A stretch of DNA of 46,243 bases from positions 1 to 46,243 of the forward strand of contig MEXE01000042.1 of NCBI GenBank assembly GCA_001775555.1, written 5' to 3'. The notes under the pieces are model-generated. The model saw nothing but the letters and a program-made list of their open reading frames with translations, was not told the DNA's origin and searched no databases. The first letter of the stretch is position 1. Each line of letters opens with the position of its first letter. Of the stretch, positions 1 to 46,243 are shown piece by piece. The translations under genes and the position numbers were made by a program. Source of the stretch: Candidatus Amesbacteria bacterium RBG_19FT_COMBO_48_16 (GTDB lineage Bacteria; Patescibacteriota; Microgenomatia; CAZETR01; Amesbacteraceae).

Positions 1-392
1 CCACTCTCGATTATGAATTATCAGGTTTTTATCCGGCTGACCTGGTTAAACTTGAAGTTTTGGTTGCCGGTCAACCGGTTGACGCTATGTCCCAAATCGT
101 TCCCCGCTTATCGGCCCCCAGAGTAGCCAAAGCTTTGGTCGAGCGCCTCATAGACCTTATTCCCCGCCAGCAATTTGAGGTTGCAGTCCAGGCTGCAGTC
201 GGCAGCAAGATATTAGCCCGGGCTGACGTCAAAGCTTTCAGAAAGGACGTTACCGCCAAACTCTACGGTGGCGACCAGACCCGAAAAGACAAATTGCTCA
301 AAAAACAAAAGAAAGGCAAAGCCCGCATGAAACGCGTCGGCCGGGTAGACATCCCCCAGGAAGCTTTCCTGGCAATTCTCAAAGTTAGCTAA
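1..392 (+). CDS. lepA: Elongation factor 4 (LepA), C-terminal part; 5' end lies outside the window
   Basis: The frame is open from the window edge to TAA 390-392. The translation ...[76 protein letters not shown] is the conserved LepA C-terminal domain. Confidence 0.9.
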
Positions 393-405
393 ACCCGCCG
401 TTTGA

Positions 406-1734
406 CTATTTCACTTCCAGCTCCAGAAGCACTACGCTGTTTGGTTGCATAGCCACTTCTTTTTGCAGCATCGCTCCCGGCGATGCTATTTCTGCTGTAG
501 TTGTTCCTGTCCCTAAAATCGTCGTCCGCAACCGGTAATCACTGGGAACCAACCCCAAAAAACTGACCGGAACAACTTCACTATGACTGCCCTTGGGATC
601 ATAATTAGTCAAAATTACCTGATAGACACCGTCTTTTTTTGCTCCGATTGCTCTCACCCAACTACCTTCACCCGTCACGGACAGCCTTTGATCTCCAAGC
701 GTCGAAAGCAGCACCAAAGCCTGGTATCGGGGCTTGCCTACCAGTCCCCATTGGCCGGAGACCGCAAAACTAAAACCCGATTTGGCTTTAAACATCAGCT
801 CTCTCGATACGGCCACCAAATGTGCCGCCCCGACGGCAGTATCGTTTGCCCCCCCCGCCTCACTCCTGGGTGCCATCTCAGTAATTATCTTTTCCACTTG
901 TGAAAAATACGGATGTCCTTCAATCCACCTGTCCGCTTTGGCAATGTCGTCACTATACCTGCCTACGTCCAGATCATACCGATGCCAGGAAAAAAAATCC
1001 AACCTTATTTTATTTTTCAGAATATACGGAAAAAAATTATTTATCCAGTTAGGATACAGTCCCGTTGTCCCGGGGCCCCCCAGTTTGAATTGTTTTACTT
1101 GGGAAGCAGCCGCCGCTCCCCTGGCTGCATACAAATACAGGTTCCGATAATCTTTTCCCCCTCCCATTTTCCATTTCCCGAACAAATCCGGTTCGTTCCA
1201 CACTTCGTAATATACTCCGTCTATCCCCATTTCCCCGCTGTAATGCTCTATTGTCCTTTGGACAACCAATGCCCACTCATTCCAATCCCGGGGAGGCGAG
1301 ACCGAATCGGACACAGCCAAAGCTGGCGGCATGTAAGACAGGGACAAAAATGGAATCGCCCCGGTTTCCCTGATTTTGTTTATTACTTTATCCAAGCTCC
1401 CCCAATTAAACACCAAACCCCGGCTGTCTCTCGACACCACCCCGAACTGGTCATAAATATGGTCAATTCTTATATACGCCGGCTTGACTGCCGCCACCTT
1501 GACTTCTAGGCCGTCCAAAAACCCCGGTAAGTTGTCTCCCCCCTGGGCCAGTCCCCGCCATACCTTAGGCAGCGGTCCCAGCTCCCGGTCGGTTTCTACC
1601 GCAATCGCCGCTAACCTCCCCTCCGCTCCTACCAGGTATCTCACCGCGTTATTGGCCAGCTTCAAAATTCCCGGGAGTAACAAGGCCAAAGCCACCACCC
1701 CGATAAATGAAATCGTCTGCTCCCTGTTTTTCAC
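406..1734 (-). CDS. Membrane-anchored glycoside-hydrolase-like protein (clan GH-A TIM barrel, GH39/GH5-like)
   Basis: 442-aa ORF with an N-terminal hydrophobic anchor ISFIGVVALALLLPGIL. YYEVWNEPDL (NEP acid/base motif) and a later IITE (candidate nucleophile) are spaced as in clan GH-A enzymes. The assignment rests on motif recall only. Confidence 0.55.
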   Translation of the reverse strand: MKNREQTISFIGVVALALLLPGILKLANNAVRYLVGAEGRLAAIAVETDRELGPLPKVWRGLAQGGDNLPGFLDGLEVKVAAVKPAYIRIDHIYDQFGVVSRDSRGLVFNWGSLDKVINKIRETGAIPFLSLSYMPPALAVSDSVSPPRDWNEWALVVQRTIEHYSGEMGIDGVYYEVWNEPDLFGKWKMGGGKDYRNLYLYAARGAAAASQVKQFKLGGPGTTGLYPNWINNFFPYILKNKIRLDFFSWHRYDLDVGRYSDDIAKADRWIEGHPYFSQVEKIITEMAPRSEAGGANDTAVGAAHLVAVSRELMFKAKSGFSFAVSGQWGLVGKPRYQALVLLSTLGDQRLSVTGEGSWVRAIGAKKDGVYQVILTNYDPKGSHSEVVPVSFLGLVPSDYRLRTTILGTGTTTAEIASPGAMLQKEVAMQPNSVVLLELEVK

Positions 1735-1762
1735 TCTCCAATTGTAACCTTCGCCTCACCAC

Positions 1763-1790
1763 TTGACAACAGTTAGCACTCGTGTTAAGT
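1763..1790 (+). promoter_or_regulatory. Candidate sigma70-type promoter of hrcA-grpE-dnaK (TTGACA-N16-TTAAGT)
   Basis: TTGACA at 1763-1768 and TTAAGT at 1785-1790. The -10 box ends 9 nt before the hrcA ATG at 1800. Confidence 0.45.
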
Positions 1791-1799
1791 TTCTGCTAA
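1773..1799 (+). promoter_or_regulatory. CIRCE-like HrcA operator (TTAGCACTC-N9-TTCTGCTAA)
   Basis: The left arm matches the CIRCE consensus TTAGCACTC-N9-GAGTGCTAA at 9/9 and the right arm at 6/9. The element overlaps the promoter spacer and -10 and ends 1 nt before the hrcA start. Confidence 0.7.
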
Positions 1800-2534
1800 A
1801 TGAATCTTACTCCCCGTCAAACTCAGATCCTGAAAGCCCTGGTCGAGGAATATATCGCCACGGCCGAGCCTATCGCTAGTGAACAGCTGGAAAAGAAATA
1901 CAACCTGGGTGTTTCCCCGGCCACTATCAGAAACGAAATGGCCGCTCTTACTCATCAGGGTTTTTTGCGTCAGCCCCACACGTCTGCCGGTCGTATTCCC
2001 ACCCCTACAGCCTTACATTTTTTCGTCGATCATCTCATGCAGGAAAAACGCCTTTCTGTCGCCGACGAAGTTTCGGCAAAAGAAAAAGTTTGGGATTCCC
2101 GTTTTGACTTTGACAAATTTATGCGTCAGGCTACCTTGGCTTTGGCCGAACGCACCAAGACTCTATCGGTTACCGCCACTGACGAGGGGGATATTTATTA
2201 CGCCGGCATAGCCAATATCTTGGACATGCCGGAATTTTTTGACATCGATGTTACCAAGACGGTACTTTCTCTGCTGGATCAGCAATCCCGTCTCACCCAG
2301 CTATTTTTTGATCGGACTTACAGCCAAGACCCGGTGCATATAATTTTTGGAGCCGACCTGGGCTGGCCTTTCTTTGACCCGGTGGGTATGGCCTTTACTT
2401 ACTTTTCTGCAGGCGGAAATCACCGCGGATCACTGGCTGTTATTGGTCCTTGCCGGCTGAATTTCCCGTACGTAATTCCCACTCTTAAATATTTCTCCCA
2501 GCTTTTTTCTGAAATGCACAAGCATTGGCAATAA
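1800..2534 (+). CDS. hrcA: Heat-inducible transcription repressor HrcA (short, 244 aa)
   Basis: N-terminal wHTH LTPRQTQILKALVEEYIATAEPIASEQL...SPATIRNEMAALTHQGFLRQPHTSAGRIPT and C-terminal ...LAVIGPCRLNFPYVIPTLKYF are typical HrcA. The gene lies upstream of grpE-dnaK. Confidence 0.88.
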   Translation: MNLTPRQTQILKALVEEYIATAEPIASEQLEKKYNLGVSPATIRNEMAALTHQGFLRQPHTSAGRIPTPTALHFFVDHLMQEKRLSVADEVSAKEKVWDSRFDFDKFMRQATLALAERTKTLSVTATDEGDIYYAGIANILDMPEFFDIDVTKTVLSLLDQQSRLTQLFFDRTYSQDPVHIIFGADLGWPFFDPVGMAFTYFSAGGNHRGSLAVIGPCRLNFPYVIPTLKYFSQLFSEMHKHWQ

Positions 2535-2549
2535 TTCCTCCTTTTTATT

Positions 2550-3086
2550 ATGTCTAAAGTCAAAACCTCAACTCCATCAGTCTCCGAACTCCAGCACCAG
2601 GTAAAAGCTTTGGACCAGAATTGGAAACGGGCACTAGCGGACTATCACAATCTCAAAAGAAGGATTGAACACGACAAATCGGAATTTGTCAAACTGGCCA
2701 ACGCCAATCTTATTGCCCGCCTTATTCCCTCACTTGATGTTATCGAACTGGCAGCTGCACACAACGAGGATATAGGTGTCCAGATGGCCGCAAGACAATT
2801 CCATGAAGCTTTAAACCAGGAAGGTCTCCAAGTTATCTCTCCCGGCCTCGGCGATGCTTTTGACTCTTCCCTCCACGAATGTATCGAAACTCTTGATTTA
2901 CCGGGCGACAAACAGCAAAATACAATTGCCGAAGTAAGTTTAAAAGGCTATCGGATCGGAGACTACATTCTCCGCCCGGCCAAAGTGAAAGTTTTCAGGG
3001 TACCTGAAAACATTCATTCCGAGCCAGTCGCGTCGGACGCGACGCAGTCGAGGGATCCTCAATTAATTAACCAAACCGGGAGCTAA
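2550..3086 (+). CDS. grpE: Nucleotide exchange factor GrpE
   Basis: 178 aa. ...NWKRALADYHNLKRRIEHDK... and ...KGYRIGDYILRPAKVKV are the GrpE coiled-coil and beta-domain signatures. It sits between hrcA and dnaK. Confidence 0.9.
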   Translation: MSKVKTSTPSVSELQHQVKALDQNWKRALADYHNLKRRIEHDKSEFVKLANANLIARLIPSLDVIELAAAHNEDIGVQMAARQFHEALNQEGLQVISPGLGDAFDSSLHECIETLDLPGDKQQNTIAEVSLKGYRIGDYILRPAKVKVFRVPENIHSEPVASDATQSRDPQLINQTGS

Positions 3087-3092
3087 ATTAAT

Positions 3093-4997
3093 ATGTCCAA
3101 AATAATCGGTATTGATCTCGGAACCACTAATTCTTGTGTGGCCGTAATGGAAGGCGGTCAGCCCAAAGTCATCCCCGCTGCCGATACAGGTCGTAACATT
3201 ACTCCTTCTGTCGTGGAGCCGGTCAAAAACTTGGTAGGGGACGTGGCCAAACGCCAGATGATCCTAAATCCCAAAAACACTATTTACAGTATCAAGCGTC
3301 TCATGGGTCGTAAATCCACGGACCCTGAGGTCAAACGTACCGAAGGCATGGTCCCGTACAAAATCGTTTCCGGTAAAGACAACATGGCCACGGTGGAAGT
3401 GGAGGGCAAGTCCTATACCCCCCAGGAGATCTCAGCTCAGGTTTTACGAACCATGAAAGCTCACGCCGAAGCCTACCTGGGTAGCCCCGTTGATCGGGCA
3501 GTTATCACCGTGCCGGCATATTTTGATGACTCCCAACGCCAGGCTACCAAACAAGCGGGTGAGATTGCCGGTCTCAAGGTGGAACGGATTATCAACGAGC
3601 CGACGGCAGCCGCGTTAGCCTATGGCCTGGACAAAAAAAACGCTCATACTGTGGCCGTTTATGATTTAGGTGGGGGTACTTTTGATATTTCCATTCTCGA
3701 ACTGGGGGACGGAGTATTTGAAGTCAAGTCCACCAACGGCGACACCCATTTAGGGGGGGACGACTTCGACCAGGCAATAATGGACTGGATCGTTGCCGAG
3801 TTTAGAAAAGACCACGGTGTTGACCTGAAAAAAGACTCTCAGGCTCTTCAGCGTATCCGCGATGCGGCCGAAAAAGCCAAAATAGAGCTTTCCTCCAGCC
3901 TTGAGTATGAAATCAACCAGCCTTACATTACCCAAAAGGACAGCCAGCCTCTTCACTTAACCCTGAAATTAACCCGGTCCAAACTTGAATCCATCGTTGA
4001 TGAGTTGATCCAAAAGACTACCGCGCCGGTCAAAGCTGCCTTAAAAGACGCTAAAAAGGAGAGTAAAGACATAGATGAGATAGTGTTGGTTGGGGGTATG
4101 ACCCGTATGCCGAAAGTCATAGATACTGTCAAAAACCTTTTCGGCAAAGAACCCAACAGGAGTGTCAATCCCGACGAAGTGGTAGCTATCGGAGCGGCTA
4201 TCCAGGGCGGAGTCCTGACCGGCGACGTCAAAGATGTCGTGCTTCTGGATGTCACTCCCCTGACTCTCGGCTTGGAGACTCTGGGCGGAGTTATGACCCC
4301 GCTTATTGAACGGAACACTACTATCCCTACCAGTAAGTCCCAGATTTTTTCGACTGCCGCCGATAGTCAAACTTCTGTCGAAATCCATGTCCTTCAGGGC
4401 GAGCGTCCCATGGCAGCAGACAACAAGACTTTAGGCCGCTTCATTTTGGACGGCATCCCTCCCGCCCCCCGGGGAGTTCCCCAAATCGAAGTCGCTTTCG
4501 ATATTGACGCCTCCGGAATTCTCAAAGTCTCTGCCAAAGACAAAGCCACCGGCAAATCCCAGCATATCACCATCACCAACTCGACTAATCTGGACGAAAA
4601 GGAAGTCGAACGCATGCGCGCCGAAGCCGAGAAACATGCATCCGAAGATTCTACCAAAAAAGCCCATATCGAAGCTCGTAATCAAGCCGATTCCCTGATC
4701 TTCACTGCCGAAAAAACTCTCAAAGATGCCGGCGAGAAAGCCCCGGCTGATCTCAAATCCGAGGTCGAGGATAAGTCCAAGGCATTAAAAGATATTTTGG
4801 AAACCGGCACTAAGGAAGACCTGGACGCCAAATCCAAAGACCTGATGGATTCGCTGCAAAAACTGGGTTCCTCTATGTATCAGCAAAGCCAGGCTCAAAC
4901 CCCTCCCTCCGATCAAACTGCTGACGGTGATCAACCCAAACCCGAAAACAAGGGTAACGATAAAAGTACTCCCGAAGAAGGCGAAGTCGTGAATTGA
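3093..4997 (+). CDS. dnaK: Chaperone DnaK (Hsp70)
   Basis: 634 aa. [25 protein letters not shown] and [12 protein letters not shown] are Hsp70 signatures. Confidence 0.98.
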
Positions 4998-5000
4998 CAC

Positions 5001-5309
5001 CTAGTCTTCTTCTGCGCCAAAAACTCTCATTACAAATATTGCGACATTAGGATGTATTGTTATCCCTTTTTTCCTGAGACGAGCTGGAATTAATAACTTT
5101 GCGGCTTCGACAGCAGCGACGGCTTGCGCAAGCTCCTCACTTACTCCAGAAACGAGAAGAAGCCCTTCTTTTTTAGCCTTGAAAGCTTCTGCTGCACGAA
5201 CTAATTCTCTAAGGTCCACAAAATAATTATAGGACAACGTGCCCGTGAAGTCAATCTGGTTTGCCAAAACTCGACTCAAAAGATAAAATGAACCCGCCAT
5301 GAAAGTCAC
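5001..5309 (-). CDS. Hypothetical protein (102 aa; faint STAS-like pattern)
   Basis: The ORF exactly fills the gap between dnaK and the next plus-strand gene. It looks more A/T-rich than its neighbours by eye. The segment IDFTGTLS...KKEGLLLVSGVSEELAQAV vaguely recalls STAS/anti-sigma-antagonist folds. No firm family. Confidence 0.35.
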   Translation of the reverse strand: MTFMAGSFYLLSRVLANQIDFTGTLSYNYFVDLRELVRAAEAFKAKKEGLLLVSGVSEELAQAVAAVEAAKLLIPARLRKKGITIHPNVAIFVMRVFGAEED

Positions 5310-5330
5310 TTATCAATTGACTTAACCTGC

Positions 5331-6446
5331 ATGCCTGATAACGATAAGCCCCAACCTCCGTCTGCTCCTCCTCCGCCTCCGGCTCCCCCACCCCCGCCCG
5401 CCTCCGCCAAATCTGTCAAATTTCGCGAGCCTCCTCTCAATTTCCAAGAGACCCAGGACATACTTACCAAACTGGAATCCCGGCTTTCCACCAAAGTTAT
5501 GTGTTACTACACTCCCAAGGACCAATCCATCAACCAAAATCACCCCGATATTTTTTTGGAACAATTAAGAACTATAGGACCCCAACCTACAATTTCCCTG
5601 GTCATAATTAGCAACGGCGGCCACGGTTCTGCTTCTTTAAGAATTGCTCACATCCTGCGGGAATATTGCCAAAACTTGCACATGATTGTTCCCTCGCGCT
5701 GTGCGTCTGCCGCCACCCTGCTGACTCTAGCGGCAGATAAAATTATTATGAGCCCCTCAGGTTATCTGACTGCCATCGACAGCAGCCTCACCCACGGTCT
5801 CAATCCCAGGGGGCCGGACAATAGGCCGGTATCAGTCTCGGTCGATCAGATCAAACGCATCCTCAAATTCCTGGACGCCGAAGGCCCGGCTGTCACCGAC
5901 AGTCAGAAAGAAGGCTCTTATCGCACTCTGTTTAAATATATTCACCCTGTTACCATCGGGGAAATCGACCGCGTCTCGTCTCACTCCGTTCTCATCGCCA
6001 CCAAAATGATGCAGCTGCATCCCCAGTCGTTTAAGTCAGACGATCAGATATCCCGGATTGCCAATCACCTTCACAATGATTACCCCGAGCACGGTTTTCC
6101 CATTCTGTATTCCGAGGCTAAAGACGTCGGATTACCGGTAGAAAAAGCGGATATGCAGCTTTCCCACCTCCTTAGAGACCTGGTCAACTATTATGATTCC
6201 GCTACCCGCGAGGAAATAACCCACCTAAGTGAATCCCATTTCAAATCAGCGGCTTTTACTAATCTGGTGGAGTCCGTCGGCGTCCGGACCGTCTTTCGTT
6301 CATCCTTTGAAAGGAGGCTCAACCCTATTACTAAAGTTTGGCAAACCGAAAACGATCTTTCCAAATGGGTGAATATCACTCCTCCCCCCAGCCCTGAAGG
6401 CAAAATTCAAATCCGCTCCCTGGGACTTTCCCTATCCAGCCAATGA
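5331..6446 (+). CDS. ClpP/crotonase-fold serine-protease-like protein (SDH/SppA-type) with a polyproline N-terminus
   Basis: 371 aa. ISLVIISNGGHGSASLRIAHILREYCQNLHMIVPSRCASAATLLTLAADKIIMSPSGYLTAIDSS resembles the Clp-fold 'serine dehydrogenase proteinase' family core. The N-terminus is PQPPSAPPPPPAPPPPPAS. Confidence 0.5.
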   Translation: MPDNDKPQPPSAPPPPPAPPPPPASAKSVKFREPPLNFQETQDILTKLESRLSTKVMCYYTPKDQSINQNHPDIFLEQLRTIGPQPTISLVIISNGGHGSASLRIAHILREYCQNLHMIVPSRCASAATLLTLAADKIIMSPSGYLTAIDSSLTHGLNPRGPDNRPVSVSVDQIKRILKFLDAEGPAVTDSQKEGSYRTLFKYIHPVTIGEIDRVSSHSVLIATKMMQLHPQSFKSDDQISRIANHLHNDYPEHGFPILYSEAKDVGLPVEKADMQLSHLLRDLVNYYDSATREEITHLSESHFKSAAFTNLVESVGVRTVFRSSFERRLNPITKVWQTENDLSKWVNITPPPSPEGKIQIRSLGLSLSSQ

Positions 6447-6919
6447 CCTCTTCTTTTCCCGTCGAAGTCAACCGGGTTAAATTGTGGCTTGAGTCTCGCG
6501 GTTTTACTCCGCGGATTAAACTTCTGGGAGTCACAGCCAAGACTGCCCGGGATGCCGCCACAGCCGTTGGTTGTGACTTGGAAAAAATCGCCAAATCACT
6601 TGTCTTTTATATTGTGGCAACCCAAAAGCCGATTCTTATTATCGTCAGCGGCAAAAACAGGGTTGACAAGACCAAAGTAGGGGAGTATCTGGGGCAAAAA
6701 ATCAAAACTGCCGGCCCTGATTTTGTACTCCACGTCACCGGCTTTTCTGCCGGTGGTGTGCCTCCGGTGGCTCACTTACAGCCGATTCGGACACTTATCG
6801 ATCAGGATTTATTATCGTTTGCTGCAATTTGGGTTGCAGCTGGCCACCCCAATGCCCTCTTTCCCCTCTCACCCTCTGATCTTGTCCGGCTTACCGGGGG
6901 AGAAGTTATCCCGGTCTAA
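6443..6919 (+). CDS. YbaK/ProX-type aminoacyl-tRNA deacylase domain protein
   Basis: 158 aa. ...[25 protein letters not shown]...[16 protein letters not shown]...[12 protein letters not shown]... fits the YbaK/EbsC editing-domain pattern. ATGA start/stop overlap with the upstream gene. Confidence 0.7.
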
Positions 6920-7263
6920 ACTCTCCTTTTCTTTTTCAGCCTTGCCCCATTATGGGCCATCGGAGTTACATCAGCAATCAAAGTCATCTTCATTCCCGCC
7001 GCCTTCAGAGCTCTTAAAGCCGCATCCCGGCCGGAACCCGGGCCTTTCAGGTATACTTCAGCTTCTTTTATTCCGGAAGCCATAGCTTTACGCGCTGCGG
7101 CTTCAACCGCTGTAGTGGCCGCAAAAGGTGTGGACTTTCGGGTTCCCTTAAACCCGGACGCTCCTGCAGAACCCCAGGATACGGTATTCCCACCCGCATC
7201 TGTTACAGTTACCAGAGTGTTATTAAATGTAGCCGTAATGTACACTTTTCCGTTCACCCCCAT
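6916..7263 (-). CDS. rpsK: 30S ribosomal protein S11
   Basis: [11 protein letters not shown]...[13 protein letters not shown]...[13 protein letters not shown]. It follows rpsM. Confidence 0.95.
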
Positions 7264-7264
7264 A

Positions 7265-7693
7265 TTATTTAGCTTTTGCCTCCTTTCTCTCTTTCTCTGC
7301 TTTGGCAGCCTCTACCTGAGCCAGAGCCTCTTTCTTTAAAGCCCCGATAGTTACTTTTTTACCTCTTCTGATCCGGGCGTTTGTCCGGGTCCTCTGCCCT
7401 CGGACTGGTAATCCCCGGGCGTGCCGCATTCCCCTATACGATCCGATTTCTTTGAGCCTGGAGATATTTAAGGCCACTTCTTTGCGCAAGTCACCCTCAA
7501 CTTTTATAACCTCTGTAGCTTTTTGGATCTTTGACAGTTCCTCAGGAGACAATTGATTCGTCCTTTTATCGCCGCCAACACCCGCTTTTCTTAAAATATC
7601 TGTCACTTTCGACCTGCCTACCCCATAGATATATGTTAATGCTACTTCCAGCCGTTTATTTTCAGGGATATCTACCCCGGCAATTCTGGGCAT
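7265..7693 (-). CDS. rpsM: 30S ribosomal protein S13
   Basis: [29 protein letters not shown]... Confidence 0.95.
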
Positions 7694-7697
7694 ATCT

Positions 7698-7811
7698 TCA
7701 TCCTTGTCTTTGTTTGTGCTTAGGATTAACGCAAATTACATACAAAACCCCCCGGCGTTTTATTACCCGGCAGTTTCGGCACCTGGTTTTTATAGATGCT
7801 GCAACCTTCAT
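7698..7811 (-). CDS. rpmJ: 50S ribosomal protein L36
   Basis: Not in the supplied ORF track because it is under 60 aa. Manual translation gives [37 protein letters not shown], a classic zinc-type L36, lying between infA and rpsM. Confidence 0.9.
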
Positions 7812-7817
7812 TTTTAT

Positions 7818-8057
7818 TTATTTTAGTCGGTAAATTACCCGTCCTTTTGACATGTCCAGGCTGTTTATTTCCAGTCGGACCTTGTCTCCCGGTAACAGTC
7901 TTACCCAATTGCGCCTCATTCTCCCTGCCAGGTGGCAGAGCAGAATCTTGTCTGTTAAGTTGTCAGGCAAGGAGCTGGTTACTTTCACCCTAAAGCTGGT
8001 GTTAGGTAAATTTTCCAAAACTACCCCTTCAACCTCAAAGACTGTTGGCGCACTCAT
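7818..8057 (-). CDS. infA: Translation initiation factor IF-1
   Basis: 79 aa S1-like fold: ...FRVKV...LCHLAGRMRRNWVRLLPGDKVRLE...GRVIYRLK. Confidence 0.9.
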   Translation of the reverse strand: MSAPTVFEVEGVVLENLPNTSFRVKVTSSLPDNLTDKILLCHLAGRMRRNWVRLLPGDKVRLEINSLDMSKGRVIYRLK

Positions 8058-8803
8058 TTTTTCACTGTCGTCAAAACTACCGGACCGTCTCCAGTCACGG
8101 CCACAGTATGCTCAAACAACCCAGATATTTTATCATCGGCAGTAACTATTGTCCATCCATCGTCATTTTTGTAGGCGACCTCAGCCGCACCTTCGTTGTA
8201 CATGACTTCAATAGCCAATACCATCCCTGAAACCAGGAGGGGTGAGTGTTCATATTTTCCCATCGCAAAGCAGGGGATAGCTGGTTCCTCATGCAGCTTT
8301 CTGCCTATACCGTGTCCGGTCAGTGCCCGGACGACCGAGTATCCTGCCCCCTCTACCGTTTCTTGCATCATCTTTGATATATCCATTATTCTTTTGCCGG
8401 GGGACGCCTGCTCCGCTGCCTTTTTCAGAGCTAATCTGCCGACCTCCAGGAATTTTTCCGGCCCTCCCACAGTTACCGAAGTATCTGTATGGTAGCCTTT
8501 ATAAAACATTCCTACGTCAATTCCCACTTTGTCCCCCTTTTTTATTTTTTCCTCTCCTGGAATTCCGTGGACTACTGTTTCGTTCAGGTTTATGCAGGTC
8601 GCCCAAGCGTACCCGGGTACCATCTTAAACGACGGTTTTCCTCCCGCTTTTATAATCATTTTTTCTGCCATCGTATCAAGTTGTCCGGTGGATATACCCG
8701 GCTGAACCTGTCTCGATATTTCGTCCCTTATTTCAGCAAGCTTTCTTCCTCCTTCCGCCATTATCTCAATTTCCTCAGGCGTTTTTATCGTCAATTTATC
8801 CAT
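8054..8803 (-). CDS. map: Methionine aminopeptidase type I
   Basis: VHGIPG, GDKVGIDVG, GYHTD, TGHGIG and EHTV metal-ligand context; 249 aa. Confidence 0.92.
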   Translation of the reverse strand: MDKLTIKTPEEIEIMAEGGRKLAEIRDEISRQVQPGISTGQLDTMAEKMIIKAGGKPSFKMVPGYAWATCINLNETVVHGIPGEEKIKKGDKVGIDVGMFYKGYHTDTSVTVGGPEKFLEVGRLALKKAAEQASPGKRIMDISKMMQETVEGAGYSVVRALTGHGIGRKLHEEPAIPCFAMGKYEHSPLLVSGMVLAIEVMYNEGAAEVAYKNDDGWTIVTADDKISGLFEHTVAVTGDGPVVLTTVKK

Positions 8804-9426
8804 GAAACTATCTCCCGAAAAATTTCTTCAACAGGCCTTTCCCCGTCAATCTCCAGTAAAATTCCCTCCCTTAGAGCTCTTTTGGCCACTTCCAGCGTGG
8901 ATTTATTAAAAGCCTTCAGCCTTTTTTTAATCACATCCGGATAATCATCTTCCCGCTGGACCAGCTCGCCTTTGCATTCGCATTTAAAGTCACCAGGCGG
9001 CGGGTCGGTAATCAGGTTGTATATTCTGCCGCAATTCTTGCATATTCTCCTGGCGGAAATTCTTTTGACAGCTTCAGCCTCTGATACCTTCAGCATTATC
9101 ACTCGGTCCAACTTCTCCCCCCTCGACTTCAGAATATTTTTTATTAATTCATATTGGGGCAGATTCCGCGGTGTTCCGTCGAATATTCGCCCATTTCCCG
9201 CCGGCTTGGCCAATGTCTGCTTTAAAACCGCCATCAATATCTTATCGGAGACCAACACTCCCTTAAGCATCATGCTTTTTATACGCTTTCCCCAAGGATG
9301 ATCTGTTTCGGCGATATCCCTCAGCAACTTCCCGGTTTCAATTTGAGTCAGACCATATTTTTCCGCCAGTAGTTTAGCCTGGGTGCCTTTTCCCGACCCC
9401 TGTGACCCGAGAATGACGATGTTCAT
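8791..9426 (-). CDS. adk: Adenylate kinase (Cys4 zinc lid)
   Basis: P-loop ILGSQGSGKGTQA. The lid is CKNCGRIYN...CECKGELVQREDD. Confidence 0.95.
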   Translation of the reverse strand: MNIVILGSQGSGKGTQAKLLAEKYGLTQIETGKLLRDIAETDHPWGKRIKSMMLKGVLVSDKILMAVLKQTLAKPAGNGRIFDGTPRNLPQYELIKNILKSRGEKLDRVIMLKVSEAEAVKRISARRICKNCGRIYNLITDPPPGDFKCECKGELVQREDDYPDVIKKRLKAFNKSTLEVAKRALREGILLEIDGERPVEEIFREIVSWIN

Positions 9427-9440
9427 AGCGAGCCCATAAA

Positions 9441-10730
9441 TTACACTTGCAAAAATCCCTCATAGTTGCGTACCAGCAGTTGGGATTGCAACGATTTCGT
9501 AGTCTCCAAAACGACTGACACCACAATTAATAGCCCTGTCCCACCTATCGTCATAGTCGGAATTTTAAACACTGTCTGCATTACCGCCGGCAGGACGGCA
9601 ATCAGTCCCAAAAACAAAGCTCCCGCCAAAGTTATTCGGTTTAATACTCCTGACAAATACTTTGCCGTTGCGTCTCCTGGCCGAATGCCGGGAATAAAAC
9701 CGCCGTATTTTTTCAAATCGTCAGCGATTTTTTCCGGATTAAACACCACCGCTGTATAAAAATAAGTGAACCCGACTACTAGTCCGAAGTAAATTAAGTT
9801 GTACGTCCATCCGCCCGGTTGCATTACCGCCACGATAGTTCTGGCGGCATTGGCTATTTGTGCATTGGGAATCTGTTCCAAAAATTTGCCTACCATGGAA
9901 GGCAGTAAAACCAGAGAAACCGCAAAGATTATCGGGATCACCCCTGCCTGGTTAACTCTCAGCGGCAGATGGGTCGATTGCCCCCCATAAGTTCGCCCCG
10001 CCCTGATTCTTTTGGCATAAGAAACCACAATATTTCTGGAGGCTTCATTCATAAATACCACTCCCGCCACCACCACCAGGCTCGATATTCCGAATACCAG
10101 CAGGTTACCCAAGCTCAACGTTTCAAAAGTCAATGCCGTCTGGCCCAAAACTACCGGCAGTCGTCCTACAATTCCCGCAAATATTAACAGGCTTATTCCG
10201 TTTCCTACCCCGTATTCACTAATCAATTCTCCGAGCCAAACCGTCAGCATCGTTCCCGCCGTCATGGTGACCAGAAGGGTCAGCAGTAATAGCGGAGACA
10301 GGGATCCGATTACCCCCTGGTTATGCAGCAAAAAATACATCCCAAATCCCTGTAAAAGCGCAATTGGTACCGTCAGCATTCTGGTATATTGATTCACCAC
10401 TTCCCGCCCGTATTCCCCTTCTTTCTGCAGTTCCTCCAGTTTGGGAAACACGACTGTTAGCAATTGCATGATTATTGAAGCATTTATGTAAGGCCCGAGT
10501 CCCAGAGCTACCAAACTGAAATTAGCCAGCGTCCCCCCGGAAAATATATCTAAAAGGCCCAAAAGTTGACTCCCCGCAAACAGCTGTTTTAACGCGGTCC
10601 TGTCGATTCCCGCCACTGGAATATGAGCCAGCATTCGGTAAGTGACCAGCATAATCGCCGTGAATACCAGTTTTCGTTTTAAATCCGGCGCCGACCATAT
10701 CTGACGTAATGTTGACCAAACTTTCTCCAT
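9441..10730 (-). CDS. secY: Preprotein translocase subunit SecY
   Basis: 429 aa polytopic membrane protein in the canonical position between rplO and adk. ...[11 protein letters not shown]... and [15 protein letters not shown] are present. Confidence 0.95.
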
Positions 10731-10733
10731 AAG

Positions 10734-11165
10734 CTAGATTTTGTCTATCTTACCACCCGCCTTGAGTATTTTTTTGGCTGCGGCTTGTGAAATCGGCACT
10801 TTGATTACCAAAGCCTGTTTTATGTCTCCCCTGGCTAATATTTTAGTCGCTCCCCCCCTTCCTCTGCGGGCCAAGTTTTCCGTCGTTACCGGGAGCTTGG
10901 CTGGCCAGTCGCTCAGATCACTCAAATTCAAAGGTAAGAACTTCCCCTTAAGCGGTTTAAATTTACCTTTTCCGCGCAGCAGTGGCAATCGTTTTACCAG
11001 CGACTTTTTCGCTTTTGTCCCCTCAAATCCGACTCTTATTTTCCCCCTGGCTTTCTGCCCTTTGCTTCCCCGGCCGCTGGTATGCCCGCCCCTGCCCGAA
11101 CCGTATCCCCGCCCTACCCTTTTGGCTGATCTTTTAGTAATTTTTGGTAAATTTGCTAAATCCAT
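10734..11165 (-). CDS. rplO: 50S ribosomal protein L15
   Basis: GRGYGSGRGGHTSGRGSKGQKARG. Its start lies 3 nt after the rpsE stop, with no rpmD in between. Confidence 0.95.
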   Translation of the reverse strand: MDLANLPKITKRSAKRVGRGYGSGRGGHTSGRGSKGQKARGKIRVGFEGTKAKKSLVKRLPLLRGKGKFKPLKGKFLPLNLSDLSDWPAKLPVTTENLARRGRGGATKILARGDIKQALVIKVPISQAAAKKILKAGGKIDKI

Positions 11166-11167
11166 AA

Positions 11168-11629
11168 TTAAATATTCGCAGATTTCAACCGGCGTAAAGC
11201 TTCAAACGCTGCATATACATTGCTGGCCCGGTTGGAAGTTCCCAATATTTTACCCACCACATCCCTTATTCCGGCTGCCTCCACTACCGCTCTCACCGGA
11301 CCCCCGGCAATTACTCCGCTTCCCGCCGGAGCGGGTTTCAATAGAATTCTAGCCGCTCCCACCTTAACTCTCATTTCATGGGGAATGGATGTGCCGGACA
11401 TCGGTACGCTGATCAGGTGTTTCTGGGCATAGGTACTGCCCTTTCGAATTGCGGATGATACGTCTTTCGCTTTTCCCAAGCCTACTCCCACTCTGCCCTT
11501 TCTGTCACCTACCACCACTAGGGCTGAGAAACTTATTCTGTTCCCCCCTTTGGTCTTTTTGCTCACCCTATTTACCTGTACCACTTTTTCTTCAAACTCT
11601 TTTGGTTCTCTGGGCTCATATCTGAACAT
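11168..11629 (-). CDS. rpsE: 30S ribosomal protein S5
   Basis: [40 protein letters not shown] place the start at ATG 11629, just after the rplR stop, rather than at the track's 11713, which would overlap rplR by 80 nt. Confidence 0.9.
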
Positions 11630-11633
11630 ATGT

Positions 11634-11951
11634 TTAAAACTTAATACCTCCTTTTCTCGCCGTTTCGGCCAAAAGCCTAATTCGGCCATGGTAGTTGTAT
11701 TGTCCGCGGTCAAACACGACCCTTTTAATTCCGGTTTTTAACGCCCTTTTGACTACTTGTTCTCCGGTCTCGACAGGTGATACACCCCGTACCGTTAACA
11801 ATGTCCGACCTGTTTCCTGATCTATTATTTGGGCATATATATATTTATTAGATTTGATCACTGTCAACCGCGGGATTTTCGGATTCAGGGCTAGCTTGCT
11901 CCGGGTTCGTTTCACCCTTTTTGCTTGTTGGTTTTTGTAGCGTTTTATCAT
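11634..11951 (-). CDS. rplR: 50S ribosomal protein L18
   Basis: ...[14 protein letters not shown]...[21 protein letters not shown]. Confidence 0.93.
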
Positions 11952-11952
11952 T

Positions 11953-12498
11953 TTACTTTACCCCCGTTATTCCCGCTTTGGCCGCCTTTCCTGCCTTGCG
12001 AACGATGATTTCCCCCTGGTATGTAAAACCCTTAGCCTTGTAGGGATCGGCCGGCCTAAGGCCTCTGATTATTGCCGCCGTCTCACCTACGGTTTCTTTG
12101 TTACTTCCAAACACTGTGATTTTATTATCTTTGACTTCAAAAGTCACCCCGGCCGGAGCTTTCACCGTCACCGGGTGGGAAAAACCCAGAGCCAGCTGTA
12201 AATCAGAATCAGCGACACTCGCCCTATATCCTGTACCTGACAACTCTACGGTTTTACTCCACCCCTCATTTATCCCTGTTATGGCATTAACAACTAAGGC
12301 TCGGACCAAGCCTTGCAGATGATTTTTATCCCTGGGGGCAGTTACTAAAATTCTATCCTTCTCCACTTTTACTTCGACACCGCTGGGGATTTTGACTTCC
12401 AGATTTCCCTTTTGCCCCACAATAGCCGCTACCCCCTCCCTTACCGTAACGGACACTCCGGCGGGAATGGTAATTGGCATTTTTCCTATTCTGGACAT
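11953..12498 (-). CDS. rplF: 50S ribosomal protein L6
   Basis: MSRIGKMPITIPAGVSV... Confidence 0.95.
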   Translation of the reverse strand: MSRIGKMPITIPAGVSVTVREGVAAIVGQKGNLEVKIPSGVEVKVEKDRILVTAPRDKNHLQGLVRALVVNAITGINEGWSKTVELSGTGYRASVADSDLQLALGFSHPVTVKAPAGVTFEVKDNKITVFGSNKETVGETAAIIRGLRPADPYKAKGFTYQGEIIVRKAGKAAKAGITGVK

Positions 12499-12511
12499 AT
12501 TTTTAAAACAG

Positions 12512-12892
12512 TTACCACACTTGGGCCACTATCTCTCCTCCTGTATTTAATTTCCGTGCCTGTTTGCTACTGATAATCCCCTTGGGTGTAGACAGAATAT
12601 TTATACCCAACCCCCCCCACACTTTCGGCATATCCTTTAAGCTGGTATAAATTCGCGCTCCTGGTTTACTACTTCTTTTAATTCCCAATATGGCCGGCTT
12701 TTTACCTTTATATTTTAGGGTTATTTCTACCGCGTTTTCCTTTTTTTCCGCCCGGGCTAGGTATCCTTCCTCAACCAGTACTCTGACTACGCCATAAACG
12801 GCTCTGGTGTAGGGGGCACGGATTAACGGCAAGTCCGCCATGTATCCGTTCCTGATTCTTGCGACTAAATCCGATAGATGATCGTTTACCAT
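12512..12892 (-). CDS. rpsH: 30S ribosomal protein S8
   Basis: [19 protein letters not shown]... The start is ATG 12892, overlapping the rpsN stop as ATGGTAA. The track's longer N-terminal extension is rejected. Confidence 0.92.
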
Positions 12893-13074
12893 GACGCCTT
12901 CCTTATCCCGGGCAACTCTCCCCGGTTGGCCAGCTCCCGAAAACACAACCGGCATAAGCCGAAAGCTCGTAGATAAGCTCTTGACCGGCCGCACATCTGG
13001 CACCGGTTGCGGTATTGATTCGGGTATTTTAAATAACCCTTGGTTTGCTTAACAATTTTTGATGTTTTTGCCAT
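12886..13074 (-). CDS. rpsN: 30S ribosomal protein S14, type Z (zinc form)
   Basis: 62 aa; [38 protein letters not shown]. Confidence 0.93.
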
Positions 13075-13093
13075 TTTGTTTAGGATTTAGAAA

Positions 13094-13633
13094 TTAGGAT
13101 TTGGTAAAAGGAATTCCTATAAGTTCCAAAAGCCGCCGGGAGATTTTAGCATCTCCGGCATTTGTCACCATAGTTATTTCCAGACCTCTGATTTTATCAA
13201 TCTTGGCATAATCTATCTCCGGAAAGACGATTTGTTCGTGAAGACCTAGAGTATAATTTCCCTGTTTGTCAAATGCTCCTCCGGAAACCCCGTGGAAGTC
13301 TCTCACCCGCGGTAAAGTCACGGTGATCAGTTTCACCAGAAAATCTTCCATCCTTTTTCCTCTTAGTGTCACAGTCAATCCTACCGGATCACCCTCTCTG
13401 ATCTTAAAATTAGCAATGGATGCTTTCGCCCGAGTTACTTTAGGTTTTTGGCCTGTAATTACTGTCAGCTGGTCGGCAGCTTTATCTAGCACTCCCTTAT
13501 CGTGGGCAGCCTGTCCCAAACCTATATTCAAAACGACCTTCACCATCTTTGGCACCGCCATTCTATTTGTCACTCCCAGCTCCCCCATCAATTGCGGCAC
13601 TGCTTTTTCCTGGTATTGTTTTTTTAAATCCAT
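13094..13633 (-). CDS. rplE: 50S ribosomal protein L5
   Basis: ...NRMAVPKMVKVVLNIGLG...FDKQGNYTLG... Confidence 0.95.
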   Translation of the reverse strand: MDLKKQYQEKAVPQLMGELGVTNRMAVPKMVKVVLNIGLGQAAHDKGVLDKAADQLTVITGQKPKVTRAKASIANFKIREGDPVGLTVTLRGKRMEDFLVKLITVTLPRVRDFHGVSGGAFDKQGNYTLGLHEQIVFPEIDYAKIDKIRGLEITMVTNAGDAKISRRLLELIGIPFTKS

Positions 13634-13639
13634 ACGAAA

Positions 13640-13966
13640 TTAATCTACGTCTGCATCGCACTTCCGGCAGACCCTGATTTTTTTGCCGGCGTCAAACCGA
13701 TAACCTATTCGTGTTGACTGTTTACATTTTGGGCACACTAGGACTACGTTGGCCGCAGGCACTGGCCGGTCCAGTATCAGAATTTCTCCCGGTCGTCCTT
13801 CTCCTTGAGGTTTACGGTGCCTTTTATACTGATTTATACCCAATATCAACACCCGACTTTCTTTTGGAAATACCCGCTCAATTTTTGCTTGTTTCCCTTT
13901 GTCTTTCCCTACCGTCACTCTCACCAAATCACCCTTTTTTAATTTGATTTTTGAATAATTTTTCAT
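13640..13966 (-). CDS. rplX: 50S ribosomal protein L24 (with CxxC...CxxC tail)
   Basis: KOW motif [22 protein letters not shown]. The C-terminus is [26 protein letters not shown]. Confidence 0.93.
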
Positions 13967-14334
13967 AACACTTCTGCTGCTAATGACGCGATCTTATTAA
14001 AACCCGCCTCTTTTACCTCTCGAGCGATAGGCCCGAATATTCGGGTTCCTCGTGGATCTTTAGTTTTTGGATCAATCACCACTGCGGCGTTATCATCAAA
14101 TCTGATATAGCTTCCGTCCTTTCGCCCCTTTTCCTTTCTGGTACGCACGATTACCGCCTTTACAATTTCAGAATCTTTAACCACTCCGATCGGATCTGCT
14201 TGGTCCACCACTGCCGTCACTATATCCCCCAAATAACCATAAGTTTTTTTCCATCCGCCCATCACTCCGATTACCAGCAGGCGTTTTGCTCCGCAATTAT
14301 CAGCCAGGGTGAGGATGCTTCTTAGTTGAATCAT
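13963..14334 (-). CDS. rplN: 50S ribosomal protein L14
   Basis: [19 protein letters not shown]... Confidence 0.95.
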
Positions 14335-14335
14335 G

Positions 14336-14566
14336 TTATTTTTTCATTACTTCCTTTACCGTAAAACGCTTGGTCCGGCTAATCGGAGCTGTTTCTACCA
14401 GCCTTACTTTATCTCCCAAATTTAGTGGATTTTCCGTATGGGCATGGTACTTTTTCGTTCTCCTCACCCTCTTATGGTACATAGGATGCGCCACAAATCT
14501 GACCACCTCGACTACTACCATTTTTGGTGTTTTATTGGATACGACTTTTCCCGTAATCGTTTTCAT
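14336..14566 (-). CDS. rpsQ: 30S ribosomal protein S17
   Basis: [16 protein letters not shown]...[17 protein letters not shown]. Confidence 0.93.
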
Positions 14567-14799
14567 ACAGACTTGAGAATTGTACCACGCTTAAATAATT
14601 TGGCATTTAATTCTGTTAGGACGCGGGCTAACTGTTTTCTTAAATAATATTTCCGCTTCAAGTTTCGTGACTTGGCGGATGATTTTTCAAACCGGAGCTT
14701 GCCTAGCTCGATCTTTATTTTTTTTGCCTCGGCCTGCAGCTCCTCAACGGTCATGCCCGCCAGGTCCAATTTCTTTTTGGTATTTTTTTTCTCCGCCAT
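14563..14799 (-). CDS. rpmC: 50S ribosomal protein L29
   Basis: ...MTVEELQAEAKKIKIELGKLRFEK... It lies between rplP and rpsQ. Confidence 0.88.
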   Translation of the reverse strand: MAEKKNTKKKLDLAGMTVEELQAEAKKIKIELGKLRFEKSSAKSRNLKRKYYLRKQLARVLTELNAKLFKRGTILKSV

Positions 14800-14802
14800 A
14801 TC

Positions 14803-15207
14803 TTATCTTGCAACTAGCTTAACTTTAAAAGGTAGTTTTGCCGCCGCTCTTCTGAAAGCTACAGCCGCAACTTCAGATGTAACACCCGCGATCTCAAAAA
14901 GTATCCGTCCCGGAGTTACCACGCTCACATACTCATGAATATCTCCCTTTCCCGACCCCATTCTTGTCCCTAATGCTTTTTTGGTAATCGGTTTATCGGG
15001 AAAAACTCTGATCCACACTTTTCCTCCCCGGTGAGCATGCCGGGAAATAGCTTTCCTGGCAGCTTCAATCTGCCGGGCTGACAACCACCCTCGGCCCAAC
15101 GCCTTCAAGCCGTACTCCCCAAAATTCACCTCAGCCCCCCGCCTGGACAGTCCAGGCATCTGCCCTCTGAACTGTTTTCGATATTTTTGTTTCTTGGGTT
15201 GCAGCAT
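14803..15207 (-). CDS. rplP: 50S ribosomal protein L16
   Basis: [19 protein letters not shown]... Confidence 0.95.
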
Positions 15208-15208
15208 A

Positions 15209-15868
15209 TTATGTTTTCTCTCCTTTATAAATCCAGACTTTTATCCCTATATATCCGGATCGCGTCAAAGCGGGGACAGCGGCATAGTCCACATTGGCCC
15301 GCAGCGTCTGCAGAGGGACCGATCCCGTATGATAAACTTCCCTTCTGGCAATTTCTGCACCGGCAATCCGTCCTGCCAACACCACTTTAATCCCGTTGGC
15401 CCTGCTTTGCATTGTTCTTTCCATGGCCTTATTAACTACTCTTCGGGCAGGCATCCGCCTCACCAGCTGTTCGGCTATTTTTGTGGCCACTAAATAAGCA
15501 CTCAAATCCGCTTCTTTTACTTCTTCTATCGGCATATCAATTTTGGGGATATTTTTATCTCCCGGCGCATATCCTAATGTTTGGTAAATAAATTTTTTAA
15601 GTTCCTCGATCCCGGAGCCCCCTCGTCCGATTACCACTCCCGGCCGGGTGACGAAAATTATCACTCTCATACTTCGTAATGACCTCTCTATCTCTACTCT
15701 TGTTACCCCCGCAGGGGCCAGTTTTTGCATCAATGCCTTTCTCAGCCTTACGTCTTCGGCCAGATAGGATTTGTATCTTTTGGGATTGGTAGTAAACCAC
15801 CGCGACTTCCAAGTCTCGGTAGGGGAGAGCGGTAACCTATATGCGACAGGATTAATTTTTTGCCCCAT
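15209..15868 (-). CDS. rpsC: 30S ribosomal protein S3
   Basis: [12 protein letters not shown]... plus a KH domain ...[19 protein letters not shown]. Confidence 0.95.
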
Positions 15869-16301
15869 AGCGAGTTTTGGTAATTAACTCTAGTCTTATA
15901 TGTGCCATCCTTTTTCTCCTTATTCCTCGGTCATATCTAGCTCCGTGGGCATGAACATCAGCTTTTTTTGCTCCTTTTGGTCCTTCCTCGATCTGCAGGC
16001 TTTTTACTGTCAGGTCTGCCGGTGACAACCCTGCATTTTTCGCATTAGCCAGAGCTTGTTGATATACTTTTATCAGGCTCCCGGCCGCCCTGTGGGGTAA
16101 AAGTTTCAGGTATCCGATGGCCTTATTTGGATCGGCACCTCGGACCACTTGGGCTACCAGGCGCAGCTTGCGGGGGCTGTGGCGGACGAAGCTTGCCCTC
16201 GCCACCACCACTTTGTCTGGCGGATCCGGGTTTGGCTTTACTGGAGACTTTTGCTCGCGCAGCGCTGGCTTTGCCAGTATTTTGCGTTTTGAATTTTTCA
16301 T
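15852..16301 (-). CDS. rplV: 50S ribosomal protein L22
   Basis: ...ARASFVRHSPRKLRLVAQVVRG... with a basic N-terminal extension. Confidence 0.9.
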   Translation of the reverse strand: MKNSKRKILAKPALREQKSPVKPNPDPPDKVVVARASFVRHSPRKLRLVAQVVRGADPNKAIGYLKLLPHRAAGSLIKVYQQALANAKNAGLSPADLTVKSLQIEEGPKGAKKADVHAHGARYDRGIRRKRMAHIRLELITKTRYGAKN

Positions 16302-16302
16302 A

Positions 16303-16587
16303 TTAAGTTTTCTCCATAGTTCGTTTAACTATCGCCCCGTGGCCTCTGAATGTCCTGGTAGAGGCAAATTCTCCCAGCCGATGCCCCACCATACCCTCGC
16401 TTATAAACACTTCTGCGAATTTATTCCCCGTATGTATCTGGAACGTGAAACCTACAAATTCCGGAGGGATTTGACAGGATCGCGACCATGTCTTAATAGG
16501 GGATTTTTTGCCCGACGCAGACATAGCCAAAACTTTTTTCATCAACTTAGAATCGATAAATGGCCCCTTTTTATTAGATCTACTCAT
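16303..16587 (-). CDS. rpsS: 30S ribosomal protein S19
   Basis: [12 protein letters not shown]...HTGNKF...[16 protein letters not shown]. The start is placed at ATG 16587, after the rplB stop. Confidence 0.93.
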
Positions 16588-16591
16588 ATTA

Positions 16592-17416
16592 TTATTTTCT
16601 CCTTTCTGCAATTAACTTAGCTGAGTGCTTGGTTTTTTTGCGGGTTCGGGTACCTCTGGCAGATTTTCCCCAAGGCGTTTTGGGGTGCATCCCTTCACCC
16701 GACCTTCCTTCACCGCCGCCATGAGGATGGGATCTGGGATTTTGTGCCGTTCCCCGCACGGTTGGCCTGATACCCAACAGTCTTTTTCTACCCGCCTTCC
16801 CGAAGTTGATATTCTTCCATTCCGTATTACCCAGTTGTCCGATAGTCGCCCGGCACGCAGGATTAAACCTGCGTACTTCTCCCGAAGGTAATCTAACCAG
16901 CGTGTAATTTTCTTCAAACCCCACTATCGTTGCCGCTCCGCCCGCACTTCTTACCATCTGCGCACCCTTTCCGGGAACAATTTCTAGATTATGCACCGCC
17001 GTTCCCACCGGAATGTTAGACAGCGGCAACGTATTTCCCGGCAACAGCGCCGCCGTTTCTCCCGAGAAAATGCGTTGCCCTACTGCCAACCCGTCTGGAG
17101 CCAAAATATATCTCCTGGCCCCGTCGATGTACTTAACTAGGGCAATATTTGCAGTCCGGTTAGGGTCATATTCTATAGTTACTACCTCGCCCGGGATGTC
17201 AATTTTATCTCTTTTCCAATCGATTTCCCGGTAAAATCTCTTTTGTCTTGCCCCCTGATGCCGGGTTGTCACCGTACCCGTCGCATTCCGGCCCGACTGT
17301 TTGGGCAAAATATAAGTTAGCCGCTTTTCCGATCGTCTGGCAGTCAGCATCGAAGTATCTAGTCTTGAGGCAAATCTGGTTCCGCTGGTTATTGGTTTTA
17401 GTAGTTTGAGCGCCAT
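16592..17416 (-). CDS. rplB: 50S ribosomal protein L2
   Basis: [26 protein letters not shown]...HPHGGGEG. Confidence 0.96.
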
Positions 17417-17417
17417 A

Positions 17418-17717
17418 TTAAGTTTCTTTTGCTCCGGTAATTTCTATTTGGTCAATTTTCTCACCAGGCTTTAGCGTCACTACTGCTTTTTTCCGGTCCG
17501 GCTTGCGCCTGAATACCCATTTTTTCCCCAGCCGGTAAGATTTACCTGGAATTTTAGTGGTTTGCACTTTGATTACCCCTACCCCGAATGTTTTTTCTAC
17601 TGCTCTCTTGACTGCGGTCTTGGTCGATTTGTACTCCACTTCAAAGACATACCGGCGGGATTTTCCGGTGCCTTCTTTGACGGATTTTTCAGTCACTATC
17701 GGCCTTTTAAGCAGCAT
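17418..17717 (-). CDS. rplW: 50S ribosomal protein L23
   Basis: ...YVFEVEYKSTKTAVKRAVEKTFGV... Confidence 0.9.
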   Translation of the reverse strand: MLLKRPIVTEKSVKEGTGKSRRYVFEVEYKSTKTAVKRAVEKTFGVGVIKVQTTKIPGKSYRLGKKWVFRRKPDRKKAVVTLKPGEKIDQIEITGAKET

Positions 17718-18339
17718 ATCTTTTAATCAGCGCCTCCAGCGCTTCACTGGTTATCACTAATTGTTTATGGGCTATTATCAAATATGTATTCAATTCATCT
17801 GTCGTTATGGTAGTAACTTTAATTATGTTCCGCCAGGCTCGTTTAACTTCCTCCTGTCCCTTCTGTGTCACCATTAAAATCCTCTCCCCCTGCAACTGCA
17901 TTTTATTAACAGCCTCAGTTATATTTTTGGTTTTTTTTGTCACCTTTTTTGTTCCGGCTAACACTTTGATTGCCCCGGCTGCCGCTTTTTCGGACAACGC
18001 GCCGATTATCGCAGCCTGTCGCATCTTGGCAGGCATTTTCAGACTATAATTTTGTTTGCCTGTCGGGCCGTGGGCTACTCCTCCTCCTACAAAAATGGGT
18101 GCTGCGTACGATCCGTGCCTGGCTCTGCCGGTTCCCTTTTGCCGGTACATTTTTGCCGTGGTTTTGGCCACATCAGCCCGGGTTTTGGTCTTGGCCAGCG
18201 CCTTTCTTTGATTGCTTAAATATACCCGCACCGCTTGCGCCATAACTATCGGCTTTACTTTTGCTCCGAATATTTTTTCCGGCAATTTTATCTTTTCACC
18301 CTGCTGGCCTTTGATATCGTAAGTTGCAGCTGTAATCAT
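17707..18339 (-). CDS. rplD: 50S ribosomal protein L4
   Basis: KGTGRARHGSYAAPIFVGGGVAHGP. Confidence 0.94.
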   Translation of the reverse strand: MITAATYDIKGQQGEKIKLPEKIFGAKVKPIVMAQAVRVYLSNQRKALAKTKTRADVAKTTAKMYRQKGTGRARHGSYAAPIFVGGGVAHGPTGKQNYSLKMPAKMRQAAIIGALSEKAAAGAIKVLAGTKKVTKKTKNITEAVNKMQLQGERILMVTQKGQEEVKRAWRNIIKVTTITTDELNTYLIIAHKQLVITSEALEALIKRYAA

Positions 18340-18914
18340 TCGCTTTTTCTGACCATTAATAATGTACTTTTGTTTGCTCCCGGCACTGCTCCTCTAATTA
18401 TTACCAATCTCTTTTCTCCGTCCACATCCAAAACTTTCAATCCGGTAACATTTACTCTTACGTTTCCCATATGCCCCGCCATCCGTTTGCCTTTGAGTAC
18501 CCGCCCCGGAGTAGTAGTCGAGCCGATCGACCCCGGAGCCCTCTCCCTGTCGGATTGACCATGGGTTCTCGGACCGCCGGCAAAGCCGTGTCTTTTTACC
18601 CCTCCTGCAAATCCCTTTCCCTTGCTTGTCCCGGTTACCGCCACTATATCGCCGGGCTTCAGTACTTCTTCCAATTTTATCTCCGTTCCCACTTCGGGTT
18701 TCTCGTCGCTCCTGACCTCTCTAACCGATTTCTTATTTTTAAATCTTAAATCATCAATCATAAATCTTACCGCTTCGTATCCGTGCTTCTCCTTCGTCCT
18801 TAAATCTGCCACCTTCATCGGCAAAACCCACAGCACTGTCGCCCCCACCCGTTCTCCATCAGGTGTGTATTTTCCGGTCATCCCGGATTTAATCGCAAAA
18901 AAAGTATTAAGCAT
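18336..18914 (-). CDS. rplC: 50S ribosomal protein L3
   Basis: MLNTFFAIKSGMTGKYTPDGERVGATVL...FAGGVKRHGFAGGPRTHGQSDRERAPGSIG. The start is placed at ATG 18914 rather than the track's 18971. Confidence 0.93.
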   Translation of the reverse strand: MLNTFFAIKSGMTGKYTPDGERVGATVLWVLPMKVADLRTKEKHGYEAVRFMIDDLRFKNKKSVREVRSDEKPEVGTEIKLEEVLKPGDIVAVTGTSKGKGFAGGVKRHGFAGGPRTHGQSDRERAPGSIGSTTTPGRVLKGKRMAGHMGNVRVNVTGLKVLDVDGEKRLVIIRGAVPGANKSTLLMVRKSE

Positions 18915-18928
18915 AATCTTCAGCCAAC

Positions 18929-18948
18929 AAAAAAGCGCCGGTAGGCAC
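18929..18948 (-). terminator. Weak terminator-like hairpin just upstream of rplC
   Basis: The minus strand reads GTGCC-tacc-GGCGC-TTTTTT, a 5-bp stem with one G:U pair and a 6-T run, about 15 nt before the rplC ATG. Confidence 0.25.
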
Positions 18949-19112
18949 TTTATTTTTGACAAGGGAGCCAACCGATCTTAGTCTGAGCAATAGTGTTGGC
19001 GCGTCTTTCTGCTCACAACCAAAGCTAATTCTAGCACAGAAACAAGTCTCCCGCAATAACTTATCGCCTAAGTATCCGTATCCGGCCCTTCCATAGTTCC
19101 ATTCTATATCTC

Positions 19113-19150
19113 TTACATCTTCACTTCAATATCCCGTTCTTGCTGGCCAG
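19113..19150 (-). repeat. Relic copy of the rpsJ 3' end (direct repeat of 19637-19672)
   Basis: ACATCTTCACTTCAATATCC at 19115-19134 is identical to 19639-19658, the last codons of rpsJ. Weaker similarity continues to ~19150 and ~19672. The relic would read ...DIEVKM-TAA. Confidence 0.8.
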
Positions 19151-19156
19151 GGTATG

Positions 19157-19477
19157 TTATAGCCAACCCAGGAAATCATCTCCTGATCCGCTCCTATTCT
19201 TAGGGGAGGATTTTAAATACGCACCAGGCACATTATCCAAGCCTTGTAGTTGGGCTAATCTTTGGGCTGACCCGGTAACCCCTAAATTATTTGCCACCAC
19301 CTCCTCTTGGGTTATCCCCGTGTCTCCACAATAGCTCTTCATCTCTCTAGACCCAGGTACCAACGGTCTTCCATTTGTTCCCACTACGAAACCTTTTGCG
19401 CCCGAGCCCTCATCAGTGTAGGTATGCCTATCTACATAGGCAGCCCACAAACTACCCACTACTATCGAAGCTACCAT
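19157..19477 (-). CDS. Hypothetical small membrane-anchored protein (106 aa) in the rpsJ-rplC insert
   Basis: ORF with an N-terminal hydrophobic helix MVASIVVGSLWAAYV. The segment GDTGITQEEVVANNLGV...LQGLDNVPGAYL is weakly LysM-like. GGAGG lies only 1 nt from the ATG, which is poor spacing. Confidence 0.35.
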   Translation of the reverse strand: MVASIVVGSLWAAYVDRHTYTDEGSGAKGFVVGTNGRPLVPGSREMKSYCGDTGITQEEVVANNLGVTGSAQRLAQLQGLDNVPGAYLKSSPKNRSGSGDDFLGWL

Positions 19478-19604
19478 ACCTCCCCGCGATATAAACTAAC
19501 AAATCCACCTGCTCCCACCATTCCTTGAATCCCACTGCCGGAGATTCGGCTATCTTACCCAAAACATTAGCTGCTGTACTTATAAGATGCGCTTCAATTG
19601 ACAT
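19452..19604 (-). CDS. Possible 50-aa ORF (MSIEAHLISTAANVLGKIAESPAVGFKEWWEQVDLLVYIAGRYGSFDSSG)
   Basis: Found by manual translation and below the track cutoff. It starts 32 nt after the rpsJ stop and overlaps the 106-aa ORF by 26 nt in another frame. No SD is visible. Confidence 0.15.
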   Translation of the reverse strand: MSIEAHLISTAANVLGKIAESPAVGFKEWWEQVDLLVYIAGRYGSFDSSG

Positions 19605-19636
19605 AAAGACGAAAAACAGACAACTCTAGGGTAATA

Positions 19637-19945
19637 TCACATCTTCACTTCAATATCCACTCCTGCCGGCAGATCCAGGTGCGACAAGCCCTCGATGGTT
19701 TTATCCGTCGGGTCCACAATATCAATCAGTCGCTTGTGCACCAGCATCTCATAATGGTCCCGGGCGTTTTTGTCCACATGCGGAGAAGTCGTTACTACAA
19801 TCAGTTTTCGATCGGTAGGTAAGGGGATTGGCCCAATCACTTTAGCGCCTGTGGTTACCGCCGCATCCAGTATTTTGGCTGCCGCTTCATCTATAACTCT
19901 GTGGTCGAACGATTTTAATTTTACTCGCAATCTCCCCTTTGCCAT
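19637..19945 (-). CDS. rpsJ: 30S ribosomal protein S10
   Basis: RVKLKSFDHRVIDEAAAKI...GPIPLPT... Confidence 0.95.
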   Translation of the reverse strand: MAKGRLRVKLKSFDHRVIDEAAAKILDAAVTTGAKVIGPIPLPTDRKLIVVTTSPHVDKNARDHYEMLVHKRLIDIVDPTDKTIEGLSHLDLPAGVDIEVKM

Positions 19946-19985
19946 ATCAAGGTGCTACTTAGCACTTCGTACTTAGTACTTAGTA

Positions 19986-21164
19986 CTAGCTTATAATTTT
20001 TGTGACTACCCCGGCTCCCACGGTCTTGCCGCCTTCGCGGACGGCAAACCGCAAGCCTTCTTCCAAGGCCACCGGGACAATCAGTTTTACCGTCATTTTG
20101 GCGTCATCTCCCGGCATCACCATTTCGACGCCAGAAGGCAGGGTCACTTCTCCCGTCACATCCGTAGTCCGGATATAAAACTGCGGCCTGTACCCCGTAA
20201 AAAATGAAGTATGCCTGCCCCCCTCTTCTTTTTTCAGGATATATACCTGGGCCTCAAACTCAGTATGCGGGGTTACTGTTCCCGGTTTGGCGATCACCTG
20301 TCCGCGCTCCACCTTATCCTTATCAATTCCCCGAAGCAGTAAGCCTACATTGTCTCCTGCCTGTCCTTCATCCAACGACTTGCGAAACATTTCCACTCCG
20401 GTAACCACCGTCGACTGCGTCGGCTTAATCCCTACGATTTCTACCGTCTCGTTGACTTTTACCACCCCCCGCTCAATTCTCCCGGTTACCACCGTCCCCC
20501 GGCCTTTGATCGAGAACACATCCTCGACCGGCATCAGGAAAGGCTTATCCAGCTCCCGCACCGGAGTCGGGATATATTCATCCACCTTTGCCATTAGCTC
20601 CACTATCGCTTCCTCAGCTTTGGCGTCCCCCTCGGTTGCTTTCAGGGCAGAGCCGCGAATTATCGGCACCTCATTTCCCGGATAACCGTACTTTGTCAAA
20701 AGCTCCCGTACCTCCATTTCTACCAGGTCCAGCAATTGCGGATCATCCACCATGTCCGTTTTATTCATAAACACCACGACCGCCGGCACATTCACCTGCT
20801 TGGCCAGTAAAATGTGTTCTCGTGTTTGCGGCATCGGTCCGTCGGGCGCTGATACCACCAAAATCGCCCCGTCCATTTGCGCAGCTCCCGTAATCATATT
20901 CTTGATATAGTCGGCATGCCCGGGAGCGTCAATATGGGCGTAATGCCGTTTCTCGGTTTCGTACTCCTGGTGTGACAGGTTAATGGTTACTCCCCGCGCT
21001 TTTTCTTCCGGCGCCGAATCAATTTCGTCGTATTTTTTGGCAGTAGCCAGTCCCTTTTTGGCCAGAACCACAGTGATGGCCGAAGTCAGCGTGGTCTTGC
21101 CGTGATCCACATGACCGATAGTGCCGATGTTGACATGAGGTTTAGAGCGGACAAATGTTGCCAT
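19986..21164 (-). CDS. tuf: Elongation factor Tu
   Basis: [35 protein letters not shown] and NKTD. The start is placed at ATG 21164. Confidence 0.98.
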
Positions 21165-21257
21165 ATGCGAAAAAATCCAGTCCTTTCGAACTAATACCAA
21201 ATTTTAAAGTATAAATTTCCTCGGCGCAAGAGGTAAATTCACCCTTTTGCATTTGGC

Positions 21258-23402
21258 TTAAGCCGCCACTTTCCCGCTCTTGGTGATGATACCCTCGGCA
21301 ATGTTTTTGGGTACTTCCTCATAATGTGACGGTTCCATGTAGTATGACGCCCGGCCTTGGGACAAGGAGCGCAGCTTCGTCGCATACCCGGACAATTCCG
21401 CCAGGGGAGCAAAGGCGTTAATGATCGTCAGGTGCCCTCTTTTGTCCGTCCCCGAAATCTGCGCCCGCTTGGAGGACAGATCCCCGATGACTTCCCCCAT
21501 AAATTCATCCGGTGCGGACACTTCCACTTTCATTACCGGCTCCAAAAGCGTCGGTTCTGCCGCCTTGGCTGCGTGTTGGAAGGCCATCGACCCGGCGATT
21601 TTAAACGCCATTTCCGATGAGTCTACATCGTGGTACGTCCCGTCATACAAAGTAATCTTCACATCCACCGTCGGGTACCCGGCCAAAACCCCGTTTTCCA
21701 GCGCGTCTTTTATCCCTTTTTCTACTGCCGGAATGAACTCTCCCGGTATAGCTCCGCCCTTAATGGCATTCACAAACTCGTATCCAACTCCCCGGACCTG
21801 GGGCTCTATTTTTATAAAGCAGTGTCCGTACTGGCCCCGCCCGCCGGATTGGCGGATATATTTGCCTTCCCCTTCGGCTGATTTCTTTACGGTTTCCTTG
21901 TAAGCTACTTGCGGAGCGCCCGTCCCCGCATCTACGTTAAATTCCCGCTTCATCCGGTCCACGATAATCTCCAGATGTAGCTCTCCCATCCCCGAAATGA
22001 TTGTCTGCCCCGTCTCATGATTGGTTTTTATAGTAAAGGTCGGGTCTTCGTCCGATAATTTATTCAACGCATAACCCATTTTTTCCTGATCCGCTTTGGT
22101 CTTAGGTTCGATAGCCAGGGAAATTACCGGATCCGGAAAAGTTATTGATTCCAGTACAATCGGGGCTCCTTTATCGCACAGCGTATTCCCCGTTGTAGTC
22201 TCCTTTAATCCCACCAAAGCCACAATCTCTCCCGCAAACGCCTGGTCGATTTCTTCCCGTTTGTTGGCGTGCATCAGAAGCATCCGCGACACCCGTTCTT
22301 CTCGGTCTTTGGTGGCGTTATAGACCGCTTGTCCCGACTTCAGCATGCCCGAATAAATCCGCAGGTAAGTCAGGCGCCCTACATGCGGATCGGTTTGGAT
22401 TTTGAAAGCCAGGCCGGAAAACGCCTCTTCGTTGACGGTTTTCCTGACAGTTTCCTCACCGGTTTTTGGATTTATCCCTTTGACATGGTCAATGTCCACC
22501 GGGCTGGGTAAATACTCCACAATCGCGTCCAGCATCGGCTGCACCCCCTTGTTTCGCAAAGAAGCCCCGGCGTAAACCGGCACCATTTTATATGCGATTA
22601 CAGCTTTTCGCAAAGCAGTTTTCAGCTCTTTTACGGGCGGCTCATTACCCGCCAGAAACTGTTCCAGAAGCATGTCATCCGTTTCGCAGATTTGCTCAAC
22701 TAGTTTTGACCGCCAGGTTTCCACAACCGTTGTCATGTCCGACGGGATCTCTTCCTCCGTGAATTTGGTTCCGGTTTCATCCCCCTGCCATACCAGCGCC
22801 TTTCTTTCCAGAAGCAGGACCACTCCCCGGAAGGAATGCTCTGCCCCGATGGGGTAGGTCATCACTGCCGGATTGGCGCCCAATCTCTCGATTACCGCTT
22901 TCACTGTCCCTTCAAAATTAGCTCCCAGTTTGTCGTTTTTGTTTACAAAAATTATTCGGGGGACTTTATATTTATCCGCTTGCCGCCACACCGTCTCTGT
23001 TTGTGACTGCACTGTTTCCTCCGCGTCCAAAACCGTGACCGCTCCGTCCAAAACCCGCAAACTTCTCTCCACTTCCGCCGTAAAATCCACATGCCCCGGC
23101 GTATCGATGATATTCACCCGGAAGGCTTCGTTACCGACCGGCGAATTCGGGTCGGTTACCGCCCAAAACGTCGTAGTGGCCGCCGAAACAATTGTGATCC
23201 CTCTTTCCCGCTCCTGGGCCATCCAGTCCATTTGCGTCGTCCCTTCGTCAATATCCCCGATCTTGTAGCTCTTGCCTGTGTAATACAAAATCCGTTCCGT
23301 CGTCGTCGTCTTCCCCGCGTCGATATGGGCAATTATCCCAATATTCCGCACCCGATCCAACGGCACATTCCTGTTCGTAGTCTTAATATCTCCTGCAGCC
23401 AT
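21258..23402 (-). CDS. fusA: Elongation factor G
   Basis: IGIIAHIDAGKTTTTERILYY and DTPGHVDF; 714 aa. Confidence 0.98.
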   Translation of the reverse strand: MAAGDIKTTNRNVPLDRVRNIGIIAHIDAGKTTTTERILYYTGKSYKIGDIDEGTTQMDWMAQERERGITIVSAATTTFWAVTDPNSPVGNEAFRVNIIDTPGHVDFTAEVERSLRVLDGAVTVLDAEETVQSQTETVWRQADKYKVPRIIFVNKNDKLGANFEGTVKAVIERLGANPAVMTYPIGAEHSFRGVVLLLERKALVWQGDETGTKFTEEEIPSDMTTVVETWRSKLVEQICETDDMLLEQFLAGNEPPVKELKTALRKAVIAYKMVPVYAGASLRNKGVQPMLDAIVEYLPSPVDIDHVKGINPKTGEETVRKTVNEEAFSGLAFKIQTDPHVGRLTYLRIYSGMLKSGQAVYNATKDREERVSRMLLMHANKREEIDQAFAGEIVALVGLKETTTGNTLCDKGAPIVLESITFPDPVISLAIEPKTKADQEKMGYALNKLSDEDPTFTIKTNHETGQTIISGMGELHLEIIVDRMKREFNVDAGTGAPQVAYKETVKKSAEGEGKYIRQSGGRGQYGHCFIKIEPQVRGVGYEFVNAIKGGAIPGEFIPAVEKGIKDALENGVLAGYPTVDVKITLYDGTYHDVDSSEMAFKIAGSMAFQHAAKAAEPTLLEPVMKVEVSAPDEFMGEVIGDLSSKRAQISGTDKRGHLTIINAFAPLAELSGYATKLRSLSQGRASYYMEPSHYEEVPKNIAEGIITKSGKVAA

Positions 23403-23485
23403 ATAGTGCTAATAAGTCAAAAAAAATAGCGCTTTCGCACCGCCTATTCTACCAAAGTTAACCACGGCCAACAATCATGAGTTTA

Positions 23486-23701
23486 TCACGGCAAATGTTC
23501 CCTAGTTCGAGAAATCAAGCCCTCCAATTTTCTTTGTGCCCCCTCTGTATCTTCAATAGCCTGTATGCCAAACCGCAACAACCCCACTAACTCTTCATTT
23601 CTCTTTCTGCCCTCTTCCCCCGATAAATCCCTTTTTGATATCTCATCAACAGCCCAAAGAGCTCCTAGAATGGCCACCAACCTAATATTTCTAGAATCCA
23701 T
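23486..23701 (-). CDS. Hypothetical protein (71 aa) heading the fusA-tuf-S10 transcription unit
   Basis: The ORF is preceded by a near-consensus promoter (next feature). It occupies the position where rpsL-rpsG normally sit. No recognisable family. Confidence 0.45.
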   Translation of the reverse strand: MDSRNIRLVAILGALWAVDEISKRDLSGEEGRKRNEELVGLLRFGIQAIEDTEGAQRKLEGLISRTREHLP

Positions 23702-23709
23702 ACAGACAC

Positions 23710-23737
23710 ATTATAGGTCAAGCTTTACATTTGTCAA
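23710..23737 (-). promoter_or_regulatory. Near-consensus promoter TTGACA-N16-TATAAT (minus strand)
   Basis: The minus strand reads TTGACAaatgtaaagcttgaccTATAATgtgtctgtATG. The -10 box ends 8 nt before the ATG of the 71-aa ORF. Confidence 0.6.
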
Positions 23738-23759
23738 CTTAGCACTCCAGTAGTACAAT
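23731..23759 (+). promoter_or_regulatory. Candidate dnaJ promoter TTGTCA-N17-TACAAT
   Basis: TTGTCA at 23731-23736 and TACAAT at 23754-23759. Its -35 box overlaps the -35 box of the divergent minus-strand promoter. Confidence 0.5.
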
Positions 23760-23765
23760 TGCCAG
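23739..23765 (+). promoter_or_regulatory. CIRCE-like operator with a perfect left arm (TTAGCACTC-N9-AATTGCCAG)
   Basis: Left arm 9/9 and right arm 5/9 to the CIRCE consensus. It sits inside the dnaJ promoter spacer and -10. Confidence 0.5.
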
Positions 23766-23780
23766 TATCACCCCTTTGAT

Positions 23781-23803
23781 CCCCCTCTTAATTTAAGAGG
23801 GGG
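23781..23803. repeat. Palindromic hairpin repeat, copy A (CCCCCTCTTAA-T-TTAAGAGGGGG)
   Basis: Perfect 11+1+11 palindrome in the dnaJ 5' leader. It is followed by AAGGAGGGGGTGATATTTATG. Confidence 0.9.
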
Positions 23804-23829
23804 AAACCTGAAAGGAGGGGGTGATATTT

Positions 23830-24726
23830 ATGGCTACCAAGCGCGACTATTACGATATCTTAGGCGTATCCAAGACGGCCTCAGCCGCCGAGCTCAAAAG
23901 CGCCTATCGCAAGTTGGCTTTGCAGTGGCATCCGGACCGCAACAAATCCCCCGATGCTGAAACCCGCTTCAAGGAAATCAACGAAGCTTACCAGGTTCTT
24001 TCCGACTCCAAAAAGAAACAAACTTATGACCAGTTCGGCCACGCGGCTTTTGATCCTTCTATGGGCGGCGGGGCCGGAGGTCCGTTCGGCGGCGTTAGGG
24101 GACAGCGTGGAGGTTTCCAGCAGGGCCCCTTTACCTATTACTATACTTCCGGCGGCGGCAGCCCGTTTGGCAACGTCGACTTCGGCGGCTTTTCTGACCC
24201 TTTTGAAATTTTCGAGCAGTTTTTCGGCGGGTCAAACCCCTTTGGCCGCAGACAACCCGTCAAACCCCATTATTCCCTGCGTATCCCTTTTATGGCCGCA
24301 GTCAAAGGCAATACCGAATCGGTCACCATAGAGGGTAAGACGCATACCATCAAAATCCCGGCTGGTGCTGATACCGGCACCCACCTGCGTTTCAAAGATT
24401 TTGATATCACTTTCGAAGTCGAGCCTGACCCCCGTTACCGCCGCGACGGCGCCGATGTCTACCTGGACCACGCCATCCCTTTTACCTTGGCTATTTTAGG
24501 GGGTCAGACTCAAGTCCCGACCCTGGACGGCAGCCTCCAGCTCAAAATTCGTCCCGGCACCCAGCCGGCCACCACTATTCGCCTTTCCGGCAAAGGGATC
24601 CCTAAGCTTCATTCACTCCGCAATGAAGACCGGGGAGACCTCTACATTCGCTTAATAATCACTCTTCCCGACCGCCTCTCCCGCCATCAGAAAGAATTAC
24701 TGGAAGAGTTTGAGCATTCTTCTTAA
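23830..24726 (+). CDS. dnaJ: J-domain co-chaperone, type II (DnaJ/CbpA-like, no Cys-rich zinc finger)
   Basis: [13 protein letters not shown]...HPDRN J domain, then a G/F-rich linker and C-terminal beta domains. No CxxCxGxG repeats. The start is at ATG 23830, 8 nt after AAGGAGGGGG. Confidence 0.9.
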
Positions 24727-24743
24727 ATTTCACCTCTCTAGCT

Positions 24744-24764
24744 CCCCTCTTAATCTAAGAGGGG
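24744..24764. repeat. Palindromic hairpin repeat, copy B (CCCCTCTTA-ATC-TAAGAGGGG)
   Basis: It begins 17 nt after the dnaJ stop and also encodes the last codons and stop of the DUF559 pseudogene on the minus strand. Confidence 0.9.
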
Positions 24765-25122
24765 AGGACCAATTCAATTTTATGAAGTACTTGAGAGAGA
24801 TTATTTTTAACTTCCCAATTCCAGAACCTAATTAACTTGATCCCCCAGGCATTGAGCAATTCAGTGCGGTATTGATCGTAAATTTTTTGACCCAAATTTC
24901 TATGAACAGCACCATCTACTTCAATAGCCAATTTTCCTTTCGGACAATAAAAATCGACGACATAACCTTCTACACTGTACTGTATTGTCTAATAAACTTA
25001 TACCCAAGAGTACTCTTCTTAAGACAACTCCATAAGATTTTCTCAGCTTCAGTGGCGTGATTTCGCAACTCTTTTCTTCTTGATTTGAGGGATGAAGTAT
25101 TAAAAATATACCGTCGCCTCAT
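24755..25122 (-). pseudogene. DUF559 (Vsr/restriction-endonuclease-like) protein gene, frameshifted
   Basis: Manual translation gives MRRRYIFNTSSLKSRRKELRNHATEAEKILWSCLKKSTLGYKFIRQYS, then a frameshift, then VEGYVVDFYCPKGKLAIEVDGAVHRNLGQKIYDQYRTELLNAWGIKLIRFWNWEVKNNLSQVLHKIELVLPS. The frameshift is a 5-bp tandem duplication, ACTGT-ACTGT at 24974-24983. Removing one unit restores a 121-codon ORF (120 aa plus stop). Confidence 0.8.
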
Positions 25123-25142
25123 AATCAGAGTTTATGCAATTT

Positions 25143-25163
25143 CCCCTCTTAAATTAAGAGGGG
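25143..25163. repeat. Palindromic hairpin repeat, copy C (CCCCTCTTAA-A-TTAAGAGGGG)
   Basis: It is followed by tgccgcAGGCGGGGTGATAT, which parallels copy A's aaacctgaaAGGAGGGGGTGATAT. Confidence 0.9.
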
Positions 25164-25239
25164 TGCCGCAGGCGGGGTGATATAAACAAAATCCTGGAAG
25201 AATTTGAGGAGACTTAAAGTGTTAATATAATGTATAAGT

Positions 25240-25575
25240 ATGTCTCAAGACGAAGGCCAAGAAACCCCGGAAGCAGAGATAACCGAAATCGGAGCTCCCC
25301 CCCACACAATAAGAACACCTACCGGAAAAAGCGTCGGCTCGGCAGAAACAGATACAGACGAACGCATCCCCATCCAGGTAACCGAAGTTCCCGGAGGAAA
25401 AATGCCCGGCCAGGTTGAAGCTGAAAAGGCAACCGCTGAAGGGAAGGAAATACGAAAACAGCGAGCCGAGGAACAGGCTGAGCTAAAAAAACGGCGAAAA
25501 CGAGCGAAAGCATCACCCCTCAAGCCTTTGTCCCCCGAAGCAGAAAAAGATTTAATCGGCCGCCTCTCAAGCTAG
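25240..25575 (+). CDS. Hypothetical charged, low-complexity protein (111 aa) upstream of nusA
   Basis: It is the best of four overlapping ORFs in a purine-rich stretch. It is preceded by TTGAGG-N16-TATAAT, with the -10 box ending 8 nt before the ATG. It occupies the slot usually held by rimP but shows no RimP similarity. Confidence 0.4.
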   Translation: MSQDEGQETPEAEITEIGAPPHTIRTPTGKSVGSAETDTDERIPIQVTEVPGGKMPGQVEAEKATAEGKEIRKQRAEEQAELKKRRKRAKASPLKPLSPEAEKDLIGRLSS

Positions 25576-25602
25576 TAGTTCCTGGCACAGACAGGGTTTT
25601 AT

Positions 25603-25611
25603 TGGTATAAT
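25603..25611 (+). promoter_or_regulatory. Extended -10 element TGGTATAAT upstream of nusA
   Basis: TGGTATAAT at 25603-25611. The identical 9-mer occurs upstream of pnp at 30076-30084. Confidence 0.4.
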
Positions 25612-25634
25612 CACATAAGGTCAAGACACAAACC

Positions 25635-25663
25635 AGGTGGGAAGTAATTTGCCCACCTTTTTT
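25635..25663 (+). terminator. Intrinsic-terminator-like hairpin directly before nusA
   Basis: AGGTGGG-aagtaatttg-CCCACCT followed by TTTTT. It ends 5 nt before the TTG at 25669 and 17 nt before the ATG at 25681 of nusA. Confidence 0.55.
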
Positions 25664-25668
25664 GTAGC

Positions 25669-26772
25669 TTGGCTCATGATATGCCTCAAAAACCCGTTGC
25701 CAGAACAGAATTTGCCCAAGCGGTTACCCAAATCGCCCGTGAGCGTAATCTCGACCCGGATATAGTCCTGGATGCTATCAAACAGGCCAAACTGGCCGCT
25801 TTCAAAAAAGACCACCCCGAAAGTTACCGCGAAGACTGTCTTTACGAAGTCGAGCTGGATCCCGGTACCGGGCAAGCCCGGATTTTTGAAACACCCGGAG
25901 AGATTTACCAGGAGGATGAACAAACCCGGGTTCGGGTTCAAAAAGGGGCCACCCCGGTTGATGTCACTCCTCCCGGTTTCGGCCGGATAGCCGCTCAAAC
26001 CGCCAAACAGGTGATTTACCAAAAAATCCGCGAAGCCGAGAAGTCTGTAGTGGTTGCCGAATATGAAAAGCGTTTGGGGACTCTGGTAAACGGCATGATT
26101 ATTCGTTTTGTCGGCAGTGACATCATTGTCGATATAGGCAAGGCCGAAGCTGTTATGTCCCCCTCCGAGCAGGTTCACTCGGAAGATTACCGTTTAAACC
26201 AGCGCCTCACTTTCTATTTACACAGTATCAGGGACAGCCTGCGGGGTAAGGAAGTTGTAGTTTCCAGATCCGATTCCGGCCTTATCCGCGAGCTTTTCCG
26301 TCGGGAAGTGCCCGAAGTCGCTTCGGGGGCAGTCGAAATCAAAGCCATTGCCCGGGACCCTGGCTCCCGCTCCAAAGTCGCAGTTTACTCCCACCAGTCA
26401 GGTGTCGATCCGGTCGGTTCTTGTGTCGGCCAAAAAGGAGTCCGCGTTCAGGCGGTTATCGGGGAGCTCAACGGGGAAAAATTAGATATAGTTCAATTCA
26501 GCGAAGATTTGGATAAGTACATTTCCGCCGCTCTTTCTCCCGCCAGCGGCTTGACGGTCAAAGTTAATTCCAAGTCTCAGACTGCTTTAGTCACAGCCCC
26601 CGCCGACCAGTTGCCACTGGCTATTGGTCGCGACGGCCAAAACGCCAAACTGGCAGGTAAACTCACCGGCATCCACATCGATATTATCGGTGAAAAAGGT
26701 ACTTCGGAGCAAAAAGAAGAGATCTCCGACCAAGACGACAAACCACAAACCTCAAATTCCAATTCACAATGA
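25669..26772 (+). CDS. nusA: Transcription termination/antitermination factor NusA
   Basis: The N-terminal domain, S1 domain and two KH domains are present (...VSRSDSGLIRELFRREVPEV...GVDPVGSCVGQKGVRVQAVIGELNGEKLDIVQF...). The start is either TTG 25669 or ATG 25681. No acidic AR repeats. Confidence 0.93.
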   Translation: MAHDMPQKPVARTEFAQAVTQIARERNLDPDIVLDAIKQAKLAAFKKDHPESYREDCLYEVELDPGTGQARIFETPGEIYQEDEQTRVRVQKGATPVDVTPPGFGRIAAQTAKQVIYQKIREAEKSVVVAEYEKRLGTLVNGMIIRFVGSDIIVDIGKAEAVMSPSEQVHSEDYRLNQRLTFYLHSIRDSLRGKEVVVSRSDSGLIRELFRREVPEVASGAVEIKAIARDPGSRSKVAVYSHQSGVDPVGSCVGQKGVRVQAVIGELNGEKLDIVQFSEDLDKYISAALSPASGLTVKVNSKSQTALVTAPADQLPLAIGRDGQNAKLAGKLTGIHIDIIGEKGTSEQKEEISDQDDKPQTSNSNSQ

Positions 26773-26883
26773 AATCGCAAGTTTCAAATTCACAATTGGG
26801 ATTTGACAAATTGAAGAATTGAGACATCATTGGGATTTGTGGCTTGTTTAGGATTTAGATATTAGAAATTAGAAATTTTTATC

Positions 26884-28299
26884 ATGCTTTCACCCCGTCC
26901 GCCCATAATTGTCATCCTGGGTCATGTTGACCACGGCAAAACAACCCTCTTGGATTACCTGCACCAAACGAACGTCACCGCCGGCGAAGCGGGTGGTATC
27001 ACTCAACATACCCGCTCTTTCCAGCTACGATCTACAAACCACGAACTACTAACCTTCATAGATACTCCCGGTCACGCCGCCTTCTCCCAAATGCGCTACC
27101 GTGGGTCTTCGGTTGCTGACCTGGCAATACTGATAGTCGCCGCCGATGACGGGGTCATGCCCCAGACTCTTGAATCCATCAATTTTATCCGTCAAACTGC
27201 TGTGCCTTTTTTGGTTGCCATTACCAAAAGCGATCTCTCTGCCGCAGACCCCCAGCGCGTCAAACACCAGCTGGCCGAAGCCGGGGTTTTAGTGGAAGGA
27301 TCGGGAGGGCAGATTCCCGCGGTCTCCATCTCTGCCAAAACCGGCCGGGGCATTCCGGAACTATTGGAGATTATCCACCTTCTGGCTAGTCTATCTCCTC
27401 CCCAGTCAGACCCCGAAGGCTCCCTGGAAAGCTTCGTCCTTGAAAGCCGTCTCGATTCAAAAAAAGGCCCTTTGGCTGTCGTCATAGTCACCAACGGCAC
27501 TCTCAAAATCGGCCAGCCCCTGTTCCAGACGGAAAATATTGGCAAAGTCAAAGCGCTGTTCGATTCACAGGGGCAACCGGTCACCCTGGCCCTTCCCGGA
27601 ACTCCGGCAGAGATTCTGGGCTTATCCCGGGTTCCTGCAGTCGGCTCTCTGCTTGCCGACAAAATCACCTCCCCCCCCGCAACTTCACCTCAAACGGATA
27701 AGACCCAAGCCGAGGCATCCGCAGCCCGATTCAATATTATTCTCAAAACCGATGTGGCTGGTTCTCTGGAAGCTGTCCGGTCTTCACTCGGCCCCGAAAT
27801 ACAGGTTATTTATTCAGGAACGGGCGATGTCAACGACAGTGACGTTCTTTTGGCTCGTAGTTCCCAAAGTTTGATTGTGGCCTTTAATGTCAAAGTCCCT
27901 TCTGGTGTTTCTAAGCTGGCCGAAATTGAGAAAGTCCGCATTTTATCCTCAAATATTATCTATGAACTTCTCGACAATCTTAATAAAATTACTTCTCCCC
28001 AGTCCGAGGAGACGATACTCGGCAAAGGTCAAGTTCTGGCCGCGTTCAAAATCGGCCAGGACCGGATTGCCGGCATCCGCTGCACCGAAGGAGTCATTTC
28101 CAAATCGGATACCGTCAAACTCCTCCGCGGCGACCTGCCTTCAGGCACTGCGAAAATTAAATCTCTCAAGATTTCCAAAAATGACGTCATTTCGGTTAAG
28201 TCCGGTACGGAGTTTGGGGCTATATTCACGCCTTACCTTGACTTTAAAGTCGGTGATAATATAATTGCCATCGTCACCCATGGCCCGACCAGATCTTAG
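26884..28299 (+). CDS. infB: Translation initiation factor IF-2, minimal form (471 aa)
   Basis: The G1 motif begins at residue 13 ([14 protein letters not shown]), followed by DTPGH and the C-terminal beta-barrels. An in-frame TAG at 26863-26865 excludes a longer N-terminus. Confidence 0.92.
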   Translation: MLSPRPPIIVILGHVDHGKTTLLDYLHQTNVTAGEAGGITQHTRSFQLRSTNHELLTFIDTPGHAAFSQMRYRGSSVADLAILIVAADDGVMPQTLESINFIRQTAVPFLVAITKSDLSAADPQRVKHQLAEAGVLVEGSGGQIPAVSISAKTGRGIPELLEIIHLLASLSPPQSDPEGSLESFVLESRLDSKKGPLAVVIVTNGTLKIGQPLFQTENIGKVKALFDSQGQPVTLALPGTPAEILGLSRVPAVGSLLADKITSPPATSPQTDKTQAEASAARFNIILKTDVAGSLEAVRSSLGPEIQVIYSGTGDVNDSDVLLARSSQSLIVAFNVKVPSGVSKLAEIEKVRILSSNIIYELLDNLNKITSPQSEETILGKGQVLAAFKIGQDRIAGIRCTEGVISKSDTVKLLRGDLPSGTAKIKSLKISKNDVISVKSGTEFGAIFTPYLDFKVGDNIIAIVTHGPTRS

Positions 28300-29185
28300 C
28301 CAGTTGAAGGCCTTGCTTGAATCTGCCCGTTTGGTAAGCGTCCTTCTTCCCCAAAATCCGTCCTACGACTCTGTGGCTTCAGGGTTAGCTCTTAAATTAT
28401 CCTTGGAATCCTTAGGCAAATCAGTAGCCGCGGCTTGTCCTGATTCTATGACGGTCGAGTTCAACCGTCTGGTGGGCGTGGACACCATTACCACCTCTAT
28501 TACCAATAGGGATCTGCTGATCACCTTTGCCGATCAGACCGAGCATGTGGACAAAGTCAGTTATAACCTCGAAGGCGGACAGTTGCAGTTGGTGGTTACT
28601 TCCAAACCCGGCTCGCCTCATCTCGACCACACCCGGCTCCGTTTTGTCTCCGGGTCAGGCAAGTCTGATCTCCATATTCTGGTCGGAGTCGATCAACTGC
28701 TTCATCTGGGCTCGATTTATCACCAGGCCAAAGACATTATTTCTGCCTCTCCAGTAGCTTCTCTCACCCGGCAATTGCCGGCAGAGAATTACACTCCCCA
28801 CCAATATTACGACCCGGATACCTCTTCATTATGTGAGTTGGTGACTCTTATTATTGATTCCTTAGGGTTACATTTGCCGGTTGACGCTGCCTCCAATCTC
28901 CTCTCCGGACTTGAAATGACTACCCAAAATTTCCAGTCCCATTTGGTAACTGTCGGCACTTTTGAAGTCGCCGCTCATCTTCTCCGCCAAGGTGCCCGGC
29001 GTCACCAGGCTTTTGATCCCGGCCATCTCCCTCCCGGCTCCATTCCCCAAGCCCCCCAACCTTCCTCACAGCTGGGTTACGGTACCGACAGCCAACCCGT
29101 CGCTCCTCCGGATAAAGCCGACGCCAAAGAACCTCCGCCTGACTGGTATGAACCCAAAATTTACCAAGGCCCCATGCTGCCCTAA
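28280..29185 (+). CDS. DHH-family (NrnA-like) fold protein with degenerate catalytic motifs and a Pro-rich tail
   Basis: The layout matches the NrnA N-domain, but motif I reads LLPQNPSYDSVASGLAL where H-x-x-P-D-x-D-x-x-G-S is expected. The DHH position reads VGVDQLLH and the DTG position reads LEMTTQNF. No DHHA1/GGGH region is present. The start is placed at ATG 28280, overlapping the infB end. Confidence 0.5.
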   Translation: MARPDLSQLKALLESARLVSVLLPQNPSYDSVASGLALKLSLESLGKSVAAACPDSMTVEFNRLVGVDTITTSITNRDLLITFADQTEHVDKVSYNLEGGQLQLVVTSKPGSPHLDHTRLRFVSGSGKSDLHILVGVDQLLHLGSIYHQAKDIISASPVASLTRQLPAENYTPHQYYDPDTSSLCELVTLIIDSLGLHLPVDAASNLLSGLEMTTQNFQSHLVTVGTFEVAAHLLRQGARRHQAFDPGHLPPGSIPQAPQPSSQLGYGTDSQPVAPPDKADAKEPPPDWYEPKIYQGPMLP

Positions 29186-29212
29186 TTTTTCAATTTATTC
29201 AGACCGAAATAC

Positions 29213-29449
29213 ATGACAGAACAAACTGTAACGGAATATTTATCAGATTTACAAAGAATTAAAGACTGTTTAACTGGCGATCCAAAGCAGGATATTTTAG
29301 TTAGTACAGCTTTGGGGGTATTAGCGAGCAATGTAAAACTTACTTATGCCAGCACCGATGATCTAACCGTTGGAGAAGCCGAAAGGGTTTTAGATGAAAT
29401 TAGAAAGGCCATCTCTCCTCAAAAGTCTGCTCCCCAAATCTTAAGATAA
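29213..29449 (+). CDS. Hypothetical protein (78 aa)
   Basis: ORF in a visibly A/T-richer stretch. No recognisable motifs. Confidence 0.35.
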   Translation: MTEQTVTEYLSDLQRIKDCLTGDPKQDILVSTALGVLASNVKLTYASTDDLTVGEAERVLDEIRKAISPQKSAPQILR

Positions 29450-29463
29450 ACCCGCAATTTTAT

Positions 29464-29667
29464 ATGTCAGAATTTCCATCCCCATTTAGACCAGAATCTC
29501 ACGACACTGGCTCAGGTATCACCATAGAAACCGGTGATGCCCAAGTCACTTTACCCCCGGAAGCTGCCAAAAATCTGATTTTTTTGATTTTGCGATACAG
29601 GTTCCTCCGCTTGCTCCATCTAACAAAAGAGATTATAATAGCGCTTGCTACAAAGCGGAGACATTAA
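29464..29667 (+). CDS. Hypothetical protein (67 aa)
   Basis: ORF starting 14 nt after the previous one, with a hydrophobic/basic C-terminal half LIFLILRYRFLRLLHL. No recognisable family. Confidence 0.3.
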   Translation: MSEFPSPFRPESHDTGSGITIETGDAQVTLPPEAAKNLIFLILRYRFLRLLHLTKEIIIALATKRRH

Positions 29668-29754
29668 CGAAAGTTTGGTTGGTTTTCAGCTCTCACTTTC
29701 GCTGTATCTCTCGCCTTTTTATTGCAATTTTAGTTTGATTTTTCCCGAAACGTT

Positions 29755-29777
29755 CTCCCTCTTAAGTTAAGAGGGAG
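29755..29777. repeat. Palindromic hairpin repeat, copy D (CTCCCTCTTAA-G-TTAAGAGGGAG)
   Basis: Perfect 11+1+11 palindrome. It is followed by atgcaAGAGGGAGttataaaaATG, the rpsO SD and start. Confidence 0.9.
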
Positions 29778-29798
29778 ATGCAAGAGGGAGTTATAAAA

Positions 29799-30068
29799 AT
29801 GGCCCTAGACACCACCGCCAAACAGGAAGTCATCAAAAAATTCGCCCAAGCCAAAGGCGACACTGGCTCGCCCGAAGTCCAGGCGGCTCTGTTATCTGAA
29901 AAAATCACCAAACTGGCCGAGCATCTCAAACTTCACAAAAAAGACAATCACTCCAGAAGGGGACTTATCAGCATGGTTTCCAAACGCCGCCGGCTTCTTT
30001 TCTATTTGCAAAAGAAAGACCCCAAACGTTTTCAAGTCATTGCCAAAAAACTGGCCCTGTCAAAATAA
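29799..30068 (+). CDS. rpsO: 30S ribosomal protein S15
   Basis: [70 protein letters not shown]. The start is ATG 29799, not the track's 29778. Confidence 0.93.
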
Positions 30069-30075
30069 ATTATTC

Positions 30076-30084
30076 TGGTATAAT
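30076..30084 (+). promoter_or_regulatory. Extended -10 element TGGTATAAT between rpsO and pnp
   Basis: TGGTATAAT lies 8 nt after the rpsO stop and is followed by a ~100-nt leader with GAAGAG...CTCTTC and TTTCC...GGAAA pairing potential. Confidence 0.4.
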
Positions 30085-30182
30085 ATCATTTAAATAATTA
30101 ATTTCCAGGAGGCGTTCAAGGAGTGCGAAGAGAAGTTAAACCCTCTTCTTCAGACTTCTGGAGCGCTTCGGAAATTTCGTAA

Positions 30183-32396
30183 ATGAAAGTTGTCAGTAAA
30201 TCCATAGATTTGGCGGGTCGGGTCCTGTCGCTCGAAGTCGGACGCCTGGCCCAGCAAGCCACGAGCGCCGTTTTAGCCCGTTACGGCGATACTGTAGTTC
30301 TTTCGACAGTTGTAGTTGGCCAGGAAGATTCCAAAAAGGATTATCTTCCCCTCTCCATAGAATATCAGGAACGTCTCTATGCCGGAGGCCGGATTAAAGG
30401 TTCCCGCTGGGTCAAGCGTGAAGGCCGGCCTACCGACGCCGAGACTCTCTCCGCCCGCCTGATTGACCGTTCTATCCGTCCTCTTTTCCCCAAAGACTTC
30501 CGCCGTGAAATCCAGGTTATAGTTACAGTACTTTCTGCTGATTTGGTAAATGACCCGGACGTATTAGGAATTATTGCCACTTCCGCCGCCGTAGCCATTT
30601 CCCCTCTTCCCTGGTCCGGGCCCGTTGGGGCGGTCCGCGTCGGCTTAACTGACGGCCAGCCGGTGACAAACCCCCAAAACGGAAACCGCACAGGCGTTGA
30701 TTTGGATTTGGTAGTCGCCAGCACCGACCGGCTCATCAATATGATCGAAGCCGGAGCCCGCCAAATCCCGGAGGATCAGGTTTTGACCGCTCTGCAGGCC
30801 GGTTTCACAACCAACCAAGATATTATCGGTTTGATCAACTCTCTTGTTACCGAAGTCGGTCGCGACAAGCTCTCACTTGCTACCAGCCCGCCTCCGGCCA
30901 AACTGGTAGCCGAGCTGGAAAAACTGCTCCGTCCGAAGTTAGAGGATTATATTTCCAATTTTGCCGACAAAGAAGGGGGCCATCTGGATAATGTTATTGC
31001 CCAGGCGGCAGCCGACTTGGAAGACAAAGACAAAACTTTCCTGCCCGTCATAGTAGAAAACTTACTCAAGAAATTAGTTCGCACCAATATTCTGGACAAA
31101 AGCCGTCGTCCTGATGACCGGAAATTTGACCAAATCCGGCCGCTTAGCTCCGAGGTGGCTGTCTTACCGCGGGTTCACGGTTCGGCCATTTTCCAGCGCG
31201 GCCAAACCCAGGTCTTAACAGTTACCACTCTTGGTGCACCGTCTTTGTCTCAATCCCTCGAATCCGCAGAAGGTGAGGAAACCAAGCGCTACATGCACCA
31301 TTATAATTTCCCCCCGTATAGTGTTGGGGAAACAGGCCGCATGGGCTCACCCAGCCGCCGGGAAATAGGCCACGGCGCTCTGGCGGAGCGGGCTTTGGCT
31401 CCGGTTATTCCCGACGAATCGGTCTTCCCTTATGCCATCCGGGTAGTTTCCGAGGTGGAGAGTTCAAACGGTTCCACCTCCATGGCCAGTGCCTGCGGTT
31501 CAACCCTTTCTTTAATGGACGCCGGCGTTCCCTTAACGGCTCCCGTAGCCGGTATTTCTATCGGTTTAGTCACTCCCGACTCATACCCCCAAAAGACCGA
31601 CAAATTTATTCTCTTGACTGATATTATCGGTCTGGAAGATTACTACACCGATATGGATTTCAAAGTCGCAGGTACCACCACCGGTATTACCGCAATTCAG
31701 CTTGATGTCAAAGTCCCGGGGATTACCTTGGACATTTGTCGTCAAACGCTTGTCTATGCCAAAACCGCCCGCCTGCAAATTTTAGAAGCCATACTCAAGG
31801 TTTTACCTGTGTCTCGGCCTCAGCTTTCTCCGTATGCTCCCAAAATTAACACCGTCCAAATCCCGGTTGACCGGATAGGCGAACTTATCGGTCCCGGCGG
31901 CAAAATAATCAGAAAATTGATGGCAGATACCGAGACTACCATTGATGTTCGTGACGATGGATCAGTTTTCGTCTCCGGCCTAAATCAGACCGGGATGGAC
32001 AAAGCCTTAACCTGGATCAGTTCTTTGGGTAAAGAAGTTACCCCGGGTGAAATTTACGAAGGTACCGTCGTTCGTATCCAGCCTTTTGGTGCCTTTGTGA
32101 ACATCTTGCCTGGCAAAGACGGCCTGGTTCACGTTTCTCAAATGGATAGTAACTTCGTTTCTGACCCCCGTCAGGTAGTCAAGGAAGGTGACACAGTTAA
32201 AGTCTGGGTAACTGAAATTGATCCTCAGGGCAGGGTTAATTTAAGCATGCTTTTTGACCCGTCCGGTAGTCCTGTTGTCAAAGCTCGGGAAGACCGTCCG
32301 CCGTCCAGACCCTACTCAGGCGGCAGCTTCCGTGGTCCTTCGCCTCGTCGTAGTTCAGGCGGCTTTCGTGACCAAGGGTCTAGGCGCCGCTTCTAA
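30183..32396 (+). CDS. pnp: Polyribonucleotide nucleotidyltransferase (PNPase)
   Basis: 737 aa with two RNase PH domains, a KH domain and an S1 domain (...GEIYEGTVVRIQPFGAFVNILPGKDGLVHVSQM...). It has an RG-rich tail. Confidence 0.97.
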   Translation: MKVVSKSIDLAGRVLSLEVGRLAQQATSAVLARYGDTVVLSTVVVGQEDSKKDYLPLSIEYQERLYAGGRIKGSRWVKREGRPTDAETLSARLIDRSIRPLFPKDFRREIQVIVTVLSADLVNDPDVLGIIATSAAVAISPLPWSGPVGAVRVGLTDGQPVTNPQNGNRTGVDLDLVVASTDRLINMIEAGARQIPEDQVLTALQAGFTTNQDIIGLINSLVTEVGRDKLSLATSPPPAKLVAELEKLLRPKLEDYISNFADKEGGHLDNVIAQAAADLEDKDKTFLPVIVENLLKKLVRTNILDKSRRPDDRKFDQIRPLSSEVAVLPRVHGSAIFQRGQTQVLTVTTLGAPSLSQSLESAEGEETKRYMHHYNFPPYSVGETGRMGSPSRREIGHGALAERALAPVIPDESVFPYAIRVVSEVESSNGSTSMASACGSTLSLMDAGVPLTAPVAGISIGLVTPDSYPQKTDKFILLTDIIGLEDYYTDMDFKVAGTTTGITAIQLDVKVPGITLDICRQTLVYAKTARLQILEAILKVLPVSRPQLSPYAPKINTVQIPVDRIGELIGPGGKIIRKLMADTETTIDVRDDGSVFVSGLNQTGMDKALTWISSLGKEVTPGEIYEGTVVRIQPFGAFVNILPGKDGLVHVSQMDSNFVSDPRQVVKEGDTVKVWVTEIDPQGRVNLSMLFDPSGSPVVKAREDRPPSRPYSGGSFRGPSPRRSSGGFRDQGSRRRF

Positions 32397-32439
32397 AAAC
32401 CCAATACTTCAGCCAAACTTGGTGTAAACTAATATCCAT

Positions 32440-33486
32440 ATGGACGACCAGCTCACCTCAGATATTACCAAGCTTACCCAGCTTCTTGCTTCTGCCACTC
32501 TGCCTGATGACCTCCGGACAAAAGCCGAGGATATGTTGGCCCGCCTGTCTCGTCAGGCCAAACACGGCAGCTACTCTGCGGACTTCGAACAGGTCCAACA
32601 TTACCTTGACTGGATCACTCACTTGCCCTGGTCTACCACTACTCCGGACATCTTGGACTTAAAACACGTCAAGCAGGTTCTGGACTCTCACCATTTTGGC
32701 CTTGAGGATCTAAAACACCGGTTTCTGGAATATATGTCCGTTCTGATTCTCAACGAGACCAAAGGCAACACCGATTTCCATGCCCCGGTTCTATTGTTGG
32801 TTGGCTTGGTCGGTACCGGTAAAACTACAATTGCCTCAAGTATATGTGAAGCTATGGGTAGAAAATTCATTCGTATCCCTTTTGGCGGCATGAGTTCGGC
32901 CCTTGATCTGCGCGGTCAATCCCGGATCCAGCCGGACGCCGAACCTGGCCAGATTATCAAAGGTTTACGCCGGGCAGGTTCCCGAAACCCCGTGATTCTT
33001 CTTGATGAGATTGACCGTGTGGCCGACTCCAGCCGGGGAGAAATTATGGGAGTTTTGGTCGAGCTTCTCGATCCCGAGCAAAACAACGCTTTTTCTGATC
33101 ATTTCATCGATTACCCTTTTGATCTTTCCCAGGCTGTTTTTATCGCCACCGCCAACAACACCACTCACATTAATACTGCTGTCATGGACCGTTTGGAACC
33201 TATCCTCATGCCTTCCTACACCGATGAGGAAAAAATTACTATCGGCCGCGACTATGTCCTGCCGGCCGAAATCCAAAAAGCCGCTTTAGCAAAAAACACT
33301 CTCAAAATAGAAGATACGGTCTGGCCCAAAATTGTGCGACCCTTGGGATTTGATGCCGGTCTCCGGACCCTCGAACGGACTATCCAGGGAATTGTCAGAA
33401 AGACTGCCAAACTGGTGGTCGAAGGCCGGGGCAAGGAATTTGTTATTACTCCGGACAACGTCCGCGACTTCCTCCCCAGCTACTAA
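32440..33486 (+). CDS. Lon-like AAA+ ATPase module without an N-terminal substrate domain or a protease domain
   Basis: HFGLEDLKHRFLEYMSV, Walker A GLVGTGKTT, Walker B VILLDEIDRV, sensor ATANN and VMDRLEPILMPSYTDEEKITIGRDYVLP align with the LonA ATPase domain. The ORF ends where the protease domain would begin. Confidence 0.75.
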   Translation: MDDQLTSDITKLTQLLASATLPDDLRTKAEDMLARLSRQAKHGSYSADFEQVQHYLDWITHLPWSTTTPDILDLKHVKQVLDSHHFGLEDLKHRFLEYMSVLILNETKGNTDFHAPVLLLVGLVGTGKTTIASSICEAMGRKFIRIPFGGMSSALDLRGQSRIQPDAEPGQIIKGLRRAGSRNPVILLDEIDRVADSSRGEIMGVLVELLDPEQNNAFSDHFIDYPFDLSQAVFIATANNTTHINTAVMDRLEPILMPSYTDEEKITIGRDYVLPAEIQKAALAKNTLKIEDTVWPKIVRPLGFDAGLRTLERTIQGIVRKTAKLVVEGRGKEFVITPDNVRDFLPSY

Positions 33487-33490
33487 AGCC

Positions 33491-33514
33491 GTATCATGCA
33501 TCGATGCATGATAC
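33491..33514. repeat. Perfect 24-bp palindrome GTATCATGCATCGATGCATGATAC
   Basis: It starts 5 nt after the Lon-like stop codon and ends 15 nt before the UDG gene. No T-tract follows. Confidence 0.9.
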
Positions 33515-33529
33515 AGAAATTAATTAAAT

Positions 33530-34183
33530 ATGGATAAGAAACAAGAATTATTAGCGCTGAAGCAAAAACTCGAATCCAGAGGTGATACACCATTTGTTAA
33601 CTCACCCAAAGACATTGTTTTTGGAGATGGTAACCCAAACACAGAATTGATGTTTATAGGTGAGGCGGCTGGTTATTGGGAAACAGTAGAACGAAAACCT
33701 TTTGTAGGCCCAGCCGGAAAATTACTGGTAAAAACTCTTAAGGAAACATTGGGCCTAGACAGGGATCAAGTTTATATTTCAAATATTGTCAAAGCCCGAC
33801 CACCAAACAACCGTGACCCCCAACCAGATGAAATTGAGGCCTTCAGACCTTATCTGGACAAGGAGATTGAGATAATTCAGCCCAAAATCATTGCCACTCT
33901 CGGCCGCTTTAGCATGGCCAAGTTTATCCCCGACGTCTCAATTTCCCGCGTCCACGGCCAACCCCGCTTCTTCGAATTCTCGACTATAAACGACAAACTA
34001 ACTAACTACAAACCAATTATATTTCCCATGTATCATCCCGCCGCCGCCCTGCGTTCCGGGACGGTCCTTAACGATTTCATTCAGGACTTTAATAAATTAA
34101 AGACCCTTTTGAGCCAAAAATATGAAACTCCAATAACTGTTGTCGAAACTTTACAAAAACCCGCTCAGACAACATTATTCTAA
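33530..34183 (+). CDS. Uracil-DNA glycosylase, family 4
   Basis: GEAAGYWETVERKPFVGPAGKLL (motif A) and MYHPAAALR (motif B). Confidence 0.85.
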   Translation: MDKKQELLALKQKLESRGDTPFVNSPKDIVFGDGNPNTELMFIGEAAGYWETVERKPFVGPAGKLLVKTLKETLGLDRDQVYISNIVKARPPNNRDPQPDEIEAFRPYLDKEIEIIQPKIIATLGRFSMAKFIPDVSISRVHGQPRFFEFSTINDKLTNYKPIIFPMYHPAAALRSGTVLNDFIQDFNKLKTLLSQKYETPITVVETLQKPAQTTLF

Positions 34184-34200
34184 TAGATTAATATATCTAT

Positions 34201-35856
34201 ATGGGCCAGTTAAAAATCATTCCCCTCGGCGGTTTCGGTAACGTCAACACCAACATGTTTGTCTATGAACTGGACAACGATATTTTGTTGGTTGATTGTG
34301 GTATTGGCTTTCCATCCGAAGACATGCTAGGTGTAGATGTTCTGATTCCGGACATCTCCTACCTCAAAGACAAGCTTTCTAAAATCAGGGGTCTGGTCAT
34401 CACTCACGGTCACGAAGACCATATTGGCAGTTTACCCTACATTTTACCCAAACTTCCGGACGTTCCCGTATACGCTTCTCGGCTTCCGGCCGCTTTAATT
34501 ATCGATAAGTTGAGCGAGTACCAGAGTATACCCCAAAATATTCATGTTTTACCCCAGAGACAACCGCTGTATCTGGGTCAATTTACCATTGAATCCATTC
34601 ACGTGACTCATTCCATACCCGATTCCACTCATCTTTTAATTTCCACACCCGAGGGGACTGTTTATCATGGTAGTGACTTCAAATTTGATTTCACCCCAGT
34701 TTATAAAGACTTCTCCGATCTTCAAAGAATTGCCCAGGCAGGGAGCCAAGGAATAGATTTATTATTATCGGATTGCTTGGGAAGCGAGCGTAAGGGGTAC
34801 ACCCCGTCGGAAACCACCTTAGACGATACGTTTGACCGCGAACTCACAGACTGTCCGGGTAAGTTTATTGTTACTTCCATAGGGAGTAATATCAGCCGTT
34901 GGTATCAGGCCTCCAAAGCAGCCGTCCGTAACGGTCGTAAAATTGTCCTAGCCGGCAGAAGCGTAGATCGTAATCTGGCTGTAGCCAAGAAATTGGGCTA
35001 TTACGATATTCCCCAAAATTCGTTTGTACAGTTGCATCAGGCCAAAAGACTGCCTCCCAATAAAATTTGCGTTTTAGCCGCCGGTTCTCAAGGTCAGACC
35101 GGCTCTGCTCTGGAAAGAATAGCCTCTGGTGATCATCGTGACATCACTCTCCAGCCATATGACAAAGTGGTTTTTTCCTCCGATTACATTCCTGGCACTG
35201 AAGCGTCCGTTGCCACTGTTATTAACGAGTTATCCCGCAAACAAGCCACGGTTGTCTATACCGCCATCACTGACAATTTGCATGTTTCAGGCCATGGCAG
35301 TCAGCAGGATCTTCTCTTATTATTAAGCCTCACCCGGCCTAAATACGTCCTCCCGTTTGGGGGTAATTACAATCAAATGGTTCAATATTCACGACTAGCT
35401 AAGTCTATGGGTTACCCAACCCAAAAGATTTTTTTACCCATGACTAATCAGACAGTCATTGTCTCAAATAAACAAGCCAGTCTTGGTCCAACTGTTTCCA
35501 TCAGAAACATCATGGTTGACGGTTTAGGTATTGGTGACGTCGGAGAAGTTGTTTTGCGTGACCGGCAACAGTTAGCCGAAGAAGGAGTAGTAATTGCTGT
35601 TCTCGAGGCTGACCAAAACGATCTGTCCAGCTTGGTCAACTTCGAATTGGTCAGCCGGGGATTTGTCTTTGAAAAGTACAGCACTGATTTGTTAAGCCGA
35701 GCCTCCGACCGAGTCAAAAAAGCCATTGCCACCAAACGCGGGAAAATTGAATCGGACCGGCACCTCAAACAACTAGTCATCGATACCCTCGGCCGCTATT
35801 TGTTTGAACAGACCCACCGTCGCCCCATGATTCTCCCTGTTGTGGTGGAAGTGTAG
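34201..35856 (+). CDS. rnj: Ribonuclease J
   Basis: Metallo-beta-lactamase HGHEDHIGSLPY plus beta-CASP and C-terminal domains; 551 aa. Confidence 0.93.
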   Translation: MGQLKIIPLGGFGNVNTNMFVYELDNDILLVDCGIGFPSEDMLGVDVLIPDISYLKDKLSKIRGLVITHGHEDHIGSLPYILPKLPDVPVYASRLPAALIIDKLSEYQSIPQNIHVLPQRQPLYLGQFTIESIHVTHSIPDSTHLLISTPEGTVYHGSDFKFDFTPVYKDFSDLQRIAQAGSQGIDLLLSDCLGSERKGYTPSETTLDDTFDRELTDCPGKFIVTSIGSNISRWYQASKAAVRNGRKIVLAGRSVDRNLAVAKKLGYYDIPQNSFVQLHQAKRLPPNKICVLAAGSQGQTGSALERIASGDHRDITLQPYDKVVFSSDYIPGTEASVATVINELSRKQATVVYTAITDNLHVSGHGSQQDLLLLLSLTRPKYVLPFGGNYNQMVQYSRLAKSMGYPTQKIFLPMTNQTVIVSNKQASLGPTVSIRNIMVDGLGIGDVGEVVLRDRQQLAEEGVVIAVLEADQNDLSSLVNFELVSRGFVFEKYSTDLLSRASDRVKKAIATKRGKIESDRHLKQLVIDTLGRYLFEQTHRRPMILPVVVEV

Positions 35857-38800
35857 ATATACCAAACTCACCAAACATCCAACCCTCTTCTCCGTCAAAC
35901 TTGATAAGGAGCCAGCCGTCTTGTTCTTTAAGAAGTTGGAAAGTTTGGCCGACCTGGACCTTCGCGACTACCTCGGCGCTTTTCATAGGTGTACGGCGGA
36001 CTAGTATCCAGTCATTTTTGTTGCCGACCACTTCAACCAACGGCTTTTTGAGTAGCTGACCCTCGGTGCTGGTCCCTTTGACTTGCGCACTCTTGTTAGA
36101 CGGGGTAGTCAGGGTGTAATAGGCGTCATAGACATAATTTTTGTTTTGGCTCATGACTTCAAAAAAGTAAGTTTTGCCAGCTTCTAAATTAGTTAGCTCC
36201 ATTCTGTGTTCTTTTACCCGCTCACTCGATTGGACTTTACTGCCATACGACGTATCAAAACCATAGTTGACTGCTGAAGTGGCATGATGGTTGGTCAGCC
36301 AATGGATGACGGCGGAAGTAGGGGTCACAGCCTCTACCTTTACCAAGAGAATCTTTGTCGGTTCTTTGTCAAACCATACTTCTTTGTAAATTTCAACGGT
36401 TAGTTGTGTTTTAGCCACTAAACGGTCTGCTTTTTGAGTAATACTGTCTGTTACTCTAGCCAATGGATTTGTAATTTTTCCCATCGCCAAAGCTGTGTTT
36501 TGAGCAAGAGCAGTGGTTATTATTCCCACACTGTTTGCCGCGCTGGCAATTACTGATCCTGTTTTTTGCAGGGTATTGGTTATGGCTTTTGCTACAAAGT
36601 TGGCTGTATTTCCAATTCCGGTCAAAATTATCTTGGCTACCCCCGGCGCATTATTAGCTAAACGGTTATATCCCTCGCCAATAGATTTGGCAGTGTTACC
36701 GATGCCTTGTCCGACTGCTACTAATAATGTTTGGGTTGTCTTTCCGAAAGCAGTAAGTATTTGGCCAACTCCTCGCCCCACAAAGGCTAGGCTTTGGGTA
36801 ACCGCATAAGCGGCTCGACCAATAATTGTTTTTGTGAAAGCATCGGTTTTTTGATTGGTTCCAATAACGAATGCCTGGTACCTACTCCAGGCGGTTGCCA
36901 GTGAATTCGTGGTGGTCTTGCCCGTATCGACCAATCCCCACCAAAGATTAGCTAAAGTTTCGGCGATCTTTGAACCAACAACTTCCAGGACATTCGGTTT
37001 TTCAACCGCCGTAGGTTTAGTGATTTCCAGTTCTTCTTTGACTTTTTCTTTTTGCTCCGGTGCTAGCGGTTTGGTTTCTTCCTCAATTATTTTCTTTTCT
37101 TCGGGTGTGGTTATTTGAGCCAGAGTAGTGACATTTAACGTTAGCGTTGTTTCGCTTGAAGGGTTATCCGCTTTATCTTTTCCGGTTAATGTAATTTTGT
37201 ATGTCCCGTAATCTAAGGTATCTTTGGATGTGTATTCAAAAGTCAAATATTTGTCGCATTTCTGTTTTGAATTATCAGCAACCTCTTTACCGTCACAACT
37301 CCACCAAGGTTTATCCATGTTGATGGTGTAGAGGGTTATCAGTTTGTACCCTAGTCCTTCTTTCTTCTCAACTTTTATCTCAACTTGCTTGGGACCGGAA
37401 GCAATTTTTGGTCCATTTTCATCCTGGGTCTGAGTAGAATCCCCACCGGCAAGTGAATCAGTGATTTTGCCAAAGATAGTCGGGGTTTTATCGGTTGTAG
37501 AAAAATTAGTTGAAGAAAAAGGAATATCGTTAATTTGGGTCAGTTCTACTTTTGGACTGTTTCTGTCTACAAACAAAGTTCTTGAACTTGACGTTTCATT
37601 CCCTGCATTATCAACTGCCCTTACCTTCCAAGAAACTCTCCCTTCCCGCAGTTTCCCGTCATTTTGGCCGGAGTTACTGTCAGAGCTCCATTCACTCGAA
37701 GACTTGGTATAAACAGAAATGTAGTTATTGGTCGAATCGGAATCGGAAAAGTTCTCGTAATGAATGAGGTATTTATTTGTTTCGTAGTCGGTGGTTCTTG
37801 AAGTGGGAATGTCGTCAATGGTGAAGTCACCGCTGGCTTGCCCTGAGCCTGCCGAAGGGTTATCTATTTCCAAAACATACTTTGAAAGTCCGGCGGTGGC
37901 ATCAGTTGTAGCCTTCCATCTAAAAGTAGGTCTTTCTGAATTTGTATAAGTATCTCCTCCCGGCGAATCTAAGTCAAATGAGGCAGGAGCAGTGGTATCA
38001 ACAGTAAAAGTATCAGAAGCGTTAGTTGAGGTATTAGAAGCATTATCCGTAGCTCTGACGTAAACCGTATGTTCCCCATCGCTTAAGCTTGAAAGCTGAC
38101 AAGTGAAAGCCTCTTCTGCTTCATCAAAGTTTGAGTCATCTGCACTACAGCTGGTCCATGACCCTGAAGTTGCATCCACCTGGAATTCCACTGTTGAAAT
38201 GGTGCCTCCGGTATCAGTGGCTGTGCCGGATATGACGGGTGTGGAGTCGGTGGTGGGATCAGGTGAAACTGCGGTTAGGCTAACACTCGGTACTCCCGCA
38301 TCCACGCTAAATGAATCTGTCCCGTAATCAACCTCTGCCGTGGTGTTGGCGGCTTCATCCGTTGCCCGCACATAAACAGTATGGCTGCCGTCTGCCAACG
38401 CTTCAGTTGTACAGGAAAAGTCTTCTTCCGTCTCATCGATTGTTCCGTCTGTTGCAGTACAATCAGTCCAGCTGCCTGCAACGGAATCTACTTGAAATTC
38501 AATGTCTGTCAAAATGGTGGTCCCGCCATTGGCCGTTCCCGTAAATGCTGGTGTATTGTCAGATGTGGGATCAGGAGTCAAAGCGGTCACACTGACACTC
38601 GGAGCCGTGGTATCCACTGTCACACTGCCTTCGCTTTCACTGCCCAGATTAGTGGCATTGTCAACGGCTTTGACAAAAAACGAATAGATGCCTTCTGCCA
38701 GATTGGTGGTGGCGGTAAGAAGTGCAGTCGTTCCTGAGGCCACCTGGGTTAAAGCTGCATCAAGAACTCTCCAGGCATAAGAGGCCACACCCGAAAGTGC

Positions 38801-41800
38801 ATCAGTGGCAGCAGACCAGACCCAGACTTGGGTGGTGGAGTTGGTAGGAGTATCAGTTGTAGGAGTTCCCGGAAGTCCAGGTGCTGTGGTGTCAACGGTA
38901 AAGGTATCACTGCTCTCGCTTCCACCGGCTGTAGTATTGCCGTTTGAATCAGTGGCCCGCACATAAATAGTATGTTCCGCATCAGACAGGGCAGAGGTGG
39001 TGCAAGTGAAAGCCTCTTCTGCTTCATCAAAGGTGGCATCATCAGCCGTACAGGCTGTCCAGCTGGCTCCGGAGCAATCACCTCCTGCACAGTCCATGGT
39101 AAATTCAACAGTTGATACTGTGCCGATGGCTTCTGTTGCTGTTCCGGTTAAATTCGGAGTATTATCATTATTCGGATCTGGTGATAAAGCAGTTAAAGAA
39201 ATACTTGGGGCAGTGTTGTCAAAAACAATGCTACTGAATGTGGCATCTCCCTGGTTGCCTCCTGATGTGTCACTTCCAAAGTAGACGGTGTTGGGAGCTG
39301 TGCCAAATGCAGATGGGATTGAGGATAAAGTAATTCTAGTAGTTCCTCCCACCTTAAAGGTCATGGTTGAGCTACCGGTGTATGCCACTTCTGCTGCATA
39401 TTCGGTATTGGCAGCAATTGCACTGGTGGCATCCCACGTCCCTGTTCCAGTGGTTCCTGCCATTGAATAATCCATCTTTACATTATTGGCTGAATCCCAA
39501 TAGACTTTGATGTAATCATCCGCATCACCATTGAAAGAGATAACGTAGGCATCATCGCTCGTTGTCTCGGCAAACTTGACGCTATCTGCTCCAGCATGAC
39601 GGGGACGGAAATTAAACGACACAAACCCAGACGTGGTCCCGATTGATGAAGCGGAACTTTGCACATACGTATCCCTCCCATCCACCCGAATCTCATCCGT
39701 ATTTTCAGTCGAATTGGCCTCCGAAGCTGGGGTGACTGTAAGAGAAACATCTGTGAGTTGAAATTGATACACATCATCAACAAATCGATTTCCAGTCGCC
39801 GAGGATTTTGGATTTATACTAATCCTTTCTGCCGCAGTACTTTGAGTACGGTAAATGGCATAAAGGGGGTTCCAAGAAGCAAGTATTGATGAATTTACTT
39901 GATCGTTTGACGTTTCATTTTGAAGAATAAATTGAGCACCTGCCCCTTCGAGCCTGAATCCAACTCCGCCATCACCATACGTATATAAACCTGTCGAGTA
40001 AAATTTACTTCCAGTAACTGTTCTGCTTGGGTTTTCCCATACCACTTCATTGGCCGCTCCTGTATTAAACTGGATTGAACTCGAACCACTGTGAACAATT
40101 GTAAGACTCTGGCTACTATCGCCTGCATCAAGGTTACCTCCAGCCCAACCATCAGGAATCCACGGATCTCCGGAACCTGTTTCCATTGATGGTTTGTTGA
40201 CTAAGTTACTCAGCACCTCCACCTGGTGCCAGTAGGCGGTGCCTGAAGCTTGGGTATTCACCAGCTTCACTCTGAGCGTAGTCGAAGAGGCCGGGGCTTC
40301 ACCGGTGAAGATAAAAACATTTGGTGCGGCGCGGGTGCTGGTCGTTGTACCGGTAAGAGAACCTATTTCGGCCCCGTTGGTCTGGTCATAAAGAATGACT
40401 TTGGGAATACTTGTGCCATCCGAGTGGGCAATGGCTCTTATCACCCAATCATCTCCTGCGGTTACAGTTTTGTCATAATAGATCCCCTGATTCGCCGCAG
40501 ATGAGGTAGTCTTATACCCTCCTGCAAATATTTTTTCAGAAGTGGAAAGTGCTGAAACTGTAGGAGGAGCTGTGTAGTTGACGACGAGTTTTGGACGATA
40601 GGCGGCGGTAGCGTTATCTGAAGATGCAATAGAGGTTCCACCATTACTCGGATCAAACAGTATTCCATAATTTGTGTTAGTTTCTCCAAACCATTCCTGA
40701 ACCCGGCTAGCTGTTAACTGTGTCGAATATTCTGTTCCGATAGGGTCAGTTTGATTTCCAGAAAAAGAACCAATAACATCAGATTCATAATCAGTACCAG
40801 CCGTCGACAATCCTGCAGATCCAGCCCAAGGTGTTTCATTACCAGGAGTTTGATCTTTATAGCTCCAACAACTATCCCCAGCTACACCTGTAGCATTATT
40901 TTTCGTTCCTTCAGGCCAATCTGCATTACCGGAGGCAACAGAATAGACACTGACAGTCCAGGCTCTATCAGTACCAGTATTGTTTCGATATGTATATAGT
41001 GTTGCGCTATTTAAAATAGCTGAAGCAGAAATATTACTTAAATCGAATTCAATAAGAGCTTTATCAAAAGAGGAAGTTAATAAAATATTATGTGTTCCAT
41101 AATTTCTAGTGATATCGTTACTATATGAATATAACCTTGTATCTTTCCCAGCTGTCTCATCTGGTTGTAAAGTCAAGCTTTGCGTATCACCATTTTCTGT
41201 TGCCCAACCATCCGAAGTATATGTCCCGTTCATCATGAACCCGCCAGTGTTGGTGGTGGAGGTATAGAGAAGATTTGATGCATGCGGATGTGTCCAGGCA
41301 TTGCCGGTGCCTGTCGCGAGCGCACCCGTTGAAGAATTAGTGGGAAGGGCAAACACCACATCCCAGCTTCCGGTAATCAAAGTCGGATCATTTCCGCTTC
41401 CGGAGTTGTAAATCTGATTTATCTCATCCCCATTGCCTACATCAATTCCATATGTGCCGTCAAAAAGTGGGCGGCGATATATGGTCAAGCCTTCGATAAC
41501 AGAATCGGATGCAAGCGATGTATTACTAGCACCAGCGTAAAAATTAGTATTTGTCGAGGGGGATGGGATAGTGGTGACACCATAAGTATGTGAATCGTTA
41601 ACTGAAAGTGAGAGGTAGTTAGTACCATTCAACGTGTTATCAATATCCCACCTGGCAATCACGTTGTATGTTGTGCCAGCAGTCCAGGTTGAAGCATCTA
41701 CATCAACTATCTGTCCTCCTACATTAAATCTTAGATTATTATTTGAAAATTTAAAAAGGGCTCCGCCGCTTGAACCCTGACGCCACAGGTAGTGATTTTT

Positions 41801-42274
41801 TCCGTCATTACCATTCCATTCCGGAGTAACCCACATCACAACCGATCCCTGATTCAAATCATAGACATTTTTAAATTCACTAGATAATGTTGTGCTTGAG
41901 GTGTATCTTAAATTGTCAGGTGTACCGGTTCCATCATAATTTCCTTGTACAATCGGTGCTCCCGCAAACGGTCCCGGCCCGTCTCTTTTGGCCATCCCGG
42001 CAGTGAACGTGACTGCGTATGCAGGAAGTACCGATGATAAGAAAAGGGAGAGGATGAGGAATAAGGATATGAAATTTCTCGTCGCTGCGCTCCTCGAAGA
42101 ATAAACAGGTATTATTGTTCGAACGAAGTGAGAACTACGAGCGGTCGGAAACAGACTTCTCGCTAGCGCTCGAAGAGTAATACCGGACAATATCGTTCGA
42201 ATGAAATGAGAACTAAAAGCCAACCGTCCAAAACTTCTCACCTTCGGTTCGAAGAATAGTAACTTTTTCAGCAT
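35777..42274 (-). CDS. Giant multidomain cell-surface protein (~2165-2175 aa): membrane anchor, LamG-like, DNRLRE-like, Ig-like repeats, G/A/T-rich segment, FN3, SH3b
   Basis: A single uninterrupted ORF. The hydrophobic anchor is NFISLFLILSLFLSSVLPAYA (~42015-42076). A concanavalin/LamG-like region spans ~41450-42010. A DTRLYS...ALIEFDL...YRPKLVVNY region resembling DNRLRE domains spans ~40575-41150. The segment ~39215-40575 was not assigned, although AYVISFNGDADDYIKVYW...MTFKVGG suggests a second LamG-like region. Three VDTTAP-delimited Ig-like modules plus an interposed module span ~37990-39215. A Lys/Glu linker, a G/A/T-rich segment (~36400-36985), an FN3 domain (~36110-36400) and an SH3b domain (~35860-36060) follow. 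The start is ATG 42274 or ATG 42304. No canonical start codon lies nearer the anchor. Confidence 0.85.
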   Translation of the reverse strand: MLKKLLFFEPKVRSFGRLAFSSHFIRTILSGITLRALARSLFPTARSSHFVRTIIPVYSSRSAATRNFISLFLILSLFLSSVLPAYAVTFTAGMAKRDGPGPFAGAPIVQGNYDGTGTPDNLRYTSSTTLSSEFKNVYDLNQGSVVMWVTPEWNGNDGKNHYLWRQGSSGGALFKFSNNNLRFNVGGQIVDVDASTWTAGTTYNVIARWDIDNTLNGTNYLSLSVNDSHTYGVTTIPSPSTNTNFYAGASNTSLASDSVIEGLTIYRRPLFDGTYGIDVGNGDEINQIYNSGSGNDPTLITGSWDVVFALPTNSSTGALATGTGNAWTHPHASNLLYTSTTNTGGFMMNGTYTSDGWATENGDTQSLTLQPDETAGKDTRLYSYSNDITRNYGTHNILLTSSFDKALIEFDLSNISASAILNSATLYTYRNNTGTDRAWTVSVYSVASGNADWPEGTKNNATGVAGDSCWSYKDQTPGNETPWAGSAGLSTAGTDYESDVIGSFSGNQTDPIGTEYSTQLTASRVQEWFGETNTNYGILFDPSNGGTSIASSDNATAAYRPKLVVNYTAPPTVSALSTSEKIFAGGYKTTSSAANQGIYYDKTVTAGDDWVIRAIAHSDGTSIPKVILYDQTNGAEIGSLTGTTTSTRAAPNVFIFTGEAPASSTTLRVKLVNTQASGTAYWHQVEVLSNLVNKPSMETGSGDPWIPDGWAGGNLDAGDSSQSLTIVHSGSSSIQFNTGAANEVVWENPSRTVTGSKFYSTGLYTYGDGGVGFRLEGAGAQFILQNETSNDQVNSSILASWNPLYAIYRTQSTAAERISINPKSSATGNRFVDDVYQFQLTDVSLTVTPASEANSTENTDEIRVDGRDTYVQSSASSIGTTSGFVSFNFRPRHAGADSVKFAETTSDDAYVISFNGDADDYIKVYWDSANNVKMDYSMAGTTGTGTWDATSAIAANTEYAAEVAYTGSSTMTFKVGGTTRITLSSIPSAFGTAPNTVYFGSDTSGGNQGDATFSSIVFDNTAPSISLTALSPDPNNDNTPNLTGTATEAIGTVSTVEFTMDCAGGDCSGASWTACTADDATFDEAEEAFTCTTSALSDAEHTIYVRATDSNGNTTAGGSESSDTFTVDTTAPGLPGTPTTDTPTNSTTQVWVWSAATDALSGVASYAWRVLDAALTQVASGTTALLTATTNLAEGIYSFFVKAVDNATNLGSESEGSVTVDTTAPSVSVTALTPDPTSDNTPAFTGTANGGTTILTDIEFQVDSVAGSWTDCTATDGTIDETEEDFSCTTEALADGSHTVYVRATDEAANTTAEVDYGTDSFSVDAGVPSVSLTAVSPDPTTDSTPVISGTATDTGGTISTVEFQVDATSGSWTSCSADDSNFDEAEEAFTCQLSSLSDGEHTVYVRATDNASNTSTNASDTFTVDTTAPASFDLDSPGGDTYTNSERPTFRWKATTDATAGLSKYVLEIDNPSAGSGQASGDFTIDDIPTSRTTDYETNKYLIHYENFSDSDSTNNYISVYTKSSSEWSSDSNSGQNDGKLREGRVSWKVRAVDNAGNETSSSRTLFVDRNSPKVELTQINDIPFSSTNFSTTDKTPTIFGKITDSLAGGDSTQTQDENGPKIASGPKQVEIKVEKKEGLGYKLITLYTINMDKPWWSCDGKEVADNSKQKCDKYLTFEYTSKDTLDYGTYKITLTGKDKADNPSSETTLTLNVTTLAQITTPEEKKIIEEETKPLAPEQKEKVKEELEITKPTAVEKPNVLEVVGSKIAETLANLWWGLVDTGKTTTNSLATAWSRYQAFVIGTNQKTDAFTKTIIGRAAYAVTQSLAFVGRGVGQILTAFGKTTQTLLVAVGQGIGNTAKSIGEGYNRLANNAPGVAKIILTGIGNTANFVAKAITNTLQKTGSVIASAANSVGIITTALAQNTALAMGKITNPLARVTDSITQKADRLVAKTQLTVEIYKEVWFDKEPTKILLVKVEAVTPTSAVIHWLTNHHATSAVNYGFDTSYGSKVQSSERVKEHRMELTNLEAGKTYFFEVMSQNKNYVYDAYYTLTTPSNKSAQVKGTSTEGQLLKKPLVEVVGNKNDWILVRRTPMKSAEVVAKVQVGQTFQLLKEQDGWLLIKFDGEEGWMFGEFGISTLPPQQGESWGDGGSVQTNSGRGYR
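37990..39215 (-). repeat. Intragenic tandem Ig-like modules (~100 aa each)
   Basis: Three paralogous modules of the form (V/I)S(L/V)TA(L/V)(S/T)PDP..D.TP...GTA......(S/T)..EF.(M/V)D...(A/G)SWT.C.A.D...DE.EE.F.C......L.D..HT.YVRATD, plus one interposed module (VWVWSAATDALSGVASYAWRV). Confidence 0.8.
42073..42265. repeat. ~80-bp tandem repeat, ~2.4 copies, at the 5' end of the giant gene
   Basis: The units start at 42073, 42155 and 42233 with A(T/C)TTCTC...(T/C)TCGAAGA(A/G)TA...(T/C)GTTCGAA(C/T)GAA(G/A)TGAGAACTA. On the minus strand they encode the repeated SSHF(I/V)RTI...RS peptide. Confidence 0.75.
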
Positions 42275-42747
42275 AATTTTCAATTTTAAATTTACAATTT
42301 TCATTGAATTTTCAGTTTATTAATTTTCATTTAATACTTTCTTCTTTGAAACGATTTTAGAAAAGATCAGGTTAAATTCCTGCGCTTCTTTCCATAAATC
42401 ACGGCATTCTTGCTTTAAGTTTTCATCGTCTAAGGCATTACCAAGAAGTCTTAGCCAATATTTCGTTTCCCTCGATTCTTTTTTACAAATAAATATCTTG
42501 CTATTGAAGTCTTTTTTACTTGATGCACCATTAGCTTCACAATAATTGGCTCCAATACTTGTTCCAGAGCGGATCAACTGATCAAGTATTGGAATCGTGA
42601 CTGGGTTTTTAGGACATCTCTTGCACAGATCAACTATCCTTTCGGCAAAAACAGTTGTTCTCTCCTCCAAATCGTATTTATTTGAAACTTGAGTCATTGT
42701 TCAAATGTAAATTGATTGAAAATTGAGAAATGAAAATTGAAAATTAT
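42273..42747. mobile_element. ~475-bp cassette carrying the four-helix-bundle gene, bounded by A/T-rich inverted repeats
   Basis: ATAATTTTCAATTTT at 42273-42287 is the exact reverse complement of 42733-42747. The flanking ~40 nt on each side are similar in composition and motifs. The right repeat forms the aberrant C-terminus of the Bro-N fragment. Confidence 0.4.
42320..42697 (-). CDS. Four-helix-bundle protein (23S rRNA intervening-sequence protein / Avd family)
   Basis: 125 aa. ...LIRSGTSIGANYCEANGASSKKDFNSKIFICKKESRETKYWLRLL is the hallmark of this family. Confidence 0.85.
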   Translation of the reverse strand: MTQVSNKYDLEERTTVFAERIVDLCKRCPKNPVTIPILDQLIRSGTSIGANYCEANGASSKKDFNSKIFICKKESRETKYWLRLLGNALDDENLKQECRDLWKEAQEFNLIFSKIVSKKKVLNEN

Positions 42748-43030
42748 AATTGGTGGCTAACTCGGGATCTTCTATCTCCTGCATCCGTTCATAGCCAACT
42801 CTTGCTAACCAGCGTTTGAACGGCAATTTCAGTTGTCGACAAAGTGTCGACAACTCAACACCGCTTGACTCTTTTTCTCTCTGTTTCATCCGGTACCAAT
42901 AATCTCTTGGCTTATTACTATCTGTTAACGCTTCGATAATATCCACAATAGAAAAATACCACTCGTTTGCGTGGATAGTTTTTCGTATTTTTTTACCTTT
43001 GAATATCGCAATTTTTGTTGTTTCAACCAT
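42701..43030 (-). pseudogene. Bro-N domain protein fragment (internal deletion and truncated C-terminus)
   Basis: MVETTKIAIFKGKKIRKTIHANEWYFSIVDIIEALTDSNKPRDYWYRMKQR...STLCRQLKL joins directly to PFKRWLARVGYERMQEIEDPELA. About 30 residues normally found between these blocks are missing. It then runs into repeat-derived TNYNFQFSFLNFQSIYI-stop. Full-length relatives continue for well over 100 aa. Confidence 0.65.
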
Positions 43031-43225
43031 TATGTTACTTGTATCAGTTTTGAGCGTAAAAAACAATTGAAAAAAGAGGAGCGAAGGCCGCCGGCCTGCC
43101 CGCCGAAACTTTAGTATAGGCGGGAGCTGACAAAAGAGCTGCAAACCGCGCTGGTTATATATCCGTTAACTCTCGTTTGGTTGCAAACTCGAGTACGACG
43201 GCCATAGAAGGGATATAATAAAAAC

Positions 43226-45322
43226 ATGTCCCGCAAGCGCTCTTTTCTTGGTCGGAAAAATTTCAAAGTCAAACTGAAAAAAACTACGGTCAGTTCTCTA
43301 ACCGCAATTCTTCTGTTCGCTGTTGCCGGTTTGACCTGGATTTCTTTTTTGCACCAGGGAATTCTTCTCACCCGGGTAAATCAGTTATTGGTGAGCCAGT
43401 TGGGGCTTATTCCGGTTTTTTTCCTGCCTTTCCCTTTGATTATCGGCGCCCTGATGATCACCAAAATCAAATCCACCTTAAGCGAACCCCATGTTTTTGT
43501 CGGCAGCTTGGTAGTGATCATAGCCACTATTGGTCTGGTTCATACCGGGTCGATAGGTCGGCAGATTTGGGATAACATCCGTCTGTTTCTTTCGACCCCC
43601 GGGGCCTTTCTTTTTTTAACCGCCGGTTTTGGAATCGGTTTTATTATTATGCTTAATATTCCCTTCGAAGATGTATTGAATTTTCTGATCAGATTTTTTT
43701 CACAAATCGCCTCGGCTTTATCCCGTCAAAAACCGGATGTCGCTCCGCCCCAGATGATCAAAGTGTCCGGAATGACTTCCTCGACTTCTGCTTCGGCACC
43801 TCAACTTACAAAATCCGAAACACCCAAAACTTCCGCACCCTCTGAATATGTCCCCACCCCCCCCGCTTCCGCCACCTCTGCCCCCTGGCGTTACCCGCCC
43901 CTGTCTCTCTTGTCAGAAAATATTTCCGGCAAAGCGGACCGCGGCAATGTGAATGTTAATGCTTCAACCATCGAAAAAACCCTGGAAGCTTTCGGTATCA
44001 TTGCCAAAGTAGTTGAAGTCAACCTTGGCCCGGCAGTTACCCAGTACGCCCTCGAAGTAGCGATTGGCACCAAGCTCTCCAAGATTAGCGCCTTAGGAAG
44101 CGATTTAGCCCTGGCTCTGGCGGCCCCCACCGGCCAAATCCGTATCGAAGCTCCTATTCCCGGCCGCTCGCTTGTCGGTATCGAGCTTCCCAACCGCTCC
44201 CCTGAATTCGTCTCCTTAAGAAAAGTCCTTGAATCGGATCCGATGAAACATCACAAAAGCAAAATCGCTGTCGCCATGGGTTTGGATGTATCCGGGGCCC
44301 CGGTCATCGCTGATATAGACCGCATGCCGCACATCCTGATAGCCGGAGCCACGGGGTCCGGGAAATCGGTTTGCATAAATGCCTTCATCGCCTCTATGCT
44401 TTTTCGCGCCAGTCCCCAGGAGTTGAACTTGATTATGGTCGATCCCAAACGGGTAGAACTGACAGGTTTTAACGGTATTCCCCATCTCCTTTCCCCGGTG
44501 ATTGTCGAACCCGAAAAAGTCCTCTCGGCTCTTAAATGGGCCATGGCTGAAATGGATCGCCGCTATCGGCTTTTTGCTGAAGTCGGGGTTAGAAATTTGG
44601 AAGGCTACAACGAGCTTTCCGGTTTCCAGGCTATGCCCTATATCATCATTATCATAGATGAGCTTGCGGATATCATGCTGTTTGCCCCGGTAGAAGTCGA
44701 GGACGCAATTACCCGGATAGCCCAAATGGCTCGGGCGACCGGGATCCATCTGGTAATTTCCACTCAACGGCCTTCAGTGGATATTATCACCGGCTTAATC
44801 AAAGCCAATATCCCCGCCCGCATCGCTTTTGCCGTTTCGTCAATGATCGATTCGCGGGTCATCATAGATCAGCCTGGAGCCGAAAAGCTGTTGGGCCGGG
44901 GGGACATGCTCTACATTCCTCCTGATCAGGCCAAACCTCTCCGCATTCAGGGTGCTTTCGTTTCGGATCGGGAAATTCGTCAGCTCATCGATTTTCTCAA
45001 AAAACAAGGTGTCGCTCCTCACTATACCGAGGAAGTAACTACTATGCCCGTCGGTTCATCCCGCCGCTCTGGTAAAGGAGCCGCTTTCATTGCCGCTGAT
45101 GGCGGGGAACGGGATTCTTTATTTGAAGAGGCTTTTCGGTTGATAATCCAAAGCGATAGTGCATCCGCTTCGTTTCTTCAGCGCAAACTGAGCATCGGCT
45201 ATGCCCGGGCTGCCCGGATTCTCGATGAGCTCCAGGACGCAGGTGTTGTCGGCCCGGCTGACGGTGCCAAACCCCGTGAGATTATTCTTCGTCAACTGCC
45301 GCCCGCATCACCTGCTTCATGA
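43226..45322 (+). CDS. ftsK: DNA translocase FtsK/SpoIIIE
   Basis: N-terminal TM helices, a Pro/Ser/Thr linker, the motor domain (ILIAGATGSGKSVCINA, IIIIIDELAD) and a C-terminal winged-helix gamma domain (...SFLQRKLSIGYARAARILDELQDAGVV). Confidence 0.95.
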   Translation: MSRKRSFLGRKNFKVKLKKTTVSSLTAILLFAVAGLTWISFLHQGILLTRVNQLLVSQLGLIPVFFLPFPLIIGALMITKIKSTLSEPHVFVGSLVVIIATIGLVHTGSIGRQIWDNIRLFLSTPGAFLFLTAGFGIGFIIMLNIPFEDVLNFLIRFFSQIASALSRQKPDVAPPQMIKVSGMTSSTSASAPQLTKSETPKTSAPSEYVPTPPASATSAPWRYPPLSLLSENISGKADRGNVNVNASTIEKTLEAFGIIAKVVEVNLGPAVTQYALEVAIGTKLSKISALGSDLALALAAPTGQIRIEAPIPGRSLVGIELPNRSPEFVSLRKVLESDPMKHHKSKIAVAMGLDVSGAPVIADIDRMPHILIAGATGSGKSVCINAFIASMLFRASPQELNLIMVDPKRVELTGFNGIPHLLSPVIVEPEKVLSALKWAMAEMDRRYRLFAEVGVRNLEGYNELSGFQAMPYIIIIIDELADIMLFAPVEVEDAITRIAQMARATGIHLVISTQRPSVDIITGLIKANIPARIAFAVSSMIDSRVIIDQPGAEKLLGRGDMLYIPPDQAKPLRIQGAFVSDREIRQLIDFLKKQGVAPHYTEEVTTMPVGSSRRSGKGAAFIAADGGERDSLFEEAFRLIIQSDSASASFLQRKLSIGYARAARILDELQDAGVVGPADGAKPREIILRQLPPASPAS

Positions 45323-45972
45323 AAACCGCCGGCCAGATTTTACAAGCCTCCCGCACAGCTAAAAAACTTGAAGTCGAAGATGTAGCCCGGATTACCAAAA
45401 TCCGGCCTCAGTTCCTCAAATTTCTGGAGGTGGATGACTACACCCGTCTTCCCAACGCCACTGTCGCCCGGGGTTTTATCAGAAATTATTGTGAGTTTTT
45501 AGGTCTCAACCCCGAGCATTTATTGGCCGTATTTAGGCGGGACTTTGACGAAAACCAGCAGGGGCAAATTGTCCCCCGGGTAGGCACCCAGCCCGTCAAG
45601 CCTGCCAGCCTTTGGACACCCAGAACTACCGTCATCGCCACCATGACCTTGATTTTTGCCCTTTTCGGCGCGTACCTTTTTTATCAATACCGCCTGCTCA
45701 CTGGACCTCCTTCTCTGGAAATCTCATCTCCAACCGGTACTTTATCGGTTAATCAATCCACTCTGGAAGTGATCGGCAAAACCGACCCCGAGGCTACTAT
45801 CTCCGTCAACGGCCAGCTGGTAGCTTTGGACAAAGGGGGCAGTTTTTCATTGCGGATCCCTCTGGAATTAGGTTCAAATGAAATTGTTGTTACCGCGATA
45901 GCCAAATCCGGTCGTAAATCGACTATTTCCAAAACCGTCAACCGGGTTGACAACTCCGCTCCCAGCCGGTAA
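45319..45972 (+). CDS. RodZ-like HTH membrane protein
   Basis: An XRE-type HTH (GQILQASRTAKKLEVEDVARITKIRPQFLKFLE...ARGFIRNYCEFLGL), one TM helix (VIATMTLIFALFGAYLFYQY) and a beta-rich C-terminal domain. ATGA overlap with ftsK. Confidence 0.7.
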   Translation: MKTAGQILQASRTAKKLEVEDVARITKIRPQFLKFLEVDDYTRLPNATVARGFIRNYCEFLGLNPEHLLAVFRRDFDENQQGQIVPRVGTQPVKPASLWTPRTTVIATMTLIFALFGAYLFYQYRLLTGPPSLEISSPTGTLSVNQSTLEVIGKTDPEATISVNGQLVALDKGGSFSLRIPLELGSNEIVVTAIAKSGRKSTISKTVNRVDNSAPSR

Positions 45973-45985
45973 TCTAAAAAACATC

Positions 45986-46243
45986 ATGACCTTGTTTGTT
46001 CAACTCCTTCTGGCGGTAGTCGTTACCACCTTGACTTTTCTCATCGCCTTTGTTTCTATCCAAGTTTTCCATATACTTCACGAGTTCCGTCTCACTCTGC
46101 GTCGTATTAATCGAATTCTCGAGCATACTCAAACCCTCTCCGAAACTGCCGCCCGCCCCATCACTGCGGTCAACGAGTTTTACTCCGAAGTCAAAGAATT
46201 GGTCGACGTCACTCAGGATCAAATAATTGCCCAAACTCCGGAT
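45986..46243 (+). CDS. Membrane-anchored coiled-coil protein (DUF948-like), 3' end outside the window
   Basis: Manual translation from ATG 45986 is open to the window edge: MTLFVQLLLAVVVTTLTFLIAFVSIQVFHILHEFRLTLRRINRILEHTQTLSETAARPITAVNEFYSEVKELVDV... The TM-plus-helical architecture is preferred over the antisense 86-aa track ORF. Confidence 0.55.
   Translation, partial: MTLFVQLLLAVVVTTLTFLIAFVSIQVFHILHEFRLTLRRINRILEHTQTLSETAARPITAVNEFYSEVKELVDVTQDQIIAQTPD

Follow-up and report, generated by a model that had tools for sequence, protein, structure and literature searches.

A duplicated rpsJ gene end brackets an inserted orphan gene beside a predicted rplC promoter in Candidatus Amesbacteria

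ICEs, IMEs and prophages integrate at the 3' ends of housekeeping genes, and the targets used in streptococci include tRNA and tmRNA genes, fda, rpsI, rplL and rpmG. Derivatives of such elements that lack an integrase are termed CIMEs. Campbell-type or homology-facilitated illegitimate recombination is another route, by which foreign DNA is incorporated in naturally transformable bacteria. To our knowledge, this route has never been shown for CPR bacteria. The literature yielded nothing on a duplicated rpsJ tail or a split S10 operon in CPR bacteria. Here we describe both features in a stretch of 46,243 nucleotides, which is called the window throughout. Its source population belongs to Candidatus Amesbacteria, a lineage of the Microgenomates within the CPR, as judged from the placement of its L3 and S10 proteins.

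As in an ICE, IME, prophage or CIME, the insert in the window follows a regenerated gene 3' end, and is followed in turn by the displaced original end, which repeats the regenerated one in direct orientation. The likeness to ICEs and CIMEs extends to related loci, where tandem accretion gives at least three repeat copies and where one locus (L129) includes a tyrosine recombinase. However, the window's 524-bp insert carries neither a recombinase nor another mobility gene, and the scanned part of the window yielded no integrase. The length of the repeat also differs between events, the cargo includes ordinary chromosomal genes, and no circular form or attP was found in the contigs searched. A further difference is that the rpsJ tail, which would serve as the target, doubles as the -35 element of a predicted promoter. 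The resemblance to Campbell-type recombination is that a single short and conserved anchor, the rpsJ tail, would account for the duplication as well as for the variable 5' boundary and the unrelated cargo, but the homology available there is only 20 to 47 nt.

Other comparisons concern what surrounds the insert. Like the E. coli S10 leader, which mediates transcription attenuation by L4, and like the r-protein leaders collected in Rfam, the locus has a structured 5' leader with a terminator hairpin before the first gene of an L3/L4 operon. Unlike the E. coli leader, this structure lies 5' of rplC rather than rpsJ, and no Rfam family resembles it in sequence or structure. The insert also recalls phage 'morons' in being a single small gene slotted between conserved genes beside promoter-like sequence, although here the site is a chromosomal ribosomal locus and a duplicated gene end flanks the insert. 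By analogy, the closest known counterparts are integrative elements that target housekeeping-gene 3' ends, together with their integrase-less derivatives, and the leader would act like the L4-controlled S10 leader of E. coli. The locus is at most a putative member of either family.

The duplicated rpsJ tail in the window and in other assemblies

On the minus strand, the gene order is fusA (21258-23402), tuf, rpsJ, a gap of 722 nt, rplC, rplD, rplW and the remaining ribosomal block (Table 1). The S10 assignment is supported by a PF00338 match on the identical protein in L082 and other contigs. A preliminary description, made from the sequence of the window, had drawn attention to this wide gap and to a perfect copy of the last 20 nt of rpsJ within it, and both observations are confirmed. 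The 20-mer ACATCTTCACTTCAATATCC occurs exactly twice in the window. One copy comprises the last rpsJ codons and the first base of the TGA stop, whereas the other, as had been reported, runs into an in-frame TAA stop of its own. No chance match to the 20-mer was found in 100 shuffles, even with three mismatches permitted. Among the exact direct repeats of the window it ranks second in length, and the sole longer one lies within a repetitive surface-protein gene.

Table 1. Features of the rpsJ-rplC junction, with window coordinates
Feature	Position	Strand	Basis and remarks
rplC (ribosomal protein L3)	18336..18914	-	192 aa; ATG at 18914
Conserved candidate rplC leader RNA	18926..19020	-	helix GCCAAC/GTTGGC, possible helix GAGCA/TGCTC, terminator; covariance model 87 bits
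Intrinsic-terminator-like hairpin with U-tract	18932..18951	-	just 5' of the rplC start; compensatory changes across species
Promoter-like site P2	19028..19056	-	TTGCGG, 17 nt, TGcTAGAAT (extended -10); read from sequence and alignments
Promoter-like site P1	19101..19129	-	-35 TTGAAG in the relic, 17-nt spacer, -10 TAGAAT
Repeat copy 2, displaced original rpsJ end (relic)	19115..19134	-	own stop TAA at 19113-19115
Insert body between the tail copies	19135..19638	-	repeat unit 524 bp
106-aa ORF, 3' part of frameshifted 148-aa orphan gene	19157..19477	-	begins inside the single predicted transmembrane helix
Hypervariable patch in inserted gene	19268..19408	-	allele comparison
50-aa ORF, 5' part of the same gene	19452..19604	-	ORF list, allele comparison
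G-tract frameshift site of 148-aa gene	19479..19485	-	allele comparison
Weak promoter-like site at functional rpsJ end	19631..19659	-	TGGATA, 17 nt, TATTAC, TG of the stop codon; score 4/6
rpsJ (ribosomal protein S10)	19637..19945	-	ORF list; 102 aa; stop TGA at 19637-19639
Repeat copy 1, functional rpsJ 3' end	19639..19658	-	minus-strand reading GGATATTGAAGTGAAGATGT

The weaker similarity that had been noted beyond the 20 nt is not significant within the window by a shuffle test. A gapped alignment to the true rpsJ ends of relatives matches at about 8 of 14 positions, and relics of 26-47 nt occur in other species. The sequences 3' of the two copies in the window are unrelated to each other, and the functional rpsJ end runs into the differing sequence TGATATTAC... 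The gap has the same GC content and skew as its flanks, and no inverted repeats are present within 18700-20000.

The same structure is found in independent assemblies. The exact S10 protein is present in 98 indexed blocks of a public assembly collection, from which 24 contigs were read. We inspected 10 of these S10 loci and one additional contig found through the insert ORF. The inspected contigs come from several Rifle samples (ANAN16 scaffolds), three NCBI MAGs and MEGAHIT k141 contigs. Nine of the 11 span the insert, and all nine carry it with both repeat copies, in agreement with the earlier view that copies of the rpsJ 3' end stand on either side of an accessory insert. The other two (L090 and L091) terminate within the insert. 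One spanning contig, L085, has a run of N.

A chimera or other assembly artefact, caused by the 20-nt repeat or by strain mixtures, is very unlikely to account for the structure in the window, because these nine further contigs, from differing samples and assemblers, cross both junctions with identical sequence. The repeat is also shorter than the final assembly k-mers, and analogous structures occur in unrelated species. What could be cited in favor of an artefact are the two contigs that end in the insert, the run of N, and one contig (L142) that couples a window-type leader to the rplC gene of another species.

Predicted promoters and a candidate leader RNA upstream of rplC

The preliminary description viewed the locus as foreign DNA placed inside one of the most conserved operons in bacteria, which would imply that the inserted sequence is transcribed together with the ribosomal protein genes. 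This framing is overstated. Instead, in Amesbacteria and relatives rplC has its own conserved predicted promoter, leader and terminator-like hairpin, and the insert thus appears to lie at a transcription-unit boundary. Nor is the junction itself conserved, as it is hypervariable across the Microgenomates. The proposed foreign origin is likewise not borne out, given that the insert matches nothing in phage, plasmid and viral-contig collections and no donor was found.

An extended -10 box (TGnTAnAAT) is located 5' of rplC in every Amesbacteria-like locus examined, with the leader about 10-12 nt beyond it. The arrangement is seen in four relatives with short gaps (L210, L224, L226 and L227), the last three of which were found via L3 and not via the tail pattern. 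In these relatives rpsJ ends with ...ATTGAAGTNAAGATG (ATT GAA GTN AAG ATG), followed by the stop codon, 6 nt, TGnTAnAAT, about 12 nt and the leader. The hexamer TTGAAG, which is part of the Ile-Glu-Val codons of rpsJ, sits 17-18 nt 5' of the strong extended -10 box in all four. This spacing suggests that the rpsJ end probably constitutes the -35 region of the predicted rplC promoter in this lineage.

The window has more than one promoter-like site. Site P1, whose -35 element is in the relic, reproduces the arrangement at the true rpsJ ends of the short-gap relatives, with TAGAAT placed 6 nt past the stop. Site P2 is 7 nt 5' of the leader and is common to the window and its sister species (L092). 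A scan with a promoter consensus missed P2 because its -35 element matches at just 3 of 6 positions. We rejected a derivation of P2 from an older tail relic, as the similarity is no greater than the shared -35 and -10 elements account for. In the window, the canonical distance to the leader is held by P2 rather than by the relic promoter, and P1 may be redundant. A further promoter-like site, weak in score, lies at the functional end of rpsJ and could serve the inserted gene.

The -10 boxes also distinguish the two kinds of tail copy. In the window relic, the third copy of L095, the relic of L131 and the rpsJ end of L210, the copy nearest to rplC has a -10 box that matches at 5-6 of 6 positions with 17-nt spacing. 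None of the other listed tail copies, which precede inserts, attains 5 of 6. Furthermore, the relic region of the window can be aligned to the true rpsJ ends of two relatives, L210 and L224, as well as to a degenerate relic in L092. Because the relic retains the stop, 6-nt and -10 box geometry seen in all four short-gap relatives, we infer that the original rpsJ end was displaced and is now the downstream copy, and that the functional end is the new junction. This agrees with the earlier suggestion that the gene end was regenerated and the downstream copy left as a relic.

Taken as part of the overall explanation that we favor below, it seems reasonably probable that rpsJ is the last gene of a fusA-tuf-rpsJ unit and that rplC opens a separate unit in Amesbacteria and related Microgenomates. 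Promoter activity at the rpsJ-rplC junction is predicted from sequence in each of these cases.

Between the predicted promoter and rplC lies a conserved RNA structure. In Amesbacteria-like loci its consensus reads ...TGTGRGCAGA..GCCAAC..TTGCTC..GTTGGC..., followed by a GC-rich hairpin and a U-tract that end 0-25 nt from the rplC ATG. RNAalifold recovers the GCCAA/TTGGC helix and the terminator, each with compensatory changes. A covariance model detects 11 instances at E<0.01, over which 92% of cells are paired and 16 cells are changed on both sides. None of 500 shuffles scored as high, and slid controls gave 28-52% of cells paired. The fold energy of the leader is unremarkable (z = -0.29).

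A search of the entire window against Rfam gave no matches at the gathering threshold. At E values up to 10, the region 18700-20100 gave only two miRNA noise matches (E~7), with no known r-protein leader or self-splicing intron among them. A covarying structure with a terminator, positioned between a predicted promoter and rplC, is the arrangement that characterizes cis-regulatory r-protein leaders and attenuators. Thus, the element is a candidate for a new ribosomal-protein leader or attenuator upstream of rplC.

The inserted orphan gene

The insert had been described as carrying two overlapping ORFs on the minus strand. The two ORFs are instead parts of one gene that is frameshifted in the window, since an allele with six G residues fuses them into a single ORF of 148 aa. 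This G6 allele is found in L081 and L084 (NCBI MEXS01), and a G7 allele in L087 and L090. The window and most contigs have GGGGAGG, which produces a +1 frameshift. The frameshift falls within the only strongly hydrophobic segment of the protein (residues 34-56), which is predicted to form one transmembrane helix.

Allelic variation is concentrated in a single patch. The L081 haplotype differs at 20 positions, all in the patch listed in Table 1, and the rest of the locus is identical. L089 has the last four of these substitutions. Of the 16 codons changed in the L081 patch, seven carry synonymous changes, including AGA>CGG, TTG>CTG and TTA>CTA. Between the two haplotypes dN/dS is about 0.41, and the other two reading frames fit worse. 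The absence of a coding signal had been named as an observation that would count against these ORFs. The synonymous changes, the dN/dS value and the intact 148-aa allele provide modest evidence that the ORF is coding now or was until recently. A variable region of a DGR was rejected as the source of the patch, because no second or template copy is present in the window and long A-rich stretches in the patch are invariant. The ten largest ORFs of the window were scanned and included no reverse transcriptase.

The product could not be matched to any family in Pfam, PHROGs, NCBIfam or the PDB. The preliminary description had pointed to a faint LysM-like stretch, and this is not corroborated by Pfam, where LysM gives no match at E values up to 10. 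A word-based protein search recovered only the alleles of the gene itself. An exhaustive HMMER scan added two matches (E ~1e-4) to ~70-aa repeats of large fn3/Ig-like surface proteins, and no similarity was found to the 2175-aa surface protein encoded in the window. A single-sequence AlphaFold (AF2) model is unreliable (pLDDT 53) and too poor for a fold search. In our reading, the product might be a small protein that is anchored in the membrane and exposes its C-terminal region, and the gene might be decaying or phase-variable. The 126-aa ORF in the corresponding gap of the sister species was considered as a relative of the 148-aa ORF and is unrelated.

A transposon, IS or MITE was rejected as the source of the insert. 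The insert lacks inverted repeats and its ORFs show no transposase domain in Pfam searches. The duplicated stretch measures 20 nt in the window and as much as 47 nt at other loci, compared with the 2-14 bp expected for such elements.

Recurrent insertions at the rpsJ tail

Across the Microgenomates, the gap between rpsJ and rplC ranges from 71 to 7067 nt and holds unrelated cargo. Examples include HicAB-like pairs, a peptide-deformylase-like gene, a TlyA-like methyltransferase, a transposase-like gene and hypotheticals, assigned partly by reading translations. The next closest species have L3 proteins that are just ~71-73% identical to that of the window. The preliminary description proposed that close relatives be aligned to look for an empty junction. 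The four short-gap relatives provide compact junctions from other species. A pattern search of metagenome contigs for an empty-site allele of the window species, whose junction would read GGAGTGGATATTGAAGTGAAGATGTAAGAG, gave no matches.

In at least seven other Microgenomates lineages, unrelated inserts lie between copies of the tail, of which each locus has two or three. Three copies are present in L095, in L137/L170 and in L129, which has a degenerate one in addition. Two copies are found in L131 (both perfect), L139, L204 and L103, and L125 has a degenerate copy. All of these copies are 3' of rpsJ on the same strand, and they lie between rpsJ and rplC wherever the contig includes rplC. Every relic terminates at a stop codon, and how far it reaches in the 5' direction depends on the locus (20 to ~47 nt). 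The multi-copy loci were obtained from a scan for the tail pattern and from loci derived via L3, so their frequency is biased by the contribution of the pattern scan. Separately, AGATGTAG occurs twice at the rpsJ stop of L109, forming a mini tandem duplication.

The best explanation of these observations, which we hold with moderate confidence, is that single-crossover insertions have occurred repeatedly at the rpsJ tail and have left rpsJ as well as the rplC promoter intact. Ancestrally, the -35 element TTGAAG would be contained in the Ile-Glu-Val codons of rpsJ, with the -10 box 6 nt past the stop. Only with a duplicated rpsJ tail could DNA enter this junction and leave gene and promoter unbroken, and a single (Campbell-type) crossover in the tail would yield the order tail, insert, tail. 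In the window, such an event would have set the 148-aa orphan gene directly 3' of a regenerated rpsJ end. The original end would have been shifted downstream by 524 nt together with its -10 box, and the two would persist there as the relic. Both the footprint and its recurrence would be explained, because a single crossover in the tail is the only insertion there that preserves both functions. The crossover might be carried out by RecA acting on short homology or by a tyrosine recombinase. As a counterpoint, the perfect 20/20 identity of the two copies exceeds what a promoter would need and calls for a recent event or gene conversion.

A decayed site-specific element is a possible, though rather unlikely, alternative. 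The locus would then be a CIME-like remnant whose attB was the rpsJ 3' end, with the 20-nt repeat as the attL/attR core and the integrase since lost. Direct repeats that rebuild a gene 3' end are the classic footprint of integration and are present here as a perfect 20-nt pair with TGA and TAA stops, and the three-copy tandem arrays of L095, L129 and L137 resemble accretion at one att site. In addition, the 7-kb interval of L129 encodes a tyrosine recombinase (PF00589 and PF02899), located ~330 nt from the rplC-side end. However, this integrase is itself disrupted, its own 3' end being duplicated (221 nt, 74% identity) around another inserted gene, and it has no relatives in viral contigs. In the window, Pfam reveals no integrase in the 524-bp insert or among the ten largest other ORFs scanned. 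The repeat also lacks a constant 5' boundary between loci, and no attP-like copy was found in viral contigs. A circle junction, which would read ...AGAACGGGATATTGAAGTGAAGATGTGATATTACC, was not found by a pattern search of viral contigs, just as the metagenome contigs gave no empty site. The tail pattern itself gave three chance matches in viral contigs, of which the only one with an in-frame stop next to it (L102) is inside an unrelated ORF.

Cargo also argues against such an element, because some of it is ordinary chromosomal sequence. A conserved 225-aa hypothetical protein, which we call protein X, and a tmk-like gene both occur as cargo, and in other Microgenomates they adjoin enolase. Protein X was considered as a mobility gene and rejected, because it is a conserved chromosomal gene located elsewhere in other genomes.

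It is improbable that the structure arose without foreign DNA, by a local tandem duplication of the rpsJ end and its promoter, with a gene later born de novo or captured between the copies. The orphan status of the ORF (its matches being its own alleles and the Ig-like repeats noted above), the flank-like GC content of the insert and the mini tandem duplication of L109 are consistent with such a history. Yet the sequences 3' of the two window copies are unrelated, and the functional end lacks the ancestral stop, 6-nt and -10 geometry that a duplication would have copied. In other lineages, the genes between tail copies plainly existed beforehand.

A more specialized reading is doubtful. Here the rpsJ tail and its overlapping promoter would be a dedicated Microgenomates 'landing pad', used repeatedly by one specific capture mechanism, either a tyrosine recombinase of CPR bacteria or recombination on very short homology once DNA has been taken up. 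If this were true, each capture would copy a strong ribosomal promoter element, and an integron-style array of promoter-flanked cassettes would grow at the edge of the ribosomal super-operon.

The main interest of the locus lies in its promoter-in-gene-end architecture, in the recurrent tail-bracketed insertions and in the candidate rplC leader. In at least one CPR lineage, the 'universal' linkage of rpsJ and rplC is a predicted transcription-unit boundary, with an rplC promoter that appears to be embedded in the coding end of rpsJ. This predicted overlap offers a concrete functional reason why insertions at the site come with a duplicated gene end. Genome annotators, and phylogenomic pipelines that take ribosomal-protein blocks to be contiguous, should allow for additional genes and pseudo-ends at the junction. 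More broadly, the rpsJ-rplC junction appears to be a recurrent hot spot of gene gain in otherwise streamlined genomes, and its tail-copy footprint provides a natural handle for studying how CPR bacteria acquire DNA.

A structured leader upstream of rplC

In the window, rplC is preceded by a structured leader and a terminator-like hairpin, which are conserved in Amesbacteria and related Microgenomates. Because the leader has covariation support and is without an Rfam family, it is a candidate for a new ribosomal-protein attenuator. More divergent versions are found in two loci from other assemblies (L109 and L122), and perhaps also in L125, L106 and L131. In one pair of species, only about 2 of 57 leader nucleotides are different, and the L3 proteins (the rplC product) of the same pair share 62% identity.

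One contig, L142 (1992 nt in its entirety), carries the window-type end of the insert, the relic of the rpsJ 3' end and the 5' part of the leader, followed by the terminator and rplC of the type present in L129, another related locus. The L3 encoded beyond this join is only 61% identical. Either the assembly produced a chimera here, across the near-identical leader, or L142 represents a true recombinant.

Gene-end duplications and protein X

The tyrosine recombinase gene of L129 is a second gene with the footprint observed at rpsJ, wherein a gene end is duplicated around an insert. The two copies of its 3' end bracket an inserted gene for a 556-aa membrane/TPR protein. A mini tandem duplication in L109, which is followed by an extended -10 box, may represent an intermediate form of the tail duplication.

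In several Amesbacteria-like lineages, the rpsJ-rplC interval includes a gene for a hypothetical protein (X) directly upstream of a copy of the rpsJ tail. Protein X is conserved (99 clusters in Microgenomates) and has no family in Pfam or NCBIfam. Its usual neighbour is enolase or tmk (L220, L222).

Coordinates of the features described here
Feature	Location	Strand	Remarks
rplC leader	window 18926-19020	-	terminator-like hairpin 18932-18951
Tyrosine recombinase 3' end, two copies	L129:1834-2054, 3824-4044	+ (coordinates)	221 nt, 74% identity
Mini tandem duplication, AGATGTAG x2	L109:184-215		exactly at rpsJ stop codon
Protein X	L095:2764-3363; L137:5319-6008; L170:2027-2716; L129:5384-6103 (reverse-complement coordinates)		~225 aa
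Repeated GC-rich palindromes, TCCCCTCTTAAnTTAAGAGGGGA	window 23768-23802, 24730-24765, 25142-25166, 29742-29776		intergenic, around dnaJ and nusA
tuf, mechanical ORF	window 19986-21200	-	404 aa, TTG start
Protein with Big_13, Y_Y_Y and SH3 domains	window 35777-42304	-	2175 aa

Allelic variation of the inserted 148-aa ORF

The G-tract at window positions 19479-19485 differs among assemblies. The 148-aa ORF is intact with G6, and G7 and GGGGAGG each cause a +1 frameshift. These differences could reflect phase variation, pseudogenisation or homopolymer error. The L081 haplotype, from the window's own population, carries 20 clustered substitutions at 19268-19408, four of which are common to L089, and the rest of the ~1-kb locus is identical between haplotypes. 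The cluster suggests that long-established alleles have recombined, or else that diversifying selection acts on the protein's exposed part. A diversity-generating retroelement was also considered, but the pattern is not of that type.

Other features of the window

Each of the repeated palindromes is probably either a terminator hairpin shared among these sites or a member of a small repeat family. In every related contig the tuf gene call is 392 aa long, so an internal ATG is probably the true start of tuf. The gene for the 2175-aa protein has internal DNA repeats of 59 nt, among them a 30-nt exact repeat, and it encodes a large surface protein of the sort that typifies CPR episymbionts.

Follow-up and report, generated by a model that had tools for sequence, protein, structure and literature searches.

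The 46,243-nt stretch of DNA analysed here (the window), from Candidatus Amesbacteria bacterium RBG_19FT_COMBO_48_16, an uncultured groundwater member of the Microgenomates (Patescibacteria), raises the question of whether a giant open reading frame on its minus strand encodes one protein, and whether this protein may serve in attachment, as an earlier note on this DNA had proposed.

Integrity of the giant gene

In the ORF list of the window, the giant ORF (35777..42304) comprises 2175 codons plus a stop, which refines the ~2170 aa of the earlier note (where the strand had been left out), and it occupies 14.1% of the window, in agreement with the ~14% given there. There are no ORFs of more than 119 aa in other frames inside these coordinates, and chance alone could hardly produce such a length. 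Curated HMMs or homologues span the whole protein. Fourteen near-identical Candidatus Amesbacteria assemblies, all of which label it “hypothetical”, contain the full-length product at ≥99.6% identity, and its recurrence speaks against frameshifts, stop codons or a pseudogene. The entry KKW01069.1 / UniRef100_A0A0G1Y3F4, a Candidatus Amesbacteria “hypothetical protein” belonging to the 90%-identity cluster of the window protein, is 99.86% identical to it.

It could be argued that several genes, or a pseudogene, have been joined by assembly, since the public entries differ on the start (some begin at M104) and the C-terminal tail shares 80 nt with the 3' end of RNase J, a convergent gene (34201-35856). 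However, assemblies from different samples, 14 in all, keep this 6.5-kb frame open, colinearity extends over most of the length in orthologues of 1375-2005 aa, and the domain evidence (HMMs, AF2) is continuous, which makes such an artefact extremely improbable. The giant protein is real and is the product of one intact gene.

Modular architecture

The order of parts previously read from this DNA turned out to be essentially correct (HMMs, profile-profile comparison, AF2/Foldseek). The claimed mosaic of extracytoplasmic modules was likewise borne out, the lectin-type, Ig-type, FN3 and SH3b folds each being backed by HMMs, profile-profile comparison or AF2/Foldseek. The features, with residues and evidence in brackets, are as follows:

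35777..42304, minus: whole annotated ORF (2175 aa + stop; ORF list, 14 assemblies)
42110..42304, minus: annotated N-terminal extension or “basic tail”, probably 5' leader (1-65; orthologue starts, repeats)
42014..42109, minus: most likely a Sec-type signal peptide (~66-97; hydropathy, orthologue N-termini)
41375..42013, minus: module A, LamG/ConA-like jelly roll (98-310; hhalign, AF2)
41150..41374, minus: highly conserved tail of module A (311-385; invariant alignment columns)
40577..41122, minus: DNRLRE/CBM96-type domain (~395-576; NF033679)
40100..40552, minus: module C1, CBM-like beta-sandwich (585-735; AF2, profile match, Foldseek)
39695..40099, minus: module C2, second beta-sandwich (736-870; AF2, conservation)
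39233..39694, minus: module C3, second LamG-like jelly roll (871-1024; hhalign, AF2)
37988..39217, minus: extender part 1 (1030-1439; PF19077, NF047446, AF2)
37127..37987, minus: extender part 2, two larger Ig-like modules (1440-1726; Big_13, AF2, Foldseek)
36992..37126, minus: Lys/Glu-rich helical linker (1727-1771; composition, AF2 helices)
36371..36991, minus: G/A/T-rich segment (1772-1978; composition, AF2)
36107..36352, minus: FN3, Pur_ac_phosph_N-type (1985-2066; PF16656, PF00041)
35864..36040, minus: C-terminal SH3b (2089-2147; PF08239, AF2)
35777..35863, minus: unstructured C-terminal tail (2148-2175 + stop; ORF list, AF2)

The N-terminus is where our reading departs most clearly from the earlier one. 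Residues 1-~65, described as a basic repeat-encoded tail, are conserved in no orthologue; orthologue starts align at about q65-68 of the giant protein, ~10-35 residues ahead of their own signal peptide (the counterpart of AYA/VTF). A 78-nt tandem repeat (42113-42161 / 42191-42239) lies in the DNA of this extension, whose first ~10 codons fall within the arm (42273-42324) of an inverted repeat which flanks the upstream gene. Neither a stable RNA fold (z=0.17) nor an Rfam match was found in the extension DNA. Two strains differ at 8 amino acids, and 3 of these are non-synonymous changes at codons 4, 6 and 11. Residues 1-~65 probably represent an over-extension of the ORF into a repeat-containing leader upstream of the true start, a reading also favoured by the likely cleavable nature of the hydrophobic segment that follows.

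This segment (residues 78-97; Kyte-Doolittle peak 2.1), with the h-region FISLFLILSLFLSSVLP and a predicted cleavage site AYA/VTF, had been taken for a membrane anchor. Orthologues possess short Sec signal peptides, in which A-x-A directly precedes the conserved mature N-terminus TFT.GM.KR.APGPF, and this comparison makes a cleavable Sec signal peptide, removed at AYA/VTF, the most likely identity of the segment. The absence of ATG, GTG or TTG between codon 39 and the h-region, which would make the n-region unusually long (≥37 aa), counts against it.

Module A begins at the conserved mature N-terminus TFTAGMAKRDGPGPF. No direct Pfam match was obtained for it; its LamG-like core (residues ~130-283) aligns with a homologue-built Laminin_G_3 profile in hhalign (probability 91%, E 1e-6), which substantiates the LamG/concanavalin-like domain of the earlier note, and its AF2 model is a beta-sandwich (pLDDT 70-86). 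The tail of module A carries the motifs TGSWDVVFALP and AWTHPH and is modelled with a pLDDT <50. The DNRLRE-like domain was recovered by NF033679 (43.5 bits versus a cutoff of 34, E 3e-11, 158/164 profile positions covered), while PF24517 CBM96 (23.6 bits) fell slightly below its cutoff of 26. This domain, for which the AF2 model is poor (pLDDT <50), sits in an insertion site between cassette parts A and C1 and is present in just 3 of ~105 cassettes.

The “further beta-rich modules” exist, and can now be specified as two CBM-like sandwiches and a second LamG (residues 585-1024). C1 (pLDDT 75-94) weakly matches the profiles of PDB chains 2zex and 2xom (E 5e-3), which we take to be CBM16 and CBM61 modules, and its Foldseek matches include tandem CBM22 4xup and Cry/Vip3 CBM-like domains. 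C2, kept in ~95 homologues, has no HMM match and is modelled as beta strands (pLDDT ~65-80). C3 (pLDDT 80-93) matches the homologue-built Laminin_G_3 profile by hhalign (96%, E 2.6e-9) and module A at 94.5%; the Laminin_G_3 match in the query itself is weak (E 0.12), and the C3-equivalent region of P0022 matches Laminin_G_2 at 35.8 bits. Foldseek related the head to tandem CBM22, GH101 CBMs, Cry/Vip3 CBM-like and laminin/agrin/neurexin LG domains (E 1e-8 to 1e-4), and also to phage tail-fibre and ConA-like proteins.

Behind the head stands an Ig-like stalk (AF2 pLDDT 85-95 overall). Extender part 1 (pLDDT 85-93) consists of Big_13 #1, a lower-confidence FN3-like module (residues 1150-1234), and Big_13 #2 and #3; PF19077 (Big_13) gives 81 bits over 6 stretches, NF047446 also matches, and DNA repeats are spaced 312/591 nt. 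The three Ig-like modules with VDTTAP linkers of the earlier note are these Big_13 copies, each of which has a Cys pair and closes with VDTTAP or VDAGVP. The pairing of Cys residues within the Ig-like modules speaks for secretion. The extra Ig/FN3-like modules are also there, three more beta modules being present beyond the Big_13 copies (Pfam, AF2). In extender part 2 (Big_13 32.7 bits, pLDDT ~90), the first module carries FRWKATTD...VSWKVRAVDNAGNETS motifs and the second is Y_Y_Y/cadherin-like (weak Y_Y_Y match); Foldseek matches were SiiE BIg domains and the adhesin extender 6xi3.

The C-terminal parts agree with the earlier description. The Lys/Glu-rich linker, evident from composition, contains the motif EELEITKP, kept in P0113, P0119 and P0120. 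To the G/A/T-rich segment (~200 aa, previously ~190) AF2 gives long helices (58, 52 and 30 aa) at low confidence (pLDDT 32-69); its maximum hydropathy is 1.4, and it is not a classical TM segment. Pfam and NCBIfam gave no match in this segment, and a weak similarity to phage tape-measure PHROGs (E 2e-4) is probably compositional. The FN3 domain (motif EVMSQNKNYVYDA, pLDDT ~90), of a very widespread type (4882 representatives at E≤1e-3), exceeds the cutoffs of both PF16656 (30.6 bits, cutoff 30) and PF00041 (28.4, cutoff 25), the fn3/Pur_ac_phosph_N match covering residues 1988-2065. The terminal SH3b (pLDDT 82-90) matches PF08239 SH3_3 at residues 2102-2147 (44.1 bits, cutoff 27), SH3_4 (27.5) and, weakly, the wall-binding SH3 domains of Bacillus EntFM/EntA/B/D. 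In P0110 an SH3b follows FN3 (sequence read), and P0112 has both domains. The C-terminal tail contains neither a hydrophobic segment nor LPXTG; motif and hydropathy scans of the giant protein found no LPXTG, lipobox, RTX motif or C-terminal TM segment.

Family and variation

The combination of modules, which the earlier note did not recognise, is less singular than it seemed. Its N-terminal half consists of a LamG–CBM–sandwich–LamG cassette that is conserved throughout Patescibacteria and shared by ~100 of their giant proteins; a single genome or MAG often encodes several such paralogues, and in paralogues other LamG modules often precede the cassette, which then lies ~500 aa from the N-terminus. 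Across Patescibacteria classes, module A retains 45-62% identity, and the C-terminal helical+FN3 module recurs in other proteins. From these comparisons, the full-length arrangement alone is lineage-specific. Most orthologues stop at FN3, without SH3b, and the SH3b therefore cannot be the general anchor of the family.

The neighbours of the giant gene in the window are housekeeping genes, not syntenic in orthologues, and no link to a host-interaction locus was found within the window. There was no sign of the diversifying selection in the lectin domains raised by the earlier note: in a shallow sample, the available strain variants differ at just 12 residues, none in the lectin head, with zero substitutions at residues 12-1257. 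The gene immediately upstream matches PF05635, an Avd-like four-helix bundle (23S_rRNA_IVP), and diversity-generating retroelements (DGRs) are common in CPR, where they target ligand-binding proteins (PMC8144416). That the giant gene is the target of a DGR or another hypervariation system is nevertheless hardly credible: no template/variable repeat pair is present in the window, no reverse transcriptase was detected in ~31 ORFs scanned against Pfam (a scan lying mostly outside the ribosomal-operon stretch, ~7-20 kb), a C-type-lectin fold is absent at the C-terminus and the lectin head is invariant among strains. A DGR target is effectively refuted for the window.

Proposed function

From this architecture we infer, with a probability of about 0.55, that the protein is a Sec-exported, non-catalytic, glycan-binding adhesin held on the wall by its SH3b. 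After cleavage at AYA/VTF, as the orthologues suggest, the free N-terminal ~930 residues would make up a head in which five lectin/CBM-type beta-sandwiches follow one another (LamG, DNRLRE/CBM96-type, CBM-like, beta-sandwich, LamG). The six Ig/FN3-like modules and the long helical segment would act as a spacer, and the C-terminal FN3+SH3b would hold the protein non-covalently on peptidoglycan, most simply that of its own wall, by analogy with the known role of SH3b in monoderm wall-binding proteins. The head may then bind glycans on another cell's envelope or extracellular polysaccharide. Searches of Pfam, NCBIfam and PHROGs detected no catalytic family, and since the modules are backed as well, “candidate attachment factor” seems a fair reading. 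It agrees with published proposals for Patescibacteria, in which giant surface proteins have been put forward for this role (PMC13059738, PMC11809585, PMC10633639).

The poor models of the DNRLRE insert and the module A tail count against the adhesin reading, as do the lack of SH3b in most orthologues and the housekeeping surroundings of the gene. So does the behaviour of lysins: SH3b domains of the lysostaphin type target foreign cell walls, and the polarity could be reversed, the N-terminal segment staying as a signal anchor while the SH3b, as distal tip, grips host peptidoglycan. A long and basic annotated n-region and the absence of another covalent anchor motif would suit this arrangement. 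It becomes quite unlikely, however, in view of the canonical A-x-A in all orthologues, with conservation starting exactly at +1, the non-conserved basic extension, the complete lack of SH3b in most orthologues, and the position of the cassette in many paralogues, which does not suggest a membrane-proximal role.

Module A is also unusually conserved for a host-specific adhesin tip and could bind a conserved self component. The protein might be no intercellular adhesin at all, and instead capture glycans or organise the envelope or matrix, its head binding environmental or self-made polysaccharide (EPS, S-layer glycan) in nutrient scavenging, biofilm anchoring, surface-layer structure or the targeting of partner enzymes, for which it would be a scaffold. 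A conserved ligand would be in keeping with the very high conservation of module A, Foldseek also matches the S-layer protein 7ptp, and the same cassette is fused to a Peptidase_C25 domain in P0023, P0024 and P0027, which suggests a general targeting module; CBM-type folds and CBM96/DNRLRE are, moreover, best known from polysaccharide-degrading enzymes (PMC9971899). We regard this alternative as possible but unlikely, because the protein lacks a catalytic domain, its immediate neighbours are housekeeping rather than glycan-use genes, and a protein of such length with a rod-like extender looks more like a reach-out adhesin.

Relation to known systems

The closest relatives are giant Patescibacteria proteins named at NCBI after a LamG-like jellyroll fold, DNRLRE or FN3 domain (such as P0026, P0049 and P0011), which share the cassette at 35-62% identity and likewise combine signal peptides and FN3/LamG repeats with the lack of a catalytic domain and several paralogues per genome; it is these very large surface proteins that have been put forward as candidate host adhesins (PMC13059738, PMC11809585). 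The Amesbacteria protein differs from these relatives in its DNRLRE insert, its Big_13 extender and its helical+FN3+SH3b C-terminus, which is restricted to a small clade.

SiiE and the MpIBP/LapA-type “large adhesion protein” (2yn5, 6xi3) similarly carry ligand-binding modules on a long rod made of bacterial Ig-like domains in tandem (Foldseek E 1e-10 to 1e-13, TMt 0.4-0.55 across the repeats). In contrast to these Gram-negative systems, the Amesbacteria protein has no RTX repeats, T1SS signal or HemolysinCabind, its predicted export is Sec-dependent, its ligand-binding modules are N-terminal rather than C-terminal, and the organism has no known outer membrane. With Bacillus EntFM/CwpFM, EntA/B/D and the targeting domains of lysostaphin and endolysins it shares SH3_3 above the Pfam cutoff and weak NCBIfam Ent matches; unlike in those SH3b-anchored monoderm proteins, the SH3b is single, C-terminal and borne by a 2,100-aa non-catalytic protein without an NlpC/P60 or peptidase partner domain, and its peptidoglycan binding is putative.

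DNRLRE was originally described from surface proteins of Methanosarcina (PMC2447325), and a CBM96/DNRLRE module binds alginate in a Defluviitalea alginate lyase (PMC9971899). The Amesbacteria domain matches NF033679 above its cutoff, with PF24517 just below cutoff, but it is not on a lyase, its AF2 model is unreliable and ligand specificity cannot be inferred from the match. In the cultured saccharibacterium Southlakia epibionticum, Tn-seq identified essential envelope proteins with glycan-binding domains (PMC10633639). What is shared is the concept of lectin-like and FN3 surface proteins for which binding of host-cell glycans has been proposed; these proteins come from another class and have other domains (VCBS, dockerin), and the likeness is one of concept.

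An intact giant gene

The giant protein is encoded by one uninterrupted ORF, as the earlier note had read it from the sequence; the ORF has 2175 codons plus stop and makes up 14.1% of the window. The features relevant to this gene are as follows:

35777-42304, minus strand: giant ORF
36023-36046: codons 2087-2093 of the giant ORF
42113-42161 and 42191-42239: 78-nt tandem repeat within the giant ORF
42273-42324 and 42696-42747: arms of an AT-rich inverted repeat
42320-42697, minus strand: 23S_rRNA_IVP (PF05635) four-helix-bundle gene (IVP gene), 125 aa

No other-frame ORF within it exceeds 119 aa. The protein's 90%-identity cluster numbers 43 sequences; among the 15 cluster members listed, all 14 that are full-length or start-trimmed are at least 99.6% identical to the window protein. 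These copies belong to Candidatus Amesbacteria genomes assembled independently from the Rifle aquifer (e.g. KKW01069.1, UniRef100_A0A0G1Y3F4), and all are labelled hypothetical or uncharacterized in the databases. Since the frame is open in the 14 near-identical copies, the gene is real and intact, neither a fusion nor a pseudogene.

Strain variants, in a shallow sample, revealed 12 variable residues. Against a second strain the window protein has eight amino-acid differences. Three of these fall at codons 4, 6 and 11, and the stretch of codons 12-1257 is unchanged. Relative to the locus of a near-identical strain (L001, >99.7% identical) 11 codons differ; six of them lie within the seven consecutive codons 2087-2093, in the linker just before the C-terminal SH3b domain, a cluster that may mark a small patch of recombination or conversion.

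Signal peptide and 5' leader

The sole strongly hydrophobic segment of the protein spans residues 78-97. In orthologues with an N-terminal cassette (P0004, P0006, P0009, P0010, P0011, P0022 and others) the protein starts 10-35 residues ahead of its own hydrophobic segment, which ends in A-x-A and is followed at once by the conserved TFT.GM.KR.APGPF. The giant protein has a matching junction, AYA followed directly by VTFTAGMAKRDGPGPF. Residues 78-97, previously taken for a membrane anchor, thus have the hallmarks of a cleavable Sec signal peptide, which is presumably cut after the A-x-A motif.

The “basic repeat-encoded N-terminal tail” of the earlier note is indeed repeat-encoded, as the 78-nt tandem repeat encodes part of the annotated N-terminal extension, yet this tail probably lies outside the protein. 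Residues 1 to ~65 have no counterpart in the orthologues, and the first ~10 codons, including the annotated ATG, are located inside one arm of the inverted repeat. Taken with the repeat and the strain differences at codons 4, 6 and 11, this comparison suggests that residues 1 to ~65 are probably a leader that is not translated, or at any rate not a functional part of the protein. Between codon 39 and the h-region there is no ATG, GTG or TTG to mark the true start. With M104, the start in some public annotations, the signal peptide would be lost, and the conserved sequence upstream argues against this start.

The 78-nt unit comprises 26 in-frame codons (71% identity), with a third partial unit downstream and no other copy in the window. 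A scan of the whole window found no Rfam family, in the leader or elsewhere. The predicted fold of the leader was no more stable than those of shuffled sequences (z=0.17), and a recognisable riboswitch or leader RNA was therefore rejected. In P0003, the closest full-length orthologue (locus L002, 5001-5250), the signal peptide and mature N-terminus seem to be tandemly duplicated; L(N/T)F.(P/A)G comes after each of the two hydrophobic segments present, an arrangement that echoes the repeat-bearing 5' region of the window.

The inverted repeat (52 nt, 79% complementary) brackets the IVP gene, and the two together look like a small cassette inserted directly upstream of the giant gene. The Avd-like character of this neighbour raised the possibility that the giant gene is a DGR target. 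This candidate was rejected, as no TR/VR pair, reverse transcriptase or hypervariable region was found: the window contains no long imperfect direct repeat pair, and no reverse transcriptase was detected in ~31 ORFs scanned, a set drawn largely from outside the ribosomal-operon stretch (~7-20 kb).

A lectin-like head

A BLAST map of 108 homologues showed that two parts of the head (residues 98-1024), namely module A (residues ~96-383) and module C (~580-1030), are common to ~95 of them, whereas residues 400-580 are covered by only ~7.

Module A (residues 96-385) has no direct match to Laminin_G_3 (PF13385) or any other Pfam family; in module C, residues 875-1019 gave PF13385 at E=0.12 and 13 bits, below the gathering cutoff. 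A profile of module A matched a profile of bona fide Laminin_G_3 domains drawn from the homologues, over nearly the whole template (hhalign 91%, E 1e-6), and AF2 modelled the module as a beta-sandwich (pLDDT 70-86). Module C was resolved into a CBM-like sandwich (C1), a second sandwich (C2) and a second LamG-like domain (C3), which specifies what had been described simply as further beta-rich modules; the beta folds themselves were borne out. C3 scored 96% against the LamG profile and 94.5% against module A, and the equivalent region of P0022 passes Laminin_G_2. Profiles and models together identify A and C3 as probable remote LamG/ConA-like homologues with a predicted jelly-roll fold, in agreement with the LamG/concanavalin-like domain proposed earlier. 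C1 and C2 showed no sequence relation detectable by hhalign to LamG or to each other; C1 gave a weak profile match to PDB chains 2zex and 2xom, which we take to be CBM16 and CBM61 modules.

Foldseek searches with the head model returned tandem CBM22, GH101 CBMs, CBM-like parts of Cry protoxin and Vip3, and laminin/agrin/neurexin LG domains (E 1e-8 to 1e-4); the queries were whole multi-domain models, and TM-scores were accordingly low. Against a viral library the matches were phage tail-fibre, minor-tail and ConA-like proteins.

The DNRLRE-like domain was likewise recovered, at residues ~395-576 (NF033679, 43.5 bits, cutoff 34). CBM96 (PF24517) fell just under its cutoff in this region (23.6 against 26 bits), and a sequence-only PDB search with the piece returned nothing significant. 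Carbohydrate (alginate) binding by CBM96 is documented for the founding member only (PMC9971899). The last ~75 residues of module A (TGSWDVVFALP...AWTHPH...) rank with the best-conserved parts of the protein. AF2 confidence is low for this tail and for the DNRLRE insert, because few of the aligned sequences contain them. Conceivably, the AWTHPH/TGSWDVVF segment has a function of its own, in metal binding or processing, and is not simply a lectin surface. No catalytic family was found anywhere in the giant protein with Pfam, NCBIfam or PHROGs.

A conserved cassette with an insertion slot

Residues 96-383 and 580-1030 are shared at 35-62% identity with ~95 proteins, in which A, C1, C2 and C3 are colinear and the motifs TFT.GM.KR.APGPF, TGSWDVVF and AWTHPH are present. 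HMMs of the four modules, DNRLRE and LamG, run over the homologues, showed that A-C1-C2-C3 is a fixed unit, sometimes duplicated, and that the A/C1 junction is an insertion slot. In the giant protein, neither Pfam nor NCBIfam nor PHROGs matched the cassette directly.

Content of the A/C1 slot among the homologues (cases)
Empty: 48
One LamG: 13
Two LamGs: 18
DNRLRE: 3
Unassigned sequence: ~22

A scan of GTDB species genomes yielded 51 cassette loci, in Roizman-, Woese-, Gottesman-, Shapiro-, Collier- and Dojkabacteria, WWE3 and CPR3, together with some bins whose automated labels, in several cases non-CPR, are doubtful. The cassette is 45-60% identical across Patescibacteria classes, with several paralogues per ~1-Mb genome. 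The Roizmanbacteria MAG ELA620 carries at least five loci (L006, L008, L025, L029, L037) and MAG ELA588 four (L018, L024, L027, L051); such numbers in a small genome imply a large coding investment and a repertoire of paralogues. Three proteins of ~1,800 aa (P0023, P0024, P0027) combine an N-terminal cassette with a Peptidase_C25 (gingipain-type) domain, which suggests that the cassette is able to act as an enzyme-targeting module.

Stalk and C-terminal unit

The C-terminal half (residues 1030-2175) was modelled with a mean pLDDT of 76. Its six beta modules consist of Big_13 #1, a lower-confidence FN3-like module, Big_13 #2 and #3, and two larger Ig-like modules (pLDDT ~90). Big_13 (PF19077) matched six tandem stretches (81.2 bits, cutoff 27), OmpL47-type and Ca_tandemer models matched as well, and DNA repeats spaced 312 and 591 nt agree with tandem modules. 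The most relevant Foldseek matches were adhesin extenders (6xi3 and SiiE 2yn5; TMt 0.4-0.55). The Ig-like modules first noticed in the sequence hold. Cysteines are paired within the modules, which is consistent with an extracytoplasmic location of the stalk.

The predicted order of the remaining parts was also upheld: a K/E-rich helical linker, a G/A/T-rich segment of ~200 residues (earlier ~190), an FN3 domain and a terminal SH3b domain. The G/A/T-rich segment was modelled, at low confidence, as long helices of 58, 52 and 30 aa; its hydropathy is too low for a transmembrane segment. It matched no Pfam or NCBIfam family, and nothing significant in a sequence-only PDB search. A weak PHROGs match to phage tape-measure proteins (E 2e-4) is probably compositional and was set aside. 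The FN3 domain is of the Pur_ac_phosph_N type (PF00041, 28.4 against 25; PF16656, 30.6 against 30). SH3_3 (PF08239) scored 44.1 bits on the C-terminal piece (cutoff 27), where AF2 placed a small beta-barrel (pLDDT 82-90); the FN3+SH3b piece gave nothing significant in the sequence-only PDB search.

The linker, helical segment and FN3 domain form a unit that also ends other proteins, including short ones (P0111, P0113, P0118-P0120). FN3 is the last domain in most orthologues; SH3b follows it in P0110, and P0112 carries both domains. In an exhaustive search of representatives with the helical+FN3 part, multi-copy FN3 proteins dominated, and of the 150 best matches only ~5 extended over the helical part. 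This shows that the helical module is clade-restricted, whereas this FN3 type is extremely common in giant multi-FN3 proteins.

Proposed role and alternatives

The giant protein joins a secretion signal to a mosaic of lectin/CBM-type sandwiches with no catalytic part, a rod of Ig-like modules and a C-terminal SH3b domain. We propose that, after cleavage of the signal peptide, SH3b together with FN3 and the helical unit would keep the C-terminus at the wall, and that the rod would project the N-terminal head, which may bind glycans of another cell or of a matrix polysaccharide. The attachment factor envisaged in the earlier note would thus be oriented head outwards. Set beside the orthologue-like A-x-A junction, the reversed polarity, in which an uncleaved anchor holds the protein and SH3b grips the host wall, is very improbable. 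A role in glycan capture, or in a matrix or S-layer, instead of intercellular adhesion would fit the high conservation of module A and the protease-bearing homologues; we consider it unlikely, albeit the stronger of these two alternatives. Between them in probability lies a broader speculation, that the cassette is a dedicated host-docking device throughout Microgenomates-type Patescibacteria, its conserved part addressing a universal envelope component and its swappable insert conferring specificity.

The proposed layout follows the order of monoderm surface adhesins, with an N-terminal ligand-binding part, a repetitive stalk and a wall-associated C-terminus. Those of the sortase-anchored MSCRAMM type end in LPXTG, a hydrophobic segment and a basic tail, whereas the giant protein has no LPXTG-like motif, lipobox or C-terminal hydrophobic segment and its predicted SH3b attachment would be non-covalent. 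Giant RTX/T1SS adhesins (SiiE, LapA, MpIBP) carry C-terminal RTX repeats and a T1SS signal; the giant protein has an N-terminal Sec signal instead, with no GG.G.D motif and no HemolysinCabind match.

How ultra-small Patescibacteria find and attach to other cells is little understood beyond a few cultured Saccharibacteria. In one of these, envelope proteins bearing glycan-binding domains proved essential (PMC10633639, PMC11665869), and host recognition has already been proposed for surface proteins of Patescibacteria that are very large and carry FN3, ConA-like and adhesin-repeat domains (PMC13059738, PMC11809585). Our results overturn no expectation, as giant lectin/FN3-rich surface proteins were already the favoured adhesin candidates in the phylum. 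Databases have listed the sequence as a hypothetical protein ever since the Rifle genomes, and automated naming calls its homologues LamG-like, DNRLRE or FN3 domain-containing proteins. What is new is the domain-resolved map with a corrected N-terminus, the delimitation of a conserved cassette that has an insertion slot, and the recurrent helical+FN3(+SH3b) C-terminal unit. The giant protein provides an intact example, with a clear head-stalk-anchor layout, of a family that fills a substantial coding share in many small Patescibacteria genomes. It offers experimenters defined domain boundaries, a cassette usable as a family model, and constructs (head, insert, SH3b).

Genome neighbourhood

The neighbours of the giant gene are housekeeping genes: IF-2, PNPase, AAA ATPase, UDG and RNase J on one flank, and on the other the IVP gene, a small unknown ORF, FtsK and an HTH_25 protein. 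Synteny is not conserved at the orthologue loci; P0003 and P0010 lie amid unrelated housekeeping genes, which speaks against an operon partner or secretion system. Elsewhere in the window are HrcA-GrpE-DnaK, EF-Tu, EF-G, DnaJ and NusA, and the small ORFs that follow one another at ~8-19 kb are read as a ribosomal-protein operon. Further features are as follows:

406-1734, minus strand: 442-aa ORF with a Glyco_hydro_39 match (94 bits)
28265-29185, plus strand: 306-aa ORF with no Pfam match
34201-35856, convergent with the giant ORF: RNase J gene
42701-43144, minus strand: 147-aa ORF with no Pfam match

The 3' ends of the RNase J gene and the giant ORF share 80 nt (35777-35856), which in the giant protein encode a tail that is unstructured and not conserved. 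The 147-aa ORF is only 109 aa long in the public gene call at L001. The Glyco_hydro_39 ORF is among the few glycan-active enzymes in a window otherwise composed mostly of translation and chaperone genes.
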